Notes under the pieces: model-generated
Told to the model about the DNA's origin: nothing
Seen by the model: the letters and a program-made list of their open reading frames with translations, nothing else
Database searches by the model: none
Made by a program: the position numbers and the translations under genes
Source of the DNA: Chlorobiota bacterium
Lineage (GTDB): Bacteria > Bacteroidota > Ignavibacteria > Tepidaquicellales > OLB5
Assembly (NCBI GenBank): GCA_022616535.1
Contig: JAKEEM010000016.1
Coordinates: 1,683-65,682 of the forward strand
DNA length: 64,000 bases
Direction: 5' to 3'
Shown: one piece after another, positions 1 to 64,000 of the stretch
Layout: the number at the start of each line of letters is the position of its first letter
How positions within the stretch are numbered: the stretch's first letter is position 1

Positions 1-553
1 AGCTGTTTGCAATGGCAAGATTAACAACATTCTGCGCCTTCTGGAATCTTTCGGTTCCATGCTCCGTTTCCCATGAGTCGTCATCAAGACCGATAATCAT
101 ATAGGCGTAATAGTCCAAAAAACTTGTGAGAGGATTAAACTTTAAGTCGTCGTGATAAAAGCTTTGACCCCTGACATAATTAAAAGACCAGGTCTCGTCT
201 TTTATTCTGAGCAGCGGAGTAAAATTCGGCGTCTTGAATATATTTCGCTGCACAAATACAACAAGCTGCGCTTCATAGCTTTCTACACCTGTTGCCGCTG
301 TGAAAAAGAACTGGAAGTTGCACTTAATCTTATATGGTTTTCCCTTAACATCGTTTACTATAACTTCATTCGTAAATTTTGTTCTGTTAAGGTAATTCTG
401 CACGTCCTGTTTAAAATTCGAAAGCCTGTCCCTGACGTCAATGTTTATCCTGCTTAAATCGACATCAACAATGGGGTCAAGCTCCTGTGCCCGTGCTGAT
501 AAAGATATTGCAATGAAACCAAATAAGAGAATTTTTTTAGAAAATTTTGGCAT
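1..553 (-). CDS. DUF4835 family / T9SS PorD-like secreted protein (3' end runs off the window)
   Basis: Not in the ORF track. Manual translation from ATG at 553 gives MPKFSKKILLFGFIAISLSARAQELDPIVDV...FNPLTSFLDYYAYMIIGLDDDSW..., open to the window edge. Signal peptide plus the LTS.L.YYAY.IIGLD.D motif resembles DUF4835. Confidence 0.72.
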   Translation of the reverse strand, partial: MPKFSKKILLFGFIAISLSARAQELDPIVDVDLSRINIDVRDRLSNFKQDVQNYLNRTKFTNEVIVNDVKGKPYKIKCNFQFFFTAATGVESYEAQLVVFVQRNIFKTPNFTPLLRIKDETWSFNYVRGQSFYHDDLKFNPLTSFLDYYAYMIIGLDDDSWETEHGTERFQKAQNVVNLAIANS

Positions 554-644
554 TTTAAAAGCTTTATACTATAAAGTTAACTAAATAATCCTGTATAAAC
601 AATCCAAACGATTTGAAGTAAGTTCCAAAAAATCATCGTTACAG

Positions 645-1103
645 CTAACTTATTAATTCCACGTCTTTGCCTTCGAAGTCTATAATGACTTTTCTTAAAT
701 GGTCGGGCAATCTTTCGGGTTTGTTTGTATTGGAGTTTAAATTTACCTGAATTGACTTTTGAGTTACCAGAAGCTTATTTGTTTCCGCATTAAATATTAA
801 ATGCTCAAAGCAAAAGCTTGAGTTTTTGATATAAGAAATTCTTGTATAAATGTCCAGTAAATCGTCAACCATAGCGGCAGATTCGTAGTCAATTTCATTT
901 CTCTTAACGTTAAGCATCACCCTGCGGTCGAAAATACCTGTTGGCAGCATCTGAATGCCGAGATTTCGGGCATACTCTACTCTGCCGATTTCGCAGTATT
1001 CAAGATAAATTGCATTGTGAACAATGCCCTGTGAATCGACCTGGAAGTTCCTAACTCTAAGCTGATATTTGTGTTTATATTTTTTTATATCGGTATCTGC
1101 CAT
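645..1103 (-). CDS. acyl-CoA thioesterase, YbgC/FadM (hotdog fold) family
   Basis: VRNFQVDSQGIVHNAIYLEYCEIGR motif. Start placed at ATG 1103 (MADTDIKK), just after the ltaE stop, rather than the ORF-track start at 1151. Confidence 0.85.
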   Translation of the reverse strand: MADTDIKKYKHKYQLRVRNFQVDSQGIVHNAIYLEYCEIGRVEYARNLGIQMLPTGIFDRRVMLNVKRNEIDYESAAMVDDLLDIYTRISYIKNSSFCFEHLIFNAETNKLLVTQKSIQVNLNSNTNKPERLPDHLRKVIIDFEGKDVELIS

Positions 1104-1104
1104 T

Positions 1105-2124
1105 TTAGTTAATGCTTTTAAATATTCCAATTGCCTTAGAGGTTTGTTCATCGCTTATATCCATATGAAATACAACTCTCATTTTATCGGGACCTTCGTT
1201 TGTAACCAAAACTCCCTTTGCTTCCAAAACGGATTTCAGCTCATCAGCATTTATTTTTGTTTTAAAAATTACAATGTTAGTCTGAACCGATGATAAATCC
1301 ACCTCAGCAAAATCCAGTTTAGAAATTCCCTCTGCAAACCTGCGTGCTTTTTTATGGTCGTCCTTCAGTCTTTCTATATTATTTTCCAAAGCAAACAATG
1401 CTCCCGCTGCAATAATCCCCGCCTGCCTCATTCCACCGCAGAGAACTTTTCTGAACCTGTGAGCATCATCGATAAACTCAGAATCTCCGCATAAAATTGA
1501 GCCGACAGGCGCTCCGAGCCCTTTTGAAAAGCAAAAAGAGACCGAATCTGACTGCGCGGAATACTCTTTTAATGAAACACCTGTTTCAACAACTGCATTA
1601 AAAATACGGGCGCCGTCTAAATGAGTTTTGATATTACGCTTTAAAGCAAGTTCCCTTACTTTTTTTATTTCATCGAGGGGGTATATCGTTCCGCCCGCAC
1701 GATTGTGAGTATTTTCAAGGCAAATTAATGATGTTTTGGGAAAATGATACCAATCAGGTCTGATATGAGCTTGAATTTCGCTGACAACCATCACTCCACT
1801 TTTGCCCTTTAAAGGCATGAGCTGAACTCCTGAAATAAAAGCAGGGGCAGAATTCTCGTATTTTATAATGTGAGAGTCCCATTCAACAATAATTTCATCG
1901 CTGGGATTTGTATGGCACTTGATTGCAAGCTGGTTAGCCATGCAACCGGAGGGGACAAAAAGAGAATCTTGCTTACCTGTGAACTCGGCGCATTTCTGCT
2001 GTAATTTGTTTACAGTAGGGTCATCGCCGAAGACATCATCGCCGACTTCGGCGTTAGCCATTGCCTCGCGCATAGCTTTAGAGGGTCTTGTAACGGTATC
2101 GCTTCGGAGGTCGATAAAGTTCAT
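1105..2124 (-). CDS. ltaE: low-specificity L-threonine aldolase (PLP-dependent)
   Basis: IDLRSDTVTRP, VGDDVFGDDPTV, CLENTHN, HLDGARIFNA and SKGLGAPVGS (PLP lysine) motifs. Confidence 0.93.
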   Translation of the reverse strand: MNFIDLRSDTVTRPSKAMREAMANAEVGDDVFGDDPTVNKLQQKCAEFTGKQDSLFVPSGCMANQLAIKCHTNPSDEIIVEWDSHIIKYENSAPAFISGVQLMPLKGKSGVMVVSEIQAHIRPDWYHFPKTSLICLENTHNRAGGTIYPLDEIKKVRELALKRNIKTHLDGARIFNAVVETGVSLKEYSAQSDSVSFCFSKGLGAPVGSILCGDSEFIDDAHRFRKVLCGGMRQAGIIAAGALFALENNIERLKDDHKKARRFAEGISKLDFAEVDLSSVQTNIVIFKTKINADELKSVLEAKGVLVTNEGPDKMRVVFHMDISDEQTSKAIGIFKSIN

Positions 2125-4581
2125 TTACTCTTCTTCGGCTTCTTCGGCTTCTTCGCCGACAACGTTTGCAACTGCGGAGATTGTATCACCTGGGTGAAGT
2201 TTGATTAACCTGACACCCTGTGTATTTCTGCCCATCACACGAATTTCGCCCACGTTTTGCCGTATCATGATGCCCTTGGTGGTGATTATCATTAAATCGT
2301 CATTATCAACAACCTCGCGGATAGAAATCATGTTTCCGTTTTTATCGCTTGATTTAATTGTAATAACTCCTTTGCCGCCGCGGCGGGTGATTCTGTAATC
2401 GTCAAGGTCGCTTCTTTTACCAAAGCCCTTATCGGTCACAACCAGAATCGAAGTTCCGGCGCGTTTTACTGCGACAAGTCCAACCACAAAATCTTTTTTG
2501 CCAAGCTTAATTGCCCTTACGCCTGCAGCCGTTCTGCCCATTGAGCGGACATCGGTTTCGTTGAATCTAATTGCCATACCGCCGTGGGTTCCTATTAGTA
2601 TCTCCTGTTTCCCGTTGGTTAGCTGGACATCAATTAATTTATCATCCTTTTTTAAGCTGATTGCAATTATCCCGCTCTTTCGAGTGTTTTCAAAGTTCTT
2701 CAAATCCGTTTTTTTCATTATTCCGTGCTTGGTCACCATAGTTACGTAAAGATTATCTTCAAAGTCCTTGACATTTAGAATAGCATTAATTTCTTCATCC
2801 TTTGTCTTAGCAATGTAATTGGCAATTGAGTAGCCCTTGGCAGTCCGGGACGCTTCCTGGATTTCGTGAACCTTAAGCATATAGCACTTGCCTCTATCTG
2901 TAAAGAACATGATGTTGTTATGGGTTGAGGCAACAAACATATGCTCGATAAAATCATCCTCACGCGTAGATGCGCCGATAATCCCCTTGCCGCCGCGCGA
3001 TTGGCGCCTGTAACCGCTTACAGGCGTGCGTTTGATGTAACCGTTATGGCTGATTGTGATAACAACGTCTTCTTCCTTAATAAACTCCTTAATAAATTCC
3101 TCGTCGCTTATTTTTTTCGCATTTATTACAATCTCTGTTCTTCTTTCATCGCCAAAGGTTTCCTTAAGCTTTTTAAGCTCATCATTTAAGATTTCTCTTC
3201 TCAGCGGGTCGCTTGCAAGAACTCTTTTCAGCCGTTCAATTGTTTTCAGCAGCTCCTTATATTCATCTTCGATTTTTTTTCTTTCGAGACCCGTTAAGCG
3301 CTGAAGCCTCATTTCAAGTATTGCCTTGGCCTGGATTTCGGTGAGCTTAAAGCGCTTCATAAGCCTTTCCTGAGCAACGGGCACGTCTTTTGACTTTTTA
3401 ATAACATCGACGACCGCATCGATGTTATCAAGCGCCTTCATATATCCTTCAAGAATGTGAGCGCGCCGCTCGGCTTCGTCAAGCTCAAACTTTGATCTGC
3501 GGATGATTACATTCAGCCGGTGGTCGATGAAGTACTCCATCATTTGCTTCAGGTTCAGTACTCTGGGCACTCCGTCAACCAGCGAGAGCAGAATCACGCC
3601 GAATGTAACCTGCATTTGCGTGTGCTTAAACAGGTTATTTAAAATCACATTTGCAGCGCCGCCGCGTTTTACATCAACAACAACCCTTAAGCCGTCCTTA
3701 TCGGATTCATCTCTAACATCGGCAATATCTTCGATTTTCCTGTCACGCACTAAATCCGCAATAGTTTCAATCAGTGAAGCTTTATTCACCTGGTAAGGGA
3801 GCTCAGTGATTACAATGCTTTCTCTGTCGCCCTTGCCAATCTCTATCCCCGCTTTTGCGCGAATAACAATTTTGCCCCTGCCGGTTGTATACGCCTCTTT
3901 TACTCCTTCGAAACCCCATATAATTCCTGCTGTGGGAAAATCAGGCGCCTTAATATGCTTCATCAGCTTTTCAATCGGCAGGTTTTTATCCTTAATCAAT
4001 GCAATAAGTCCGTAGACAACCTCACTTAAATTATGGGGGGGAATATTTGTTGCCATACCGACAGCAATACCGCTTGAGCCGTTTACAAGAAGATTCGGCA
4101 AAACAGACGGTAAAACTGACGGCTCTTTTAAAGTGTCATCAAAATTCGGAAAGAAATCGACCGTATTTTTCTCTAAATCGGCAAGGATAGTTTCTGAAAT
4201 CCTTGCTAAACGAACCTCTGTATAACGCATTGCAGCGGGAGAATCGCCGTCAACGGAGCCGAAATTGCCCTGCCCGTCGATTAAAGGATACCGCATTGAA
4301 AAATCCTGCACCAGCCTGACAATGGTATCGTAAACAGCTTTATCACCATGCGGGTGGTATTTACCGAGCACTTCGCCTACAATTCTGGCGGATTTTTTAT
4401 ATGGACGGTTTGGAGCGAGCCCAAGCTCGTGCATTCCGAAAAGAACCCGCCTGTGAACGGGCTTTAAGCCGTCGCGGACATCGGGCAGAGCACGCGCAAC
4501 GATAACACTCATTGAGTAGTCAAGGTAAGAGTTTTGCATCTCCTCTTCTATAAAAACTGGAATTATTTTTTCGTTAGCCAT
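2125..4581 (-). CDS. gyrA: DNA gyrase subunit A
   Basis: YHPHGD, AAMRYTE (catalytic Tyr), GyrA-box QSRGGKG, C-terminal beta-pinwheel repeats and acidic tail. Confidence 0.98.
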
Positions 4582-4588
4582 CTGTTTG

Positions 4589-4682
4589 GTTAATCAGTTA
4601 ATCAATTAATTTGGTTAATCTGTTGATCAGTTAATCAGTTAGTTTGGTTAATCAGTTAATCAGTGGTTAATCAAGTTAATTA
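4589..4682. repeat. imperfect tandem array of the octamer GTTAATCA in the gyrA 5' region
   Basis: Perfect copies at 4589, 4597, 4630, 4647, 4655 and 4666; variants at 4605, 4614, 4622, 4638 and 4675. Confidence 0.9.
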
Positions 4683-4720
4683 TCGCTTTCGAAATTACGT
4701 TCATAAGACTTTAACTTCAA

Positions 4721-5206
4721 TCAAGTATCCAATGGTTTTAATCCCTGAAGTACTCTCAAAAGGCCGATTTGCCCGGTGTGATAGCAGTCATGATACAAAA
4801 GCTGGCGGAAGAAAACAACTTTTTTATCTGTTGAGCGGAACAAATCATCACCGATTTTTTCAGCCGCCGCTGTACATTCTTCGTGGAGTGATTTCAGCTT
4901 ATTAAAATCGGCTTGCCATTCTTTTTCATCCTGCACCTCAGGCAGAGGTGCCCAGTTATCGTTTTTTGCATCAAGGGCAACTCCGTCATTCACATAAGTA
5001 AGCGCCCAGTATTTCCAGTAATTAATATGGCGGACAAGCTCCCAAATACAATGCCTGTCGGGAGCGGGTCTGAACAAAGCCTGTTTGTGGTCCAACCCAT
5101 CGAGTTGTTTTACCTGGCTTACTTGCCAAAAATTATTTCCGGTTATAAAATGCTCAAGGTCATTAATGTATGACTGAATGGGGCTGAGTTTTTCTGATTC
5201 ACTCAT
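4721..5206 (-). CDS. DinB/YfiT-like family protein
   Basis: HCIWELVRH and HDCYHTGQI His motifs of the DinB four-helix bundle. Confidence 0.85.
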   Translation of the reverse strand: MSESEKLSPIQSYINDLEHFITGNNFWQVSQVKQLDGLDHKQALFRPAPDRHCIWELVRHINYWKYWALTYVNDGVALDAKNDNWAPLPEVQDEKEWQADFNKLKSLHEECTAAAEKIGDDLFRSTDKKVVFFRQLLYHDCYHTGQIGLLRVLQGLKPLDT

Positions 5207-5262
5207 AAATTTGTAATTAAATTAGAAGCTTCCGGGATTGGAAAAATCACTAAATAATAGCA

Positions 5263-5270
5263 CAAAAATA
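5263..5270 (-). promoter_or_regulatory. Bacteroidota-type -7 promoter element TATTTTTG, upstream of dinB-gyrA
   Basis: Matches TAnnTTTG on the minus strand about 60 nt upstream of the DinB start. Confidence 0.5.
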
Positions 5271-5393
5271 ACAATTTTTTGGTTCTAATTCAATTGAAAA
5301 ACAAGTCTTTGATTAATTAGATTAAGGTATTTAAGGGTTTCTTTTTTAAGCTTAAGACTACCGGTGGGAATAAAAGTGATTGAAATCATTGGG

Positions 5394-5408
5394 GGATAAT
5401 TATTATCA
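5394..5408. promoter_or_regulatory. Fur-box-like palindrome
   Basis: GGATAAT-T-ATTATCA is a 14/15 match to the 7-1-7 consensus TGATAAT-N-ATTATCA. It lies just upstream of TAATTTTG at 5415-5422. Confidence 0.45.
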
Positions 5409-5641
5409 TTTAGCTAATTTTGTAGCTGAATCAGGCTTATAATATCTTGAAATTATTCAATTATTTAACAAGAATTTACAATTTTTACATTTCAAAATAA
5501 ATTAATTTTTAGCAAATTTACACCTGTAAATACGGTATTAGCAAATCACAATTTTTTGTGTATTTTAGGACATGAAACAATACTAAAAAATCAGGTGTTT
5601 AATTAATTGAGGAAAGGTAAGATAAACTAAAAATAAAAAAA

Positions 5642-6127
5642 ATGATAACTCAATCCAGTATATCAAAAGCTCAGGAATATCTTGAAAAGGCGTATAGATT
5701 CCAGATGGACGGTAACCTGGACGAAGCTATAAAAAACTATAAGCTTTCTATTGAATTTTACCCGACAGCAGAGGCACACACATTTTTGGGATGGGCTTAC
5801 AGTTTTTTGGGCGACCTTGACCGCTCGATTGAGGAATGCAAAAAAGCTATTGATATAGACCCTGACTACGGCAATCCTTACAACGATATCGGTTCATACT
5901 TAATCCAGCAGGGCGAGTATGAGGAAGCAATTACCTGGCTTGAGCTTGCCTTGAAATCAAAAAGGTACGATTCATTTCATTTTGCTCACCTAAATTTAGG
6001 ACGGGCATATGAACTAAAAGGATTATGGTTCGAAGCTCTTGATGAATACAAAAGAGCAATCGATATAGCACCGAAATATGACCTGGCTAAAAGGCTTTAT
6101 TATAATCTGCAGGGAAGGCTAAATTAG
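5642..6127 (+). CDS. tetratricopeptide repeat protein
   Basis: About four TPR units, e.g. AEAHTFLGWAY, DPDYGNPYNDIG, HLNLGRAYE. Confidence 0.85.
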   Translation: MITQSSISKAQEYLEKAYRFQMDGNLDEAIKNYKLSIEFYPTAEAHTFLGWAYSFLGDLDRSIEECKKAIDIDPDYGNPYNDIGSYLIQQGEYEEAITWLELALKSKRYDSFHFAHLNLGRAYELKGLWFEALDEYKRAIDIAPKYDLAKRLYYNLQGRLN

Positions 6128-6137
6128 ACTGCCTGAA

Positions 6138-6989
6138 ATGAAATTCCTGAAAAAAAAATTTACCCAAAAAGGATTTTACCCCTTTATTTTACTATTTGCA
6201 CTACTAATTGCTTCGGCTTTATTTCAAAGCTGCGAGCAGACAAATATTTTTTCCGACAAGGATGACGTTGAGCTTGGGCAGGAATTCGACAAGGAAATAA
6301 AGAGAAACCCGAAAGAATTTCCTATGCTGCAGGGTCACCAGGATATTAAGGATTATATAATTGGCATAGGCAAAGATATCTTAAACTCATCGCCCAAAAT
6401 TAAAAAGAAAAACATTTATCCTTACACTTTCCAGGTTATAAACGATACAATCATAAACGCTTTCTGCACACCGGGCGGATTTGTTTATGTTTATACCGGC
6501 TTAATGAGATTTGTAGATAACGAAGCAACACTGGCGGGAGTTATGGGGCATGAAATTGCTCACGCCGAAAGAAGGCATGTTACACAGCGGCTTACCGCTT
6601 ATTATGGCGTAAGCGTTCTGTTAAGCTTTATTTTGGTCGGCAATCCAAGCCTGCTTGCCGAAATTGCAGCTAATTTATTTGTAGGGTTAGCGTTTCTTAA
6701 AAACTCCCGCGACGATGAAACAGAGGCGGATTACTATTCGATTCAATACTTAAAATCAACAAAATGGTATCCCGGCGGAATAACATTCTTTTTCGATAAG
6801 ATTAAAGAAGAGCAGAGAAAGAAGGGTTACACACCCGGCGATATGGACAGGCTGCTCTCAACTCACCCTTTGCCTGACGACAGGATAAGATTTGTAAACA
6901 AAGAGCTAAGCAAAATCAGCCCTAAGCCAGACCCGACTAAAGGGCTGTATACAGACGAATTTCAAAGAATTAAGCAAAAACTCCCCTGA
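6138..6989 (+). CDS. M48 family zinc metallopeptidase, predicted lipoprotein
   Basis: INAFCTPGG, HEIAH (HExxH), E.EAD and LLSTHP motifs; lipobox LFQSC. Confidence 0.9.
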   Translation: MKFLKKKFTQKGFYPFILLFALLIASALFQSCEQTNIFSDKDDVELGQEFDKEIKRNPKEFPMLQGHQDIKDYIIGIGKDILNSSPKIKKKNIYPYTFQVINDTIINAFCTPGGFVYVYTGLMRFVDNEATLAGVMGHEIAHAERRHVTQRLTAYYGVSVLLSFILVGNPSLLAEIAANLFVGLAFLKNSRDDETEADYYSIQYLKSTKWYPGGITFFFDKIKEEQRKKGYTPGDMDRLLSTHPLPDDRIRFVNKELSKISPKPDPTKGLYTDEFQRIKQKLP

Positions 6990-7045
6990 TTTATCTGTCT
7001 GAAGCAGGCGGGTAAATAGATTTTTTAACTTAACACTAGTTTGCG

Positions 7046-7576
7046 ATGTTTAACAAAACCGGACTTTATTTATTTTTTATCTTTTTTTCAGCCCTCTTCA
7101 GCAAATCATTAAGCCAGGAAAAAGCAATTGACGATTATAACTTCCGCTTTACATTTAAGCTTCCCGATGGCTGGGAAATGAAGGATTTAAAGCAAACCAA
7201 GGATAAAGACGGCATTTCGTATTCATTCGAAAGAAAAGATAAAAAAATGACGATTATGCTCCTTGCTTTTAAGCTGTCATCGGTGAAAAATATCGATGAC
7301 TTCATTTACAATATGGAAAAGGATATCAGCTTAAACATCCCGCAGAAAATCGGAAGCTACGATGAAAAAGACTTCGGAACATACGATATGAAAAGCGGCA
7401 GGTATAAAGATAACAACTTTGAAGAGCTTATATTTTATTTCAGAACAAAGCTGCCCGATGCACCGAACAATTATGTTTATATGCTGAGATTTATCATGGA
7501 ACTTAAGGAATACAACACAGATACCGAAAACAAGGTTAAGGAAGTAGCGGGCACATTCAAATCAACGGCTGAGTAA
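7046..7576 (+). CDS. hypothetical exported protein (possibly PsbP/DcrB-like)
   Basis: Signal peptide followed by FTFKLPDGW; operon-like spacing. The fold call is weak. Confidence 0.6.
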   Translation: MFNKTGLYLFFIFFSALFSKSLSQEKAIDDYNFRFTFKLPDGWEMKDLKQTKDKDGISYSFERKDKKMTIMLLAFKLSSVKNIDDFIYNMEKDISLNIPQKIGSYDEKDFGTYDMKSGRYKDNNFEELIFYFRTKLPDAPNNYVYMLRFIMELKEYNTDTENKVKEVAGTFKSTAE

Positions 7577-7597
7577 ATAAAATTAAGGAGGAATAAT

Positions 7598-8038
7598 ATG
7601 GGAGCAAAACCAATTCCCGAGAGATATACCAATGTTATCCCTTTTTTAGTCTGCAATGGCGCAGGCAAGGTAATTGAATTCTGCCAGAAAGCATTCGATG
7701 CGAAAATTTCGGATATGCATAAAACCGATGACGGAACAATTATGCATGCGGCGATACATATAAGGGATTCGGCTATTATGCTGAGCGACGGCTCACCCCA
7801 ATTCCCCTCAATGCCTTCGATGCTGCACATTTATGTCGAGGACGTCGACTCTGTTTACAAAAAAGCAATCGATGCAGGAGGAGTTTCTCTAAGAGAGCCG
7901 ACAAATGAATTTTACGGCGACCGGAGCTGCGGGGTTAAAGATTCATCCGGCAACCAGTGGTGGATTGCCACACATATAGAAGATTTAACCCCGGAGGAAA
8001 TTGAAAGACGACAGAAGGAAATGAAAAATAAAAATTGA
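7598..8038 (+). CDS. VOC (glyoxalase/PhnB-like) family protein
   Basis: IMHAAIHIRDSAIMLSD and FYGDRSCGVKDSSGNQWWIATH motifs; AAGGAGG RBS. Confidence 0.9.
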   Translation: MGAKPIPERYTNVIPFLVCNGAGKVIEFCQKAFDAKISDMHKTDDGTIMHAAIHIRDSAIMLSDGSPQFPSMPSMLHIYVEDVDSVYKKAIDAGGVSLREPTNEFYGDRSCGVKDSSGNQWWIATHIEDLTPEEIERRQKEMKNKN

Positions 8039-8158
8039 ATTTCAAACTGATATTTAAACAATCGGACAGGCCGTTCGATTATTTCAATCCTACTTTATAT
8101 GTTTTGTTTTTTTGAGAACTTACTCACTCAATAATTTAATAATTTATTACACAACAAA

Positions 8159-8542
8159 ATGGATAAATCATCTAACGCTTTAAACTGGTTTGAAGTCCCT
8201 ACTCTTGATATAGCGAGAGCAAAAAAATTTTATGAAACGATTTTCGCTACTATAATGGAAGATATGCCGGAAATGATGGGGATGAAAATGACAGCCTTCC
8301 CTGCTGATTGGGGAAGCGGCAAAGTTTCGGGAGCATTGGCTCAAAGCAATTCGCACAAACCCTCTGAAGATGGTGCAGTAATATATTTAAACGCCAATCC
8401 TGATATTCAGACTGTTCTTGACAGAGTTGAGCCTGCGGGGGGCAAGATAGTAATGCCGAAAACATCGTTAGGCCCTAACGGCTATATGGCATTTTTCATT
8501 GATACGGAGGGCAATAAAATGGGCTTACACGCGCAGAATTAA
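8159..8542 (+). CDS. VOC family protein (glyoxalase/bleomycin-resistance-like)
   Basis: NWFEVPTLDIARAKKFY and GYMAFFIDTEGNKMGLH motifs. Confidence 0.9.
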   Translation: MDKSSNALNWFEVPTLDIARAKKFYETIFATIMEDMPEMMGMKMTAFPADWGSGKVSGALAQSNSHKPSEDGAVIYLNANPDIQTVLDRVEPAGGKIVMPKTSLGPNGYMAFFIDTEGNKMGLHAQN

Positions 8543-8591
8543 AGGCTTATTTTTATTTATAAAGCCAGTTAAGCCGGCTATCTTATTCTTT

Positions 8592-8630
8592 TCACAAATA
8601 CTTAACCAGCTCACCGTTTAAAAAAGGATA
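8592..8630 (-). repeat. diverged duplicate of the last 13 codons of the MBL hydrolase gene
   Basis: Minus strand reads YPFLNGELVKYL* versus NPFLNGEFGKYV* at 9735-9773. 29/39 nt are identical, with a 19/20 core. Confidence 0.8.
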
Positions 8631-8631
8631 G

Positions 8632-9714
8632 ATGGAAAACAAGGGACTCATTTTCATACCTGATATAAGCGGATTTACTCGATTCATCAACGAAATGGAA
8701 ATTGGGCACAGCCGGCTTATCATTGAGGAATTGCTTGAGACATTAATAAATTCCAACCAAATCGGACTCGAAATTTCCGAAATCGAGGGTGATGCAATAC
8801 TTTTCTATAAATTCGGCGATACTCCGGAGCTTAAATTACTTTACAAGCAGGTTGAGAAAATGTTTTGCGATTTTCACAAAAGTCTGCTTGCCTATGACCA
8901 CAGCCGTTTTTGCCAGTGCAGGGCATGCACGGCGGCAATAAATCTCACATTAAAAGTAATTACACATTTCGGGGAGTTCACAAGTTACAGCGTAAAAAAT
9001 TTCAGCAAGCTTATCGGTAAAGATATTATTGTTGCTCACCAGCTTATGAAAAACGACATCAAACCGCATGAATACTGGCTCGTAACAACAAATCTTGTTA
9101 AGAACGGCACTCCGGCAGGCTTAACGGAGTGGATGAAGTGGTTTAAGAGTGGCAAACAAACTGAAAGCGGCGAAATATCGTTTCATTACACACAGCTTTC
9201 TCCTTTAAAAAGTAAAATCGAGCCTGAACAGGTGCCCGAATTGGACCTCTCAAAAAAAGAAAAAATGATATCATTCTCAAAAGAATACGACACCGACATC
9301 ATAACTTTATTCCATGCAACTGGCGATTTTAATTACCGTAGCCGCTGGCAGGAAGGCGTGAAAGCTGTTGAGAAAATCAGCCATTTTTTGCCGCGAATCG
9401 GAACAAGGTGCAAATGCGAGCTTGAAAACGGCGAGACTAGCATTTACAGCACAAGCTATTTTTACAGTCCGGATAGAATTGAATTCAGCGAAATGGAAGA
9501 AAAACAGAAAAGAACGGCTTATTACACACTTGAAAAAATTGATGATGCTAAAACAAAGCTTACGCTTGATTTCTATCTCGAAAAGAACATAATTGGTAAA
9601 ATTTTCTTCGGGATTGGGGAGAAAAAGAAAATGGAAGAAACCTTCGAAAAATCATTACTGAACCTTGATGAATTAGTAAAAGCAATCAAGCTGCCAAAGC
9701 AGGACTTAAGTTAA
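8632..9714 (+). CDS. DUF2652 (class III nucleotidyl-cyclase-like) domain fused to a SRPBCC/START-like domain
   Basis: IFIPDISGFTRF, EIEGDAILF, C.C.AC, LKVITHFGE and LIGKDIIVAH in the N-terminal half. The C-terminal half has a SRPBCC-like pattern (LFHATGDFNYRSRWQEGV). Confidence 0.78.
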   Translation: MENKGLIFIPDISGFTRFINEMEIGHSRLIIEELLETLINSNQIGLEISEIEGDAILFYKFGDTPELKLLYKQVEKMFCDFHKSLLAYDHSRFCQCRACTAAINLTLKVITHFGEFTSYSVKNFSKLIGKDIIVAHQLMKNDIKPHEYWLVTTNLVKNGTPAGLTEWMKWFKSGKQTESGEISFHYTQLSPLKSKIEPEQVPELDLSKKEKMISFSKEYDTDIITLFHATGDFNYRSRWQEGVKAVEKISHFLPRIGTRCKCELENGETSIYSTSYFYSPDRIEFSEMEEKQKRTAYYTLEKIDDAKTKLTLDFYLEKNIIGKIFFGIGEKKKMEETFEKSLLNLDELVKAIKLPKQDLS

Positions 9715-9734
9715 CTTAAGCTAGCTTAAACTGG

Positions 9735-10394
9735 CTAAACATATTTACCAAACTCACCGTTTAAAAACGGATTATGCACTTTCTCCTCGCCTACTGAAGT
9801 TTCTTCCATATGTCCGGGATAGATAATATAATCATCCTCATATTTAAAAATTTTGTTGTTAATTGAATCAAGCAGAAGATTAATATCACCCATCCACAAA
9901 TCGGTTCTCCCTATTGAACCGAGGAAAACTGTATCACCTCCGAATATTACTTTCTCTTTTTCATCAACAAACGAGACGCTTCCCGGCGAATGACCGGGCG
10001 TATGCAGAATTTTAAGCGTTGTTCCCGCAAATTTTATTTCGTCGGATTCATCAATGAATTTATCAGGACTCGGCGGCTTTGGGAACTGGATTTGAAACAT
10101 TGCCCCCTGCTCAAGCGCATTATCAATTAATGGCGAATCATCTTTATGCATTAACAGGGGAACGTTAAATGTTTTCATAGCCCAGTCATTGCCCAGAATA
10201 TGGTCAATATGTCCGTGTGTATTTAAAATGAGCTTGATGCTTATTCCATTATCCTTAATGTATTTTGTGATTTCGTCTTTTTCAAAATCTTCGTAAGCGC
10301 CTGGGTCGATGATAACACCTTCTTTGCTGTCATCATCCCAGTAAATGTAGCAGTTCATTTCAAACGGGTTAACTGTGAAGGATTGTGTTGTCAT
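9735..10394 (-). CDS. MBL-fold metallo-hydrolase (glyoxalase II/YcbL-like)
   Basis: THGHIDHI, HTPGHSPG, GDTVF, SIGRTD and PGH motifs. Confidence 0.92.
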   Translation of the reverse strand: MTTQSFTVNPFEMNCYIYWDDDSKEGVIIDPGAYEDFEKDEITKYIKDNGISIKLILNTHGHIDHILGNDWAMKTFNVPLLMHKDDSPLIDNALEQGAMFQIQFPKPPSPDKFIDESDEIKFAGTTLKILHTPGHSPGSVSFVDEKEKVIFGGDTVFLGSIGRTDLWMGDINLLLDSINNKIFKYEDDYIIYPGHMEETSVGEEKVHNPFLNGEFGKYV

Positions 10395-10403
10395 AGTTAT
10401 CTT

Positions 10404-10478
10404 TCATTGCGAACGAAAGTGAAGCAATCTCAAAAATCCGCACTGGGATTGCCAGGTCGCTTCGCTCCTCGTAATGAC
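10404..10478. repeat. REP/RPE-like palindromic element (TCATTGCGA...TCGTAATGAC class)
   Basis: Outer arms TCATTGCGA/TCGTAATGA and inner stem GCAATCTC/GGGATTGC. GC-rich element inside an AT-rich intergenic region. Confidence 0.75.
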
Positions 10479-10528
10479 AATAATTGTATAGTTTTTACTT
10501 AGTTTTTTAAATATTTTAGCAATTTACA

Positions 10529-11014
10529 ATGAACCGAAGCGATAAAACAGGCATAAGAGAAGACAAACCGCGCAAAGAAACCGTAATTGCTTTAAATAAA
10601 AAAGCTTACCATGATTATGAAATACTAAGCAAGTATGATGCAGGTATGGTCTTAACAGGGACTGAGGTTAAATCGCTAAGGGAGCATAAGGCAAGTCTTG
10701 TTGATGCTTATGCAAGAACGAAAAACGGAGAAGTGTGGCTGATTAACTCTAACATACCTGTTTATAAGCTTGGGACTTACACAAATCACGAACCGATGCG
10801 AAACCGCAAGCTGCTGTTAAAGAAGAGCGAGATAAGAAAGCTTGACCAGAAATTGAAAGATAGAAGTCTTACCGTTGTTCCGTTAAAGCTTTATTTTTCG
10901 GGACCCTATATTAAAATCGAGCTTGGGCTTGCTAAAGGAAAAAGAAAATACGATAAGCGCGAAGCAATCAAAAAAGCAGAAATGCAGAGAAAACTAAAGA
11001 GAGTAAGAATATAA
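10529..11014 (+). CDS. smpB: SsrA-binding protein
   Basis: NKKAYHDY, GMVLTGTEVKSLR, RKLLL and AKGKRKYDKRE motifs. Confidence 0.97.
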   Translation: MNRSDKTGIREDKPRKETVIALNKKAYHDYEILSKYDAGMVLTGTEVKSLREHKASLVDAYARTKNGEVWLINSNIPVYKLGTYTNHEPMRNRKLLLKKSEIRKLDQKLKDRSLTVVPLKLYFSGPYIKIELGLAKGKRKYDKREAIKKAEMQRKLKRVRI

Positions 11015-12225
11015 TGCCTTTTCCCAGTGTAAAAGAACAGTTAGCTGTAATTAAAAGGAACATTGTTGAAATAATTCCCGACGATGAGCTTGAACGAAAG
11101 CTGGCTAAATCGCTAAAGGAAAACAAGCCGCTCAGAATTAAGCTCGGCTGCGACCCGTCACGTCCAGACCTGCACATTGGGCACAGTGTTGTTCTGCAAA
11201 AGCTGAGGGATTTTCAGGATTTGGGGCATATTGCGGTATTAATCATAGGCGATTTTACAGCTATGATAGGCGACCCCTCTGGAATCAATAAAACCCGCCC
11301 CCCGCTTTCACTTGAGGAAACCCGAATAAACGGAAAAACTTATTTTGAACAGGCATCGAAAATACTGCTTGAGAAAAACCTTGAAATAAGGTATAACTCC
11401 GAATGGCTTGATAAGATGAACTTCAGCAATGTAATAAAGCTTGCAAGCAAATATACGGTTGCACAGATACTTGAGCGTGACGATTTTGAAAAACGGATGG
11501 AATCAGGAACGCCAATAAGCCTGCACGAGCTGCTTTACCCGCTTTCACAGGCGATGGACTCGGTTGCAATTAAAAGCGATGTTGAGCTCGGCGGCACCGA
11601 CCAGAAATTTAACCTGCTTGTGGGTAGAGCCATACAGGAAGCATACGGACAGGAGCCTCAATGCATAATTACAATGGAGCTGCTTGAAGGAACCGACGGT
11701 GTTGAAAAGATGAGCAAGTCGTTAAACAACGCTATATGTTTTACGGATTCGCCGAAGGAAATGTTCGGAAAGACGATGTCAATACCCGATTCGCTGATAC
11801 TAAAATACTTTACACTTACCACACCGCTAAGCAATAAAGAGCTGACAGGAATCAAAACACAGCTTGAGGAACCCCAAAACAATCCCAGGGATCTTAAAGT
11901 GCGTCTCGCATACGAGCTGGTCAAGAAATATTACGATGAAGAAAGCGCGGAATACGCAAAAAAGGAGTTTGAAAATGTTTTCGTTAAGAAGGAAATTCCC
12001 GACGACATCCCCGAATATAAAATTGATGCCAAAGAACTGAAGCTGATAAGCCTGATGAAGGAAACGGGAATGGTATCCTCAGCTTCAGAGGCGATGCGGC
12101 TGATAAAACAGGGCGGAGTTTACATTGACGGAGAGAAAATCACCGATGACAAGTTTGTGGTCAAAGCCGAAAAAGATTTCATCCTCAAGGTGGGCAAAAG
12201 AAAATTTGTAAAAATCAAAGTTTAA
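11014..12225 (+). CDS. tyrS: tyrosine--tRNA ligase (TyrZ-like, C-terminal S4 domain)
   Basis: GCDPSRPDLHIGH, ELGGTDQKFN and KMSKS motifs; S4 tail ending GKRKF. Confidence 0.97.
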   Translation: MPFPSVKEQLAVIKRNIVEIIPDDELERKLAKSLKENKPLRIKLGCDPSRPDLHIGHSVVLQKLRDFQDLGHIAVLIIGDFTAMIGDPSGINKTRPPLSLEETRINGKTYFEQASKILLEKNLEIRYNSEWLDKMNFSNVIKLASKYTVAQILERDDFEKRMESGTPISLHELLYPLSQAMDSVAIKSDVELGGTDQKFNLLVGRAIQEAYGQEPQCIITMELLEGTDGVEKMSKSLNNAICFTDSPKEMFGKTMSIPDSLILKYFTLTTPLSNKELTGIKTQLEEPQNNPRDLKVRLAYELVKKYYDEESAEYAKKEFENVFVKKEIPDDIPEYKIDAKELKLISLMKETGMVSSASEAMRLIKQGGVYIDGEKITDDKFVVKAEKDFILKVGKRKFVKIKV

Positions 12226-12332
12226 TTAATATATTTTAATTATTATATTTGCTTCATGAATTTATTTAGAACTCACCTGGCTGCAGCGACAGGCCTATTA
12301 ACCAAAACTTAAAACCGGAGAATTAGTAGAAA

Positions 12333-12878
12333 TTGTTCAAACCCACTAAAATCTTCTTCACCAAAGGTGTTGGAAGACATAAGGATTATTTGCAGTCATT
12401 TGAGATGTCTTTAAGAATGGCAGGAATTGAAAAATGCAATTTAGTGTCGGTATCAAGTATTTTCCCCGCTGGATGCAAAAGAATGCCAAAAGAAGACGGG
12501 GTAAAGCTGCTTGAGCCCGGGCAGATTACATTCTGCGTTATGGCAAGAAATTCAACCAACGAACCCAACAGGCTAATCGCTTCGTCAATCGGGGTAGCCC
12601 TGCCGAAGGATGACAGCCAGTACGGATATATTTCCGAACACCACCCCTTTGGTGAGTCCGAAAAGATTTCAGGCGAATATGCAGAAGACATTGCGGCTCA
12701 AATGCTCGCTACAACCCTTGGCATCGAATTTGATCCTGAGCAGGCATGGGACGAGAGAGAGCAGGTCTATAAGGCAAGCGGGCAGATTTATAAAACATTT
12801 AATATCACTCAGTCTGCAGAAGGCGATAAAACCGGGATTTGGACAACTGTTATTGCCGCTGCCGTAATGCTCCCATAG
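12333..12878 (+). CDS. pdaD: pyruvoyl-dependent arginine decarboxylase
   Basis: [16 protein letters not shown] (Ser-Ser autocleavage site) and YGYISEHH motifs; TTG start. Confidence 0.9.
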
Positions 12879-12884
12879 TGAAAA

Positions 12885-13583
12885 GTGAAAAGGCAGAACA
12901 AAAACAACTCCCCTAGTCCCCCTTTAGTAAGGGGGATTAAAAAATGCCTTATAGTTTGTAATGGCGAATTAAAGAAACGACTGCTGAACAAATTTTTAGA
13001 TGCTTCGCTTTCGCTCAGCATTGTTGCCTGCGACGGTGCTTCTAATTTTCTTTACAGGTACAAAATTATCCCTCATTATATTACCGGCGATTTTGACGCT
13101 ATAAAATCCGGTGTCCTGAGGTATTACAAAACAAAAGGTGTCACGATAAAAAAAATCCGTGACCAGAACACAAATGATTTAGAAAAAGCACTAAAGCTTG
13201 CCCTTTCAAAAAAATTCAGTAAAATTTTAATAATCGGAGCCACGGGCAAGCGCCTTGACCATACGATAAATAATCTGAGCGTTTTAAAACGTTACAGCAA
13301 AAAAGCTGATATTAAGTTTTACGATAATACCTTCGAAATGTTTTTCTTAAACAAAAGCACAGAGTTCAAATACCGTAAAGGTGAGGTTGTGAGTCTGTTA
13401 GCACTTCCCAAGGCAGCGGGAATAAAAACCCAGGGACTTAAATGGAAGCTTAATAATGAGACTCTTGAACTGGGCAAGCGTGAGGGCGCGTTAAACATTG
13501 CAAGCAGTGATTTTGTGAAAGTCACAATTGAAAAGGGTGATTTGCTTGTGTTTAGGAAGCATTTTGGGAAGATAAATTTATAG
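12885..13583 (+). CDS. thiN: thiamine pyrophosphokinase
   Basis: ACDGAS, ITGDFD, DQNTNDLEKAL, GATGKRLDH and GLKWKL motifs. Start codon uncertain. Confidence 0.9.
   Translation: MKRQNKNNSPSPPLVRGIKKCLIVCNGELKKRLLNKFLDASLSLSIVACDGASNFLYRYKIIPHYITGDFDAIKSGVLRYYKTKGVTIKKIRDQNTNDLEKALKLALSKKFSKILIIGATGKRLDHTINNLSVLKRYSKKADIKFYDNTFEMFFLNKSTEFKYRKGEVVSLLALPKAAGIKTQGLKWKLNNETLELGKREGALNIASSDFVKVTIEKGDLLVFRKHFGKINL
12914..12939. repeat. CCCCCTT-N4-AAGGGGG hairpin element at the thiN 5' end
   Basis: TAGTCCCCCTT-TAGT-AAGGGGGATTA forms an 11-bp stem with one G-T pair. Confidence 0.65.
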
Positions 13584-15986
13584 TTACCAGTTAACACTTT
13601 CAGTCACTTCCCCATCGGATTCAAAAATTAATGCACCGTTTTCATTTGTTTTCAGCACGTTCATTCCGATATGTTCCAGTGAGGCGGTAAATATATCGGT
13701 TCGCATTTTTTTGCGTGTTGAACGCGATGATGAAATCACAACAAACTCAGGATTTGCTTTAGCCAAAAACTCAGCCGAACTATAATCGAACGAGCCCGCT
13801 CCAGCAGTTTTTAAAACCTGAACGTTATCGTCGCCAAATATGAGTTTAGTGTTGAGAAAATCTTCGTTTAATGAGTATGAATCGGTGAATATGAAACTCT
13901 GGTCACCATAAGTAAACTGTGCCATCATTGATTCACCGTTATACAAGCTGTCATAATACAGGTAAATTCTGAATTTACCCTGTTTATTTACTATTTGGGA
14001 ATTTTCAACAAAATAAATTTTTGTATTCTTGAATGATGTATTAATTAATTCATTCTCAAAAACAGGTTTGTAGTATACAGGGATTAAAATCTTTTTAACA
14101 GGGAAATTTTTTACAAAATTGTTCAAGCTTCGGAATTCATTTGCGTTTAAAGCAGTGATAATTAGCAAATCCAGTTCACCAATTCCCTGAGTTTTTAAAT
14201 ACGGAATAACATTTCTTTCAGAGGGTGAATATTTTTTAGTGTCCGAGCCTGTATTAATCAGCACACTCGTTCCGAGAGGCATTTTAATCAAAGTGCTGTT
14301 TGAGCTGCCAACATCAATATATGTTATTTGCACTTTATCTGTTTTATCCATTATCGAACTCAGCAATACAAAATTTGCAATTAATAAAATTATAACAGCG
14401 GCTCTGAGCTTGTAATTACTTTTACTAATTCCATAAAGAAGTGCAAGAACAATAAAATAAACAGCCATAAAAAGATAGTCGACGAAATACGTTTCAACAA
14501 ATGCAAAATCAAGCTTAGCGCAGAATTCGATCATTTCAAGCTGGTAATGCATAATCATTGAATTAACGGCTGCAAAAATTGATGCCAGCCAAGATGAAAA
14601 AGTTGAGGCGATTATCATAATGAATCCCAATGCCAAAGCTAAGTTTGAAAGCGGGATTGCAAACAGGTTTGCAGCAAGCGATACAACAGAAACTTTATTA
14701 AACATCATAGAAGAAATTGGCAGAGTCCCAAGCTGAGCCGCAAACGTCCCTAAAAACAAAAGCAAAATCCACTTAACGGACTTGCCAAAGATTTTTTCCT
14801 CATCCAAATTCGCATACCATTTCATTTTCCTAAGCCATTCATTGAGTTTAGGATAAAGAATTATTATTGAAAAAATTGCTGTAAATGAAAGTATAAATCC
14901 GGCATCAAACAGCTGGCGCGGGTCGTAAATGAGAATTACAAGTCCCGCAAATGCGACAATGTTGTATGCATTGGGCTTGCGTTCGATAATTTGGGCAATC
15001 AAAAAAACACTTGCCATAATTGTTGCCCTGACGATTGAGGGAACGCTGCCTGTGATTCCCATATACAGAAAAAGAAAAATAATTATAATAATGTTTTTGT
15101 AAGAATGTTTAACCGGAACAAACATAAGTACAGCCCAGATGATTAACGCCACATAAGCTACGTTCAGCCCGGAAACCGCAATTATGTGTGCAACTCCTGC
15201 ATTCACAAAATTTTCCTTTATTTCCTGTGATATGTTACTGCGCTCACCCAGCACCAAACCTTTTAAATACTCACCTTCATCTCCCCCGACCAGTTTATCG
15301 ATTACTTTAATTGAATAATCCTTAATAGGATAAATAATTTTTGACTTCAGAAAGCTTGGTTCAGTATGCCCAATCCGTTCAATTTTGTCAAACCCGAAAG
15401 CAATGAATACGGCGTCGACATCATGCATTTTTAGATATTTTCCGTAATCAAACTCGCCGGGATTTCTTCTGTGCGGGAGCATCTCAAGCTTGCCGGTTAT
15501 TTGGATTTCATCCCCGTAACGGTAATCAGAAGGGGGTTTTTCAGCATATTTCACTTTATAAACTGAAACAAGAACATAGCCGTCACAATGAATACTGTCG
15601 GCCATCTTATTTTTGATAAGAAGTCTGAGCCTGTCATCTTTTACTTCCGGCTGTTCGGAAACTATCCCTTTTAAAACGTTTTTTTTATCTTTGAATTCAT
15701 TGACGAGCTTTGAAACATTATTTTCTTCAGTTTTATAATATTTAAATTGAAACAAAAATATTCCAAACAGAATAACAATTGCAGAATATGAAAACAGGAA
15801 CAGTTCACCTTTTGTAGGGGTTGTATAAGTAAAAATTATCAGTGCGGATAAAACAAGGAGAATAACAATGAAAAACACATCAGGCAGGGCGCTTAAATTC
15901 ATGCCTGAGAAATAACTAATTAAAATCCCTATAATTAGCGGAATTACAGTAACAAGAGCAGGATATTTTCTTACAAAGTTTTGCAG
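13584..15986 (-). CDS. comEC: ComEC/Rec2 DNA uptake channel (OB domain, Competence domain, degenerate MBL-like domain)
   Basis: RRNPGEFDY, GLVLGE, AGVAHIIAVSG and AGFILSF motifs. The frame is open upstream of ATG 15902 and encodes an extra TM segment from CTG 15986. Confidence 0.9.
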   Translation of the reverse strand: MQNFVRKYPALVTVIPLIIGILISYFSGMNLSALPDVFFIVILLVLSALIIFTYTTPTKGELFLFSYSAIVILFGIFLFQFKYYKTEENNVSKLVNEFKDKKNVLKGIVSEQPEVKDDRLRLLIKNKMADSIHCDGYVLVSVYKVKYAEKPPSDYRYGDEIQITGKLEMLPHRRNPGEFDYGKYLKMHDVDAVFIAFGFDKIERIGHTEPSFLKSKIIYPIKDYSIKVIDKLVGGDEGEYLKGLVLGERSNISQEIKENFVNAGVAHIIAVSGLNVAYVALIIWAVLMFVPVKHSYKNIIIIIFLFLYMGITGSVPSIVRATIMASVFLIAQIIERKPNAYNIVAFAGLVILIYDPRQLFDAGFILSFTAIFSIIILYPKLNEWLRKMKWYANLDEEKIFGKSVKWILLLFLGTFAAQLGTLPISSMMFNKVSVVSLAANLFAIPLSNLALALGFIMIIASTFSSWLASIFAAVNSMIMHYQLEMIEFCAKLDFAFVETYFVDYLFMAVYFIVLALLYGISKSNYKLRAAVIILLIANFVLLSSIMDKTDKVQITYIDVGSSNSTLIKMPLGTSVLINTGSDTKKYSPSERNVIPYLKTQGIGELDLLIITALNANEFRSLNNFVKNFPVKKILIPVYYKPVFENELINTSFKNTKIYFVENSQIVNKQGKFRIYLYYDSLYNGESMMAQFTYGDQSFIFTDSYSLNEDFLNTKLIFGDDNVQVLKTAGAGSFDYSSAEFLAKANPEFVVISSSRSTRKKMRTDIFTASLEHIGMNVLKTNENGALIFESDGEVTESVNW

Positions 15987-16089
15987 AACTGTTAAGATTA
16001 ATAATAAATTTTTATTTATTAAATATAAATCAATTTACTTTTTAGATTGCAAATAATTTTGTAATTTACACTTTCAACCGAAAATAATA

Positions 16090-16683
16090 ATGAAGCCGAT
16101 AGTAACTAACCGCTTAATCATACGTGAATTCAGACCGAGTGACCTGGGGGAGATATACAGAATACTTGATGTAGAATTGGGGCTTGTGGACTCCGTAGAA
16201 CAAGACTCCTCAATTGCCCAGCGTAAAAAATGGCTTGAGTGGACCCTGCAAAGCTACGAGCAAAACAGGATGCTGTTAAATCCACCCTATGGCAACAATG
16301 CGATAGTGCTTAAAGATTCGCTCCAGCTAATCGGAGCTTGCGGCTTTACGCCTATCCTAGCTCCGCTCGGACTGATTCCATATTACAGGTATTCTGCGGG
16401 AGTCGTTGATGAAGAATACAACTATCCCGAAGTTGGAATATTTTTTGCAATTTCCCCCCACTACCAGTGCAGGGGCTTTGCCTATGAAGCTTCAAAAGCT
16501 CTGATTGAGCTGGGGTTTAAGAAGCTTAAAATCAAAAGAATTGTCGGCATTACTAACCTTTATAACAATCCATCAATTGCGGTTTTAAAGCGGCTGGGAA
16601 TGAGAATCGAAACACTCCCAAGCCATAAATGGATGCAGGTCGTGGGGTTTCTGGAAAACAATTTAAACGGGAAAGCCGATTAA
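16090..16683 (+). CDS. GNAT family N-acetyltransferase (RimJ/RimL-like)
   Basis: IVTNRLIIREF, YQCRGFAYEA and NNPSIAVLKRLGM motifs. Confidence 0.88.
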   Translation: MKPIVTNRLIIREFRPSDLGEIYRILDVELGLVDSVEQDSSIAQRKKWLEWTLQSYEQNRMLLNPPYGNNAIVLKDSLQLIGACGFTPILAPLGLIPYYRYSAGVVDEEYNYPEVGIFFAISPHYQCRGFAYEASKALIELGFKKLKIKRIVGITNLYNNPSIAVLKRLGMRIETLPSHKWMQVVGFLENNLNGKAD

Positions 16684-16688
16684 AATTA

Positions 16689-17210
16689 ATGGTCAAGCGA
16701 ATTAGATGGACAGAAAGGAAATTTGAATTTAACCTGCCGCCGGGCGTTTTCCCCAATCTGCTGGTAAGACTTCTTGGAACTGCTCCCAGAATTGAGGATT
16801 TGACTAAATGGCTGAGCAATGAGGAACTCTCCTTCAAATCAAACGGAAAATGGTCGATAAAAGAGCATATAGGACATTTAATCGATTTAGAGGAGCTTCA
16901 CGAAAAAAGGCTAGCCGAAATTCTGCAAGGTAAAGGGACACTCACCGCAGCTGATATGACGAATAGGAAAACTAACGATGCAAACCACAATTTAAAGAGC
17001 ATTGCAGAATTGCTTTCTGAATTCAGGAGAGTAAGAGAAGATTTTGTTAACCGGCTGGAAGCCCTGGATGAAGGAACTATCTTAAAATCGGGTATCCACC
17101 CAAGATTGAACCAGCCGATGAGGATAATAGATATTGCATATTTTACATCCGAACATGATGACCATCACCTCACGATAATAAAAGAAATCATTAACATCCA
17201 AACTCAGTGA
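16689..17210 (+). CDS. DinB/YfiT-like family protein
   Basis: KWSIKEHIGHL, IHPRL and EHDDHHL motifs. Start placed at ATG 16689 (MVKRIRW). Confidence 0.88.
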   Translation: MVKRIRWTERKFEFNLPPGVFPNLLVRLLGTAPRIEDLTKWLSNEELSFKSNGKWSIKEHIGHLIDLEELHEKRLAEILQGKGTLTAADMTNRKTNDANHNLKSIAELLSEFRRVREDFVNRLEALDEGTILKSGIHPRLNQPMRIIDIAYFTSEHDDHHLTIIKEIINIQTQ

Positions 17211-17212
17211 TT

Positions 17213-17353
17213 ATGGTTAACCTAAACGATAGGCACACGCCTGATGAACAAAGTAGCGGACTTTCACCCGGATTTAAATTCAGGTTAATTATGACAATGG
17301 TTTTTCTTATACTTGCTGTTGTTTACATTTTATGGCTGATTAAATTACTTTAA
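17213..17353 (+). CDS. small single-TM protein (46 aa)
   Basis: MVNLNDRHTPDEQSSGLSPGFKFRLIMTMVFLILAVVYILWLIKLL*. It fills the gap with 2-nt spacing to both neighbouring DinB genes. Confidence 0.6.
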   Translation: MVNLNDRHTPDEQSSGLSPGFKFRLIMTMVFLILAVVYILWLIKLL

Positions 17354-17355
17354 TT

Positions 17356-17793
17356 ATGGAAAAATATAAAAAACAATATTCAAAATACTTAGACCAGCTT
17401 AGGGAAGAAATCTCGCTTTACAAAGACGAAAATGATTTATGGAAGCTTACGGGGGATATTAAAAACACCCCCGGAAATCTTGCAATTCACATTTGCGGGA
17501 ACTTAAAATTCAATTTCGGGGCGGTATTGCTGAACAACGGATACGTTAGAGACCGTGACTCTGAGTTTGCAAGAAAAAATGTACCGAGGGAAGAAATCCT
17601 CAAAGAAATCGATTCAGCCAAAAAAGTTGTTTTAGAATCATTAAGTACATTAAGCAGAGCGGATTTGAATAAGCCCTTTCCAAGCAGTGCTTACGGTGAC
17701 GAAGGTACAACCGGAGATTTAATACTGCGGATTTCTTTTCACCTTGCCTACCATTTGGGGCAGATAAATTATCACAGAAGAATTTTAACTTAA
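17356..17793 (+). CDS. DinB superfamily protein (DUF1572-like)
   Basis: NTPGNLAIHICGNL, YVRDRDSEF and HLAYHLGQINY motifs. Confidence 0.88.
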   Translation: MEKYKKQYSKYLDQLREEISLYKDENDLWKLTGDIKNTPGNLAIHICGNLKFNFGAVLLNNGYVRDRDSEFARKNVPREEILKEIDSAKKVVLESLSTLSRADLNKPFPSSAYGDEGTTGDLILRISFHLAYHLGQINYHRRILT

Positions 17794-17812
17794 ATATAAT
17801 GCCGATAAATAA

Positions 17813-18322
17813 ATGAACGTTTTATACAACACTATAAACCGGTTAAATTATTTAATCAATGAAGTTCCTCAAAAAATAGCTAACATTCCGGGTGATGAAC
17901 TAGCATTTAAAAAATCACCTGATAAATGGTCTAAAAAAGAGATACTCGGCCATTTATGCGATTCAGCTGTAAACAATCTGGGCAGGTTTATCCGAGCGCA
18001 GTTCGAGCCTCAGCCATTTAAGGTTACAAGCTACGCGCAGGATGACTGGGTAAAATGCAATCATTATCAGGAAATGCCGAAGGGTGATATTGTAGATATA
18101 TGGAAAAGCATTAACACAAGAATCGTTTACGTAATTTCAAAAATGCCGGAAGAGAAACTCGCAGTTGAGTGTGAGTTGGGTGACGCCGCTTTCAGAGATG
18201 AAGGTGATAAAAAGACACTGCTTTGGTTGATTGAAGATTATCTTGTTCACATGGAATACCATTTAAAGCAGATAATCGAAGAAGACTGGCTGAGAAACGA
18301 TTATTTAACGAAAAGAAGATAA
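17813..18322 (+). CDS. DinB family protein
   Basis: KWSKKEILGHLCDSA and DYLVHMEYHLKQI motifs. Confidence 0.88.
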   Translation: MNVLYNTINRLNYLINEVPQKIANIPGDELAFKKSPDKWSKKEILGHLCDSAVNNLGRFIRAQFEPQPFKVTSYAQDDWVKCNHYQEMPKGDIVDIWKSINTRIVYVISKMPEEKLAVECELGDAAFRDEGDKKTLLWLIEDYLVHMEYHLKQIIEEDWLRNDYLTKRR

Positions 18323-19595
18323 ATTATTTGCATTTGCCGCCTTTAAATGAGATGAAAATATTAATGTTACACCTGTAAACATTAACACTGCGCACACAAA
18401 AAGGGACTCATTATAAAGCGGCAATGCCGGCGCCCGAAACCAGATAATAAAGGCTGGGTAAAACAAAAGGGCTTCATTTAAAACAAAACCCGCAAGCAGC
18501 AGCCATAATCCTGTTTTAATAAGTGAAGTTTCGGGATTAATTAAATTATTCACTGAAAACAGGAAGAAAATCCCGCAGTTCACAACGCCCAGCATTACAA
18601 GGTGGATGTATCCGATTGCGACCTCGCGGCTGATGAAGGCTGCATCTCCGATATAAGGCAGCGCCGAAAGGAGCTGAAAAATATATTTAAGGGAAAGTGA
18701 TATAATAAAGATATAGAAAAGTCTTTTGCTCCACACACAGAAATTACTTTTAATAGCTTCTCTTATATTAAACAAATCCTTAAATAGAAATCTAAGCCCG
18801 ATAAACTGAAATAAAGCCGAGCCGAATGCAATTATCCATATATAATTTGGAAGAGCAAACCCTAAAAGTGAAAGCGTATATGCAGGTATATTCGCCCAAA
18901 AAAGCAAATTGAAAGCTGTGTTTAAGCCATCTGAACTTTTGATTAATCCCTGCTTCTCATAATAGAACAAAACAAGCCCTATTAAAGCAAACACAAACCA
19001 TCCGTTATACTGAAAGTGAAGGTAAAAGTAAATCGCCTGCTTATATAAATCAGTTCCTGCGAGACCTTTAATTACAATTATAGCCAGACCCCACGGACCA
19101 AACGATGATAAAAAAAGAAAAAAAAAGCGCTCCGTAAACGAATTTTAATGATAAGTTATGATTTTCTTTTAATGAGGGATTGCTTTTAGTCTCTTTATAA
19201 AAATAATATATAAAGAAATACGAAAGTATTATATGGAGAGTTGAAAACGCAATCGAAATGCCAGCATACCCCTGAATTGCAAAACTTAAAAGCTGACCCC
19301 AAACAGAAAGCTGGATTAACCAGAAAATAACATCGAACTTCTTCGAAAAAATTTCATTCGGAAGATAACAGTTCAGCAAAAGAATGAATAATGAGGTAAA
19401 AACCCATCCGAGCATAGCAGCGTGCGAGTGGGAATGAAGCAGATACTGGAAATTAAAAAATCCGAAATCTTTAACAAACATAAATCTTAAATATGAGCCA
19501 ATCAAAGCAATTATCACAAAATACAACAGTGCTATAGATATTCTTTTTTTTATCTTATTCGTGCTATTTATAGTCTGTGATTCCACCCTTTTCAC
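18305..19595 (-). pseudogene. multi-pass membrane protein (His-rich TM motifs, heme-copper-oxidase-like) split by a +1 frameshift in a poly-T tract
   Basis: Span is 1291 nt (430 codons + 1). Deleting one T at 19110-19126 joins ORFs 19068-19595 and 18305-18994 via LFFLFLSSFGPWGL...IYFYLHFQYNGWF. HSHSHAAMLGW and HLVMLG motifs present. Confidence 0.8.
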
Positions 19596-19629
19596 ATTTT
19601 TATTTGTAATAAGGGAAATTAAACGCCGG

Positions 19630-21396
19630 CTACCTCAACACTTTCATTTCAACTCTGCGGTTGGCTGACATACCTTCCTCTGTTTCATTGCTTGCAACGG
19701 GGCTGGATTCACCGTAGCCTTTTGCAATAAGCCTGCCGGGGTTAATCCCATTACTCATAAGATAGCTGACAACACTTTCTGCTCTTTTTTGGGAAAGCTC
19801 CAAATTATACTCATCGCTGCCTCTTGAATCAGTATGGGCGGAAATTTCGATATTAACATCAGGGTTATCGGTTAAAAACTTAAACACTCTGTCCAATTCT
19901 ACAAAAGATTCCGGTTTTAGGTCATACTTATCGAAGTCAAAATAAATATTATTAAGCTTGATTGAAAGCTCGGCGAGTGATTTAATTGAGTGCATAACAA
20001 TATCAACAGTCATCTCTTTAAACGAATTTTCCCCCGATAAATCGACATTGTTGGAAACAGAATAATAGCCGGCTTTCTCCGCAAAGTAGCTGTAAGCCGA
20101 ACCGTTTGGCAGGGTAATTATATACTCGCCTGTTTCAGGATTTGAAGTAAGCGCGCCGAAGTTTCGGTTTGAAGAAAGCTCATACCACTTCAAGCCTGCA
20201 TCAAGGGGAGTCATGTTTTCATCAGTTACTTTTCCTTTTATAGTTACTACGTTTCTTTCCGGTTTAGCTTCTCTAGGGAGCTTAATTGAGTAAATATCGT
20301 AACCGCCTTTGCCTCCTTCCCTGTCGGAAGAAAAGAAAGCATATTCACCGTCAGTTGTAATTTTATACGCAACATCGAAGCCGCTTGTATTGATTTCTTT
20401 GCCAAGATTTACGGGCTCGCTCCACTCTGTCCACGAGGTATCGCTTAGGCGAACGCTTTTGAAAACATCAAGGCTTCCAAGCCCGTAGTGCCCATCGGAG
20501 GAAAAGTATAATGTTTTTCCGTCAGGGTGAAGAAAAGGCGAACGTTCTGAAAAAGGTGTATTGATAACTGTTCCAAGATTGATTTGATTGTCCCATCCTG
20601 AATCATTTTTCACCGAAACCCAAATATCGGTATTTCCTTCATATTCACCGTGATAAAATTGTCCCCCTTTAACAAACGGACCAACTCCCCCTTTTCTGTC
20701 TGATGTAAATAAGAATGCCTTGCCATCGGCTGTTAAGAAGCCGTCGCAATCCCAGTAAATTGAATTAACCGGCTTTGGGAAGGGCTTAATTTCACTCCAC
20801 CCTTTTGAAGTCCTCTCAACATAAAAATTATCCCCACCGCCTATAAACCCTTTATAGCTTCCGAATAAAACCAGAACATTGCCGTCAGCGGAGACGCTGT
20901 TTACGGCATCATTTTCCTTTGTGCTGAACGGGGCACCCATATTCTTAGGCTTAATCCACGTATCGGCAATACGCTGCGAGTAATAAATATCCTCGCCTCC
21001 CTTTTTTCCTTCGGCAAAGGTAAAATACATTGTCAGTCCGTCAATCGTTAAAACCGGGAAGTATTCACTTTTTGATGTGTTGATTGTCTCAATGCTGGTG
21101 ATTTCAAGGTTCTGAAGGGTGGATTTAAGTAAGTCTATAATCTTGTCTGTTCTATCGACATTTTCTATAAACCACTCTCTGTAATTTAATAATATTTTTG
21201 CTGCTTCTTCCCAGTTTTTTTTATCGATATACGGCTTTGCAAGCCGCTGAACGGCAACAAATGCGTCTTCCTGCGGCGCCGTCAGATAAATGAACTGTTT
21301 AAGCTCTTCTTCCGATGTAATTGTCTCCAAATCACGCTGGGCAAAGCATTGAGCTGTTAGTAGAAAGACATAACTAAATGTAATCAGCTTAACCAT
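19630..21396 (-). CDS. PD40-propeller + OmpA C-terminal domain protein (PorE-like)
   Basis: SPFLHPDGKTLYFSSDGH repeats; NIYFDFDK, SAHTDSRG, YNLELSQKRA and NRRVE motifs. Confidence 0.88.
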   Translation of the reverse strand: MVKLITFSYVFLLTAQCFAQRDLETITSEEELKQFIYLTAPQEDAFVAVQRLAKPYIDKKNWEEAAKILLNYREWFIENVDRTDKIIDLLKSTLQNLEITSIETINTSKSEYFPVLTIDGLTMYFTFAEGKKGGEDIYYSQRIADTWIKPKNMGAPFSTKENDAVNSVSADGNVLVLFGSYKGFIGGGDNFYVERTSKGWSEIKPFPKPVNSIYWDCDGFLTADGKAFLFTSDRKGGVGPFVKGGQFYHGEYEGNTDIWVSVKNDSGWDNQINLGTVINTPFSERSPFLHPDGKTLYFSSDGHYGLGSLDVFKSVRLSDTSWTEWSEPVNLGKEINTSGFDVAYKITTDGEYAFFSSDREGGKGGYDIYSIKLPREAKPERNVVTIKGKVTDENMTPLDAGLKWYELSSNRNFGALTSNPETGEYIITLPNGSAYSYFAEKAGYYSVSNNVDLSGENSFKEMTVDIVMHSIKSLAELSIKLNNIYFDFDKYDLKPESFVELDRVFKFLTDNPDVNIEISAHTDSRGSDEYNLELSQKRAESVVSYLMSNGINPGRLIAKGYGESSPVASNETEEGMSANRRVEMKVLR

Positions 21397-21437
21397 AAAT
21401 CTCTAAGAACAGGGGAAAAACGAAATTTCAGTGTATT

Positions 21438-23216
21438 TTATTTTTTCAAACGGAACTCGACTCTCCTGTTGAGAGCCCGTCCTTCTTCTGTATCATTATC
21501 TGCGACGGGCATGGTTTCGCCGTATCCGTGCGGCTCTAATCTCAAAGAATTTATTCCTTTCTGTATCAGATACTGTACAACGGAATTTGCCCTCTGCTCT
21601 GATAATGTCTGGTTAAAATTGTCGCTTCCAACATTATCGGTATGAGCATTTATTTCAACATGAAGTTCGTCATTAACCGTCATAAATTTATACAAAAGAT
21701 TCAGTGCTTCGTAGGACTCAGGTTTTAAGTCAAACTTACCAAAATCAAAGAAAATATTTTCGATTTTAATTGCCCTTCCTGAATTTTTAAGCTCATCAAC
21801 GGATATTAAGCTCATATCTACCTTTGCTTCTTCATAAGCTTTTGCCGCGGTTAAATCCATATAATTAACCGTAGAGTAATAACCCTTTACATCAGCATAA
21901 TATGCATAGTTTTTTCCAATAGGGAGTGCAATGAAATATTCACCCGTCTCAGGGTCGGTCTTAGCTATGCCTACTTCCTTCATTGCCTCAACATCTTCCC
22001 AGCGGATTGTTGCATCCACGGGATTTCCTTTTTCATCTATCACCTTGCCTGTAACAGTAACTACATCACTTACGGGCTGTATTTCTTCCGGCAGTTCAAC
22101 ATAGTAAATATCCTCCTCGCCGAATCCCATTTCATTTATAGTGGAAAAATACGCATGTTTACCGTCCGTGGAAATCTTATAACCCCAATCTTCCTCAGCA
22201 GTGTTTATTTGTTTTCCAAGATTTACCGGTTCGCTCCACTCAATCCACGATGTATCGCTTAACCTTACCGTTTTGAAAACATCAGATTTCCCCAAACCGG
22301 GGTGTCCGTCGGATGAAAAATATAAAGTCTTTCCGTCAGGGTGTAAAAATGGAGTTCGTTCAGTGTAGGGTGTATTAATTGTCGGGCCGAGATTTATCGC
22401 CGTCTTGCCCCAGCTTCCGTCGGCTTCTTTCAGCACAACGTATAAGTCGGTATTACCCCAGTACATACCATGATGGTAATCGCCCTTTGGCTTATATTCA
22501 CCTACCCCCTTCGGCCGCTCGGAAGAAAATATTACTGCTTTGCCGTCAGCCGTTAAGAACGCATCTGCATCCCACCATTTTGAATTAATCGGCTCAGGAT
22601 ACTGAATAACATCGGAAAAACCGTTTTTAGTTTTCTCAATATAAAAATTATCGCCTCTTCCCAAAGCATTTATGTAGTTGCCGAATAACACAAGCGTGTT
22701 GCCATCAGCTGAAATACTGTTTATATATTCATTGCTTTCTGTATTAATCTTCGAAGGAAGTGGTTTCGAGATGGTCCACCTGTAATTTACGTAATAAGAT
22801 ATAAACACGTCCTCTCCGCCGATATTATCTTCTCTGTCCCGCCCCGTGAAATAGATTTTCTTCATATCCGGCGAGAGTACCGGCCCGTATTCCCTCCCAA
22901 GGGAGTTAATATTACCGCCCATATTGTATATTTTAATACCCTTCTCAGGGGCACTAAGGAGCTCTATAATTTTGCCGATGGTTTGTGTATGATTCGGAAA
23001 TCTGAATTTGTGATCTTCGTAAAACTTAATTGCCTTTTTCCAGCTGTGCTTATTAATGTAAGGAGAAGCCAGATACTGCAATGCTATAAATGCATCTTCA
23101 CTTGGAGCGTAAAGTCTAACAATATTCAAGTAATATTCGGGACTTTCACCGCCATCAATCTGTATTTTTTGTGAGTAAGAAAATTGTGAGAAGGCAAACC
23201 AAAAGGAAACAATCAA
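21438..23216 (-). CDS. PD40-propeller + OmpA C-terminal domain protein (PorE-like), tandem paralog
   Basis: TPFLHPDGKTLYFSSDGHPG, NIFFDFGK, NAHTDNVG and NRRVEF motifs. Start uncertain. Confidence 0.88.
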   Translation of the reverse strand: MIVSFWFAFSQFSYSQKIQIDGGESPEYYLNIVRLYAPSEDAFIALQYLASPYINKHSWKKAIKFYEDHKFRFPNHTQTIGKIIELLSAPEKGIKIYNMGGNINSLGREYGPVLSPDMKKIYFTGRDREDNIGGEDVFISYYVNYRWTISKPLPSKINTESNEYINSISADGNTLVLFGNYINALGRGDNFYIEKTKNGFSDVIQYPEPINSKWWDADAFLTADGKAVIFSSERPKGVGEYKPKGDYHHGMYWGNTDLYVVLKEADGSWGKTAINLGPTINTPYTERTPFLHPDGKTLYFSSDGHPGLGKSDVFKTVRLSDTSWIEWSEPVNLGKQINTAEEDWGYKISTDGKHAYFSTINEMGFGEEDIYYVELPEEIQPVSDVVTVTGKVIDEKGNPVDATIRWEDVEAMKEVGIAKTDPETGEYFIALPIGKNYAYYADVKGYYSTVNYMDLTAAKAYEEAKVDMSLISVDELKNSGRAIKIENIFFDFGKFDLKPESYEALNLLYKFMTVNDELHVEINAHTDNVGSDNFNQTLSEQRANSVVQYLIQKGINSLRLEPHGYGETMPVADNDTEEGRALNRRVEFRLKK

Positions 23217-23508
23217 ATAAAAATTAAAACTCTTACCAGCTGTTTTCGGATTTAAAATGAAACGGGCAAGATTTATAACTTCGCTATGAATAGTTGTTTA
23301 AATTGCTGAAGAATTTAACTCAAATTATCTAATTTTTTATAAATGGTCAAGACTAACTATTATATGGTAGTCAAATAACCTATCTAATTAAACTTTATAA
23401 GCTATAAATTAAATAAAAGTTTCAATTAACATTGAAATTATTTAAGCTAAAACATATATTTGTTAACGCTTCTGTAATATTTAACTAATATAAACTTAGT
23501 AATTAAAT

Positions 23509-24516
23509 ATGTCCGAAATCCTGCTGGATGTTCAAAATCTCAAGAAATTCTTTCCAATCAAAAGAGGGCTTTTCTCTAAAACTGTAGGTTATGTAAAAGC
23601 TGTTGATGAGGTTTCATTTCAGATTAAAAGGGGGGAGACCCTCGGACTGGTGGGTGAATCAGGCTGCGGCAAAACAACAATCGGCAGAAGCATTTTAAGG
23701 CTCATTGAGCCCACCGCAGGAAGCGTATACTTTGAAGATAAAGACGTTACTAAAATGGACCACAAAGACCTTAAAAAAGTCCGTAAGGATATGCAAATCA
23801 TTTTTCAGGACCCCTATTCATCGCTAAATCCAAGAATGACCGTTGGCGGAATGATTACCGAAATATTAAAGTTCCATGAAATAGCCGATGGCGAAGCGGC
23901 AGAAAAGAGGGTGAATGAACTGCTTGAGAAAGTTGGATTATCGAAGCTTCACGCAAGAAGATATCCGCATGAGTTTTCAGGGGGACAAAGGCAGAGAATC
24001 GGAGTTGCAAGAGCACTTTCGGTTGAACCAAAATTTATAGTATGCGATGAACCTGTATCGGCTCTTGATGTATCAATACAATCTCAAATTATAAATCTGC
24101 TCCAGGATTTACAGAAGGAGCTTCATCTTACATACTTATTCATTTCACATGATTTATCGGTTGTGGAGCATATAAGCGACAGAGTTGCAGTAATGTATCT
24201 CGGGCAGATTGTAGAAATAGCCGATTGCAAAGAACTCTATGCAAACACAAAGCATCCGTATTCAGAAGCATTGCTTTCTGCAGTCCCCATTCCCGACCCG
24301 AAGAAAAAAAGAAACAGAATTATTTTAACCGGAGACGTTCCCTCGCCAGCAAACGTGCCGACAGGGTGCTACTTCCATCCCAGATGCCCTAAAATCAAAA
24401 AAGGAGAATGTGAACACATTCATCCGTTACTTGCTTCGCTGAATCAGACTTCACACATGGTTAAATGTATCTTATATCCTGAAAGCTACCCGACAAAAGA
24501 GATAAAAGCCGCGTAA
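23509..24516 (+). CDS. oligopeptide/dipeptide ABC transporter ATP-binding subunit (OppF/DppF-like)
   Basis: [25 protein letters not shown] motifs and the C-terminal [16 protein letters not shown] element at 23455-23462. Confidence 0.93.
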
Positions 24517-24530
24517 GTTTTTTTCATAAA

Positions 24531-26483
24531 TTATTTAATCAGAACCAACTTTCCTGAATAAGAGTATATTTCTGAACCAACACTGCCTTGTACTGTGGCT
24601 GTGTAAAAATAAACTCCTGAAGATAGCCCCTCGCCGTTAAATACATAATTATGCTCACCTGCCGGCAAGTGATTGTTGACAATCTGCCTGACTTCCCTGC
24701 CTTCAATGTCATAGATTTTTATAACAACAAAACTGTTCTTAGCTAATGCAAGTTTTATATTTGTTGTCGGATTAAACGGGTTCGGATAAACAGAAAGTGA
24801 AAATCCTGCAGGGACCTGAATATTTTGCACAGAAATAGGATTACAATAATTCCTGAGAGAAAGCCTGATTGCATCTGCAATAACAAATCCGTTTGTTCCC
24901 GTATTGCTAACCAAAATATTTCCCGAGCTCCCGGCATTAAAGCGGAAAATTCCCAAAGCCACCCATTCACCGCCCTGCGCTCGCTGGTTAACAACAGTAT
25001 CCTTTATACCTCCTTCAAATGTAATTTTTACAGGAACATTTAAAGCTCTATTTGTTTCTGATGTCCAGCGGAGAAATACTTCATAATAGCCTGTATTTTG
25101 AACAAAAGGAGAATATCTTACTGATTTAGTTCCTTGTCCGGTATTCCCGTCGTGAATATAATTTACGCTCCAGTATCCCGGTGTAAATGTGCTTGGTGTC
25201 CATTGCCCTGTTATTGTAACGCCGTTCAGTGTATCTGTATTATCAAGTATAATGTCACCCGGCTTTAAGATGTTATTTATGTAATCGCACATCCCTTTAC
25301 CTAGAACTTCACCATGTGTTTTATACAATGGCAGAGTCCATTGAACATTGTCAGTCCTGTTAACCCAGCCTGTTTCTAAACTGGTAGAAAATTCCATTGA
25401 TGAAAACATTGAATCTACCCAGGCTGCTGATGTTTGCCCATTTGTGGCATAGGCAGGCAATCTGTTGAAAACATACCCCCCGTTCTCCAGCAGCAGTTTA
25501 CGGTAAAAATCAAGATTTACCGAACGAACTCCCGATGCATGCCTGGAGTAAAACCATGTATTATTATCATTTTGCCCGGGAAACGGATTGTGGCTGTCAA
25601 TAAAAATTTTCAACGGATTTTGGGAAGACGTTTCTATAATTTTTTGCTTCACCGCAATTACAGCGGCCCAATAGGAAGGAGAATCCCAGTCACGATTAAA
25701 GTCAACCGGCAGCTGGTCTTTGCCTGTTCCCCCAATCGCAGTATTATCCACATCCATTACCGGCACAACATAAACAATTGCCAGCCTTCGCAGTCTATCT
25801 GCCTTCACATTACTTGAAGCCATAAAATCACACAAACCTTCGATTACATAGTTTGAATGCGATTCCATGGCATGGTTTCTTCCAATTACCCATATTGAGT
25901 ATTTACCCGTATCGGGCACGCAGGGTTCCGTAAATTTAAAAAGCTTAACGTTCTTTCCACCTTGGCTTAAAGCAATATTTGAAACAGATACGAATGGATT
26001 TGATAAAAACCTCGTTTCAAGGTTTATTAAATCAGAATAAACATATGGATAACCGTGGGAAAAATATATAGTGTTTTGAGAATACGTCCTTGTAAATTCT
26101 TTTGAGTCACCTATGAACGTTCCCGTAAACCTGAACCAATTTATTTTATCATAGCTGTATGCAGCAAGCACTGGCACATAGTATTGCTGAGTATACTTTA
26201 CCTGTATTTTAAACGGCTGGCTTACATTAAAGCCGGAAATTTTACAGTAAAATACTACATTATGCACATCGCCAGTGCGCAGTTTTGATTCAATTTTTAC
26301 AGTATTAGTTAAATTATTAATAGTAATTACCTTTGCATTTGCTCCTTCAAAACTTGTGTCAACTGAAATTTGTGAAAGGGATATACAATGAAGTGAAATG
26401 AAAGCAACAAGGGATAATTTGTATTTAACATTTTTAAACATCATCAATGTAAATCTAAATAATTTACATAAAAAAAGGGACAC
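24531..26483 (-). CDS. M14 zinc carboxypeptidase + Golvesin/Xly-like domain + T9SS C-terminal sorting domain
   Basis: GRNHAME, DFNRDW and IDSH motifs; VVNQRAQGGEWVALGIF and VIADAIRL; YPNPFNP...SSGVYFY tail. True start probably a few codons downstream (MMFKNV). Confidence 0.8.
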   Translation of the reverse strand: MSLFLCKLFRFTLMMFKNVKYKLSLVAFISLHCISLSQISVDTSFEGANAKVITINNLTNTVKIESKLRTGDVHNVVFYCKISGFNVSQPFKIQVKYTQQYYVPVLAAYSYDKINWFRFTGTFIGDSKEFTRTYSQNTIYFSHGYPYVYSDLINLETRFLSNPFVSVSNIALSQGGKNVKLFKFTEPCVPDTGKYSIWVIGRNHAMESHSNYVIEGLCDFMASSNVKADRLRRLAIVYVVPVMDVDNTAIGGTGKDQLPVDFNRDWDSPSYWAAVIAVKQKIIETSSQNPLKIFIDSHNPFPGQNDNNTWFYSRHASGVRSVNLDFYRKLLLENGGYVFNRLPAYATNGQTSAAWVDSMFSSMEFSTSLETGWVNRTDNVQWTLPLYKTHGEVLGKGMCDYINNILKPGDIILDNTDTLNGVTITGQWTPSTFTPGYWSVNYIHDGNTGQGTKSVRYSPFVQNTGYYEVFLRWTSETNRALNVPVKITFEGGIKDTVVNQRAQGGEWVALGIFRFNAGSSGNILVSNTGTNGFVIADAIRLSLRNYCNPISVQNIQVPAGFSLSVYPNPFNPTTNIKLALAKNSFVVIKIYDIEGREVRQIVNNHLPAGEHNYVFNGEGLSSGVYFYTATVQGSVGSEIYSYSGKLVLIK

Positions 26484-26509
26484 ATATACTCGTCCCCATA
26501 GACTTGAGG

Positions 26510-26654
26510 AGTGTCCTAATTTCGTCTAGTACAATCCGTCATTCCTGCGAAAGCAGTCCCAGCGTAGCGCGGAGCAATCTTGCTTTTATTTTGTAAGATT
26601 CCGTATCACGTAACGGAATGACAGCGTATGGGGAGCCCACAAAATTAGGAGACT
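26510..26654. mobile_element. MITE-like element: 16-bp imperfect terminal inverted repeats enclosing a CGTC-type REP
   Basis: AGTGTCCTAATTTCGT (26510-26525) versus the reverse complement of 26639-26654, AGTCTCCTAATTTTGT (14/16). Inner GTCATTCC (26538)...GGAATGAC (26622) is a perfect 8-bp inverted repeat. Confidence 0.6.
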
Positions 26655-26684
26655 ACCTACACTTGAAACTCAAAGCTCAAGAGA

Positions 26685-27143
26685 TCACTCTTCCTGTTTT
26701 ATAATAATTATACCGTAATAATAGGTATTCTTAGTTCTCTTATTAAAGTTCAAACACCATTTTGAAAGAGCTTTAGGAGTTAAATGGATTTTGACTCTTT
26801 TCTGCTCAGGGTCAATTACGGTAACATACTTATTTTCATAGTCAATTGCACTTACCCAGTGGTCTTCGTGATCGGTTAGAATTACAAGCTTGTTGCCCTT
26901 TTTTAGATTATATTTAACCCTTTGCTTAAAAGCAGACTCGGTTTTATTATAAAATTCCTTGTAGCGGAAACCAAGATGCTTTAATGCTTTTTTAATCTTC
27001 TTTTCACTTGTTCCCTTTTCCCTGTCAGAGCCGGCAAGCTCCCTGATCCTCCGCTCTGAAAATGCATAGCCCATTGCTAAAAGCGAGTTTCTGACAGATG
27101 CGGGACCGCAGGTAAATTTTGTTTCTTGTCTGTGGTAGGTCAA
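26685..27143 (-). CDS. stand-alone C39-family cysteine peptidase
   Basis: QETKFTCGPAS (Gln and catalytic Cys), DHWV and IDP. Confidence 0.8.
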   Translation of the reverse strand: MTYHRQETKFTCGPASVRNSLLAMGYAFSERRIRELAGSDREKGTSEKKIKKALKHLGFRYKEFYNKTESAFKQRVKYNLKKGNKLVILTDHEDHWVSAIDYENKYVTVIDPEQKRVKIHLTPKALSKWCLNFNKRTKNTYYYGIIIIKQEE

Positions 27144-27421
27144 TTAAACAGAACCCTAAATTATGCAAAATAAATCAAGTAAAGTAAATATACACAGAAT
27201 ATTTTTATCATTGAAAATTTATAAGTCTTAATAATGCCAAGTTTTAACGGCAATTACAAATATTTACAGATTTTAAATTGAACTTTAGTTAAATCTCTAA
27301 CCTTACAGATAAACGGAAGGACGGTTATGGTCAATTTGGAACCCTTTGGCACTTCTATACCTTAAAAATGTTATATATTTTAAGTTAAATAATTAATAAT
27401 ATTATTTAAATTATTCTTTAA

Positions 27422-30400
27422 ATGGCATTAACCAAAAAATTAATGAGGTCAAAAAATCAGCTTTTCCGAGTAATATTAGTCATTTTTCCCTTATTGCTGA
27501 GTATAAATTCATATGCACAATTTGGACAGAATAAAGTCCAATACAAGGTATTTGACTGGAAATTCATACAGTCCAGGCACTTCGATATTTACTTCTCCCA
27601 GAATGGAGAATATATAGCTCAATTCACCGCCCTTGCTGCGGAAAGCTCTCTGGTTAGTCTTCAGAATAATATTGGTTATGATATAAAAAACAGAATTCCG
27701 ATAATTGTTTTTAATTCTCATAATGAGTTTCAGCAGAACAATGCAGTCGACGAATATCTCCCCGAAGGCGTCGGCGGTGTAACCGAACTTTTTAAAAACA
27801 GGATAGTAATACCTTTTGAGGGTGATTACTCAAAATTCCGACACGTAATACATCACGAAATGCTGCACGCATATATGAATGATATGTATTACGGCGGCTC
27901 ACTGCAGAATATTATATCACAAAACATACGGCTTCAGTTCCCGACTTGGTTCAGCGAGGGCATGGCTGAATACCAGTCCTTAAGCGGCAACGACAAAGAT
28001 AACGATATGTTCATTAGAGACGCCGTGATTTACGATTACCTTCCCCCGATTGATTATATAAACGGATATTTGTCATACCGCGGGGGGCAAAGCTTTTTTG
28101 CATGGCTAGCGGATGAATACGGTGAAGAAAAAATCGGTGACCTTATGCACCAAATCAAAGCAGTCGGCGATGTATATGACGGGTTTTATGACGTATACAA
28201 AAAGGATTTGGACGAGCTTAGTGAAAAATGGCACAAATCTTTAAAACAGACCTATTGGCCCGACATAAACACAAGGCAGGAGCTTAGTGACTTTGCAATT
28301 CGTTTAACCAATTCAAGAAAAGGAGACGGATTTTATAATGTTGCGCCCTCAATCTCCCCAAAAGGAGATAAAATTGTTTATATATCCAACAGGGATGATT
28401 ATTTCGATGTCTACATTGCAGATGTAAAATCAAAAAGGATTATAAAAAAGCTAATCAGCGGCAACACTACTGCTGATTTCGAAGAGCTGCACCTCCTTGC
28501 ACCTGGTTTGTGCTGGTCTCCAAACGGGAGGAAAATCGCAATTTCGGTTAAAAGCGGAGATAAGGACGCTGTTTATATAATCGACGCTGAAAGCGAAGAT
28601 GAAACTGAGCTCCCCATCAGATTCGACGGAATTTTTTCGGTTAACTGGAACCCGAATAACAACTCGCTCGTAATGCGCGGGGATAACTCAAAACAGTCCG
28701 ATATCTGGGTGTATGATTTAAAAACTAAAAAGCTCGAACAAATAACCAACGATTTATTCTCGGACTTAGAACCGAGCTGGTCTAATGACGGGAAAAAGAT
28801 ATACTTTACTTCAGACAGAGGAAATTATACTGATTTAAACAATATCCCTCACGATTTCGATATGGCAGATTATGGCCATTCAGAAAAAGACTTGTATGTT
28901 TATGATATAGATACAAGAACTTTAAAAAAATTCACCGACAAGAAATACACTAATGAATCGAATGTGGTTATCTCTCCGGACGGAAAAAAGGTTTTATATA
29001 TTTCTGATAGGAACGGAATAAATAACATCTGGCTTAGAGACCTTGAAACAAACGAAGAAAAACCAATAACAAACTCAATCGACCCAATTAGCCAAATCTC
29101 GCTTTCCGGCGACGGGAAACGCCTGGCTTTTACAGCACTAAATAAAGGCGGCTACGATATTTTTTATCTGGAAAACCCGTTTGAAATTGACTTAAAGATT
29201 AAAGAACTGCCCAATACAGTATTTGTTCAAGCGATGCTGGATAAAAAGTCAAAAGAATTAACGGATAAATTAGATTCAAACGAAAAAGCCGATCAAAGCG
29301 AAGTTAAATCCGATAGTTTATCACAGGAAACAGAAAATATTAATCCCTCTGAAAGCAGCGACAGCAACCGAACAGTGATTACGGATGATAACAGCGGAGA
29401 TAAAAACTATTCAGTTTACGGTGAAAACATAGGGATTGATTTAAAACCCGGCTCGCAGGACTCTGCTAAAAAACTTGCCTCAAACAATGTTAAGCTGAAG
29501 GAAAAGAAGGTCAAATCGCAGTTCAGGCTGACTGATAATGTGAACGATGACGGAAGCTTCAAGGTCAACAAATACAAAATAAAGTTTTCCCCCGATATAA
29601 TCTACAGCAACGTTAATTACAGCAGTTTTTACGGTGTGCAGGGTATCGCCCAGATGGCATTCAGCGACGTACTCGGAAACCACAGAATCTACGTTGCAAC
29701 AAGTCTCGTGCTTGACCTTAAAAACAGCGACTACGCATTCGCATACTACTACCTACCTAAACGGATTGACTACGGAATTGAGGCATATCACTCAGCAAGA
29801 TTCCTTTTGCTTGGCAGCTCATTTTCTACCGCCCAGCTTTACAGATACAGGCAGTTTGGCCTTAACGTTAATATGTCATATCCGCTCAGCAGATTTAACC
29901 GGATTGACGGAGCACTGGCATTCAGCAGGCTCTCAAAAGAAAATCTTGATAATCCTCTTGAACCAACGGAAAAACTTGATTTTGTGCTGCCAATTGCAAG
30001 CTACGTTCACGACAACACTTTATTCGGCTACACAGCACCAGTAAGGGGAACGCGGTACAACATTACAATGCTCGGAACTCCAAAGATAGGCTCTAACGGT
30101 GTAGAGTTTTTCAGCACAATACTGGATTACAGAACATATTTTAAATTAGTCGAAGATTACAATTTTGTATGGCGTCTTAACGGCGGTTTCAGCGTAGGCA
30201 GAAATCCCCAGCGTTTTTATCTCGGCGGAACAGAGAACTGGATTAATTACTCGATTGAAAACGACGAGCTTCCGATAGAGGAAATTAAAGATTTTGCTTT
30301 TTCAACCCCAGTTCTGCCTCTAAGAGGATTCAACTACAACGTTCGCTCAGGCTCAAAATTTTTGTTAATGAATAATGAATTCCGCTTCCCGCTGTTCAGA

Positions 30401-30673
30401 TATCTTGTACTCGGCGCGCTTCCGTTTGCTTTTCAGAACATCCAGGGTGTAGCATTTATGGATTTGGGAACGGTCTGGACGGATAACAAAAAGCTGCAGC
30501 TTTTCCAGAGAACAAGCCAAGGTGTACAAACTAAAGATTTGTTAATGGGTATTGGTGTAGGAACAAGAATATTTCTGCTGTACTTTCCGCTAAAATTTGA
30601 TGTTGCGTGGTCATATAACTTCAAAACATTCTCAAAACCGACTTATTATTTATCAATAGGGGCTGATTTCTAA
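27422..30673 (+). CDS. Omp85/BamA-family barrel with N-terminal zinc-peptidase domain and PD40 beta-propeller
   Basis: Signal peptide; HEMLH plus EGMAEY; SPKGDKI, WSPNGRKI, WSNDGKKI and SPDGKKV repeats; LRGF motif; C-terminal YYLSIGADF. Confidence 0.85.
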   Translation: MALTKKLMRSKNQLFRVILVIFPLLLSINSYAQFGQNKVQYKVFDWKFIQSRHFDIYFSQNGEYIAQFTALAAESSLVSLQNNIGYDIKNRIPIIVFNSHNEFQQNNAVDEYLPEGVGGVTELFKNRIVIPFEGDYSKFRHVIHHEMLHAYMNDMYYGGSLQNIISQNIRLQFPTWFSEGMAEYQSLSGNDKDNDMFIRDAVIYDYLPPIDYINGYLSYRGGQSFFAWLADEYGEEKIGDLMHQIKAVGDVYDGFYDVYKKDLDELSEKWHKSLKQTYWPDINTRQELSDFAIRLTNSRKGDGFYNVAPSISPKGDKIVYISNRDDYFDVYIADVKSKRIIKKLISGNTTADFEELHLLAPGLCWSPNGRKIAISVKSGDKDAVYIIDAESEDETELPIRFDGIFSVNWNPNNNSLVMRGDNSKQSDIWVYDLKTKKLEQITNDLFSDLEPSWSNDGKKIYFTSDRGNYTDLNNIPHDFDMADYGHSEKDLYVYDIDTRTLKKFTDKKYTNESNVVISPDGKKVLYISDRNGINNIWLRDLETNEEKPITNSIDPISQISLSGDGKRLAFTALNKGGYDIFYLENPFEIDLKIKELPNTVFVQAMLDKKSKELTDKLDSNEKADQSEVKSDSLSQETENINPSESSDSNRTVITDDNSGDKNYSVYGENIGIDLKPGSQDSAKKLASNNVKLKEKKVKSQFRLTDNVNDDGSFKVNKYKIKFSPDIIYSNVNYSSFYGVQGIAQMAFSDVLGNHRIYVATSLVLDLKNSDYAFAYYYLPKRIDYGIEAYHSARFLLLGSSFSTAQLYRYRQFGLNVNMSYPLSRFNRIDGALAFSRLSKENLDNPLEPTEKLDFVLPIASYVHDNTLFGYTAPVRGTRYNITMLGTPKIGSNGVEFFSTILDYRTYFKLVEDYNFVWRLNGGFSVGRNPQRFYLGGTENWINYSIENDELPIEEIKDFAFSTPVLPLRGFNYNVRSGSKFLLMNNEFRFPLFRYLVLGALPFAFQNIQGVAFMDLGTVWTDNKKLQLFQRTSQGVQTKDLLMGIGVGTRIFLLYFPLKFDVAWSYNFKTFSKPTYYLSIGADF

Positions 30674-30694
30674 GCAGCAAATTTGTTAGTAACT

Positions 30695-30722
30695 AAAAAG
30701 GAGCTTAAAGGCTCCTTTTTTT
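30695..30722 (+). terminator. rho-independent terminator
   Basis: AAAAAGGAGC-TTAAAG-GCTCCTTTTTTT. Confidence 0.85.
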
Positions 30723-30799
30723 GTGGACTATAAACTATATATAAGAACAAATTGAGTTTAACTATAATTTTTATTCTTTTTAAAAATGTAAAAAATTAT

Positions 30800-30807
30800 T
30801 AAATTTG
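30800..30807 (+). promoter_or_regulatory. -7 promoter element TAAATTTG for tRNA-Phe
   Basis: TAnnTTTG match 14 nt upstream of the tRNA 5' end. Confidence 0.6.
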
Positions 30808-30821
30808 CAGATATTTTTAGG

Positions 30822-30894
30822 GGACAGGTAGCTCAGTTGGTAGAGCAACGGCCTGAAAAGCCGTGTGTCGCCGGTTCGATTCCGGCCCTGTCCA
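30822..30894 (+). tRNA. trnF: tRNA-Phe (GAA), CCA not encoded
   Basis: Acceptor GGACAGG/CCTGTCC plus A73; D arm GCTC/GAGC; anticodon stem ACGGC/GCCGT with loop CTGAAAA; T arm GCCGG-TTCGATT-CCGGC. Confidence 0.97.
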
Positions 30895-30898
30895 CAAA

Positions 30899-31132
30899 AT
30901 GAAGCAAAAAATTGCAAATACTTATACCGCGGTTTTCGTCAAAGATGGCGATATGTATGCTGCATATGCGGAAGAGCTCCCGGGAGCCAATTCTCAAGGT
31001 AAAACTATAGATGAAGCCAGAGAAAACCTTAAAGAAGCCATTAGCTTGATCATTGAAGCAAATAAAGAGCTTTCCAGAAAATCCGTAAGTAGAAGAAAAC
31101 TTCTTCGGGAGAAAATTCTGGTTAGTCTTTGA
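30899..31132 (+). CDS. hicB: HicB-family antitoxin (short, no obvious DNA-binding domain)
   Basis: YAAYAEELPGANSQGKTIDEARENLKEAI motif. ATG at 30899; the ORF-track start lies inside the tRNA. Confidence 0.88.
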   Translation: MKQKIANTYTAVFVKDGDMYAAYAEELPGANSQGKTIDEARENLKEAISLIIEANKELSRKSVSRRKLLREKILVSL

Positions 31133-31317
31133 AACGAAAAGATTTTATAAAGCTAATCGAAAAACAGGGATGTAAATTTTTAAGAGAAGGCGGAAATCAT
31201 ACAATTTATTATAACCCTTTAGGGAACAAAACTTCTGCAATACCAAGACATCGAGAGATAGGGGATTTTTTATGCAGAAAAATATGTAAAGACCTTTCTA
31301 TTATCTTCAAGAAATAA
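31129..31317 (+). CDS. hicA: HicA-family mRNase toxin
   Basis: LREGGNHTIY and IPRHREI motifs; 4-nt overlap with hicB. Confidence 0.9.
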   Translation: MKRKDFIKLIEKQGCKFLREGGNHTIYYNPLGNKTSAIPRHREIGDFLCRKICKDLSIIFKK

Positions 31318-31375
31318 CCTAATTCAAATTTCGATTGTTTCTTAAGCCAAGTATTGAGATTTTTGTAATAATTTT

Positions 31376-33703
31376 TTGGCTAAAGACACACAAATAGCAA
31401 AAGTCGAAAAAAGAAAGGTTGAGCTTTCCAACCTCAGTAAAGTTCTATACCCCGATGATGATATTGTCAAAGCGCAGGTAATTGAGTATTACCTCAAAAT
31501 TGCACCCACGATTTTAAACCACATAAAAGGCAGGCCTCTATCTCTAGTACGCTTTCCCGACGGAATTTACGGCGAGCAGTTCTTCCAGAAAAACAGACCT
31601 GACTGGGCACCCGAATGGATTGAATACGAAACTCTTGGCAGCGAGGATAAGAAAGATTACATTATCGCAACGGAGGAAGCATCACTGGTATGGCTCGCAA
31701 ATCTTGCCTGCCTTGAGCTTCACCAGATGCATTCAAAAAAACCGAATTACGACAAACCCGATTACATGGTGTTTGACCTCGACCCGCCGGAAGGATTTAA
31801 ATTCGCGGACATTATTGACATTGCGCTTGAACTCAAACCACACCTCGAAAATCACGGCTATCACCCTTTTGCAAAAACTACCGGGGGAAAAGGAATCCAC
31901 GTTGTTGTGCCCATTGAGCAAAAATGGGATTTCCATAAAGTATTTGAAACAGCACAGTTAATAGCAAAACCGTTTGTGGACGAGCGTTCGAAAACTTTAA
32001 CGCTGCAAATAAAAAAAGATGCACGCAAAGGGAGGGTGCTGATCGATATATACAGAATAAGGCAGGGACAATCGATAATTTCGCCTTACAGTCTGAGAGG
32101 AAGAAAAGGGGCACCTGTTTCAATGCCGCTTAAATGGGAACAACTGGAGGATCTAACAAGTCCAACTGAATACAATTTAATTAACGTTCCAGACATCGTA
32201 AAAAATGAAGGCGATGCGTGGGAAGGAATCTCAGCGTACTCAGTCGAGCTCCACACGGAGCGGAGGTCAAAAGCAAAACCACCAAAGAAAACACTAAAGC
32301 CATCAAAAAAATACAAAACACCCGAACAGCTTGAAAAATACTCCAAAAAAAGGGATTTTGCAAAAACCCCCGAACCCGGGTGGGAGATAATTGAGGGCAA
32401 AGGCAGTTCGTTTGTAATTCACCGCCACCACGCATCACGTCTGCATTATGACCTTCGCCTGGAGAAAGACGGTGTATTAAAATCCTGGGCTGTTCCAAAA
32501 GGTCTCCCCCCTTCTCCGGGGGTAAAAAGACTGGCGGTGCAGACCGAAGACCATCCAATGGAATACCTTAAATTCGAAGGGAAAATACCAAAGGGACAAT
32601 ACGGCGGGGGTGATATGTGGGTCTATGCAGGCGGCAAATATGAAATCACAAAAGATAAAAAGGACGGGTTTTATTTCCGGCTGCACAGTCCAGCCGTTAG
32701 CGGCGAATACAGGATATACAAAATCAAGGAAAAGGACTGGCTTTTGGAACGTGTCGATAGACCGCAGGTCGATTGGATTCATGATTTGATTGAACCGATG
32801 CTTGCCCAGCCGAGAAAAGATATTCCTGTTTCGGATTCATTCATTTATGAAGTGAAATGGGACGGTATAAGGGTTATGGTGTCACTTGAGGATGATAAAA
32901 TCACGCTACGGAGCAGGAATAATCTCGATTTAACTGCAAAATTCCCCGAGCTTTTGAATGTGGAAAAATCATTCAGGGCAACTTGCGGGCTGTTTGACGG
33001 TGAGATAGTCTGCCTTGACGAAAAAGGCAGACCTGATTTTAAAGATGTAATTCACCGTATGCAGCGCTCCCACGAGGGAGAAATACAAAGGGCAATGAAG
33101 AAATATCCGGCTTATTGTTATCTGTTTGACATTCTTTATCTTGACGGAAGAGCGGTTGTTAATGAACCTCTGGGGCGCCGCCGCGACTGGCTCAAAGATG
33201 CTGTTAAAAAGGATTCATCATACAGAATAAGCGAAATTGTCGATGACGGCAAAGCATTATTTGCCGCTGCAGGTGAGCTGGGACTTGAAGGCATAATGGC
33301 AAAAGATAAAACCAGCAAATATTATCCCGGCAAAAGAACCGACACATGGTTTAAAATAAAAGTAAGACAAACAGCCGAAAGCCATATCATTGGATATACC
33401 AAAGGCAAAGGCGCAAGAGGTGAGCATTTCGGGGCACTGCACCTTGCTGATTATATCGACGGGGAGCTAGAATACAGAGGCAAAGTAGGAAGCGGTTTTG
33501 ATACGAATATCATTAAAGAAGTCTACGCAGAATTAAAAAAACTCAAAGAAATCAAAAAGCCAATTAGTGAAAAAGTCCTTGATGAAAGCCAGACTATATG
33601 GGTTGAACCGAAGCTTGTTTGCGAAATCGAGTATTCATCTATGACAAAAGACGGCGCATTTCGCGAGTCAGTATTTGTTCGGTTAAGACCTGATTTATAT
33701 TAA
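31376..33703 (+). CDS. ligD: NHEJ DNA ligase D, domain order POL-PE-LIG
   Basis: POL: LVRFPDG, FDLDP, KTTGGKGIH. PE: HHASRLHYDLRLE, SWAVPKG, TEDHP. LIG: YEVKWDGIR, EGIMAK, KIK, KVGSGF. Confidence 0.96.
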   Translation: MAKDTQIAKVEKRKVELSNLSKVLYPDDDIVKAQVIEYYLKIAPTILNHIKGRPLSLVRFPDGIYGEQFFQKNRPDWAPEWIEYETLGSEDKKDYIIATEEASLVWLANLACLELHQMHSKKPNYDKPDYMVFDLDPPEGFKFADIIDIALELKPHLENHGYHPFAKTTGGKGIHVVVPIEQKWDFHKVFETAQLIAKPFVDERSKTLTLQIKKDARKGRVLIDIYRIRQGQSIISPYSLRGRKGAPVSMPLKWEQLEDLTSPTEYNLINVPDIVKNEGDAWEGISAYSVELHTERRSKAKPPKKTLKPSKKYKTPEQLEKYSKKRDFAKTPEPGWEIIEGKGSSFVIHRHHASRLHYDLRLEKDGVLKSWAVPKGLPPSPGVKRLAVQTEDHPMEYLKFEGKIPKGQYGGGDMWVYAGGKYEITKDKKDGFYFRLHSPAVSGEYRIYKIKEKDWLLERVDRPQVDWIHDLIEPMLAQPRKDIPVSDSFIYEVKWDGIRVMVSLEDDKITLRSRNNLDLTAKFPELLNVEKSFRATCGLFDGEIVCLDEKGRPDFKDVIHRMQRSHEGEIQRAMKKYPAYCYLFDILYLDGRAVVNEPLGRRRDWLKDAVKKDSSYRISEIVDDGKALFAAAGELGLEGIMAKDKTSKYYPGKRTDTWFKIKVRQTAESHIIGYTKGKGARGEHFGALHLADYIDGELEYRGKVGSGFDTNIIKEVYAELKKLKEIKKPISEKVLDESQTIWVEPKLVCEIEYSSMTKDGAFRESVFVRLRPDLY

Positions 33704-33784
33704 AATATCTATGGCTAACGTGAGGATTAAAGTAATGCTTAAAAACTATCATCTAACCCTATTGGAACTTTAGAGATTATTAGT

Positions 33785-33792
33785 TAATTTTG
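33785..33792 (+). promoter_or_regulatory. -7 promoter element TAATTTTG upstream of ku
   Basis: TAnnTTTG match followed by an AGGAGG RBS and ATG at 33813. Confidence 0.55.
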
Positions 33793-33812
33793 AACAGGAA
33801 AAGGAGGTTATT

Positions 33813-34667
33813 ATGCGTCCAATATGGAAGGGACATATAAGGTTTTCACTGGTTACAATACCAATTTGCATTTATAACGCTATTGAGTCATCGGAAACTA
33901 TCAGCTTTAAGCAGCTTCATAAAGATGATAACGGTCCGATAGGCTATGATAAGCGCTGCAAGAAGTGCAGCAAGATTGTAAAAAACGAGGATATTGTTAA
34001 GGGTTACCAGTATGAGCCCGACCAGTTTGCAATCATTGAACCGGAGGACTTAGCCAAGCTCAAATTAAAAAGTACCAAGGTAATTGAAATTGAGGGATTC
34101 GTAGATTCTTCGGAAGTTCATCCAACACTTTACGATACACCCTACTACGCTGGACCCGACGGCGATGTTGCGGCAAAAACTTTCGCTCTTCTTTGCGCAA
34201 CGCTGGAAGACAGCGGCAAGCTCGGAATCGGGAAAGTCGTAATACGCGACAGGGAGAGCGTCGTTCTGCTTTCTCCCGAGAAAAACGGATTGCTGCTTTA
34301 TAAACTCAGATATCCGAACGAAGTAAGAAAAATATCCGAGGTTCCGAAATTAAACGGCCTGGCCGCAGATAAGCAGCAGCTTAAGCTTGCAAGAACGCTT
34401 GTCGATTCGATGGTGAAGCCGTTTTCGGAAATCAAGTTGAAGGATACTTATAAGGATGCTGTTAAAGAGCTGATTAAAGCTAAAATCGAAGGCAAGGAAA
34501 TTGTTACCTTGGAAGAGGAGGAAAAACCGGTTGTCGATATAATGACTGCTTTGAAGAAAAGCATAGATAACGCGAGCAAGCAAAAGAAGCCAATGAAGAA
34601 AGCAACGGGCACTAAGGCAGCTGAAGTTGTTAAGCCAGCTAAAGCAAAGAAAAGAAAAGCGTCATAA
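33813..34667 (+). CDS. ku: NHEJ DNA end-binding protein Ku
   Basis: MRPIWKGHIRFSLVTIP, VKGYQY, IEIEGFV and YDTPYY motifs; Lys-rich C-terminal tail. Confidence 0.96.
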   Translation: MRPIWKGHIRFSLVTIPICIYNAIESSETISFKQLHKDDNGPIGYDKRCKKCSKIVKNEDIVKGYQYEPDQFAIIEPEDLAKLKLKSTKVIEIEGFVDSSEVHPTLYDTPYYAGPDGDVAAKTFALLCATLEDSGKLGIGKVVIRDRESVVLLSPEKNGLLLYKLRYPNEVRKISEVPKLNGLAADKQQLKLARTLVDSMVKPFSEIKLKDTYKDAVKELIKAKIEGKEIVTLEEEEKPVVDIMTALKKSIDNASKQKKPMKKATGTKAAEVVKPAKAKKRKAS

Positions 34668-34675
34668 ATATATAG

Positions 34676-35284
34676 ATGGCAAATATAATAGAATTTCCCA
34701 TACAAAAGCCGCAGTCCGGGCTGAAGAGAGTAAGTAAAAGCTCTAGAGTTCAGCTTAAGCGAACAAACCAGCTTGATTTATTTTCTCAAAAGTCACCTGA
34801 GACGAATATTTTTGTTATGCCTTCAAGCCTCAGTCCCTTTGAGGAGGCATTAATGCTCGATGAAAAAGGCGACTCAGGAGCGAAAGAGGCTTACCAAAAT
34901 GCAGTTAACATGGAAGACTGCACTGCCGATGCATACTGCAATCTGGGAATACTGGAATATGAGTCGGGCAGCACAATAAAGGCAATCGATTGTTTCACCA
35001 AATCTCTTAAAACCGAACCGAGGCATTTCGAATCGCATTATAACCTTGCAAACCTTTATTCAGAACTCGGCAATCTGCCACTTGCCAAAACGCACTATGA
35101 ATTTGCACGTGAGCTTCAGCCGGATTTTCCGGACATTTGCTTTAATTTAGGACTTGTTTATGCAATGACAAGAGATTTTGAATCGGCTTTGAGAATACTT
35201 TCTGAATATAAGGAAATGGTGACTCCCGAAGAAAGCGAAAACGCTGATAAACTTATTGAAAGCATTAAAAAGCTGACTGGCTAA
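34676..35284 (+). CDS. TPR protein with N-terminal disordered region containing QLDLF
   Basis: ADAYCNLG, ESHYNLANLY and DICFNLGLVY TPR units; starts 8 nt after the ku stop. Confidence 0.85.
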   Translation: MANIIEFPIQKPQSGLKRVSKSSRVQLKRTNQLDLFSQKSPETNIFVMPSSLSPFEEALMLDEKGDSGAKEAYQNAVNMEDCTADAYCNLGILEYESGSTIKAIDCFTKSLKTEPRHFESHYNLANLYSELGNLPLAKTHYEFARELQPDFPDICFNLGLVYAMTRDFESALRILSEYKEMVTPEESENADKLIESIKKLTG

Positions 35285-35966
35285 TCAAAGCTTCCATCCA
35301 TCGTTTTATTTCCTTACAAATTAATTCAATAACTTCGCTGTCAGTTATCTTATTATCTTTTGGCACGTGAAACGAGTGGTCCGCTCCTTCGATTATAAAT
35401 AACTCCGCTTTTTTGCCTAGTTTCTTGATTACGGGCTTAAGCAAATCAAGTGAAGCAAGTGAGTCCCTTGTCCCTTGCAGAAATAACATCGGAATGTTCA
35501 CTTTGTAAAGATGCTCCGCCCTTTCGTTTGAGGGTTTACCCGGCGCGTGAAGCGGAAATCCGAAGAAAATAATTCCTTTCATATTTTCAATCATACCCTC
35601 CGATGCTACCGTAGATGTCATCCTCCCTCCAAATGATTTACCTCCCGCAAACAATGGCAGCTTTGGGCAAAGTGCAGATGCTTTATCCACAGCAGTGCTT
35701 ATTGCTGCAAAGCAAACCGGCTTGGGGTCAGGGACTTTCTTTCCTTTTTCCATATAAGGGAAATTAAATCTTAATGTGGCAATCCCCTGCTCAGTAAGCA
35801 TTAGAGCCGCTTGCTCCATAAATTTATTTTTCATTCCAGCACCGGCACCGTGAGCAAATACAAGGGCTTGTTCGGCTTTTGAAGGGAGGTAAAATAAAGC
35901 ACTTACATCCCCTATACTTTTGGATACTTTAATACGCAATGATTTTTTGGCTAATCCTCTACCCAT
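35265..35966 (-). CDS. alpha/beta hydrolase (KANL3/Tex30-like)
   Basis: AHGAGAG, GGKSFGG (nucleophile Ser), QGTRD and GADHSF motifs. Confidence 0.88.
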   Translation of the reverse strand: MGRGLAKKSLRIKVSKSIGDVSALFYLPSKAEQALVFAHGAGAGMKNKFMEQAALMLTEQGIATLRFNFPYMEKGKKVPDPKPVCFAAISTAVDKASALCPKLPLFAGGKSFGGRMTSTVASEGMIENMKGIIFFGFPLHAPGKPSNERAEHLYKVNIPMLFLQGTRDSLASLDLLKPVIKKLGKKAELFIIEGADHSFHVPKDNKITDSEVIELICKEIKRWMEALISQSAF

Positions 35967-36081
35967 ACCAACGGCAAATTATTATTAAAAAATTGAACGA
36001 AAAAGGATATAAAATATTAAAATTGAAAATGCCAATTTTATGAAACTTCTTATTAAATCACCCTGTTACAGCACTTACAAA

Positions 36082-36117
36082 GGGTATTGTAATACCCAAG
36101 AAATAGTCGTAATTTTG
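36082..36117 (+). promoter_or_regulatory. promoter of the copper cluster with palindromic operator candidate
   Basis: GGGTATT-GT-AATACCC (36082-36097) overlaps the predicted -33 position, 20 nt before TAATTTTG (36110-36117). Confidence 0.55.
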
Positions 36118-36121
36118 AATT

Positions 36122-36520
36122 GTGAACAGGCTTTTTAATAAATATTTCCTTGCTGGATTGTCACTGATGCTGGTTTTATCCAATTTCAGCTATGCATCAC
36201 AGCTAATGTTTTGCGGCATGACCGGGGAAATTTCAAAGTGCGAATGCAGACACGATTCCCCCGCCCCTGCAAAAAATTTAAGTATCGGTAAAGATAAAGC
36301 TAAATGCTGCTCACAAAAGGTTAATGAGCTTACCAACTCAAATTTACTATCCACTGTAAAAACAGAGCTCCCCAAAGACATAAATGTGTTTGGTCCTTTG
36401 TCATTAAATTTAGCGCATGATTTAGATATTCAGAACATTTCATTTACGAGCTTAATCATAGATAAAGCTCACATACCCAAGCTTGACATACTAATTTTCA
36501 CTTCCTCTCTTTTAATCTAA
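36122..36520 (+). CDS. Cys-containing leader protein of the metal-efflux operon (HYC_CC_PP-like)
   Basis: Signal-like N-terminus; FCGM, KCEC and KCCS motifs; position ahead of a TolC/CusB block. Confidence 0.6.
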   Translation: MNRLFNKYFLAGLSLMLVLSNFSYASQLMFCGMTGEISKCECRHDSPAPAKNLSIGKDKAKCCSQKVNELTNSNLLSTVKTELPKDINVFGPLSLNLAHDLDIQNISFTSLIIDKAHIPKLDILIFTSSLLI

Positions 36521-36601
36521 CATAATTTCATTTCGGTTTCTTTTATTTAGGTAATTTTTTAAAAAATTATTTAATTATTCTTTTTGAAATGATTTTATGT
36601 T

Positions 36602-38014
36602 ATGATTAAATATAAATTAAAACTTTTATTAATAACGGTAACTTTAAGCAATTCCGTTCTATTCTCTCAAAACGGATTTGATTACTATTTGTCTAAAGAT
36701 TCACTTTACAGGTATAACTCTTCGGCTAAAATAATTGATTCTTTATTAAATTTTAAAATTACGGAAAGTGCAAGGGATACATCTTTCTATAGCTCATACG
36801 GAAGAGCAGAGGTTATAAATCTCAGCCAGCTTTTATTTTTTGCTGTAAATAATAACCCGGAAATAAAATCGATTGAGCATAAAATCGAGTCTTTGGATTT
36901 TCAGGCAGATGAAAAATCATATCTTCCTGACCCGATGCTTGAGGCGGAGCTTGATAACATTATGTCTGATTTTAAAAGGGTCGGTATGATTAACTTCTTC
37001 GTTTCGCAAATGTTTCCCTTTCCCGGAAAGCTGGGGCTTGAAAAAAAATCCGTTTTAAACAATAAATCAATGTTCGAGTCAGAAAAGCTTGATATGGCTG
37101 TCAGTATGATGAATATGGTAAAGATGAATTATTACGAATTATACTTTATTAACCATAAGCTTTCTATAAACCAAAATAACCAGCTTATAGTCAAGACATT
37201 CATTACAGCTGCTGAATCGAAATACACGGTCGGCAAAGGTATGCAGCAGGAGGTTTTTAAAGCCCAGATTGAACTGTCAAGATTAATAAATGAGGAATTT
37301 GTCCTTAATCAGGAGCGGAAAAATAAGTTTTCCGAGCTGACAAAGCTAACGAAAGTCAATATTAATGAAAACACCCGCATAAATTTTTCCGACATTGACC
37401 CGAGCTTCCTTTTAAAGACAGAAAGCTTCGACTTCAATGAAAACGAAACGAATAAACTGATAGACTACGCACTTGAAAACCGTGCTGATTTAAAAACGCT
37501 GAGGAATAAAATCATAATGAATAAGACCGATATCGAAATGTCAAAGCTCAGCCGGATGCCGGATTTCAGCATAAGGCTGGGCTATAAAATACTGCCGTTT
37601 GAGGAAAGGAATGCTTTTTCTGTAATGGTAGGAGTTAATATCCCCTTTGCGCCGTGGAGCAGCGGGAAATACGGCAGCTCAATAAAGAAAACCGAGCTTA
37701 ATTTAAAATCAACAACAGATGAATATGAAGCAAAACGAATCGAGACGAGAAATGAAATTGTAAGTATTGTGAATAATATTAAGTCAATAAAAGAGACTAT
37801 TAATTATTATCACGGTGTATTGATACCGCAGACAGAAAACACATTAAAATCGACCCAGTACAGCTATGAAACCAATATGACTGATTTTCTGGATTTGCTT
37901 GATTCATACAGAATGTACCAAGATGCAAATCTGATGTACTTCGAATCACTCACGATGTACCTGAAAATGATTGCCGAGCTTGAAAAAGCAACCGGAATTA
38001 ATTTAAAAAATTAG
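36602..38014 (+). CDS. TolC-family outer membrane efflux protein (CusC-like)
   Basis: NNPEIK, LPDP, QMFPFPGKL, KYTVGKG and FLDLLDS motifs; adjacent to cusB. Confidence 0.88.
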   Translation: MIKYKLKLLLITVTLSNSVLFSQNGFDYYLSKDSLYRYNSSAKIIDSLLNFKITESARDTSFYSSYGRAEVINLSQLLFFAVNNNPEIKSIEHKIESLDFQADEKSYLPDPMLEAELDNIMSDFKRVGMINFFVSQMFPFPGKLGLEKKSVLNNKSMFESEKLDMAVSMMNMVKMNYYELYFINHKLSINQNNQLIVKTFITAAESKYTVGKGMQQEVFKAQIELSRLINEEFVLNQERKNKFSELTKLTKVNINENTRINFSDIDPSFLLKTESFDFNENETNKLIDYALENRADLKTLRNKIIMNKTDIEMSKLSRMPDFSIRLGYKILPFEERNAFSVMVGVNIPFAPWSSGKYGSSIKKTELNLKSTTDEYEAKRIETRNEIVSIVNNIKSIKETINYYHGVLIPQTENTLKSTQYSYETNMTDFLDLLDSYRMYQDANLMYFESLTMYLKMIAELEKATGINLKN

Positions 38015-38036
38015 TAAGTATTATAAAACAAATAAA

Positions 38037-39404
38037 ATGGAAGAAAAAAGTAAAATTTTAAAAATAATTATAGGCGCACTATTATTTATCATTGTAATCG
38101 GAGCGAGTTACTGGGTCTACGATACATTTATAAAAAATAATAGCGGCGGAATAGTTAAAAATGAAATTTATACCTGTCCGATGCATCCGCAGATTATCCA
38201 AGACAGGCCCGGACTGTGCCCCATTTGCGGGATGGATTTGGTAAAGAAAAACGAACTCGACACCGAAGATATGCAGGACCATGATTTAGGAGATGCAGAT
38301 TTAAATGCGGTTAAGCTTTCGCCCTCGCAGCAGGTTCTTGCAAACGTACAGACTCAAAAAGTGAAGCTGATGCAGTTCCAGGGTGAAAAAACATTTAACG
38401 GTTATGTTAAGATAAATGAGAAAAAGCTGGCGAAAATTTCAACAGCCGTCTCTGGCAAGATTGTTAATATGTTTGTAAATTTCGAAGGACAAACCGTTAG
38501 AAAAGGACAGCCTGTTTTGGAAATTTACTCGCCTGAGCTTGTTTCAACTCAAAAAGAATATTTGCTTGCGCTTGATAATTTTAACCAGGTTAAAACAAGC
38601 GGCAACAGAGTTGCAATAGACCAGGCGCAAAGTCTGGTGAATTCAGCGAGGGAACGGCTTACTCTTTGGGAAATGACACCTAAACAAATAGAGGAGCTTG
38701 AACGGACAAGGGAATTAAAAACTACATCGGTTCAATACTCAAGATATTCGGGTATAATTACTAAAAAGCTTCTTCAGGTGGGTCATTGGGCTATGATGGG
38801 AGAAAACATCTTCGAAGTTGCGGATTTATCAACCGTATGGGTTATAGCCAATGTATATGAATCGGATATGCAATACATAAAAAACGGGCAAACCGTTGAT
38901 ATTTATTCATCAGCTTACCCTGACGAACCTTTGAGAGCAAAGATAAACTTTATAAATCCGGTTTTTGACCCTGATTCAAGGACTCTGGAAGTTAGGATAG
39001 ATGTTTCCAACCCCAGTCTAGTGTTAAAGCCCGATATGTACGTGAAAGTGAAAATAAATACCTATGCCTCCCAGTCACTTGGTGTGCGCAAAAACGCAGT
39101 TATAAGAACTGGCGAGCATGATATTGTTTATATAGAAAAGGAAAAAGGAGTATACGTTCCTAAACAAGTCACCGTAAGCTACGAACAGGACGAATACTAC
39201 GCAATATCGTCGGGTCTTGAAGAAGGAGATGTTGTGGTAGTATCCGGCGGATTTTTAATCGACAGCGAATCGCAGATTCAAAAGGGCTTTACATCGGGGC
39301 ATGAAAAACACACAGGAAATAACGATAATGATTTAAAAATCAATCCGGACCAGGATATTATGAAAGATATGGAAAAAAAGAAAGAAGAAGAACATAAACA
39401 TTAA
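38037..39404 (+). CDS. cusB: CusB-like RND periplasmic adaptor with heavy-metal-binding domain
   Basis: YTCPMHPQI...CPICGMDLV, IYSPELVSTQKEYL and LKPDMYV motifs; His-rich tail. Confidence 0.9.
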   Translation: MEEKSKILKIIIGALLFIIVIGASYWVYDTFIKNNSGGIVKNEIYTCPMHPQIIQDRPGLCPICGMDLVKKNELDTEDMQDHDLGDADLNAVKLSPSQQVLANVQTQKVKLMQFQGEKTFNGYVKINEKKLAKISTAVSGKIVNMFVNFEGQTVRKGQPVLEIYSPELVSTQKEYLLALDNFNQVKTSGNRVAIDQAQSLVNSARERLTLWEMTPKQIEELERTRELKTTSVQYSRYSGIITKKLLQVGHWAMMGENIFEVADLSTVWVIANVYESDMQYIKNGQTVDIYSSAYPDEPLRAKINFINPVFDPDSRTLEVRIDVSNPSLVLKPDMYVKVKINTYASQSLGVRKNAVIRTGEHDIVYIEKEKGVYVPKQVTVSYEQDEYYAISSGLEEGDVVVVSGGFLIDSESQIQKGFTSGHEKHTGNNDNDLKINPDQDIMKDMEKKKEEEHKH

Positions 39405-39438
39405 TTAATATTATTCAATAAACTAAATATTAAACAAA

Positions 39439-40005
39439 ATGAAAACATTAAAATTAGCGGCAGTATTCACATTATCCTTTGTATTCATTTATGCATTTGC
39501 GGGATGCGGGAAAAAAGAAAGCACTGAAAAGCAGAACGAGCAAAAGCAAACGGACCAAACAAAAGCCGATACAACCAAAATGGTTAAAGACGGGAAGTAT
39601 GTATGTCCTATGCATCCTTTGGAGCAGTCAAACGAGCCGGCTAAATGCAGAATCTGCAAAATGAACCTGGTTCCGAAAGATGAGCATAACAAGGAAATGA
39701 TGGAAATGCACGAAAAAATGGAAGGAAAATACGCAGGAAAGAAAGATATGGTGCATTTTGAAGTGAAGCTCTCGGTAATTAAGTCCGATAGATGCGAGGG
39801 TGCGATTGAATCCGCGTTAAGCAGTGATAAGGGTATAGTCGATTATCACATCGATATTATAGACAGGGTAATCCACATGTATTTTGATAAAAGCAAAACC
39901 AGCAAGGATAATATCGAAAAGCTGGTAAGCAATGCGGGGTTCGATGCAAATGAAAGGAAAGCAAATCCCGATGCAGTAGCAAAGCTACCTGATGAATGCA
40001 AGTAG
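39439..40005 (+). CDS. lipoprotein with CPMHP heavy-metal-binding domain and degenerate HMA domain
   Basis: Lipobox FAGC; YVCPMHP...CRICKMNL; HMA-like region with KSDRC in place of CxxC. Confidence 0.75.
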   Translation: MKTLKLAAVFTLSFVFIYAFAGCGKKESTEKQNEQKQTDQTKADTTKMVKDGKYVCPMHPLEQSNEPAKCRICKMNLVPKDEHNKEMMEMHEKMEGKYAGKKDMVHFEVKLSVIKSDRCEGAIESALSSDKGIVDYHIDIIDRVIHMYFDKSKTSKDNIEKLVSNAGFDANERKANPDAVAKLPDECK

Positions 40006-40026
40006 GATTTATATTTATAAACAAAA

Positions 40027-40392
40027 ATGACAAATAAAATGAAATCAATAAATATTTTTAAGCTCTTCATAGCCGTAATGGTTATTTTTTCCTTCATAGC
40101 TGGTAAATCATTTGCGGGCGATAAAACAGCTGAAATTTCGCTGCCCACAATTCAGTGCGGGATGTGTGAACGGACGATTGAAAAAGCTATAAACAAAATC
40201 GATGGCATTGTAGATATTAATATAGATGTTGAAAATAAAAAAGCTACGGTTACTTACGATGACACAAAAACGGATTTAACGGCAATAGAAAAAGCCATAA
40301 CATCCGCCGGTTACGATGCAAATGATACAAAGGCAAATGCTGAAGCGTACAAGAAATTAAATAATTGCTGTAAACTTCCAAAAGACAGGTAA
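40027..40392 (+). CDS. exported HMA-domain metal chaperone
   Basis: Signal peptide, IQCGMC, AGYDA and terminal LNNCCK. Confidence 0.85.
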   Translation: MTNKMKSINIFKLFIAVMVIFSFIAGKSFAGDKTAEISLPTIQCGMCERTIEKAINKIDGIVDINIDVENKKATVTYDDTKTDLTAIEKAITSAGYDANDTKANAEAYKKLNNCCKLPKDR

Positions 40393-40406
40393 TTAATTTT
40401 TTTTAA

Positions 40407-42413
40407 ATGGAACATCACGGTTCAAATAATAGTCATAGTTCAAAGGCTCATATCCATAAGAGACACGCAGGGCATCACGAGCATATGATTGAAGACTTCA
40501 GGAAAAGGTTCTTCGTATCTCTCGTAATTACCCTGCCGATTGTAATACTTTCTCCAATGATTCAGCACTGGCTTGGGCTGGGAGAAAAACTGGCATTCAC
40601 CGGCTCAAACTATGTTCTGTTTGCGTTTTCGTCCGTTGTATTTATCTACGGCGGCTACCCCTTTCTAAAAGGATTATTTGAAGAAATGAAGGTTTTAAGA
40701 CCGGGAATGATGACCTTGATAGCAATTGCAATAAGCGTAGCATACGTTTACAGCAGTGTGGTTGTATTCGGGCTCAAAGGCGAGGTTTTCTTCTGGGAGC
40801 TTGCAACGTTAATTGATATTATGCTTCTTGGGCACTGGATTGAGATGAAGTCAGTTATGGGCGCTTCAAAAGCACTTGAGGAGCTGGCGCGCCTAATGCC
40901 CTCCGATGCCCACAGGTTAATCCCCGACGGCAGTATAGTTGATATTCCGTTAAATGAGCTGAATCTTAACGATAAAGTGCTGGTTAAGCCGGGCGAAAAA
41001 TTCCCCGCCGACGGGACCGTTTTAAAAGGCGAAACATCAGTGAATGAATCGATGCTGACTGGTGAGTCAAAACCCGTTTCTAAACAGGAAGGAGCAAACG
41101 TTATCGGCGGTTCTATCAATGGTGAGGGTGCCGTAACTGTTGAGGTCAGAAAAACCGGAAAAGACTCTTTCCTCTCGCAGGTCATTGAGCTTGTAAAAGA
41201 AGCTCAGGAAAGCAAATCAAGAACTCAGGACTTAGCAAACAGAGCTGCACTGTGGCTGACACTAATTGCTCTTGTTGGCGGCGCTTTAACATTCTTTATA
41301 TGGACCGCAATAGCGAATCAAAACCTCACTTTTGCTCTCGAAAGAACCGTAACCGTAATGGTAATTACGTGTCCTCATGCGCTTGGACTGGCAATCCCGC
41401 TGGTTGTAGCTGTATCAACAGCACTTGCAGCCAAAAACGGCTTACTGATAAGAGACCGTGCGGCATTTGAAAAAGCTCGGAACATTCAGGCAATAGTTTT
41501 TGATAAAACGGGAACATTAACGGAAGGAAAATTCGGAATAACTGATATAATCCTTATGGATAATTCAACAAACAAAGATGATTTGATTAAGCTCGCATCA
41601 TCTGTAGAATCATATTCAGAACATCCGATTGCAAAAGCAATAGCCGAGGCAACAAATGGAAAATATGAAGTAACTGAATTCAAAGCCATTGCCGGCAAAG
41701 GGGCTCAGGGAGTAATCAACGGAAAGCAGGTTAAAATTGTAAGTCCGGGTTTCTTAAGAGAAAATAATATTTCAATCAATAATGCAAAAATTAATGAACT
41801 ATACGAACAGGGCAAAACAATTGTATTTATTTTGGAAGGAAGCACCGTTTTAGGTGCAATAGCCCTTGCAGATATAATCAGAAAAGAATCCAAACAGGCA
41901 GTTTCGGAGCTAAAAAAAATGGGTGTTAAGTCAATAATGCTTACGGGTGATAATAAAAAGGTTGCAGAATGGGCTGCAAGAGAAATCGGGCTGGATGAAT
42001 ACATAGCCGAAGTACTGCCGCAGGATAAGGCAAACAAAATCAAAGAAGTACAGCAAAGAGGGCTTACAGTTGCGATGACGGGGGACGGTGTTAATGATGC
42101 GCCCGCTCTTGCTCAAGCCGATATCGGAATTGCAATCGGCGCAGGGACTGACGTAGCTATTGAAACAGCTGATGTAATTTTGATTAAAAGCAACCCGCTT
42201 GATGTGGTTTCAGTTATAAAGCTATCGAAGGTTACTTACAACAAAATGGTCCAGAATCTGATGTGGGCAACAGGATATAACGTATTTGCAATTCCCCTTG
42301 CAGCGGGAGTTTTATACTCCATTGGAATTTTATTAAGCCCTGCGCTTGGTGCCGTTCTTATGTCGTTAAGCACTGTAATAGTAGCTATTAATGCAAGATT
42401 TTTAAAAATGTAG
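40407..42413 (+). CDS. copB: copper-translocating P1B-3-type ATPase
   Basis: His-rich N-terminus; TGES, CPH, DKTGT, GDGVND, YN and MSLST motifs. Confidence 0.92.
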   Translation: MEHHGSNNSHSSKAHIHKRHAGHHEHMIEDFRKRFFVSLVITLPIVILSPMIQHWLGLGEKLAFTGSNYVLFAFSSVVFIYGGYPFLKGLFEEMKVLRPGMMTLIAIAISVAYVYSSVVVFGLKGEVFFWELATLIDIMLLGHWIEMKSVMGASKALEELARLMPSDAHRLIPDGSIVDIPLNELNLNDKVLVKPGEKFPADGTVLKGETSVNESMLTGESKPVSKQEGANVIGGSINGEGAVTVEVRKTGKDSFLSQVIELVKEAQESKSRTQDLANRAALWLTLIALVGGALTFFIWTAIANQNLTFALERTVTVMVITCPHALGLAIPLVVAVSTALAAKNGLLIRDRAAFEKARNIQAIVFDKTGTLTEGKFGITDIILMDNSTNKDDLIKLASSVESYSEHPIAKAIAEATNGKYEVTEFKAIAGKGAQGVINGKQVKIVSPGFLRENNISINNAKINELYEQGKTIVFILEGSTVLGAIALADIIRKESKQAVSELKKMGVKSIMLTGDNKKVAEWAAREIGLDEYIAEVLPQDKANKIKEVQQRGLTVAMTGDGVNDAPALAQADIGIAIGAGTDVAIETADVILIKSNPLDVVSVIKLSKVTYNKMVQNLMWATGYNVFAIPLAAGVLYSIGILLSPALGAVLMSLSTVIVAINARFLKM

Positions 42414-42415
42414 TT

Positions 42416-42844
42416 ATGAAACGACTTATATTTATATTATTATTTTCCGTATTAATTACAGCGGTGATTATTATCAGATATTCTTTGTTTCCTGAATACA
42501 GTAATAATCACAAAACCGAAATAATTAAACTTAATACAATTGTATGCGGCACTTGCGTGGATAACGTTAGTTATGCTTTAAAACAAGATAGCGGTATAAT
42601 AGACTTTGATGTTTCTCTGAAAACAAAGTCTGCTTCGGTCAAATTTGATAAAGCAAAAACCAGCCTGCAAACGATTGAAAACTATATAGTTAAAAGCGGT
42701 TATGACGCAAACGATAGAATTGCCGACAGCAATGCATACAGAGAGCTAAGCAATTGCTGTAAGATTTGGGGCGATGACCCTGATTATATGAAGCTGAGAG
42801 AGGGGCAAAAACAAGGATGCAAAGGAGGATGCTGTTTTAACTAA
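42416..42844 (+). CDS. membrane-anchored/exported HMA-domain protein
   Basis: IVCGTC, SGYDA, LSNCCK and terminal CKGGCC. Confidence 0.82.
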   Translation: MKRLIFILLFSVLITAVIIIRYSLFPEYSNNHKTEIIKLNTIVCGTCVDNVSYALKQDSGIIDFDVSLKTKSASVKFDKAKTSLQTIENYIVKSGYDANDRIADSNAYRELSNCCKIWGDDPDYMKLREGQKQGCKGGCCFN

Positions 42845-42993
42845 TGAATAAAAAAATTTCAAATACACTTTTTTTTACAGCCTCAGTTCTTCTGATTAAT
42901 TCGGCAATTTACGGGCAAAATCTCTTCACAACAATGAATGGGATAGTGTTAATTGCTGCTAAGAACATCCGATTAGAAAGGAACAAAAAATGA
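42844..42993 (+). CDS. 49-aa ORF with signal-peptide-like start (possible gene remnant)
   Basis: MNKKISNTLFFTASVLLINSAIYGQNLFTTMNG...; overlaps both neighbours by start/stop coupling. Confidence 0.35.
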   Translation: MNKKISNTLFFTASVLLINSAIYGQNLFTTMNGIVLIAAKNIRLERNKK

Positions 42994-43589
42994 CCCTCTA
43001 TAAAATAACAAGAATCAAAAAAGTTAAAAAGATGATTACCAGAATTTTATTTTTAAGCTTGTTTATATTATTCAATAGGATTACGGCGCAGGATACCCAT
43101 CATCATACTAATCACACTCCAGATATTGATTATGGAATAGTTAAATTAGAAATTGATGGGATTAAATTATCCATGACCTCAAATTTAAACCCCATGGTCG
43201 TCAACAAAAAAATTAAATTTACCGTTACAACCTCGGATTCAATGAATTTAGAATCTTACTCATTTTATTTGAATATATTGTATTCCAATGAAAACATAAA
43301 TGTTGGTAAGCTGTCATTTAAGAAACAGGTTAATGAAAATAAGTTTACTACAGAATATACTTTTTTAGAAAAAGGAAAATATAATTTTGAACTGGAAATT
43401 CAAAATACTGACAGTTTAGAAATTAATAAAACCAATAAATTCTCTTTTTCCCAGGAAGTGAAGGAAATAAATGATGATTCCGATAACAATCATAACGGCA
43501 TGATGGGTATGGGCTCATCATTTATGTGGATTGTTATGGGAGCAGTTATGGTCGTTCTGATGGTGGTAATCGGTATGAATTACCACTAA
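42990..43589 (+). CDS. hypothetical exported protein, His-rich N-terminus, Ig-like (YtkA/FixH-like) core, C-terminal TM
   Basis: AQDTHHHTNH, YTFLEKGKYNFEL and HNGMMGMG plus TM. Likely start is ATG 43032. Confidence 0.6.
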   Translation: MTLYKITRIKKVKKMITRILFLSLFILFNRITAQDTHHHTNHTPDIDYGIVKLEIDGIKLSMTSNLNPMVVNKKIKFTVTTSDSMNLESYSFYLNILYSNENINVGKLSFKKQVNENKFTTEYTFLEKGKYNFELEIQNTDSLEINKTNKFSFSQEVKEINDDSDNNHNGMMGMGSSFMWIVMGAVMVVLMVVIGMNYH

Positions 43590-43622
43590 CCGCAGATAAA
43601 TTTAGTGAAATAAAAATAAAGT

Positions 43623-46600
43623 ATGATAGAAAGAATAATAGAATTTTCGGCACGCAACAGGTTCATTGTTATAGTGATTTATCTTCTTGTAATCGGAGCC
43701 GGGATTTGGTCTGTTATTAACACGCCTGTTGACGCAATACCCGACTTGTCTGAAAACCAGGTAATAGTCTTTACACAATGGATGGGCAGAAGCCCGAAAA
43801 TAATTGAAGACCAGATAACTTATCCGTTAACTCAGGCACTTCAGGGAATTCCGAATGTTAGAGCCGTCAGGTCTTTTTCAATGTTTGGAATGAGCTTTAT
43901 TTATGTAATTTTTGAGGATAAAGCCGAAATCTATTGGGCAAGAAGCCGGGTGCTTGAAAAACTCAATCAGGTAAGGGACATACTTCCTTCCGGGGTTACC
44001 CCTGTAATGGGACCGGATGGAACAGGAGTGGGACATGTTTACTGGTATCACCTTAAAAGCGATAAATACGACCTTGGTGAGCTTAGAGCTCTTCAGGATT
44101 ATTATTTGAAATACCAGCTAACATCTGTTGAAGGCGTTGCTGAGGTGGCTTCTATAGGCGGATTTGTAAAACAGTATCAAATTGATGTTGACCCAACCAA
44201 ACTGTATGCATACGGCTTGGGAATTAATGATGTTGTGGGAGCCGTTGAAAGAAGCAACCGCGATGTTGGGGGAAGCAACATAGAGGCAAGTGAAAGCGAG
44301 TATTTTGTCAGAGGCAAAGGGTACATTTCATCGCCCCACGATCTGGAAAACATCGTTTTGAAAAATACGTCAAACGGAACCCCTGTTCGTGTTAGTGATG
44401 TCGGAACCGTTCAAATCGGCGGCGATACAAGGCGGGGACTGCTCGATATGAACGGCGAAGGAGAAGTTGTTGGCGGAATTATCGTAATGAGATACGGTGA
44501 AAATGCATCGACGGTTATTGAAAGAGTTAAGGAAAAACTTGCTGAGCTGGAAAAAGGGCTGCCCGAAGGAATTACCATCGAAACATCCTATGACCGCAGT
44601 TCGTTGATTCAAAACGCAATAAATACTTTAAAGAACGCACTTATTGAAGAGGCAATAGTTGTAAGTCTTGTTGTAATGGTATTCCTGTTTCATTTCAGAA
44701 GCGCTATAAGAATATTAATTGAAATGCCCGTTTCGGTTTTAATTGCCTTCATTCTGATGAAGCAGTTCAATATCACATCAAATATTATGAGCCTGGGAGG
44801 TCTCATTATTTCAATTGGTGTTCTTGTTGATGCTTCGATAGTTCTTGTTGAGAACGCATACAGAAATATTGCAAACGCCTCCGAGCGCGGTGAAGAACTT
44901 AATTATACTGAAATTTCCATTAAGTCAGCTCAGCAGGTGGGGCGTGCTATATTTTTCTCAATTTCAATTATAGTTATCTCTTTTCTTCCCGTATTTTTAC
45001 TTGAAGGTCAGGAAGGAAAATTATTTCATCCGCTTGCATTTACAAAAACTTTTGCTTTGGTTGGCTCGGCTTTAATTTCGATAACACTCGTGCCGATGCT
45101 TATGACATTGTTTATGCGCGGGAAAGTTTTTTCTGAAGAAAAAAATCCCGTTTCAAGATTCTTTATATCAATATACAGACCATTATTAAATCTTGCACTT
45201 AAATACAGAAAAACTACTCTTGTAATAAATGTGCTGGCTTTGCTTATTACCATTCCTATAATTCGCAGCACAGGTTCTGAATTTATGCCCCCGCTTGATG
45301 AAGGGAGCCTGCTTTTTATGCCAACAACTTTGCCTAATGTTTCAATCACTGAGGCAAAAAGAATAATGCAAATACAGGATAAGATAATTATGTCTGTCCC
45401 TGAGGTTGAACACGTTCTGGGAAAAGTCGGCAGAGCTGAAACTCCAACTGACCCGGCACCGGTAAATATGATTGAAACAATAATTATACTTAAAGATAAA
45501 TCCGAATGGCGGGAAGGACTTACCAAAAACGATATAATTTCAGAGCTTAACTCAAAATTGCAGATTCCCGGGGTAGGTAATGCGTGGACACAACCCATTA
45601 TTAACCGCATTAATATGCTTTCAACGGGAGTTAGAACCGACCTTGGTATAAAAATATTCGGGGACAATCTCGATACGCTTGAACGCCTTGCAATCGAAGC
45701 AGGTGAGATTGTAAAAAAAGTTCCCGGGGCTGCTGATGTTTTTGCCGAAAGAACACAAGGCGGCAGGTACATAGATGTCGAAATCAAGCGCGACGCTATT
45801 TCAAGATACGGCTTAAAAGTCGAAGATGTAAATATGGTAATTGAATCAGCCATCGGCGTAAGCAATATAACTACAACTGTTGAAGGCAGAAGGCGCTTCC
45901 CGGTTAGAGTTAGATATTACCGCGATTTCAGGGATGACGTAGAAAAGATGAAAAATGTGCTTGTAACTGTTGGCAGCTCATCCGGAAATATGGGTAACGG
46001 CTCCGGCAACGGCATGGGAAACGGTGAATCATCGGGCTTAAGCTTAGGCTTAGGCCCAAGCATGCAAAGCGGAACTTCAGGTACTATCCAGATACCTCTG
46101 AGTGAGCTTGCCGATATAAAAATAACTACAGGCCCGCCTATGATTGCCAGCGAAAACAATTTATTGCGTTCCGTTGTATTTCTAAATGTCCGGGGACGAG
46201 ATATGGGCGGATTCGTCGAAGAAGCAAAGGAGGTGCTTGATAAGGAATTTGCGCCTCATTTGCCTAAAGGGTATTACTATACATGGAGCGGTCAATGGGA
46301 AAATCAAATCCGTGCAAAAAAACGCCTGCAGATTGTAATGCCTATTGTGTTTTTGATTATTTTCGTTATGCTTTACATGGTATTTAAAAACCTCCTTGAA
46401 TCGGTTTTGGTAATGCTTTCTGTGCCTTTTGCGCTCATCGGGGGAGTGTATCTAATGGCAATACTAAACTATAACTTCTCTGTTGCAGTATGGGTAGGTT
46501 TTATTGCCCTTTATGGCGTTGCCGTTGAAACCGGCGTAATTATGGTAATTTACCTCCACGAAGCGCTTGACAAAAAATTAATTGCAAAAGACGAAATTGT

Positions 46601-46889
46601 TTCTCACGATGATATTGTTGACGCTACAAAAGACGGCGCAATTTTAAGACTCAGACCGAAATTAATGACTGTCGCCGTAAATCTTATAGGCCTGATTCCG
46701 ATTATGTGGGCAGCAGGCACGGGGTCTGACCTCGCAAAACCGATTGCAGTACCAATGATTGGCGGAGTTATCACGTCAGCCGTTCATGTGCTCTTTGTAA
46801 CTCCAATTATTTTTGTGATGATTAAAGTCTACCTAAACAAAAGGGGCAAACTCCATAAATCAGATATGGCAAAGTTCATGGTACACTGA
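43623..46889 (+). CDS. cusA: CusA/CzcA heavy-metal RND permease
   Basis: DAIPDLSENQVIVFT, NIMSLGG, FMPPLDEG, SGQWE, RLRPKLMT and AVPMIGG motifs. Confidence 0.95.
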   Translation: MIERIIEFSARNRFIVIVIYLLVIGAGIWSVINTPVDAIPDLSENQVIVFTQWMGRSPKIIEDQITYPLTQALQGIPNVRAVRSFSMFGMSFIYVIFEDKAEIYWARSRVLEKLNQVRDILPSGVTPVMGPDGTGVGHVYWYHLKSDKYDLGELRALQDYYLKYQLTSVEGVAEVASIGGFVKQYQIDVDPTKLYAYGLGINDVVGAVERSNRDVGGSNIEASESEYFVRGKGYISSPHDLENIVLKNTSNGTPVRVSDVGTVQIGGDTRRGLLDMNGEGEVVGGIIVMRYGENASTVIERVKEKLAELEKGLPEGITIETSYDRSSLIQNAINTLKNALIEEAIVVSLVVMVFLFHFRSAIRILIEMPVSVLIAFILMKQFNITSNIMSLGGLIISIGVLVDASIVLVENAYRNIANASERGEELNYTEISIKSAQQVGRAIFFSISIIVISFLPVFLLEGQEGKLFHPLAFTKTFALVGSALISITLVPMLMTLFMRGKVFSEEKNPVSRFFISIYRPLLNLALKYRKTTLVINVLALLITIPIIRSTGSEFMPPLDEGSLLFMPTTLPNVSITEAKRIMQIQDKIIMSVPEVEHVLGKVGRAETPTDPAPVNMIETIIILKDKSEWREGLTKNDIISELNSKLQIPGVGNAWTQPIINRINMLSTGVRTDLGIKIFGDNLDTLERLAIEAGEIVKKVPGAADVFAERTQGGRYIDVEIKRDAISRYGLKVEDVNMVIESAIGVSNITTTVEGRRRFPVRVRYYRDFRDDVEKMKNVLVTVGSSSGNMGNGSGNGMGNGESSGLSLGLGPSMQSGTSGTIQIPLSELADIKITTGPPMIASENNLLRSVVFLNVRGRDMGGFVEEAKEVLDKEFAPHLPKGYYYTWSGQWENQIRAKKRLQIVMPIVFLIIFVMLYMVFKNLLESVLVMLSVPFALIGGVYLMAILNYNFSVAVWVGFIALYGVAVETGVIMVIYLHEALDKKLIAKDEIVSHDDIVDATKDGAILRLRPKLMTVAVNLIGLIPIMWAAGTGSDLAKPIAVPMIGGVITSAVHVLFVTPIIFVMIKVYLNKRGKLHKSDMAKFMVH

Positions 46890-46906
46890 ACCCGATTTTG
46901 GGCAAT

Positions 46907-49183
46907 CTATTCAATTTGCAGTTCCTGGCTGATTCGGCTCATTCTGAGCAGTGAAAGCAGCCAGCTTATGGTTGATTCGGCTCCCTGGTTCTGATTAATC
47001 ATCGTCGATGTAAGCCCGTCATAACATCCGCCTGTTTCGTAATTGTAAAGAATCTCCTGCCGTTCGTTATTTCCCAAAAACCAACTGAAAGCAAGACCGA
47101 GCCTTTTCACCCATTCATAGTCGCGAGTAATATAATATGCCTGATAAAATGCGTCAATCAGCGGCGGGATTTCAATCGGCTGCTGGTCATATTTGGCTTT
47201 CTGCTTTCCTTTTTCATACCAGCCGTTATTGCCAACAATCGAAAGACAGTTTTTTTCCCTGTCATAAAGCTCGTTATAAAGCCAGCTTAGGGATTCAAGT
47301 CCCGCCTTCAAGTAAGCATCATTGCCAAACAACCTTCCCGCCATCAGCAGCGCCTGGGGAAGCCTTCCGTTAATATAGGTCAGCTTGTTTTCAAACCAAA
47401 GCCAATCTTTATCTTTTGATTTATCGTAATGCTCAAAGAGATTTTCAGCAAACGTTCTGCAGATTTTTTTTATATCCCTCGCACCGGAAAATCTTTCCAG
47501 ATACAGTATGCATCCCATTATAATGTAAGCTATTGCTCTCAATGATTTAAACTGTGTCATGTTTTTAATGCTCTTATCGAACAGAGATTTTGTCAAACCT
47601 AGTATCGATGATGAGGAAGCATTTTTAACCATATAACCGAGAACGAAAATCACTCTTCCGTTGCAGTCCTCAGAGCCGGTTTCCTCAAGCCACCTTCTGT
47701 CGTAGGACATGAAATTTCTGAACAGCCCCTTCTGCTCATTAAAAGAGTAATGAACAAACATAAGGTACTTGTTTATGTAATCTTTAATCCCACTCTCACT
47801 GTAAATCTGCTCATAAATCATAGATATAAGCAGCGCCCTCACATTATCATCAGTGCAGTACCCTTCGTTAGGATTGGGGATTGAAAAAGTTGCGTGCTGC
47901 AAAATCCCAGTGCTATCTGTTAAATTTTTGACATGATTTAAATTAACCTCGGGCAAATAAGGCAGTAATTTAAATTTTGAATGCTGAACTGGAAGAATTT
48001 TTCCGCTTTTAAATTCTTCAGCGGCTTTATGGAATACAGAGGCATAGGACTTCCCCACGTTTTTCCAAATCATTTCACGCCCCGCATCATAAGCATTTTT
48101 ACGCAGTTTATTCCTGATGTTTTCATCGATTAATAAATCAACAAACACGTCTTTTAAATAATCGGGATTTTTAAACGGAACGAGCATGCCTTTGCCGTCA
48201 TTTAAGATTTCTTCGGCATACCAGTATGGGGTTGAAACAACAGCTTTACCGCAGGCAAGAGCATAGGTCAAAGTTCCGGAAACAACCTGCTCTTTATGGT
48301 TATATGGACTAACGTAAATATCGCTCATCAGCAAAAATTCAAGAAGCTCCTTATCATCAACAAACCTGTTTATAAACATCACATGGTTTTCAAGCCCTAG
48401 CTTTTTAACAAGATTTTCCAGCGAATCCCTGTAAGATTCCCCGAACTTACGCTTAATATTGGGATGAGTGGCTCCTAAGACAATATATATTACATCGATA
48501 TACTTTTCAATAACACCAGGAAGAGAATTTATAACGTCTTCTACCCCCTTGCCCGGGCTTAATAATCCAAACGTTAAAATTACGCGCTTATCGGAAATTT
48601 TAAATTTATCCTTATAGTAAACAGTGTCAAGGAAGGGAACGTCGGGCGCGCCGTGCGGAATGAAATTGATTTTTTCCTCACCGATATCGTATACATCCTT
48701 AAGCATTTTAATCGATTTTCTGGAAAGTACTACAAGAAAAGAGGACCTCTCTCCTATTTCTTTAAGTATTTTAAGCTCGTCATCCGACGGATTTTCAACT
48801 ATTGTATGCAGGGTAGTTACAATGGGCTTATTCAGCTTTTCGAGCAAATATAAAATATTAGAGCCGTAGTCGCCCCCGTATAGACCGAACTCATGCTGAA
48901 TGCTTACAACATCGGAATCGGACAAGTTCAGAAAATAAGCAGCTTCTTTATAATCGTTAATGCTTTGAGCTTTGATTTCAAACTTAACTTCCGACGAATA
49001 TCGGTATCCTTCGGGAATGTCATTCAAAGCCGTTATATCAACAGAATAAATGTTCCCGGGAAGCTGCTTAATAATTGAGTTTGCTAAATCGCTTGTAAAT
49101 TTTGCAATTCCGCAATGTCTAGGAACATAGGACGAAATGAAAGAAATTCCAAATGGTTTGCTATGCTCATTAGCATTTATCAT
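46907..49183 (-). CDS. GT4 glycosyltransferase fused to a six-hairpin glycosidase-like domain
   Basis: PRHCGIA, QHEFG, FGLLSPGKG and SGTLTYA (GT4); GILQHA, GYCTDDN, YDQQPIE and NQGAES (C-terminal domain). Confidence 0.85.
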   Translation of the reverse strand: MINANEHSKPFGISFISSYVPRHCGIAKFTSDLANSIIKQLPGNIYSVDITALNDIPEGYRYSSEVKFEIKAQSINDYKEAAYFLNLSDSDVVSIQHEFGLYGGDYGSNILYLLEKLNKPIVTTLHTIVENPSDDELKILKEIGERSSFLVVLSRKSIKMLKDVYDIGEEKINFIPHGAPDVPFLDTVYYKDKFKISDKRVILTFGLLSPGKGVEDVINSLPGVIEKYIDVIYIVLGATHPNIKRKFGESYRDSLENLVKKLGLENHVMFINRFVDDKELLEFLLMSDIYVSPYNHKEQVVSGTLTYALACGKAVVSTPYWYAEEILNDGKGMLVPFKNPDYLKDVFVDLLIDENIRNKLRKNAYDAGREMIWKNVGKSYASVFHKAAEEFKSGKILPVQHSKFKLLPYLPEVNLNHVKNLTDSTGILQHATFSIPNPNEGYCTDDNVRALLISMIYEQIYSESGIKDYINKYLMFVHYSFNEQKGLFRNFMSYDRRWLEETGSEDCNGRVIFVLGYMVKNASSSSILGLTKSLFDKSIKNMTQFKSLRAIAYIIMGCILYLERFSGARDIKKICRTFAENLFEHYDKSKDKDWLWFENKLTYINGRLPQALLMAGRLFGNDAYLKAGLESLSWLYNELYDREKNCLSIVGNNGWYEKGKQKAKYDQQPIEIPPLIDAFYQAYYITRDYEWVKRLGLAFSWFLGNNERQEILYNYETGGCYDGLTSTMINQNQGAESTISWLLSLLRMSRISQELQIE

Positions 49184-50129
49184 GATTTAGATAATCTAAA
49201 ATTTGTTTAACAGAAGCAGTCGCAATTGCCATTGAAGTATCGGAAGCGCCGTAATACATAATCAGCTCGTCGCCTTTAACAACAACACCGCAGGGGAATG
49301 TTACATCGGGAACATCGCCAACCCTTTCATAAATTTCATTCGGCCCGAATACCCATTCAGCAGACCTTTTTATTACTTTTCTCGGGTCTTCTAAATCGAG
49401 CAAGGCTAAACCAAGCCTGTATAATGACCCCGCCGCTGTAGTCTTTACGCCATGATAAATAATCAGCCAGCCTTCGGAGGTTTCAATGGGCTGCGGACCT
49501 AATCCTATCTTATATGCGTCCCACCAGCTTCCCCTTCTTGCCGGCAAAAGTATAGAATAGTCGCCCCAATGTTTTAAATCGGGCGAAAAAGACATCCAAA
49601 TATGCGCTCCGAGCAAATAGCTCGTAGGCGAAGGACGGTGTATTAATGCCCACCTGCCCTTAAATTTCCTCGGGAACAGCGATGCATCCTTATCATCGGG
49701 AGGCATAATAACACCGTACCTGCGAAAAGTTATAAAGTCCTCCGTTGTTGCAAGAGAAACCAACGGTCCGCTTTCTGAAAATGAAGTATATACAACCGCA
49801 TAAGTATTTTCACTCTCAAGCTTAACAATCCTGGGGTCTTCTATCCCGAACTTTTCTTCCGGAAAGTCCGTTTTAGGAATCAGAGTAGGTTCAGAGTCAA
49901 TTTTCCAGTTTGTATAACCGTCTTGGCTTACAGCTTTGCACAAATGAGAAATCCCTCTCATATCCTCTACTCTGACTAGCAGCAGTACTTTGCCTCCAAA
50001 AACAGTTGCACCGGCATTGAAAACTGAGTTCACTCTGTAAGGCCACATTGCCGGGGTAAGGACAGGGTTATGCTTGAACCTTTTAAACAAAACACTTTCC
50101 TGGTGATGTTGAATATCTTTATCCCTCAT
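49170..50129 (-). CDS. GH130-family glycosidase/mannoside phosphorylase
   Basis: VFNAGA, GIEDPR, DKDASLFP, HRP, YHGV, VPDVTFPCG and YYGASD motifs. Confidence 0.88.
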   Translation of the reverse strand: MRDKDIQHHQESVLFKRFKHNPVLTPAMWPYRVNSVFNAGATVFGGKVLLLVRVEDMRGISHLCKAVSQDGYTNWKIDSEPTLIPKTDFPEEKFGIEDPRIVKLESENTYAVVYTSFSESGPLVSLATTEDFITFRRYGVIMPPDDKDASLFPRKFKGRWALIHRPSPTSYLLGAHIWMSFSPDLKHWGDYSILLPARRGSWWDAYKIGLGPQPIETSEGWLIIYHGVKTTAAGSLYRLGLALLDLEDPRKVIKRSAEWVFGPNEIYERVGDVPDVTFPCGVVVKGDELIMYYGASDTSMAIATASVKQILDYLNHDKC

Positions 50130-50191
50130 TCTTTTAAAAAAATTAAAGTAGGTTATGGTAAATTTAACGAAAAATGCTCAAAAATAATAAA

Positions 50192-51539
50192 TCAAATGCC
50201 CAGATTCTTTATTTTTCTATAAAAGGTTCTTTGGTTCATATTCAGTATCCTTGCAGCTTTTGATTTATTGCCGCCAGCCTGTTCAAGAGCTTTTAAAATT
50301 ATGTCTCTTTCGGCCTGCTTGGTTGAATATTCAAATGTCATATCTCCTGCATCTCCGTCACCCGAAATAAAAGAAGGAGTTTCTTCCGGCAGGTTTATCG
50401 AGTCAAGCGTATCACCCGTGCTCAGCAGCACGGCTCTTCTTATAACGTTCCTCAGCTCTCTAATATTGCCGGGCCAGCTGTAATTAATAAGCTTCTCCGC
50501 CATTTTTTTGGAAATGTTCACTACATTCTTATTAAGCTCTTCATTAGCTTCCTTGACAAAATGTTCAGCAAAGAGCTTTATATCATCTTTCCTTTCCCTT
50601 AATGGGGGTAAATCAATGTGAAATTCATTTAACCTGTAATACAAATCATCTCTGAAGCGCTCCTTTTTTACAATATCACTGAGTCTTGTATTAGATGCCG
50701 CAATAATTCTTACATCAAGCTTGACGGGATTTTTGCCGCCCAAACGTGATATTTTTCTTTCCTGAATTGCTCTAAGTAATTTTATCTGGTTTGACTCGGA
50801 TAGATTTGTAATTTCGTCAAGAAATAATGTTCCTTCATTCGCCTGCTCAAACTTGCCGATTTTTTGTGTTTTCGCATCTGTAAAAGCACCTTTTTCATGC
50901 CCGAATAATTCGCTTTCGATTAACGATTCCGGTATTGCTCCGCAATCCACGGCAATAAACGGTTTTTTGTTTCTGTCGCTCAGCCTGTGAATAAAATTAG
51001 CAATCACTTCCTTTCCTGTTCCGCTTTCTCCTTGAATTAAAACTGTTAGTGCGGTCGGAGTAACTATTTTTACCTGTTCAAAAACCTCTTTAATTTTTTT
51101 GCTGTTTCCCACAATCATTTTATCGCTTTTATACGCTTCGTCAGTTTTTTTCCTTAAAAGATTTACTTCCTTGTTGAGATAATCCATCTCAAGGGTTTTC
51201 CTGATTGTAAAAATCATTTCTTCGTTATTAAACGGCTTGGTCAGGTAATCCTGCGCTCCCTGCTTTATAGCATCAACTGCATTTTTGATGTCACCGAAAG
51301 CTGTGAGCATAAGGACGGGCAAATCAGGTTTTATTTTTTTAATTTCCTTAAGTACCTGAATCCCGTCGGCTCCGGGAAGCTTTATATCACAAATAACAAG
51401 ATTGTAGGGATTTGACTTAATTTCTTTGATTCCCTTGTCACCGTCTTCTACAGCTAAGGCTTCGTATCCCGCTTCCTCGAGCACGTTTGTTAATATACCT
51501 TAGAGATTCGTTATCGTCTATTATTAGTATTTTTTCCAC
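50192..51539 (-). pseudogene. NtrC-family sigma54-dependent response regulator with an apparent 2-nt deletion near codon 16
   Basis: GTG 51539 gives MEKILIIDDNESLRY, then the frame shifts to the ORF containing VLEEAGY, GESGTGKE, GAFTDA and Fis-type HTH. Span is 1348 nt (449 codons + 1). Confidence 0.82.
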
Positions 51540-54500
51540 TGTGATTTATCGGTAATTTTATTTCTACTGTAGTCCCTGTTCCCTCAGTGCTTCTAATATT
51601 CAGTATTCCCTGATGGGCTTTAACGGTCTGATAAGCCAGCCCCAAGCCGAGCCCTGTTCCGTTGGTTTTGGTAGTAAAAAAAGGCTCAAATATCTTATCT
51701 AAATTTTCCTGTGATATCCCCACACCCGTGTCCGAAATACTCATTACCAGCTCATTGCTGCCTTTGCTCTGCTTAACATCGATATTTAATTTCCCGCCTC
51801 TGGGCATTGCATCAATTGAATTTGATACAAAATTCATTAATGCATTTTCCAGTTTAATTTTATCTATAAAAAGCCAGGGGAGATTTTTCTGAACTGCTTT
51901 GCTTATTTCTATTTTATTTTCGGCGCACCTTGGCTTAACGCTACCGATTATGTTATCCAAAATCTCGTTAAGATTTTCCTCCTTAAATACAAGGTCTTCC
52001 GGCGAGGCAAAATTCAGTAAATCCCTTATTATTTTATCGGCAATATCGGTATTTACTAGTATATATTTCAAATGCTTCTGTGATTTTTCATCCAATTTTG
52101 CTTTTGCGAGCAGCTGCGCAAGCGCACTAATGTTAGCAAGCGGATTCCTGATTTCATGCGCAATTCCGGACGAAAATCTGCCTAAAGCAGCAAGTTTTTC
52201 ATTATTTATAGCATCCTTCTGTGCCTCTATCAAGCGGGCGTTGGTTTTGCGAAGCTCCTCTTCAACAAGTTTAATATCGGTAATGTCCTGAACGCTTCCG
52301 TATAGTTTCAGGGGTTTATTATTTGAATCGAATTCAATGAGTAATTCAACATTAAGATACTTTAAGCGTCCGTTTTTAGTTACTATCCTGTAATCAATTA
52401 CTGCCGGCTCTGGTTTCTTTTCAAACTGGGCAATTAATTTTTCGACTTTCCCGGTATCCACGGGATGAATCAACGAAAAAAGAATTTTATAATCCTGTTC
52501 AATCTCGCCGGGTCTGAAACCGTGGATTCTGTATAATTCATCAGACCAAACCTGCTTGCCCGTAATTAAGTCAGCTTCCCAGCTGCCGAGCTTGGCAATT
52601 TTCTGCGATTGCTCAAGCATTTTCTGTTTTTCAATTAACTCACATTCAATTTGTTTTCTCACAGAAATATCTCTTAACATGCCTGTGAAAAAGACCTCGT
52701 TATTCAGATGCCATTTAGAGAGCGAGAGCTCAATCGGAAATTCCGTCCCGTCTTTTCTTCTTCCCGCGAGCTCGATAGTCCGCCCTATCAGGTTTGAATT
52801 CCCCGTGCTGACCGTCTTTTCAAATGCTCTCAAGTGTCTTTCCTTAAGGGCTTCGGGCATCAGAGCGGTTAATTTTTGGCTGAGAAGCTCTGAGGCATTA
52901 TAACCGAAAATATTTTCAACGCTTTTGTTTATGTAAATTATATTTCCCTCTTTGTTCGATGTGATTATAGCTTCATTGGCAGTATCGGCAACCGCCTTGA
53001 AATGCTTTTCACCTTCTCTTATTTTATCGAGTATTTCGCTTCTTTCAACAATGCTTCCCAACTCGACGCCGATATTGCTGATACACTCCAGAATTTCACT
53101 GTCAAGCGGCTCATCATCGGCTTTAAAAAATTCCAAAACACCTATGGCTTCGGTCTGCTTCATAACCGGTATCCATATTCCTGTTTTTAGACCGGTTTTC
53201 CCGGTAAACTTCAATCTTTTGTATGACTCCCCTTCAAGCTCGGAGAGCTTAACCCAATATGCCTTCTGCTCCTCAAAAGCCGTTCCGGGCAAGCCCTCTC
53301 CCTTAACAAAAACAGCGCTTTCGAAAAGCTCTTTCAATGAGATGTATTCTTCGCCGAGATTGTAGTTCCAAAGACCTGATGAAACTAAAGTCCCGTCCTC
53401 GCTTTTTAAATAGCAATGTCCAACATCCCACTTCGTATACTGGCAAACCTTATTAATAGCATACGAAATCGAATTTTTCAAATCAAATGACTTATTTGTA
53501 ATTAATATGACGTCATTTAAAAGCTTTAAAAGACTGTTTTGCTTCTTAATGAGGGTTTCATTTGTTTTTAAATCGGTAATATCCTGGCATATGCCGACTA
53601 TTGCCTCTGCCCTGCCTTCATCATTACGTATAACCGAGGTAGAAAGATAAACAATAAATTCGGAATCATCCTTTCTGCGGTTCTTAAGCTCGCCTTTCCA
53701 GCCGCCTCTCAAGGTCCTAACGAGTAATTCGTCCTTTGTTTTGTCGTCAATGGTATTTGAAAATACCACAGGAATTCTTTTATTGAGCAGCTCTTCTTCG
53801 TAATATCCATAAACGGATTCAAAAGCAGAATTAATGAAAATCGTCCTGCTTTCAAGATCAGTTATATAAACACATTCCTTTATTCCCTTAATGGCATGCG
53901 CAAACAGCTTTAGCTTGCCCTGAATTTTTTCTTTATTTTCAATTTCAGTTAAGAGTCTGGTTAAAGTATTAGCCAGCTCAATTGTCCGGTCTTTGACTCT
54001 GTCTTCAAGCTCGCTGTATGATTTTTTTAATTCATTTTCTGCTTTTTTCCTCTCCAAATAATTTCCTATTTGCCTGCCGACAGCTTCCAGCACTTCAAGC
54101 AAATCTTCCATCGGGCTTAAGCGGTTTCGGCTAAAACACTCCAGCACAGATATTATATCTCTACCGTTGCTGATTGGAACTGCAAACGCAGAAATCCATC
54201 CCATTTTAAGGGCATCATTTTTCCTGATAAAGTTATGGTCAATCCTTATATCCTGTATCCACATAGATTTTGAATTTTTCCAAACAATTCCAGGCAGCCC
54301 GGAACCTTTTTTCAGCGAAAATTCACTATCATACATAGCCGTGTATTCCCTTGTGTTGCGTTTTCCGGCCGCCCATGTTGATGCGGGCTTCAGTCTGCCG
54401 TTTTCAACAACCCATAAAATTCCGAAATCCCAGTTTAAGCCGGTGCAGATATCCTCCAAGACACCGCTTAAAGTTTCGTCAAAAGATTTCGCTTCTTCCA

Positions 54501-55713
54501 GAGTCTTTGCAACCGTGTGCTGAATCTTTAAATATTTTTCGTTCGTTTTCCTTAAATGAATATCTATACATGAGCCGATATAACCGGCAAATTCATCCCC
54601 TTCATATCTTGGGATAGCTTTATCCAATACCCAGCGGAATTCACCCTTTGTATTTCTAAGGCGGAATTCCATTTCAAACGGTTCCATTCGTTCAAAAGCC
54701 AGTATATAGGTTTCCAGGCAGTTTTTCAAATCCTCGGGGTGAATCCCCTCAGCCCAACCGTTTCCAAGTTCCTGCTGAAGTGTTCTGCCGGTAAAATCGA
54801 GCCAGCTTTTATTAAAATAATTACAATGCTTATTCCTGCTTGACATCCATATCATCACAGGTGAGGAATCCGCCATTACGCGGAATCTTTCCTCGCTTTC
54901 GCGCAATGAGTTTTCGGTTTTTATCCTTGCCTCAATTTCCTGAACAAGCTGGGCATTTGCTGATTTTAACTCGGCTGTTCTTTCTTCCACCTTGTCTTCA
55001 AGCTCTTCATAGGATTTCTGAAGAAGCCGCTCGGCGGTATTTTTATTTTTAATTAACCTGTTTGAGATAAAAAGCGAAAGGCCTATAATTACAAATGCAA
55101 ACAAGCTTGTGGATATGATAAATATCTGGATGTTCAGCGAGCTTTCATTTGCTTTAGCCTGCCTGCTATTTAAAAGCTCAATTTCTTCATTTTTAACCGA
55201 AAGAGAAATATCGTAAATTTGCTCAAGGGTGTGCTGCGAGGCAGTTGCCAATTTTGTCTGTTCTTCGGTCACCTTATCCTCGAGCTTAAAAAGAGTTATT
55301 GATGAATCAAGAAGCAAAATATGTAATGAAGCCAGAGAATCAATCTGCAAAACCAATCTCTCCTGATTCGAATTACTTTTTACTATCTCCCTCACCTCGG
55401 TTATTTCATTTTGAAGCATAAGTCTGTTCTCGTTGTAAGAGTCCAGATACTTTTGGTCCCTCATCAGGATATAGCCTCTTCTAAACAGCAGCATCTGGGA
55501 AAGGTAAATATTAAGCTGGTCGGTTTTCTTTATTACTTCCTGAGCGTGATCTACCCATTCAATACTATCTTTATAACTGCTTATATTTTTGTATGTAACA
55601 ATGCTGAGAATTATAAAACATACCAAAAAAATCAAAAATGCCGCGGGAATAAATTTTTCTAAGGGGAGCTGATTAGCTAAGTTGCTGAATTCCGGTTTAA
55701 TTTTTCTTTTCAT
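51511..55713 (-). CDS. sensor histidine kinase: TM-CHASE3-TM, multiple PAS and GAF domains, HisKA, HATPase
   Basis: WVDHAQEV (CHASE3); PAS and GAF repeats; AHEIRNPL, DTGVGI and GTGLGL motifs. Confidence 0.92.
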   Translation of the reverse strand: MKRKIKPEFSNLANQLPLEKFIPAAFLIFLVCFIILSIVTYKNISSYKDSIEWVDHAQEVIKKTDQLNIYLSQMLLFRRGYILMRDQKYLDSYNENRLMLQNEITEVREIVKSNSNQERLVLQIDSLASLHILLLDSSITLFKLEDKVTEEQTKLATASQHTLEQIYDISLSVKNEEIELLNSRQAKANESSLNIQIFIISTSLFAFVIIGLSLFISNRLIKNKNTAERLLQKSYEELEDKVEERTAELKSANAQLVQEIEARIKTENSLRESEERFRVMADSSPVMIWMSSRNKHCNYFNKSWLDFTGRTLQQELGNGWAEGIHPEDLKNCLETYILAFERMEPFEMEFRLRNTKGEFRWVLDKAIPRYEGDEFAGYIGSCIDIHLRKTNEKYLKIQHTVAKTLEEAKSFDETLSGVLEDICTGLNWDFGILWVVENGRLKPASTWAAGKRNTREYTAMYDSEFSLKKGSGLPGIVWKNSKSMWIQDIRIDHNFIRKNDALKMGWISAFAVPISNGRDIISVLECFSRNRLSPMEDLLEVLEAVGRQIGNYLERKKAENELKKSYSELEDRVKDRTIELANTLTRLLTEIENKEKIQGKLKLFAHAIKGIKECVYITDLESRTIFINSAFESVYGYYEEELLNKRIPVVFSNTIDDKTKDELLVRTLRGGWKGELKNRRKDDSEFIVYLSTSVIRNDEGRAEAIVGICQDITDLKTNETLIKKQNSLLKLLNDVILITNKSFDLKNSISYAINKVCQYTKWDVGHCYLKSEDGTLVSSGLWNYNLGEEYISLKELFESAVFVKGEGLPGTAFEEQKAYWVKLSELEGESYKRLKFTGKTGLKTGIWIPVMKQTEAIGVLEFFKADDEPLDSEILECISNIGVELGSIVERSEILDKIREGEKHFKAVADTANEAIITSNKEGNIIYINKSVENIFGYNASELLSQKLTALMPEALKERHLRAFEKTVSTGNSNLIGRTIELAGRRKDGTEFPIELSLSKWHLNNEVFFTGMLRDISVRKQIECELIEKQKMLEQSQKIAKLGSWEADLITGKQVWSDELYRIHGFRPGEIEQDYKILFSLIHPVDTGKVEKLIAQFEKKPEPAVIDYRIVTKNGRLKYLNVELLIEFDSNNKPLKLYGSVQDITDIKLVEEELRKTNARLIEAQKDAINNEKLAALGRFSSGIAHEIRNPLANISALAQLLAKAKLDEKSQKHLKYILVNTDIADKIIRDLLNFASPEDLVFKEENLNEILDNIIGSVKPRCAENKIEISKAVQKNLPWLFIDKIKLENALMNFVSNSIDAMPRGGKLNIDVKQSKGSNELVMSISDTGVGISQENLDKIFEPFFTTKTNGTGLGLGLAYQTVKAHQGILNIRSTEGTGTTVEIKLPINHSGKNTNNRR

Positions 55714-55732
55714 TTAATCCTCGCTACTTACA

Positions 55733-55756
55733 ATATATGACAATTTTGTCATATAT
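55733..55756. promoter_or_regulatory. perfect palindrome, candidate activator-binding site (UAS)
   Basis: ATATATGACAA-TT-TTGTCATATAT has perfect 11-bp arms. Confidence 0.65.
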
Positions 55757-55801
55757 AATAATTCCTCTCTAAAATAAACACTTAAAACCTCAAAAAAGAT
55801 T

Positions 55802-55816
55802 TGGCACAAGATTTGT
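55802..55816 (+). promoter_or_regulatory. sigma54-type -24/-12 promoter (variant TTGT)
   Basis: TGGCAC-AAGAT-TTGT, with GG-N10-GT spacing. Confidence 0.65.
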
Positions 55817-55890
55817 TATCTAACAATTATCTATGTTCTATTAAAATACTAAAAATTTATTTGTTATAAAATTATCAAGGAGGAGAAATA

Positions 55891-56046
55891 ATGTTTAACA
55901 TCATAATTTCACACCAAGAACTGGGTTATTTAAGATTATTATTGGATTTAGCCGCCCTTGATGATGATAACAAAAGTAACAACAAGGACTTAAAAACAGA
56001 CACAAAAATTAATGAAAAGCCCCTAATAATTAATAAAACTTACTGA
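55891..56046 (+). CDS. small protein (51 aa)
   Basis: MFNIIISHQELGYLRLLLDLAALDDD...; AAGGAGG RBS; first ORF after the sigma54-like promoter. Confidence 0.55.
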   Translation: MFNIIISHQELGYLRLLLDLAALDDDNKSNNKDLKTDTKINEKPLIINKTY

Positions 56047-56094
56047 TTTAAACATTAAATAACAATATTTTTAAATTTATAAAAACTAAAAAAA

Positions 56095-56610
56095 TTGAAT
56101 GCCGGTGAAACCAAAAATACAGTAAAAAGCACAAACAAAAGGCATAAGCACCTTAATATTATGATAGTTGAGGATGACAAATATATGAATGAGGCACTTT
56201 GCTACGTTTTGGAGTCAGAAGGATATAATGTTGATTCCTCAACCGATGCTCCAAATGCGGTGGATATGTTAAAAAACACCGGTAAAAACTATGATTTATT
56301 GATTGTGGACTACAATTTACAGCATTTTGGCGGAATGACGGGGCTTGATGTATACGAAATAGCCAAAAACGTCAATCCTGCCAGCAAGGGTGTTATGATA
56401 TCTGCTTACGGAAGAAACAAAAATTTAAGAGAAAAAGCACTGGAAAAAGGAATAGCCGTGTTTTTGGATAAACCGTTTCTAATAAGTGAGCTGATTGATT
56501 CAGTTGAAGGACTGAGAGGTGAGAATGAGGTAAAGAATAGAAGCAAGGGAAAATTAAAAGAAAATCTTAAGGATAACTCCGACTCGAGGACACAATTTAA
56601 TCACATTTAA
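56095..56610 (+). CDS. single-domain response regulator (receiver)
   Basis: IMIVEDD, LLIVD (phospho-Asp), ISAY and FLDKPF motifs. Confidence 0.88.
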   Translation: MNAGETKNTVKSTNKRHKHLNIMIVEDDKYMNEALCYVLESEGYNVDSSTDAPNAVDMLKNTGKNYDLLIVDYNLQHFGGMTGLDVYEIAKNVNPASKGVMISAYGRNKNLREKALEKGIAVFLDKPFLISELIDSVEGLRGENEVKNRSKGKLKENLKDNSDSRTQFNHI

Positions 56611-56646
56611 AATTAATCACATTAAAAATTATATCGCAATAGAGTT

Positions 56647-56820
56647 ATGGATGAAATGAATGTTGAAATGAATGTTGAAATGAATGTTGAAATGAATAAG
56701 CAGCGGGAAACCAATGAAATATATTCGGAATTTGATGAAACCGATGAAAATGAAAAATTATACAAATGGTTAGCCATAGGAACCGGAATTATTTGGATTT
56801 TATCAATAGTTCTTTTCTGA
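56647..56820 (+). CDS. small acidic protein with C-terminal TM anchor (57 aa)
   Basis: MDEMNVEMNVEMNVEMNKQRETNEIYSEFDETDENEKLYKWLAIGTGIIWILSIVLF*. Confidence 0.6.
   Translation: MDEMNVEMNVEMNVEMNKQRETNEIYSEFDETDENEKLYKWLAIGTGIIWILSIVLF
56653..56697 (+). repeat. 12-bp tandem repeat GAAATGAATGTT x3.75 (EMNV)
   Basis: Exact copies at 56653, 56665 and 56677, partial copy at 56689. Confidence 0.92.
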
Positions 56821-56842
56821 AATTTTGAACTCAAATATCGTT

Positions 56843-56998
56843 ATGAAACTATGGGCAATTTTTACAGTGCTTATTGTACTGTGGATTTTAAGTGTTGTAG
56901 CACTGGCTGATACACTCGGAGGGTATATTGTAATCTTACTTATACTTGTAATGGTTTATATTTTAGTCAGGGTAATCAAGTCAAATAGGCCAATTTAA
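56843..56998 (+). CDS. lmo0937-family (DUF5670-like) small membrane protein
   Basis: MKLWAIFTVLIVLWILSVVALADTLGGYIVILLILVMVYILVRVIKSNRPI* fits the LW...LW...GG.I..LL...R pattern. Confidence 0.75.
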   Translation: MKLWAIFTVLIVLWILSVVALADTLGGYIVILLILVMVYILVRVIKSNRPI

Positions 56999-57007
56999 AT
57001 TAAAACT

Positions 57008-57496
57008 ATGAAAGAAGATATTTTTAAAAAGGAAGCGTTTGTTCACTACAAATATTTTATAAATCTGGCTCAAAAGATGACGCAGAACCCGCTTGATGCG
57101 GAAGATTTGGTTCAGGACACATACATCAGAGCCTACAAGTTTTTTGATACATTTGAGCCGGGCTCCAACTGCAAGGCATGGATATTTAAAATCATGAAAA
57201 ATTTGTTTATCAACTACAGCATAAAGAAAAAATCCCGCCCTTTAATCAGCCTTGAAAGCACAAACATCCAGACAGGAGTCTGGTATGATGACCCCCGCGT
57301 TACGCGGTATGAATTATTAAAATTAATGGAGAAAATTAAGGATGAATACCGGGCTGTAATAATATTGTACCATCTCGAAGATTATTCCCTTTTGGAAATT
57401 TCAAAAGCTTTAAACTGGCCGCTTGGAACGGTTAAAAGCCGCCTACACAGGGCAAGAAGAGAGTTTAAAAAAATCCTGCTGAAATCTCAAATTTAA
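57008..57496 (+). CDS. ECF sigma factor
   Basis: DAEDLVQDTYIRAY, KAWIFKI and EIS...GTVKSRLHRAR motifs. Confidence 0.92.
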   Translation: MKEDIFKKEAFVHYKYFINLAQKMTQNPLDAEDLVQDTYIRAYKFFDTFEPGSNCKAWIFKIMKNLFINYSIKKKSRPLISLESTNIQTGVWYDDPRVTRYELLKLMEKIKDEYRAVIILYHLEDYSLLEISKALNWPLGTVKSRLHRARREFKKILLKSQI

Positions 57497-57525
57497 CATT
57501 TTACCTGAAAGGAGGCTGTTTTTCA

Positions 57526-57843
57526 ATGAATACACTGAATAATCAGCTGTTCATAGAAGGAGAAAACAATCAGCTGTTCGTTTATGTTTATCTTCAGGAA
57601 TTAACAAAACGGTCAGCCTCTAAAATACTTGACCATTATGTTGAGTCATTTAAAAACCTGGATTTTGAAAAAATTTATGTTTCCTTCTGGAGCAGAGGTA
57701 TTTCGGGCGAGCATTTAAGCAAATTCCTCAAAACAAGCGACAAGGTTATCGCCAGAATGCTGAAGGGAATCAGGCACATAGAAACCTGCTTCGATTTTAA
57801 AAAAAATTTGAAGGTAATTAACAGGACAAGGAAAATTAATTAA
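57526..57843 (+). CDS. hypothetical protein
   Basis: 105 aa with AGGAGG RBS; no TM or zinc anti-sigma motif seen. Confidence 0.6.
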   Translation: MNTLNNQLFIEGENNQLFVYVYLQELTKRSASKILDHYVESFKNLDFEKIYVSFWSRGISGEHLSKFLKTSDKVIARMLKGIRHIETCFDFKKNLKVINRTRKIN

Positions 57844-57910
57844 TTATTGTCATTTATGTCATATAGTTTTTTTTATTTTAGTGAATTAACGAAGTTTTCA
57901 AAATCAATTC

Positions 57911-57925
57911 TGGCACAGTAATTGT
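57911..57925 (+). promoter_or_regulatory. second sigma54-type -24/-12 promoter (variant TTGT)
   Basis: TGGCAC-AGTAA-TTGT, with GG-N10-GT spacing; TGTCATTTATGTCATATA at 57848-57865 upstream. Confidence 0.65.
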
Positions 57926-57961
57926 GTTTAAAGCAATAAGATTTGTAAAAATAACCAAGTT

Positions 57962-58195
57962 ATGGGAAAATGCCTAAAATGCGGAAATGAATATGATAAG
58001 TCATTTGATATAATTATGAGCGGCAGAACATATACATTCGATAGTTTTGAATGTGCAGTAAGCGAGCTTGCGCCAAAATGCAAGAGATGCGGATGCACCG
58101 TTATCGGGCACGGAATGGAGGAGAACGGAATTATTTACTGCTGCGCAAGCTGCGCATATGATGATGGGAAAACCGGATTTGAAGACAGGATATGA
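57962..58195 (+). CDS. Cys-rich small protein (prokaryotic metallothionein-like)
   Basis: C..CGNEYDKSF...TFDSFECA...LAP.C..CGC..IGHG.E....YCC..CA; 9 Cys in 77 aa. Confidence 0.82.
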   Translation: MGKCLKCGNEYDKSFDIIMSGRTYTFDSFECAVSELAPKCKRCGCTVIGHGMEENGIIYCCASCAYDDGKTGFEDRI

Positions 58196-58266
58196 AAATC
58201 ATATGATATGAAAATAATATGAAAAAAAATTTTTAAACTGTTATTTCAAAAAAAATTAATTAAATA

Positions 58267-58404
58267 ATGACCAGCTTAAAATCTTTAATTACGCTGTTTC
58301 TTTATTCCATAGGTATTTTATATGTTCTGTTCGGAACAACACAATATTTTTTTGGGTTATACGGTTTGGTGATAAAGATAGGTGAACTGTTAAGTAAAAG
58401 TTAA
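58267..58404 (+). CDS. small hydrophobic protein (45 aa)
   Basis: MTSLKSLITLFLYSIGILYVLFGTTQYFFGLYGLVIKIGELLSKS*. Confidence 0.45.
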   Translation: MTSLKSLITLFLYSIGILYVLFGTTQYFFGLYGLVIKIGELLSKS

Positions 58405-58441
58405 AAATAATATCAATAATATCTTAGAGGAGGATTAAAAA

Positions 58442-58987
58442 ATGAAAAAACTGGGCGTTTTAATTTTGTTCATGGCTCTCTTATCAGCGGATAATGTTTC
58501 TTCTCAGATAAGGGAAGGCGACAATTTATTCGGAGGTTCACTTGGTTTCTGGCCGACCGGGGAAGTTCCTACATTCGGTATAAACTTTGGGTCCAACATT
58601 ACTCAGGCGGGTATCGGAACCGTTGGTCTGGGCGGAATATTCAGGTATTATTCCTATTCATTTGTTTACGGCAACGGTGATTCGAGAAGGTATTCGTTTT
58701 CATCGCTCGGTTTTCAGACTAATTACAACTTTAACCAAATCGGCAACGGGAGATTCGTTCCATATCTCGGTGTTGTTATTGGTTATAATTATGTAAATAC
58801 AACTTATACCGATGTTTCAAGAAATGCTGTATATATAACAGATGTTACATACCGCAGCGGTGCATGGCTGTGGGGCCAGGCGGGCTTCAGATATTTCTTC
58901 AGCCCGAGCGTCGCGGGCTCAGTGAGAGCTGGTTTCGGAAATCATGACTTTAATACATTTGAGCTTGGTATGGATTTTAAATTGTAA
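58442..58987 (+). CDS. small outer-membrane beta-barrel protein
   Basis: Signal peptide, alternating aromatic/Gly strands, FVPYLG and terminal FELGMDFKL; GAGGAGG RBS. Confidence 0.8.
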   Translation: MKKLGVLILFMALLSADNVSSQIREGDNLFGGSLGFWPTGEVPTFGINFGSNITQAGIGTVGLGGIFRYYSYSFVYGNGDSRRYSFSSLGFQTNYNFNQIGNGRFVPYLGVVIGYNYVNTTYTDVSRNAVYITDVTYRSGAWLWGQAGFRYFFSPSVAGSVRAGFGNHDFNTFELGMDFKL

Positions 58988-59032
58988 ATTTAAAGACTGT
59001 AAATTTTTAAAAGAAGGAGCGAAGGCATCATC

Positions 59033-60763
59033 ATGTTTAGTTTAAAAAACATTAAATTAACGTCCCCTTTAATTGCGCTGGTTTTTGTTCTCGGGTTCGG
59101 TCCCTGTTCAGAAAATGATTTACCTGATAATTACAGAGGAGTTAACCTCGCTGAATTGGAGGATGTGAGCGAAACTGACTTTGCAGAAAGTGACGAGGAT
59201 ATTTTAACTGTCGACTATAAGGAATTTTACGATGAACTGGCTCCCCATGGGGAGTGGATTGAAGTTACCGATAAAGATGTCGGCTTGGATTTAAAAAAGG
59301 GTTCAGCTTCGGGAGAAAATTCCGCACACAGAACAATCGGATTTTCACAGCTTTTCGGTGTTGAGGAAGCATACGCAGACGATGTAAGCTTCGGAGCATT
59401 TTTTGTATGGAGGCCGTCACCGAACCTCGCAGTTTCAGTAGTTGCAGGGGAACCGGCATATATACCTTACACAGCCGGAAGATGGGTATATACAGATTTA
59501 GGCTGGTATTATATGGCTCCTACTCCATATGAGGAGATTGTCCACCACTACGGAAGGTGGGTTTACTCGCCTACCCTGGGATGGATTTGGGTTCCGGGCA
59601 GAGTATGGGCTCCCGCGTGGGTTGAATGGAGAGTTCACGCCGGGTTTATTGCGTGGACACCGATACCCCCAAGCGTTTATATTGTCAATAGTGTTGTTAT
59701 AATTCCACCGGTCTATCCCGTTTATACCGAAAGGTATGTTATTGTCGAGGACAGGTATTTTTGTGAACCGACTATATACAAGTACATCTACAAGGGCAAA
59801 GATAAAATTGTTATTAACCAGTGGAGCAGAATCGACGGCTTAACAGTGGTAAATAAAACGTTAATTAATAAAGGTCCTGATGTCATTGCTATCGAAAAGC
59901 ACTGGGGCAAAATTGATATGGTGAAAATTAACAAGATTAAGGATAAAGGAAGCATTAAATACTCGGAAAAAGAATTTAAGGTTTATTCACCGGACTTCAA
60001 GAAAGTTAAATCAGGTGATAAAATTAAAAATTTAGATAGAACAGTTAATAAGCCTAGGGATTTTGCGAAATTTGAAAAAACAGATTTCAGTGGAAAAGAT
60101 AAATCGTTTGAAAGAGAGAAAAGAGCGGGGAAAGACAATCTGAAAAACAATGAACAGAGAAAGGGCGATAATATAAAAAGCAACGACCGAAACAAGGGCA
60201 GTGAAAAAAACTATGACCGAAGAAGCAAAAACGATGAGGAACTCTCAAAAGGAAAAAACAGGCAGGATGGCAACAGAAACATAAAAAAAATGCGTAAAGA
60301 AAGAGGTAATGACAGAAATAAAGGAAATGATAATAATTACAAGGATAACAGGAAAAACACGGATAAGAACAAAAGTGACAGGAACAAAGGCGAAAGAAAA
60401 TTCGAGAAAGAAAGAAAAAGCAAGGATATGAAGTATGATAACCAGAGAAGGGAAAAAAATGATAAGCAGAAGTTTGATAAACAAAGAAATGATAACAAGA
60501 AATTCAGAAATAACCAGAGCGGCAACGAAAAAAATAAAAGAGATGTAAGATTCGACAGCAGGAAAAACAATGAGAATAAAACCGACGGCAATAAAAAATT
60601 CATAAACGAGAGAAACAGAAATGATAAAAAAAATGAGACCGTAAGAAAAAACAACGATAAAACGTATAACGACAAAACCTATAATAATGAAAAAAGCACA
60701 AGGGATAAAAGAAACAGTACTGGGGATAAAGAAAAAGGCAATAGTAACCGGAAAAAAAGGTAA
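59033..60763 (+). CDS. DUF6600-like lipoprotein with long charged low-complexity tail
   Basis: Putative lipobox FGPC; FYDELAPHGEW, PYTAGRWVYT, HHYGRW and WAPAWVEW motifs; K/N/D/R/E-rich C-terminal ~220 aa. Confidence 0.75.
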   Translation: MFSLKNIKLTSPLIALVFVLGFGPCSENDLPDNYRGVNLAELEDVSETDFAESDEDILTVDYKEFYDELAPHGEWIEVTDKDVGLDLKKGSASGENSAHRTIGFSQLFGVEEAYADDVSFGAFFVWRPSPNLAVSVVAGEPAYIPYTAGRWVYTDLGWYYMAPTPYEEIVHHYGRWVYSPTLGWIWVPGRVWAPAWVEWRVHAGFIAWTPIPPSVYIVNSVVIIPPVYPVYTERYVIVEDRYFCEPTIYKYIYKGKDKIVINQWSRIDGLTVVNKTLINKGPDVIAIEKHWGKIDMVKINKIKDKGSIKYSEKEFKVYSPDFKKVKSGDKIKNLDRTVNKPRDFAKFEKTDFSGKDKSFEREKRAGKDNLKNNEQRKGDNIKSNDRNKGSEKNYDRRSKNDEELSKGKNRQDGNRNIKKMRKERGNDRNKGNDNNYKDNRKNTDKNKSDRNKGERKFEKERKSKDMKYDNQRREKNDKQKFDKQRNDNKKFRNNQSGNEKNKRDVRFDSRKNNENKTDGNKKFINERNRNDKKNETVRKNNDKTYNDKTYNNEKSTRDKRNSTGDKEKGNSNRKKR

Positions 60764-60817
60764 AATTAAAATACTTACCGGGGATAATAGTGCGCAAAAT
60801 AAAAGAAAGGAATTATT

Positions 60818-61516
60818 ATGAGACTGTTTAAATCAAAAATGAAATTATTTATAATTCCCTTAACAGCCTTGCTCTTAATATTATCTTTCAGCGGCTGCGG
60901 CGAAGATGTTGCTACACCGCAGGAAAACGTTGATTTCAGCTATCAGGGCTCAGGTGACTCAACCGGTGACATGATAGACATTCTAGATTTGAATGAAGTA
61001 AAAATTCTAATTAAGGACATAAAACTTAATGTTGCCTCAAGCAGCGAAGATTCGGTAAATTTTAAAGTCGGCCCGTATGTTCTAGTGTTGAATTTAAAAT
61101 CCGAAGTTAATTTGGTTACAAGCGCTTACATACCTCCGGGCAATTATGATAAGGTAAGGTTTATGGTTCATAAACTTGGTGATAATGAAACACCACCTGA
61201 CCCGGATTTCGCGGACGCAAACGGAAGATACTCGGTTGTAGCAAAAGGCACTTTTAACGGAATCGATTTTGTATTTAAATCGGATAAATCAGCGCACCAA
61301 AAGCTAACATTTCCGGCTTCACTTTTTGTCACTGCATCTGGCAAGTCAAACATTACACTTCAAGTTAAGCCGTATATCTGGTTTATCAAAAACGGTCTTT
61401 ATTTAGACCCAATGAATCCGATTAACACGGCTGATATAGATAATAATATCAAAGACAATATCAACGGCAACTTCAAAATTTTCGTAGATAACGACAGAAA
61501 CGGCAAACCTGATTAA
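60818..61516 (+). CDS. lipoprotein (DUF4382-like)
   Basis: Lipobox FSGC; IPPGNYDKVRF motif. Confidence 0.65.
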   Translation: MRLFKSKMKLFIIPLTALLLILSFSGCGEDVATPQENVDFSYQGSGDSTGDMIDILDLNEVKILIKDIKLNVASSSEDSVNFKVGPYVLVLNLKSEVNLVTSAYIPPGNYDKVRFMVHKLGDNETPPDPDFADANGRYSVVAKGTFNGIDFVFKSDKSAHQKLTFPASLFVTASGKSNITLQVKPYIWFIKNGLYLDPMNPINTADIDNNIKDNINGNFKIFVDNDRNGKPD

Positions 61517-61543
61517 AATTGAAATCCCATACAGCCTGTACAT

Positions 61544-61580
61544 AAAATAAAGCCTGAGCTTGAAATTCAGGCTTTATTTT
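61544..61580. terminator. bidirectional rho-independent terminator
   Basis: AAAATAAAGCCTGA-N9-TCAGGCTTTATTTT (14-bp stem) between convergent genes. Confidence 0.85.
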
Positions 61581-61716
61581 GATTGGGTGAAGTTTTAAAT
61601 GTTTTGTAGTTGAATCCCTCAAAACGCACCCGCCCATCTCCATCAGCAGCAATCCGCAGAAAACCCTCCTTGTCCTGTAATATACAGCTAACCGATAATG
61701 CAGGCAAGCCCTTTGG
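61567..61716 (-). pseudogene. remnant of a two-component-regulator propeller (Reg_prop) repeat
   Basis: PKGLPALSVSCILQDKEGFLRIAADGDGRVRFEGFNYKTFKTSPNQNKA*, preceded in frame by TAG. Resembles GL..NSV.CI.QD..GFLWIGT.DGL.RFDG. Confidence 0.65.
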
Positions 61717-61748
61717 CTAAGGACCCCTGGGCTAGGAAGTCTTACTTC

Positions 61749-64000
61749 CTAAAACTCCGTTGAAACAATCCCCCTTATAAGGAACTCATCAAAATTATTC
61801 CGCATGTCAAACCAATCGTGATACAAGTTTTTCTCAGCGCGTACTTCTATGTTTATATACCGGTCATATCCTAATCTTGTGCCAAAGTAGAACGTGTTTT
61901 TTTTATTCAAATCCTTTTCATATGCAGTGCTGAAGCCAATAAAACTGTTTGCAATGTCAAATAAAGTATAATCAACGCTGATATCACCGGACAATATCCT
62001 TGAATATTCACCCGGGTACCTCGCAAAACTCATAGAGAATGAACCGGATAAATTAAGCGGAAAGCTGAACCCCAGTGACTGGCTGAATATTAGGTTATGA
62101 ACGCTTACGTTTTCGGTTATTATTGAATCCAGATTGCTGGAAGAATTCATAAAATACGAAATCGATGAAAAGAAATTTACATCCCATTTTTTGTAATTAT
62201 GCCCTGTAAATACGCTTGAGACATAAAATTTGTTGTCAAGCTTATCACTTAAAGATGAAGCATTGTTAGTCATTAATGTCGGCGCAAACATAATATTAAA
62301 GTACGGTAAACCTTTGAGTCTGAAGTTAGCCCCGATGCTGAAACGGGTTACGCTTGTTGTGTATCGTTTCCAGTCGATAAGATTATCCCGGTACCATAAT
62401 AATTCACCTGTCAAGCCGATTTGTTTTTTTGACAGCTTCTGTTCAACCTTCGATTTTATTTCGAGCTTATCAGTTGAAAGGTTCGGCACGCCAAGCGATG
62501 TATAACCCGGTCCAAGCATTCTTACACCGGCTGTTACCTTTGTGGCTGATTTTTCATTGTTAAATATCCCTTTTACAGTGTATGAATAATCAACTGAGCT
62601 TGAGATTTTAGGATGAAACGTATTTTTAACCCAATCCGGGATAGCTTTATTTTCCAAATCCGCATCTCTTGTATCACGCGTAAGCATGGCGCCCGATATT
62701 TCACCCTCAAGCGACAGCTTTTTCCTGAACAGGTCCAGCTTCCCATCAATGCCAAACACGTAGTTCGCCTTTGGCGTTAATATTTGGTTTGATGAATCAA
62801 TTGAAATAGATTTTTCATCATCCTTTGCATACATTCCCGTAAAATAAATGTGCGAACCATCCTTTTGACCGATTCCAAGCCTGCCGATGTATATGCTCCT
62901 TTTGTAAGCCTCATTATCAATCGGCTTTTGATTTTTGAAACCGCCTGCCGCTATATATAATAAGCCGGGGTTAAATTCAACATTCACGCCTGTAAGCGGC
63001 ACTCCTCTAACAGTAAGCTGCGTGTAATCCGGGTATGTTGTCCCAAAACCCAGTGTTCTGAACGACGACATGAACTTTAATAACGGATTAAGTCGCGCCA
63101 TAACCTTTCCTTTTGCATCCGACTCCAGCTTATCTTTTTGCCTTTCAGTTAATTTCGAAACTTCTTTTTTCCCTTTCTCCAGCAGCTTGTCTTTTTCCCT
63201 TTCAACACGTTCCATTATGAAATCGTTAATGACAGATACATCAAGATTCAATCCAACTTGGTTAATATTCTGCCTAGACCCCAAGTTCTCAGATGAAAGC
63301 AGTATTGGCATTGAAAAAGGCAATCCGTAGATGCTGAGAGATGGATTTATCTCCCAATAGCCATACCGGGGTTCCTTATCAGAACCAGTGCCTGAGCGAT
63401 TGGCGTTTTCACCGTAAATCTTGCTATCAAATGCGAACATAAGCGGCTTGCGCTTTGTCTGGCTTTCGGATCCTGTAGAGTTAAAACCATTATCATTAAG
63501 CCCCCAATAACGTTTCATGGTTTTCAGCTTGCTCGCATCACTCGAAATATATTCCACCTCACCTGTTTTGAACTCCCACACTTCGCTTGTTGATAACAGT
63601 ACTCCGTTCACAAATGCTTCCACCTGCCATGCATATTTACCCGTAGAAATTGACCTGGCAGCTACGGGATACTGATAAATTGTGGCTATTAGGTTATCCA
63701 CATTATAATATAGGGGGTTTGACTGCATTGCATCATATCCGGATTGCATTCCATATAATTGTACGACTTTCAGCCTGTATGTTACTCTTTGCCCTGCGCT
63801 CACCGGGTACGGAGGAAGCCATGAAAAATTAATTGGAATATATCCGGAGTTGTTAAGTGTAATTCCTTCATCCCCATCGCTGTTTTTTTTCTCTGCCCCT
63901 CCAATTAAACTTATGTCATGTTCAGGGTAAAGAAGCTCAACCTGCGTCATATTCAACACGTCGGTAGAAATACAATCGCTGCCGAGTTCCATACTGGTTG
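61749..64000 (-). CDS. large outer-membrane protein: Ig/FN3-like domain + beta-barrel (5' end outside the window)
   Basis: Frame is open to the window edge. FSWLPP...YRLKV...YAWQVEA Ig-like segment; Gly/aromatic strands; terminal STEF. Confidence 0.7.
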   Translation of the reverse strand, partial: TSMELGSDCISTDVLNMTQVELLYPEHDISLIGGAEKKNSDGDEGITLNNSGYIPINFSWLPPYPVSAGQRVTYRLKVVQLYGMQSGYDAMQSNPLYYNVDNLIATIYQYPVAARSISTGKYAWQVEAFVNGVLLSTSEVWEFKTGEVEYISSDASKLKTMKRYWGLNDNGFNSTGSESQTKRKPLMFAFDSKIYGENANRSGTGSDKEPRYGYWEINPSLSIYGLPFSMPILLSSENLGSRQNINQVGLNLDVSVINDFIMERVEREKDKLLEKGKKEVSKLTERQKDKLESDAKGKVMARLNPLLKFMSSFRTLGFGTTYPDYTQLTVRGVPLTGVNVEFNPGLLYIAAGGFKNQKPIDNEAYKRSIYIGRLGIGQKDGSHIYFTGMYAKDDEKSISIDSSNQILTPKANYVFGIDGKLDLFRKKLSLEGEISGAMLTRDTRDADLENKAIPDWVKNTFHPKISSSVDYSYTVKGIFNNEKSATKVTAGVRMLGPGYTSLGVPNLSTDKLEIKSKVEQKLSKKQIGLTGELLWYRDNLIDWKRYTTSVTRFSIGANFRLKGLPYFNIMFAPTLMTNNASSLSDKLDNKFYVSSVFTGHNYKKWDVNFFSSISYFMNSSSNLDSIITENVSVHNLIFSQSLGFSFPLNLSGSFSMSFARYPGEYSRILSGDISVDYTLFDIANSFIGFSTAYEKDLNKKNTFYFGTRLGYDRYINIEVRAEKNLYHDWFDMRNNFDEFLIRGIVSTEF

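Follow-up and report, generated by a model that had tools for sequence, protein, structure and literature searches.

Bacterial NHEJ is described as a system of just two proteins, Ku and LigD; the initial annotation of the DNA studied here started from this description, and the literature we retrieved agrees with it. In the window, that is, the whole analyzed stretch of 64,000 nucleotides, ku is followed by a gene for a TPR protein whose N-terminal tail contains the pentapeptide QLDLF. This raises the question of whether an NHEJ operon can encode a third component, and what this component would bind. Our results indicate that one bacterial NHEJ lineage probably has such a third component, this conserved TPR protein, and that it may tie end joining to the replication clamp. 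The Ku-linked TPR protein is previously undescribed as an NHEJ accessory gene: as the annotation had supposed, no description of it was found in our literature searches or in the curated family models searched.

The ligD-ku-TPR cassette

The window co-encodes Ku and a multidomain LigD (POL, PE and LIG), the combination that defines Ku-LigD NHEJ. Ku matched TIGR02772 (Ku_bact) with 278 bits (cut-off: 150 bits) and could be aligned through residue 256 with the Ku proteins of solved structure from B. subtilis and M. tuberculosis. LigD matched the Pfam models LigD_Prim-Pol, LigD_N, DNA_ligase_A_M and DNA_ligase_A_C as well as the NCBIfam model NHEJ_ligase_prk above its cut-off. The C-terminal ends of the two proteins are KKRKAS (Ku) and RLRPDLY (LigD).

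The genes ligD, ku and the TPR gene form a head-to-tail tandem (Table 1). The ORF coordinates bear out that the TPR gene begins 8 nt past the ku stop codon (positions 34668-34675), and the N-terminus of its product, MANIIEFPIQKPQSGLKRVSKSSRVQLKRTNQLDLF, places QLDLF exactly where the annotation had located it. The homologs share the N-terminus M-A-[NK]-I-[IL]-x-F-P, which confirms the start codon of the TPR gene. Consensus scans for promoters and terminators at the locus gave background levels.

Table 1 Features of the ligD-ku-TPR cassette, with positions in the window
Feature	Position	Strand	Description
ligD	31376..33703	+	775 aa; domains in the order POL - 3'-phosphoesterase - ligase; first in the cassette
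ku	33813..34667	+	284 aa, coordinates include the stop codon; 'clade A' type, which co-occurs with the TPR gene
Ku tail motif KKPMKKATG	34584..34610	+	Ku aa 258-266; opens the lysine-rich extended C-terminus; putative ligand of the TPR groove
Ku-linked TPR protein gene	34676..35284	+	202 aa plus stop codon
TPR protein N-terminal tail	34676..34825	+	aa 1-50; basic (+5), predicted to be disordered, three conserved short motifs
TPR tail motif 1, ANIIEFP	34679..34699	+	aa 2-8; from column conservation in 100 homologs
TPR tail motif 2, SGLKRVSK	34715..34738	+	aa 14-21; basic patch; from column conservation
QLDLF, candidate beta-clamp-binding motif	34769..34783	+	TPR protein aa 32-36; conserved in homologs
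TPR domain	34835..35278	+	aa 54-201; 9 helices, net charge -14, invariant concave face

Linkage of the TPR gene to one clade of Ku

A full-length ortholog of the TPR protein is encoded by at least 567 stretches from species-representative genomes. The neighbourhoods were counted for the best 80 of these at least 567 loci, of which 76 could be evaluated. Linkage of the homologs to ku had been set in advance as a check on the annotation, and indeed 74 of the 76 loci have ku on the same strand immediately upstream of the TPR gene; the median gap is 50 nt. The loci come from at least eight phyla (Ignavibacteriota, Bacteroidota, Verrucomicrobiota, Nitrospirota, Latescibacterota, KSB1, Calditrichota and 'Deferribacteres'). 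The only neighbours conserved across phyla are ku and ligD; ligD was detected ahead of ku, within the flank examined, in roughly half the related loci. At the two loci where the TPR gene is away from ku, its neighbours are DUF3667 and gyrB; the genomes of these two loci, and those of two further loci at contig edges, encode the same Ku clade elsewhere.

The same pattern was seen when genomes were compared according to their Ku. Among 41 relatives, true orthologs are present in exactly those six genomes whose Ku is close (72-89% identity), in each case immediately downstream of ku; none was found in the 11 relatives with a distant Ku (~30% identity). A sample of the phylum comprised 401 genomes: 18 with clade-A Ku, 32 with clade-B Ku and 351 without Ku. 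The TPR gene was detected in 16 of the 18 clade-A genomes but in none of the 32 clade-B and 351 Ku-less genomes (0/383 together), a co-occurrence with a Fisher p of ~1e-26 without correction for phylogeny. A 17th clade-A genome has a TPR ortholog of 35% identity that overlaps the ku stop codon. In a sample of Verrucomicrobiota, 1 of 251 genomes had the TPR gene. Since the clade-A Ku of one genome (G372) exists without the TPR gene, the latter is not strictly indispensable.

The TPR-linked Ku proteins form a single clade (SH-aLRT 99), in which the phyla are intermixed. This points to inheritance and horizontal transfer of the ligD-ku-TPR cassette as a unit. Co-occurrence and co-inheritance with the core genes across taxa, as expected of an NHEJ component, were both found for the TPR gene.

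The QLDLF motif of the N-terminal tail

The clamp-binding motif is defined as Q-phi-x-[L/M]-[F/L], and QLDLF, which fits this published definition as the annotation had claimed, is the strongest-binding pentapeptide known for the clamp (PMC11139829). We analyzed its conservation in 100 homologs with 46-86% identity. Q32 and F36 are invariant (100/100 each), position 2 is occupied by L (74), M (16), I (7), F (2) or T (1), position 3 by N (51), D (39), S (5), H (4) or P (1), and position 4 (aa 35) by L (95) or M (5). An aliphatic L, M or I at position 2 is thus present in 97 homologs and L or M at position 4 in all 100, and the constraints match the known clamp-binding determinants: Q1, [L/M]4 and F5 are fixed, position 2 is aliphatic and position 3 is free. 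The resulting pattern Q-[LMI]-[ND]-[LM]-F stands between variable flanks (column entropy 0-1.5 bits inside the motif versus 2.3-3.7 bits in the flanks). It lies in a terminal region predicted to be disordered, the placement typical of clamp clients. Conservation of QLxLF, the other check that had been set, extends to the 35%-identical ortholog, which keeps the motif as QLNLF. In a profile search of 1.84 billion representatives, 34 short homologs were found, 24 of them with strict motif matches; nine of the ten others have visible variants, e.g., QLNIF, QLNVF, QLDIF, QLDFF, QANLF and QLALTF. The ranking in this search was dominated by giant multi-TPR proteins.

Pentapeptides of this kind occur in the proteome at the frequency expected by chance (strict QL[SD]LF: 1 versus 1.3 expected; loose Q[LIVM]x[LM]F: 37 versus 37.4 expected), and the match alone therefore carries little weight. 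It is the conservation across homologs that makes QLDLF non-random. For a tail of 46 positions, the probability that some Q[LIVM]x[LM]F arises by chance is 0.002. Neither Ku nor LigD in the window has a Qxx[LMIV][FLWY], which leaves the TPR protein as the operon's sole candidate for binding the clamp. The same genome has a single dnaN (at about 49.2-50.5 kb of its contig), which is not a neighbour of the TPR gene, a MutS with QINLF near its C-terminus and a DnaE with QSWLF at aa 941, which we take to be the counterpart of the internal QADMF site of the E. coli enzyme.

Known beta-clamp clients (Hda with an N-terminal QL[SP]LPL, UmuC with QLNLF, Pol II, Pol IV and MutS) likewise carry a Q-phi-x-[L/M]-F on a disordered tail at one end of the protein, and its positions are constrained in the same way. 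Many members of the TPR family carry QLNLF, which is identical to the clamp motif of UmuC. Among clamp-binding peptides, the one matched by the motif of the TPR protein is the best characterised. In contrast to the known clients, the carrier of the motif is here a non-enzymatic TPR scaffold linked to NHEJ, and it is a candidate binder only.

Structure of the TPR protein

The N-terminus had been described as basic and disordered-looking, which holds for the predicted structure: the tail (aa 1-50) has a net charge of +5, and its pLDDT in the AlphaFold2 model is mostly below 50 (residues 1-13, 22-34 and 41-48). Residues 35-36, at the end of QLDLF, reach a pLDDT of at least 50 but are within blocks averaging 41-49. 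Two further motifs are conserved in the tail of the 100 homologs. The first has I (73) or V (27) at position 4, F (80) or L (20) at position 7 and P (68) at position 8; in the second, G15, V19 and K21 are conserved to 91%, 89% and 83%. The latter motif, SGLKRVSK, is the only tail segment with a pLDDT of at least 50 both in the model of the TPR protein alone (63) and in that of a fusion with Ku (58; 10-residue block). In some members of the family, the tail is interrupted by a MerR-type HTH.

The Pfam models TPR_1 (67.7 bits; cut-off: 27.8 bits), TPR_2 (57.7 bits) and TPR_11 (54.5 bits) matched above their cut-offs. The AlphaFold2 model has nine helices between residues 54 and 201 (pLDDT 86-96), arranged as one degenerate and three canonical TPRs with a capping helix, in agreement with the about four repeats originally proposed. 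Both hallmarks of TPR proteins, i.e., 34-residue repeats and stacked antiparallel helix pairs with a cap, are present. The best Foldseek matches were consensus TPR designs and the TPR domain of O-GlcNAc transferase (probability 1.0, TM 0.5-0.66). The protein shares with the latter and with the consensus TPR superhelix the asparagine ladder at repeat position 6; however, it has only four repeats and no catalytic domain, and the likeness is one of fold class and not of function.

N89, N123 and N157, spaced 34 residues apart, are invariant, as are D85, C88, I92 and N126; E119 is conserved to at least 90%. The concave-face positions of helix A, which are normally hypervariable in TPR proteins, are invariant in this family.

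No catalytic or DNA-repair domain was found in the TPR protein with the Pfam, NCBIfam and PADLOC models. A carboxylate-clamp (EEVD) TPR of the Hop/Sti1 type was rejected, as the domain is acidic (-14) and the termini of Ku and LigD are basic and not EEVD-like. Membership in the XRCC4/XLF/PAXX superfamily was rejected as well, since only TPR families match and the fold is an all-alpha TPR fold. Finally, a phage or defence origin found no support: PADLOC gave no match for the TPR protein, Ku or LigD, and no true homolog was present in viral contigs.

A conserved motif in the Ku tail

TPR-linked Ku proteins have the conserved minimal C-terminus D-I-M-x-A-L-K-x-S-I and, behind it, a basic extension, in agreement with an earlier description; in B. 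subtilis Ku this extension governs DNA bridging and threading (PMC4889933). Extended Ku C-termini have generally been reported to be without common sequence similarity (PMC4889933). In the 67 TPR-linked Ku proteins compared, P260, M261 and G266 are invariant, while K258, K259, K263 and A264 are each conserved to at least 91%, giving the consensus KKPM[EK]KAxG. This motif is absent from the clade-B Ku proteins (256-261 aa), and the clade-A Ku of G372, the genome without a TPR partner, has lost both the motif and the lysine tail.

The Ku tail has a charge of +10 over ~30 residues, versus -14 for the TPR domain (family median: -10). The charges of Ku tail and TPR domain did not covary significantly (Spearman -0.26, p 0.09), and in one genome (G393) the Ku tail is neutral, yet the TPR domain has a charge of -12.

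We also modelled Ku and the TPR protein as a single chain, obtained by reading through the stop codons at 29 loci where the two genes are in the same frame. The model, of a Ku monomer without DNA and from a shallow paired alignment of 29 sequences, had a pTM of 0.38 and no confident docking; as a weak test, it speaks neither for nor against binding. The Ku tail and the N-terminal tail of the TPR protein (QMDLF included) had a pLDDT below 50, apart from the SGLKRVSK block.

Proposed role and alternative explanations

Judged from sequence, it is plausible, though short of probable, that the TPR protein is a two-ended adaptor, i.e., a dedicated accessory subunit of Ku-LigD that links it to the DnaN clamp. 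More tentatively, we propose, for this widespread and horizontally mobile lineage, a three-protein NHEJ machine in which the TPR adaptor would grip the motif of the Ku arm and plug its high-affinity QLxLF into the beta clamp. The acidic four-repeat TPR domain with its invariant concave face would hold a conserved peptide, the likeliest ligand being the clade-specific KKPM[EK]KAxG at the start of the lysine-rich C-terminal arm of Ku. The disordered basic tail would offer Q-L-[DN]-L-F to the hydrophobic pocket of DnaN, in the manner of Hda, UmuC, MutS and the polymerases. Ku/LigD would thereby be tethered to clamps loaded on DNA, and our best guess is that the end-joining machinery and the LigD polymerase would be concentrated or retained at breaks beside clamp-marked primer-template junctions. 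The effect on end joining could be stimulating or restraining. A comprehensive 2024 review of clamp partners makes no mention of NHEJ or LigD, so there is no precedent for such a clamp adaptor.

The TPR protein could instead be an NHEJ accessory or regulatory factor that does not contact the clamp, which we regard as rather unlikely. Its tail motifs, including QLxLF, would then bind Ku, LigD or DNA, as in XLF, PAXX and APLF, or its acidic TPR domain would sequester the basic DNA-binding arm of Ku and tune threading, bridging or the release of Ku. All evidence for linkage to ku fits this explanation equally well, and so do the opposite charges of the TPR domain and the Ku tail. In B. subtilis, threading and bridging are under the control of the basic extension of Ku (PMC4889933). 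The conserved tail motifs ANIIEFP and GLKRV are without known partner, and the MerR-type HTH of some members points to DNA contact. However, the pentapeptide mirrors the clamp determinants position by position, for which there is no reason in a peptide that binds Ku or LigD, and AlphaFold placed the motif on neither Ku nor the TPR domain.

An improbable explanation is that the gene is a co-transferred passenger whose function has only a loose connection with end joining (e.g., that of a chaperone, of a scaffold in the stress response or of a regulator of the operon) and which is held beside ku by the operon structure. In its favour, a TPR domain is a generic scaffold, the models revealed neither a catalytic nor a DNA-repair domain, and two loci have the gene apart from ku, next to DUF3667 and gyrB; but even these unlinked copies are in genomes with the same Ku clade. 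The exclusive co-occurrence with this one clade across at least eight phyla, with no gene in the 383 genomes that lack it, and ku and ligD as the sole conserved neighbours across phyla also speak against a passenger. That QLDLF is a coincidence in an ordinary TPR gene and its adjacency to ku meaningless is hardly credible: the single strict match in the proteome, where 1.3 are expected, would allow it, but none of the 100 homologs departs from Q and F, and 74 of 76 loci have ku next to the gene.

Comparison with known systems and implications

The ligD-ku-TPR system shares the Ku fold and a LigD with POL, PE and LIG with two-component NHEJ (Ku homodimer and LigD; M. tuberculosis, B. subtilis, P. 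aeruginosa). It differs in the third gene fixed in the cassette and in the Ku extension, whose KKPM[EK]KAxG is not seen in solved or characterised Ku proteins. By analogy, the eukaryotic factors XLF, PAXX, APLF and CYREN are small and non-catalytic and bring basic, disordered, motif-bearing tails to a Ku-ligase core; bacterial Ku lacks the vWA domain and the Ku80 sites used by the eukaryotic motifs. There is no homology between these factors and the TPR protein, for which Pfam gives TPR families only. In mycobacteria, Sir2 is another partner of Ku, besides UvrD1, and to our knowledge neither is encoded in a fixed ku operon. Both are enzymes with other cellular roles, whereas the TPR protein appears to be a dedicated, co-inherited scaffold. 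UvrD1 is presented as a Ku partner in a preprint (bioRxiv 10.1101/2023.09.29.560180), and both enzymes are precedents for extra proteins that act with bacterial Ku.

A third subunit conserved and co-transferred with ku in at least eight phyla would revise the two-protein view of NHEJ for a whole Ku lineage. If the adaptor proposal is true, prokaryotic end joining and the replisome clamp would have their first physical connection, and the accessory factors of eukaryotic NHEJ, which act through motifs, would have a counterpart in bacteria. A third subunit would also bear on the regulation of the basic C-terminal arm of Ku, on the coordination of end joining with replication or with clamps left on DNA, and on a possible action of the LigD polymerase with a processivity factor. 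E. coli has been used as a host for reconstituted Ku-LigD systems, and a factor that alters the efficiency or fidelity of NHEJ may matter for bacterial genome editing assisted by Ku/LigD. Cultured carriers of the TPR gene are Fulvivirga imtechensis AK7 and F. kasyanovii JCM 16186.

Gene context and linkage to one type of Ku

The initial annotation had placed the TPR gene 8 nt past ku and QLDLF at aa 32-36 of its product, and all of its reported details of layout and motif proved correct on re-check. Judging solely by the spacing of the two genes, ku and the TPR gene are presumably co-transcribed. The hydrolase gene that follows overlaps the final 20 nt of the TPR gene. Immediately 5' of ligD lies a hicB-like/hicA toxin-antitoxin pair with a 4-nt overlap, which is absent from the recurrent neighbour clusters of related loci.

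Features of the ligD-ku-TPR region and conserved islands in the N-terminal tail of the TPR protein
Feature	Position	Strand	Remarks
hicB-like	30863-31132	+	co-directional with ligD
hicA	31129-31317	+	co-directional with ligD
ligD, 775 aa	31376-33703	+	POL, phosphoesterase and ligase domains (Pfam/NCBIfam)
ku, 284 aa	33813-34667	+	TIGR02772, 278 bits; stop ends at 34667
TPR ORF, 202 aa	34676-35284	+	TPR repeats by Pfam; ATG at 34676
Tail island 1, ANIIEFP	aa 2-8		conserved
Tail island 2, SGLKRVxK	aa 14-21		conserved
Tail island 3, QLDLF	aa 32-36 (nt 34769-34783)		conserved
alpha/beta-hydrolase, Abhydrolase_11 (PF20408)	35265-35966	-	convergent on TPR gene

Full-length TPR orthologs (54-81% identity) were found in six of 41 relatives, exactly those with a close Ku (72-89% identity); each of the six has the gene 3' of ku on the same strand. 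None was found in the 11 relatives with a distant Ku (~30% identity). Species-representative genomes contained at least 567 related stretches. The best 80 of these came from Ignavibacteriota, Bacteroidota (Cyclobacteriaceae, Chitinophagales, Ohtaekwangia and Fulvivirga), Verrucomicrobiota, Nitrospirota, Latescibacterota, KSB1, Calditrichota and 'Deferribacteres'. Metagenome bins, some with a doubtful taxonomic label, make up most of the carriers; cultured carriers among these 80 include Fulvivirga imtechensis AK7 and F. kasyanovii JCM 16186. By our own ORF and tblastn annotation, 74 of the 76 loci among these 80 that had sufficient 5' DNA have ku 5' of the TPR gene in the same orientation, with a median gap of 50 nt (≤150 nt in 67 gaps). 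The two true exceptions (L046 and L072) have the same Ku type elsewhere in their genomes, as do two loci at contig edges (L016 and L083). About half of the loci have ligD 5' of ku inside the fetched flank, and besides ku and ligD no neighbour was kept across phyla in this set. Two loci in bins labelled Bifidobacteriaceae (L086, L089) are near-identical to loci from Verrucomicrobiia bins, with Ku branch lengths of 0.015-0.03, probably reflecting mis-binning or mislabelling and not an actinobacterial occurrence. In a single locus (L018), the 79-nt ku-TPR spacer is an inverted array of ATTACAAAT-like units (…ATTACAAATTACAGATTACAAATTACAAAC ATATTTGTAATTTGTAATTTGTAATTTG…), which could be a hairpin or operator between ku and the TPR gene in that genome.

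The linkage to ku proposed initially also held in an evenly drawn phylum sample of 401 genomes, 50 of which encode Ku and 16 the TPR gene. All 16 fall inside the 18 genomes with a clade-A Ku, defined as at least 50% identical to the window Ku; one of the two seeming exceptions (G393) has a diverged ortholog overlapping the ku stop codon. The gene was missing from all 32 clade-B genomes and from all 351 that lack Ku (Fisher p ~1e-26, without correction for shared ancestry). In the Ku tree, TPR-linked Ku proteins form a single clade apart from clade B (SH-aLRT 99). Since phyla are intermixed inside this clade, the cassette has been transferred horizontally in one piece, which fits the rarity of the gene in Verrucomicrobiota (1 of 251 genomes sampled). 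No family member was found in viral contigs, and there was no match to defence-system models. In three clade-B relatives (L098 in G010, L099 in G040 and L100 in G013), LigD is split into three adjoining genes for a phosphoesterase (~200 aa), a ligase (~330 aa) and a polymerase (~300 aa), whereas the window LigD is a fused protein of 775 aa.

Architecture of the TPR protein and its clamp-type motif

An AlphaFold2 model of the TPR protein, built on a 100-sequence alignment (pLDDT 81, pTM 0.73), has nine confident helices at aa 54-201, with consensus TPR designs and the TPR domain of O-GlcNAc transferase (OGT) as the nearest solved folds. The N-terminus had been described as basic and disordered-looking; indeed, its charge is +5 (family median +6.5), and aa 1-50 are predicted to be disordered, pLDDT 50 being reached only at aa 14-21 and 35-40. 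The TPR domain is acidic (-14; family median -10, range -16 to -4). Its invariant residues cluster on the A helices. Three of them (N89, N123 and N157), spaced by exactly 34 residues, make up the asparagine ladder at repeat position 6, the feature through which OGT binds extended peptides; D85, C88, I92 and N126 never vary either, and E119 is kept in at least 90% of the sequences. We take the latter five to occupy TPR positions 2, 5 and 9, which contact the ligand and are normally hypervariable. Because the concave face is so conserved, the sequences imply that the groove has an equally conserved peptide ligand. A MerR-type HTH (PF13411) interrupts the N-tail of two metagenomic family proteins (P0206 and P0236), separating the GL[QK]RV patch from QLNLF.

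The QLDLF match by itself is no more than chance: in a crude proteome of the source genome (872,000 residues), QL[SD]LF occurs once (1.3 expected) and Q[LIVM]x[LM]F 37 times (37.4 expected). Unlike a bare match, however, it is conserved across homologs, and this raises it above chance. In 100 aligned homologs, 46-86% identical to the TPR protein of the window, Q32 and F36 never vary and L (95) or M (5) fills position 35, with L74/M16/I7/F2/T1 at position 33 and N51/D39/S5/H4/P1 at position 34. Entropies in the columns on either side are 2.3-3.7 bits. QLNLF is kept even in a 35%-identical ortholog. The strict motif is present in 24 of 34 short cluster representatives, and nine of the other ten have QLNIF, QLNVF, QLDIF, QLDFF, QANLF or the hexamer-like QLALTF. 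Clamp-binding motifs are defined as Q-phi-x-[L/M]-[F/L], with affinity set by Gln1, position 4 and Phe5 and position 3 free; binding is tightest with the QLxLF form, no known pentapeptide binds more strongly than QLDLF, and UmuC uses QLNLF (PMC11139829, PMC3716654). As judged from the alignment, the family profile agrees with this definition.

The source genome has a single dnaN. Its MutS has QINLF 43 residues before the C-terminus, the classical MutS clamp site, and its DnaE has QSWLF at aa 941, which we take as the counterpart of QADMF, an internal site in E. coli DnaE. Four further proteins of this genome, identified by eye, end in sequences resembling clamp motifs: RNase HII (C76:3028-3663, QGELF), RuvB (C58:21359-22393, QNSLFD), Cas2 (C12:39035-39364, QQLELF) and a radical-SAM SplB-like protein (C28:16737-17810, QQEELFG). 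The motifs of MutS, DnaE and RNase HII show that clamp clients of this organism use the standard motif, and the putative site of the TPR protein comes closer to the consensus than any of these. Since neither the window Ku nor LigD contains Qxx[LMIV][FLWY], the TPR protein alone is a candidate for any contact between this NHEJ system and the clamp.

A candidate ligand on the Ku tail

KKPM[EK]KA[KT]G recurs in each of the 67 full-length Ku proteins linked to a TPR gene, and its P, M and G never vary. It stands directly C-terminal to the 'minimal C-terminus' (DIMxALKxSI) found in all Ku proteins and is followed by a variable tail rich in lysine, with a charge of ~+10 over 30 residues. The motif looks specific to clade A, since the solved Ku proteins of M. 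tuberculosis and B. subtilis align to the window Ku only up to residue 256, clade-B Ku proteins (256-261 aa) lack it, and so does the Ku of G372. The latter is the sole clade-A Ku without a TPR partner; it has lost both KKPM motif and lysine tail and sits on a long branch of the Ku tree, and an EEP-family nuclease gene follows where the TPR gene would be expected, so that the correlation between motif loss and absence of the partner rests on one loss event. At this locus (L107, contig C5, 2873-4582), ligD overlaps ku upstream. Across Ku-TPR pairs, the charges of Ku tail and TPR domain do not covary significantly. McGovern et al. found extended Ku C-termini to be without significant similarity in general; in B. 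subtilis Ku the extension governs DNA bridging and threading, and the minimal region recruits LigD (PMC4889933).

Possible role of the TPR protein

The TPR gene is very probably an accessory gene devoted to a single NHEJ lineage. We tentatively favour, at somewhat short of even chances, a two-ended adaptor from the Ku arm to the DnaN clamp: the TPR groove would hold the C-terminal arm motif of Ku, QLxLF in the N-tail would bind the DnaN pocket, and Ku/LigD would thereby be tethered to DNA-loaded clamps. Such tethering may recruit, retain or restrain end joining. Read-through of stop codons in 29 loci with ku and the TPR gene in one frame gave a Ku-linker-TPR single chain, whose model (pTM 0.38; a weak test with a Ku monomer, no DNA and a shallow alignment) had disordered Ku and TPR tails except for the GLKRV patch. 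In it the QLxLF peptide docked neither on Ku nor on its own TPR domain, which would be expected if its partner lay outside the pair but is no proof of it.

The leading rival keeps the accessory role but gives the tail motifs Ku, LigD or DNA as partners, with the acidic domain regulating the basic arm of Ku; the HTH inserted in the tail of some variants hints at DNA contact, and we consider this reading rather unlikely. Ranked below it, a loosely related passenger gene is improbable, and coincidence hardly conceivable.

A full-text literature search found no description of a Ku-linked TPR protein or of an NHEJ-clamp connection; a 2025 survey of Ku evolution mentions neither TPR nor gene neighbours, and a 2024 review of clamp partners neither end joining nor LigD (PMC11139829). 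The Pfam and NCBIfam libraries searched have generic TPR models and none specific to this family (NCBIfam matches were all below cut-offs), and public records name the protein 'tetratricopeptide repeat protein'. Ku-LigD NHEJ being known, we regard the fixed third subunit as what is new. Homologs of the Abhydrolase_11 gene lie within a few kb of the cassette in 16 of the 80 loci, Verrucomicrobiota and Fulvivirga included, and this gene may be a weaker second associate.

Follow-up and report, generated by a model that had tools for sequence, protein, structure and literature searches.

Do the two sigma-54-like promoters of this locus, which share an upstream motif and lie beside a kinase-activator operon, belong to a single regulon, and what would control it? 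The reading we favour, with a probability of about 85%, is that a two-component system acts through a dyad enhancer on several sigma-54 units, that one of these units adds an ECF sigma factor as a second tier, and that the base found at -12 is typical of the FCB superphylum. The window is the whole stretch of DNA that was analysed, 64,000 nt in length.

Two predicted promoters preceded by a common dyad

The sequence TGGCAC-N5-TTGT occurs twice in the window, where 0.09 matches are expected, and none of 100 shuffles reaches two. Both copies retain TGGCAC-N5-TTG and the GG-N10-G spacing exactly, and their sole departure is a T for the final C. The sequence-only reading of this DNA had described two sigma-54-like promoters with exact spacing, and this description is confirmed, as they are the window's only matches and far exceed the shuffles. 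The promoters and the dyads upstream of them are as follows.

55802-55816, plus strand: predicted sigma-54 promoter P1, TGGCACAAGATTTGT; exact motif match, conserved upstream of orthologous genes
57911-57925, plus strand: predicted sigma-54 promoter P2, TGGCACAGTAATTGT; exact motif match, with orthologous dyad and promoter pairs
55733-55756, no strand: predicted Enhancer 1, 11-nt inverted arms flanking TT, with the core TGACAATTTTGTCA at 55738-55751
57848-57861, no strand: predicted Enhancer 2, TGTCATTTATGTCA, 5 nt past the stop codon of the 105-aa gene

Transcription is predicted to start at about 55826-55828 from P1 and about 57936 from P2. Both promoters are intergenic, correctly oriented and close upstream of genes, and their positions are kept at orthologous loci. 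Four relatives (L034, L102, L103 and L107) have promoters orthologous to P1, with the kept context AAAAAAGATT-TGGCAC. In L004, L010 and L024 a dyad and promoter pair of the P2 type stands upstream of the same Cys-rich gene that follows P2 here, and in L107 such a pair lies upstream of the p181 ortholog. These observations support the assignment of P1 and P2 to one sigma-54 regulon. A near-copy of P1, TGGCACAAGATTAG, at 61871-61884 on the minus strand is inside a 747-aa ORF, has no upstream dyad and was taken as a chance match. An Rfam scan of the window returns a tRNA as its sole match.

The motif shared by the two upstream regions extends over TGACAATTTTGTCATATA at 55738-55755 and TGTCATTTATGTCATATA at 57848-57865, with 0.04 occurrences expected in the window. 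The last TGTCA is separated from TGGCAC by 50 nt at P1 (55752-55801) and by 49 nt at P2 (57862-57910), as had been read from the sequence before. Relatives do not keep the TATA extension that follows the dyad, and a T is favoured at +1 (26 of 41 sites). The shared element is the 14-bp dyad TGWCA-N4-TGTCA. What had been called a perfect 24-bp palindrome at P1 must be amended: its perfect arms span only 11 nt each (55733-55743 and 55746-55756), and the central TT is non-palindromic. Its distance of 19 nt from the kinase start codon, an ATG at 55713 on the minus strand, holds. Each promoter has only one dyad, which counts against the favoured reading, as many enhancer-binding proteins (bEBPs) use at least two sites.

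The genome as a whole contains eight dyad sites. Three of these are intergenic and lie 49-51 nt before TGGCAC-N5-TTG, and the resulting composite promoters are found 37-75 nt upstream of start codons. The third composite, on contig C22, precedes a unit encoding a 275-aa exported Ig-like protein, and contig C6 possibly carries a fourth target. The 'local regulon' that had been proposed is therefore supported as a shared regulon, but it is not only local. A candidate sigma-54 promoter is also present upstream of hsp20-dnaK. When the genome-wide promoter scan is relaxed, 34 intergenic candidates emerge, few of them convincing beyond the five strict ones.

Genes of the two units

P1 faces a series of co-directional genes separated by gaps of 4-49 nt, with no intergenic terminator across 55802-57843.

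55891-56046, plus strand: leader protein of 51 aa with the motif ELGYLRLLxDLA; homologous small ORFs follow the orthologous promoter in L013, L014 and L107
56095-56610, plus strand: stand-alone receiver (PF00072), after the promoter also in L034, L102, L103 and L107
56647-56998, plus strand: two 57-aa membrane micro-proteins, the second a DUF5670 protein
57008-57496, plus strand: ECF-type sigma factor (PF04542, PF08281; TIGR02937 above its cut-off)
57526-57843, plus strand: 105-aa protein (p105), paired with the ECF sigma factor; candidate partner or anti-sigma factor

Much of this layout is kept in L102 and L107. In both relatives a kinase-activator operon diverges from a unit that runs from the promoter through leader and receiver genes to the ECF and p105 genes. 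A DUF5670 gene lies upstream of the ECF gene, the ECF orthologs (60-62% identity) hold the same operon position, and p105 orthologs (52-57% identity) lie directly 3' of them. No ECF gene is found inside the 3.2 kb of sequence available for L034. Searches of Pfam and NCBIfam give no family match for p105. The sigma-54-to-ECF gene layout noted earlier is supported by its conservation in the two relatives, and because the P1 unit contains an ECF sigma gene, the system appears to be wired as a sigma-54-to-ECF cascade.

P2 precedes a second series of genes.

57962-58195, plus strand: Cys-rich protein of 77 aa, first gene of the P2 unit, with a weak PF02069 match only; a recurrent regulon member
58442-61516, plus strand: probable remainder of the unit, encoding an exported protein (181 aa), a DUF6600 protein (576 aa) and a DUF4382-like lipoprotein (232 aa)

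The gene order of this unit is repeated in two other assemblies. A terminator-like hairpin at 61556-61584, the only intergenic one, follows it.

Kinase and activator

The operon that diverges from P1 encodes a large sensor kinase and an NtrC-family activator. The activator had been described as lying next door to the palindrome. It is indeed encoded nearby, but it is not directly adjacent, since it sits downstream of the kinase gene in the divergent operon.

51511-55713, minus strand: sensor histidine kinase of 1400 aa; Pfam matches to CHASE3, several PAS and GAF domains, HisKA and HATPase
51485-51539, minus strand: true N-terminus of the activator, beginning at GTG 51539, MEKILIIDDNESLRY; overlaps the 3' end of the kinase gene
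50192-51484, minus strand: NtrC-family activator (bEBP), main frame; PF00158 (3e-70), PF00072, PF25601, PF02954

The main frame of the activator comprises a receiver that lacks its first strand, an AAA+ sigma-54 interaction domain (PF00158 at 3.1e-70, profile positions 1-167 of 168) and a Fis-type HTH (HTH_8). The loop with which bEBPs contact region I of sigma-54, canonically GAFTGA, reads GAFTDA here and in all 19 ortholog loci, and those of paralogs read GAFTGA, GAYTGA or GSFTGA; this departure counts against the favoured reading. A search of NCBIfam with the activator gives no equivalog above its cut-off, the best similarities being to AtoC, NtrC and ZraR. The kinase ortholog adjoins the activator gene in L034, L102 and L107.

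A sigma-70-type scan of the minus strand at 55714-55890 located no promoter for the kinase operon, nor was a TAnnTTTG box seen by eye. Autoregulation of this operon, another earlier proposal, is consequently unproven and stays a suggestion from position.

Distribution among relatives

The composite pattern was defined as the dyad, a gap of 41-64 nt and TGGCAY-N5-TTG, with the reversed pattern as control. It has 33 matches in 18 of 30 family genomes, and the control has none. At the level of the class, 14 of 301 genomes contain the composite, nearly all from the family or its order, and again none contains the control.

Occurrence of the pattern tracks that of the activator. Sixteen of the 30 family genomes have both the composite and an activator ortholog (at least 64% identity), three the ortholog only, two the composite only and nine neither (Fisher p = 0.0012, with kinship ignored). 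Within one genus the corresponding counts are 13, 1, 2 and 5 (p = 0.0055, kinship likewise ignored). In 13 genomes the composite lies 0.06-22 kb from the activator gene, often directly flanking its operon. Genes that recur after the composite encode the leader ORF, the Cys-rich 77-aa protein, a secreted protein of 137-149 aa, a 420-aa BNR protein, a charged protein of about 200 aa and an NBR1-Ig protein.

Gaps between dyad and promoter in these relatives cluster at about 42, 47-54 and 59-62 nt, and none measures 55-58 nt. The claim that the motif is the activator's own site thus gains support from conservation, phased spacing, co-occurrence with the ortholog and clustering with its gene. It is very likely that the dyad common to both promoters serves this activator as its enhancer.

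A proposed circuit and its alternatives

From these patterns we infer binding, activation and co-transcription as follows. The CHASE3/PAS/GAF kinase and the NtrC-family activator (50192-55713, minus strand) would form a two-component system. Once active, the activator would bind as a dimer to the 14-bp dyad, which is placed on one helix face at 41-43, 47-54 or 58-64 nt upstream of a sigma-54 promoter, and would remodel the closed sigma-54 holoenzyme complex. Such modules would drive three units in this genome: the P1 unit, from the leader gene through those for the receiver, the micro-proteins and the ECF sigma factor to p105; the P2 unit, with the Cys-rich protein and exported proteins; and the unit on contig C22. 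The G-T or G-A that stands at -12 of these promoters, instead of G-C, would be normal for the sigma-54 of Bacteroidota and the FCB group.

Functionless matches might be suspected in the AT-rich intergenic DNA of a genome with 38.7% GC, where promoter matches with one mismatch occur at chance frequency (12 observed, 12.2 expected). However, chance would yield far fewer exact matches and composites than are seen, the reversed control is absent from all 301 genomes, and position is kept upstream of orthologous genes. Chance is effectively refuted. It is also improbable, if somewhat less remote, that the promoters are real and the dyad is an operator for some other protein, either a repressor or a paralogous bEBP. 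Each genome encodes 2-9 bEBP paralogs, and the match between pattern and activator is imperfect, as two genomes have the pattern with no detected ortholog and three have the ortholog with no strict pattern. But the two genomes of the first kind are only 75% and 81% complete, and the pattern lies within 22 kb of the activator ortholog in 13 others. Moreover, a spacing from the -24 element that is fixed and in helical phase suits an enhancer, not an operator. Because the paralogs are present in genomes that lack the pattern as well, they cannot account for its distribution.

A further alternative concerns the source organism and is compatible with the enhancer circuit in the rest of the family. 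A 2-nt deletion near 51493/51494 severs the N-terminus of the activator from its main frame, which removes strand 1 of the receiver and its acidic pocket. At this point five relatives, whose receivers are intact, read AGGTATACTTTAACAA where the present sequence reads AGGTATATTAACAA. The activator might then be absent or inactive and the promoters silent, or it might have escaped receiver control and left them constitutively on. The frameshifted sequence is identical in a second metagenome-assembled genome (GCA_022615155.1), a 430-aa product is found on 3-5 contigs of NCBI and Logan assemblies, and the internal GTG of the main frame has only a weak AAGG 13 nt upstream; the system may therefore be inactive or deregulated in this organism. 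On the other hand, the other assemblies may go back to the same or related samples and could then have an error of the consensus in common, and the intact dyads, promoters and target ORFs argue against a long-standing loss. A broken or rewired system is a possibility to be kept in mind here, though a rather doubtful one.

The -12 base and RpoN

The GC doublet at -12 of sigma-54 promoters is treated as near-invariant. Among 40 promoters of this regulon the base after TTG is T in 21, A in 15, G in two and C in two. Candidate promoters upstream of dnaK across the phylum (24 in all) have T in 12, A in eight and C in four, and eight TSS-mapped sigma-54 promoters of F. psychrophilum have T in four, A in three and C in one (PMC9723704 Table S2). 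C is the minority in all three sets. The T at -12, which the sequence-only reading took for a lineage-specific variant, is instead typical of Bacteroidota and much of the FCB group. A restriction to OLB5-family genomes was considered and dropped after the phylum-level RpoN and dnaK-upstream data.

The genome encodes RpoN (C21:53546-54973; PF04552 at 2e-59; TIGR02395 at 415 bits, cut-off 277) and three strong PF00158 proteins, the enhancer-binding proteins. Attention had earlier been drawn to the RpoN residues that contact -12, and these differ. E. coli and Klebsiella RpoN read MHESTISR, and all 29 family sequences recovered, as well as most FCB phyla sampled, read MD[IVL]STxSR. H377 is thus replaced by D and E378 by I, V or L, with S379, T380 and R383 kept. 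Fibrobacterota, which have H and I at these two positions, stand in between. A contig query with RpoN only reached close Ignavibacteria alone, and other phyla were reached by an alignment query. According to one report the -12 GC is read by H377, S379 and R383 (PMC9770992), and E378 is genetically implicated in its recognition (PMC4496707).

We infer that the substitutions at 377 and 378 would be the cause of the relaxed -12 base. It is an even bet that the sigma-54 of Bacteroidota and most FCB phyla reads -12 differently, keeping the G with no selection for C, with promoters of the form TGGCAY-N5-TTG[T/A]. The FCB groups in which this altered reading is proposed are Ignavibacteria, Balneolales, Calditrichota, Marinimicrobia and Fidelibacterota. 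A different contact at -12 may, in addition, affect the fork-junction lock behind the strict activator-dependence of sigma-54.

Implications

An uncultured clade of Ignavibacteria gains a testable circuit, with a kinase, an activator, a 14-bp enhancer, a list of targets and an ECF second tier. Our non-exhaustive search of the literature found no account of a TGWCA-N4-TGTCA dyad, of sigma-54 regulation in Ignavibacteria or of an FCB-specific -12 variant. Nearly all targets are exported proteins, in keeping with the view that the cell exterior is under sigma-54 control (PMC3162934). A recent cross-phylum predictor of sigma-54 promoters relies on the consensus TGGCAC...TTGC (PMC12316311). If the FCB reading is true, consensus-based predictors would miss most promoters of the superphylum. 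If the link to the RpoN substitutions is causal, the sigma-54 regulons of this group are systematically under-predicted, and its sigma-54 is a natural variant for the study of -12 recognition and of the activator-dependence lock.

Comparison with known systems

In its parts the circuit resembles NtrB/NtrC at glnAp2, and also AtoSC and ZraSR. These systems combine a sensor kinase and a receiver-AAA+-Fis-HTH activator with a dyad enhancer upstream of a -24/-12 promoter, and they need rpoN. The NtrC box, TGCACC-N3-GGTGCA (PMC8743547), is unlike the dyad described here. Furthermore, the present promoters have a single dyad close to the -24 element (at only 41-64 nt), the activator has a GAFTDA loop, and the targets are exported proteins and an ECF sigma factor, not nitrogen genes.

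HrpR and HrpS of Pseudomonas syringae are not known to have a receiver domain, unlike the activator in this locus. Their two-tier cascade runs from bEBP and sigma-54 promoter to the gene for the ECF sigma factor HrpL (PMC5263251), as is proposed here. The phylum and targets are unrelated, and the ECF gene here comes sixth in a longer predicted operon, next to the conserved p105 gene.

In the PspF/pspA system the activator gene diverges from its sigma-54 target, the enhancer is placed between the two, and the activator represses its own gene. The present locus likewise has a divergent activator operon, and between it and the P1 unit an enhancer that would overlap the operon's leader or promoter; this likeness is the basis of the autoregulation idea. 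Unlike in PspF/pspA, no promoter of the kinase operon is located here, and repression is suggested by position.

A comparison within the phylum is the sigma-54 regulon of F. psychrophilum, with its TSS-mapped motif SM4 and three bEBPs (PMC9723704). Its targets include chaperones, envelope-stress genes and exported uncharacterised proteins, some of them induced by osmotic stress, and the authors call its motif a typical TGGCACGnnnnTTGC (PMC9723704). That study gives no enhancer motif or activator assignment. The two genomes agree in having three bEBPs, chaperone genes among the sigma-54 targets (the candidate hsp20-dnaK here) and promoters that mostly carry G-T or G-A at -12. In Ignavibacteria the activator, the dyad and the set of targets are confined to one order.

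Paired promoters and upstream dyads

Two predicted sigma-54 promoters, P1 and P2, appear to share a newly defined enhancer motif and to belong to an NtrC-family regulon confined to one clade, a reading that comparison of related genomes supports well and indicates is real. The sequence-only reading had placed exact TGGCAC-N5-TTGT sites at 55802 and 57911. These are indeed the sole matches in the 64-kb window, where shuffling yields 0.09 and reached two in none of 100 trials. Matches with one mismatch occur at chance frequency (12 observed, 12.2 expected), so the exact sites alone stand out. Both upstream strings were also found, with 0.04 expected in the window. As first described, TGTCA ends 50 nt (P1) or 49 nt (P2) before TGGCAC, and the P1 dyad lies 19 nt from the kinase ATG (55713). 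The supposed perfect 24-bp palindrome, by contrast, is actually two perfect 11-nt arms flanking a non-palindromic TT.

Features of the window (protein domains from Pfam)
46907-50129, minus: GH130 phosphorylase-like gene and 750-aa GT4 fusion gene
50192-51484, minus: activator (receiver, AAA+ sigma-54-interaction, HTH_8), directly after the kinase
51511-55713, minus: 1400-aa kinase (CHASE3, PAS, GAF, HisKA, HATPase)
55738: upstream string of P1, TGACAATTTTGTCATATA
55802-55816, plus: P1, TGGCACAAGATTTGT, exact TGGCAC-N5-TTGT
P1 unit, plus: 51-aa ORF (gene 1)
P1 unit, plus: stand-alone receiver, after the 51-aa ORF
P1 unit, plus: two 57-aa membrane micro-proteins, one of them DUF5670, after the receiver
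57008-57496, plus: ECF sigma factor of the P1 unit, after the micro-proteins
P1 unit, plus: 105-aa protein (p105), after the ECF sigma gene
57848: upstream string of P2, TGTCATTTATGTCATATA
57911-57925, plus: P2, TGGCACAGTAATTGT, exact TGGCAC-N5-TTGT
Downstream of P2, plus, in order: 77-aa Cys-rich protein, 181-aa exported protein, DUF6600 protein, DUF4382-like lipoprotein
61556, plus: the single intergenic terminator-like hairpin on this strand

The window is one contig (C36) of a 2.89-Mb genome in 77 contigs (38.7% GC), whose nearest named relatives are Ignavibacteria MAGs. The first micro-protein gene opens (56652-56697) with about three copies of a 12-nt unit, ATGAATGTTGAA, encoding MNVE repeats, and copy number could be variable. 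The ECF-operon contigs of GCA_022615155.1 (locus L265) and Logan SRR16971109 (L266), both of them other assemblies of this organism, run out at the receiver gene or a little upstream, which suggests that assemblies tend to break in the P1/leader region.

Conservation in relatives

The composite TGWCA-N4-TGTCA-N(44-56)-TGGCAY-N5-TTG occurs in 18 of 30 same-family genomes (33 matches), compared with none for the pattern read backwards. With the gap widened to 38-64 nt, a sample of 301 genomes from the whole class yields 14 that carry it (8/15 in the family, 4/24 in the sister family, two elsewhere; control 0). Start codons, mostly with strong Shine-Dalgarno sequences, follow 23-75 nt downstream. 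Recurrent genes behind it encode an ELGYLRLLxDLA leader, the Cys-rich 77-aa protein, an NBR1-Ig protein, a secreted protein of 136-149 aa, a BNR protein of 420 aa and a charged one of about 200 aa. The dyads of 40-41 distinct promoters give the consensus T-rich-a-TGACA-WWWW-TGTCA-T. Gaps to the promoter are 42, 47-54 and 59-62 nt, with 55-58 nt empty; the class scan contributes gaps of 41-43 and 58-64 nt. The gaps form three classes spaced by roughly one turn of the helix, as expected of a face-of-helix enhancer.

Assigning the dyad to the activator

Activator orthologs (at least 64% identity) occur in 19 of the 30 family genomes and track the pattern (both 16, ortholog only 3, pattern only 2, neither 9; Fisher p = 0.0012), also within the largest genus (13/1/2/5, p = 0.0055). 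Of the two pattern-positive genomes lacking a detected ortholog, one is 75% and the other 81% complete. Paralogs with 37-46% identity are carried by genomes without the pattern and so cannot be the cognate factor. In 13 genomes, where contigs allow, pattern and ortholog are separated by 0.06-22 kb, and the pattern is often directly downstream of the ortholog or divergent from its kinase; in MAG CRAIB_MAG89 four dyad promoters surround the operon, two divergent ones having one dyad in common. The sigma-54-contacting loop is GAFTDA in 19/19 ortholog loci (GHEKGAFTDA in the window), versus GAFTGA, GAYTGA or GSFTGA in paralogs of the same genomes, and therefore marks the orthogroup. Against NCBIfam the orthogroup reached no equivalog cut-off, with AtoC, NtrC and ZraR scoring highest. 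From these genome comparisons we conclude that the dyad is very probably the enhancer of this activator, as had been proposed.

The activator gene itself carries a frameshift. Five relatives compared begin with MEKILIIDDNESLRYTLTNVLE, whereas the window reads AGGTATA--TTAACAA at 51493/51494. This two-base shortfall shifts the first 16 codons (51485-51539) out of frame, and the longest ORF in the main frame, beginning at GTG 51484, lacks strand 1 and the acidic pair. An error private to one assembly is unlikely because the identical frameshifted sequence recurs in MAG GCA_022615155.1 and NCBI and Logan assemblies list the 430-aa product on 3-5 contigs, although these assemblies could have a common data origin. 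Since all regulon targets are intact in this genome, either the lesion arose recently, or it is tolerated, or the activator it leaves is deregulated.

The linkage of the GH130-like and GT4 genes to the activator locus is kept in relatives (L104 10504-13719; L105 7187-10403; L034 11698-14912). In genomes G012 and G009 they are co-directional, downstream of a dyad and sigma-54 promoter that comes after the activator; in the window's genome they directly follow the activator, 62 nt past its stop.

Further sites in the genome

The genome does contain rpoN, in one copy above the NCBIfam equivalog cut-off, and three strong PF00158 proteins. Strict TGGCA[CT]-N5-TTGN sites, intergenic and gene-facing, number only about five, including P1 and P2.

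Other strict sites (contig:position)
C22:17227: TTGA, before a 275-aa exported NBR1-Ig protein
C6:4478, minus: TTGT, TGGCACGGCTATTGT, before hsp20-dnaK (locus L003 3941-4500)
C6:7704, minus: TTGC, TGGCACAGAAATTGC (L003 7600-7830)

Three (P1, P2 and C22) of the eight distinct TG[AT]CA-N4-TGTCA sites in the genome precede a sigma-54 promoter by 49-51 nt. The local regulon first suggested thus holds as a shared module but is not purely local. The C6:7704 site precedes by 55 nt the gene for a T9SS-tailed SBBP beta-propeller protein of 540 aa. Its degenerate dyad, TGTTATAAATGTCA, is 41 nt upstream, nearer than usual by one turn of the helix; the regulon may have its fourth member here.

Of 30 genomes from across the phylum, 24 have sites like C6:4478 upstream of dnaK, in agreement with Flavobacterium psychrophilum, whose sigma-54 heat-shock regulon is TSS-mapped. 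Chaperones may thus have come under sigma-54 control ancestrally in Bacteroidota.

RpoN and the base at -12

The -12 T had been taken for a lineage-specific variant. Because search patterns ended at TTG, they put no bias on the following base, which across 40 regulon promoters is T21, A15, G2, C2. Candidates within 1.4 kb upstream of dnaK, an unrelated regulon, give T12, A8, C4 (present in 24 of 30 genomes taken as an even sample of the phylum), and eight TSS-anchored F. psychrophilum promoters give T4, A3, C1 (Table S2, PMC9723704), a motif its authors call typical TGGCACGnnnnTTGC. With C scarce in all three sets, T is instead the phylum norm.

RpoN aligns gap-free to the E. coli/Klebsiella protein, whose recognition helix MHESTISR (H377, E378, S379, T380, R383) is MDVSTVSR here. 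Checking the residues contacting -12 thus reveals that H377 and E378 are replaced and S379, T380 and R383 kept. MD[IVL]STxSR is found in 29/29 family sequences and all phylum-level samples recovered. Among 64 named genomes, residues 377/378 are D-I/V/L in Bacteroidia, Ignavibacteria, Balneolales, Calditrichota, Marinimicrobia and Fidelibacterota, H-I in Fibrobacterota (L229, L256), and H-E in Eisenbacteria and one betaproteobacterium. The Fibrobacterota H-I is intermediate between canonical H-E and D-I as seen in Bacteroidota, Calditrichota and Marinimicrobia. A contig labelled Odoribacter (L246) has H-E, perhaps through mis-binning or horizontal acquisition.

H377, S379 and R383 read GC in published structures (PMC9770992), and genetics implicates E378 (PMC4496707; PMC5505868). 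Keeping R383 while losing H377 and E378 fits a G that does not vary and a next base that is free. The helix change may cause the relaxed -12 base; a literature search found no paper stating this link. If it holds, the more general point would be that, across the FCB superphylum, a variant RpoN helix goes together with a relaxed base at -12.

A probable second tier

The layout kinase-activator, divergent from dyad-P1-leader-receiver-...-DUF5670-ECF-p105, recurs in G018 (L102) and G023 (L107), whose ECF sigmas are 60-62% identical to the window's. Gaps between genes of the P1 unit are 4-49 nt, and no intergenic terminator was found within it. Together these features make the proposed sigma-54-to-ECF cascade likely, with the ECF factor probably forming a second tier of the regulon. 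The dyad is always 19-36 nt from the kinase start codon, in the window and in relatives with the divergent layout, so an occupied enhancer could hinder transcription of the kinase operon. Autoregulation is suggested by this position; a sigma-70-type scan of the minus strand between 55714 and 55890 located no kinase operon promoter.

NtrC-family regulons are a known type of circuit, and HrpRS-HrpL (PMC5263251) is a known sigma-54-to-ECF cascade.
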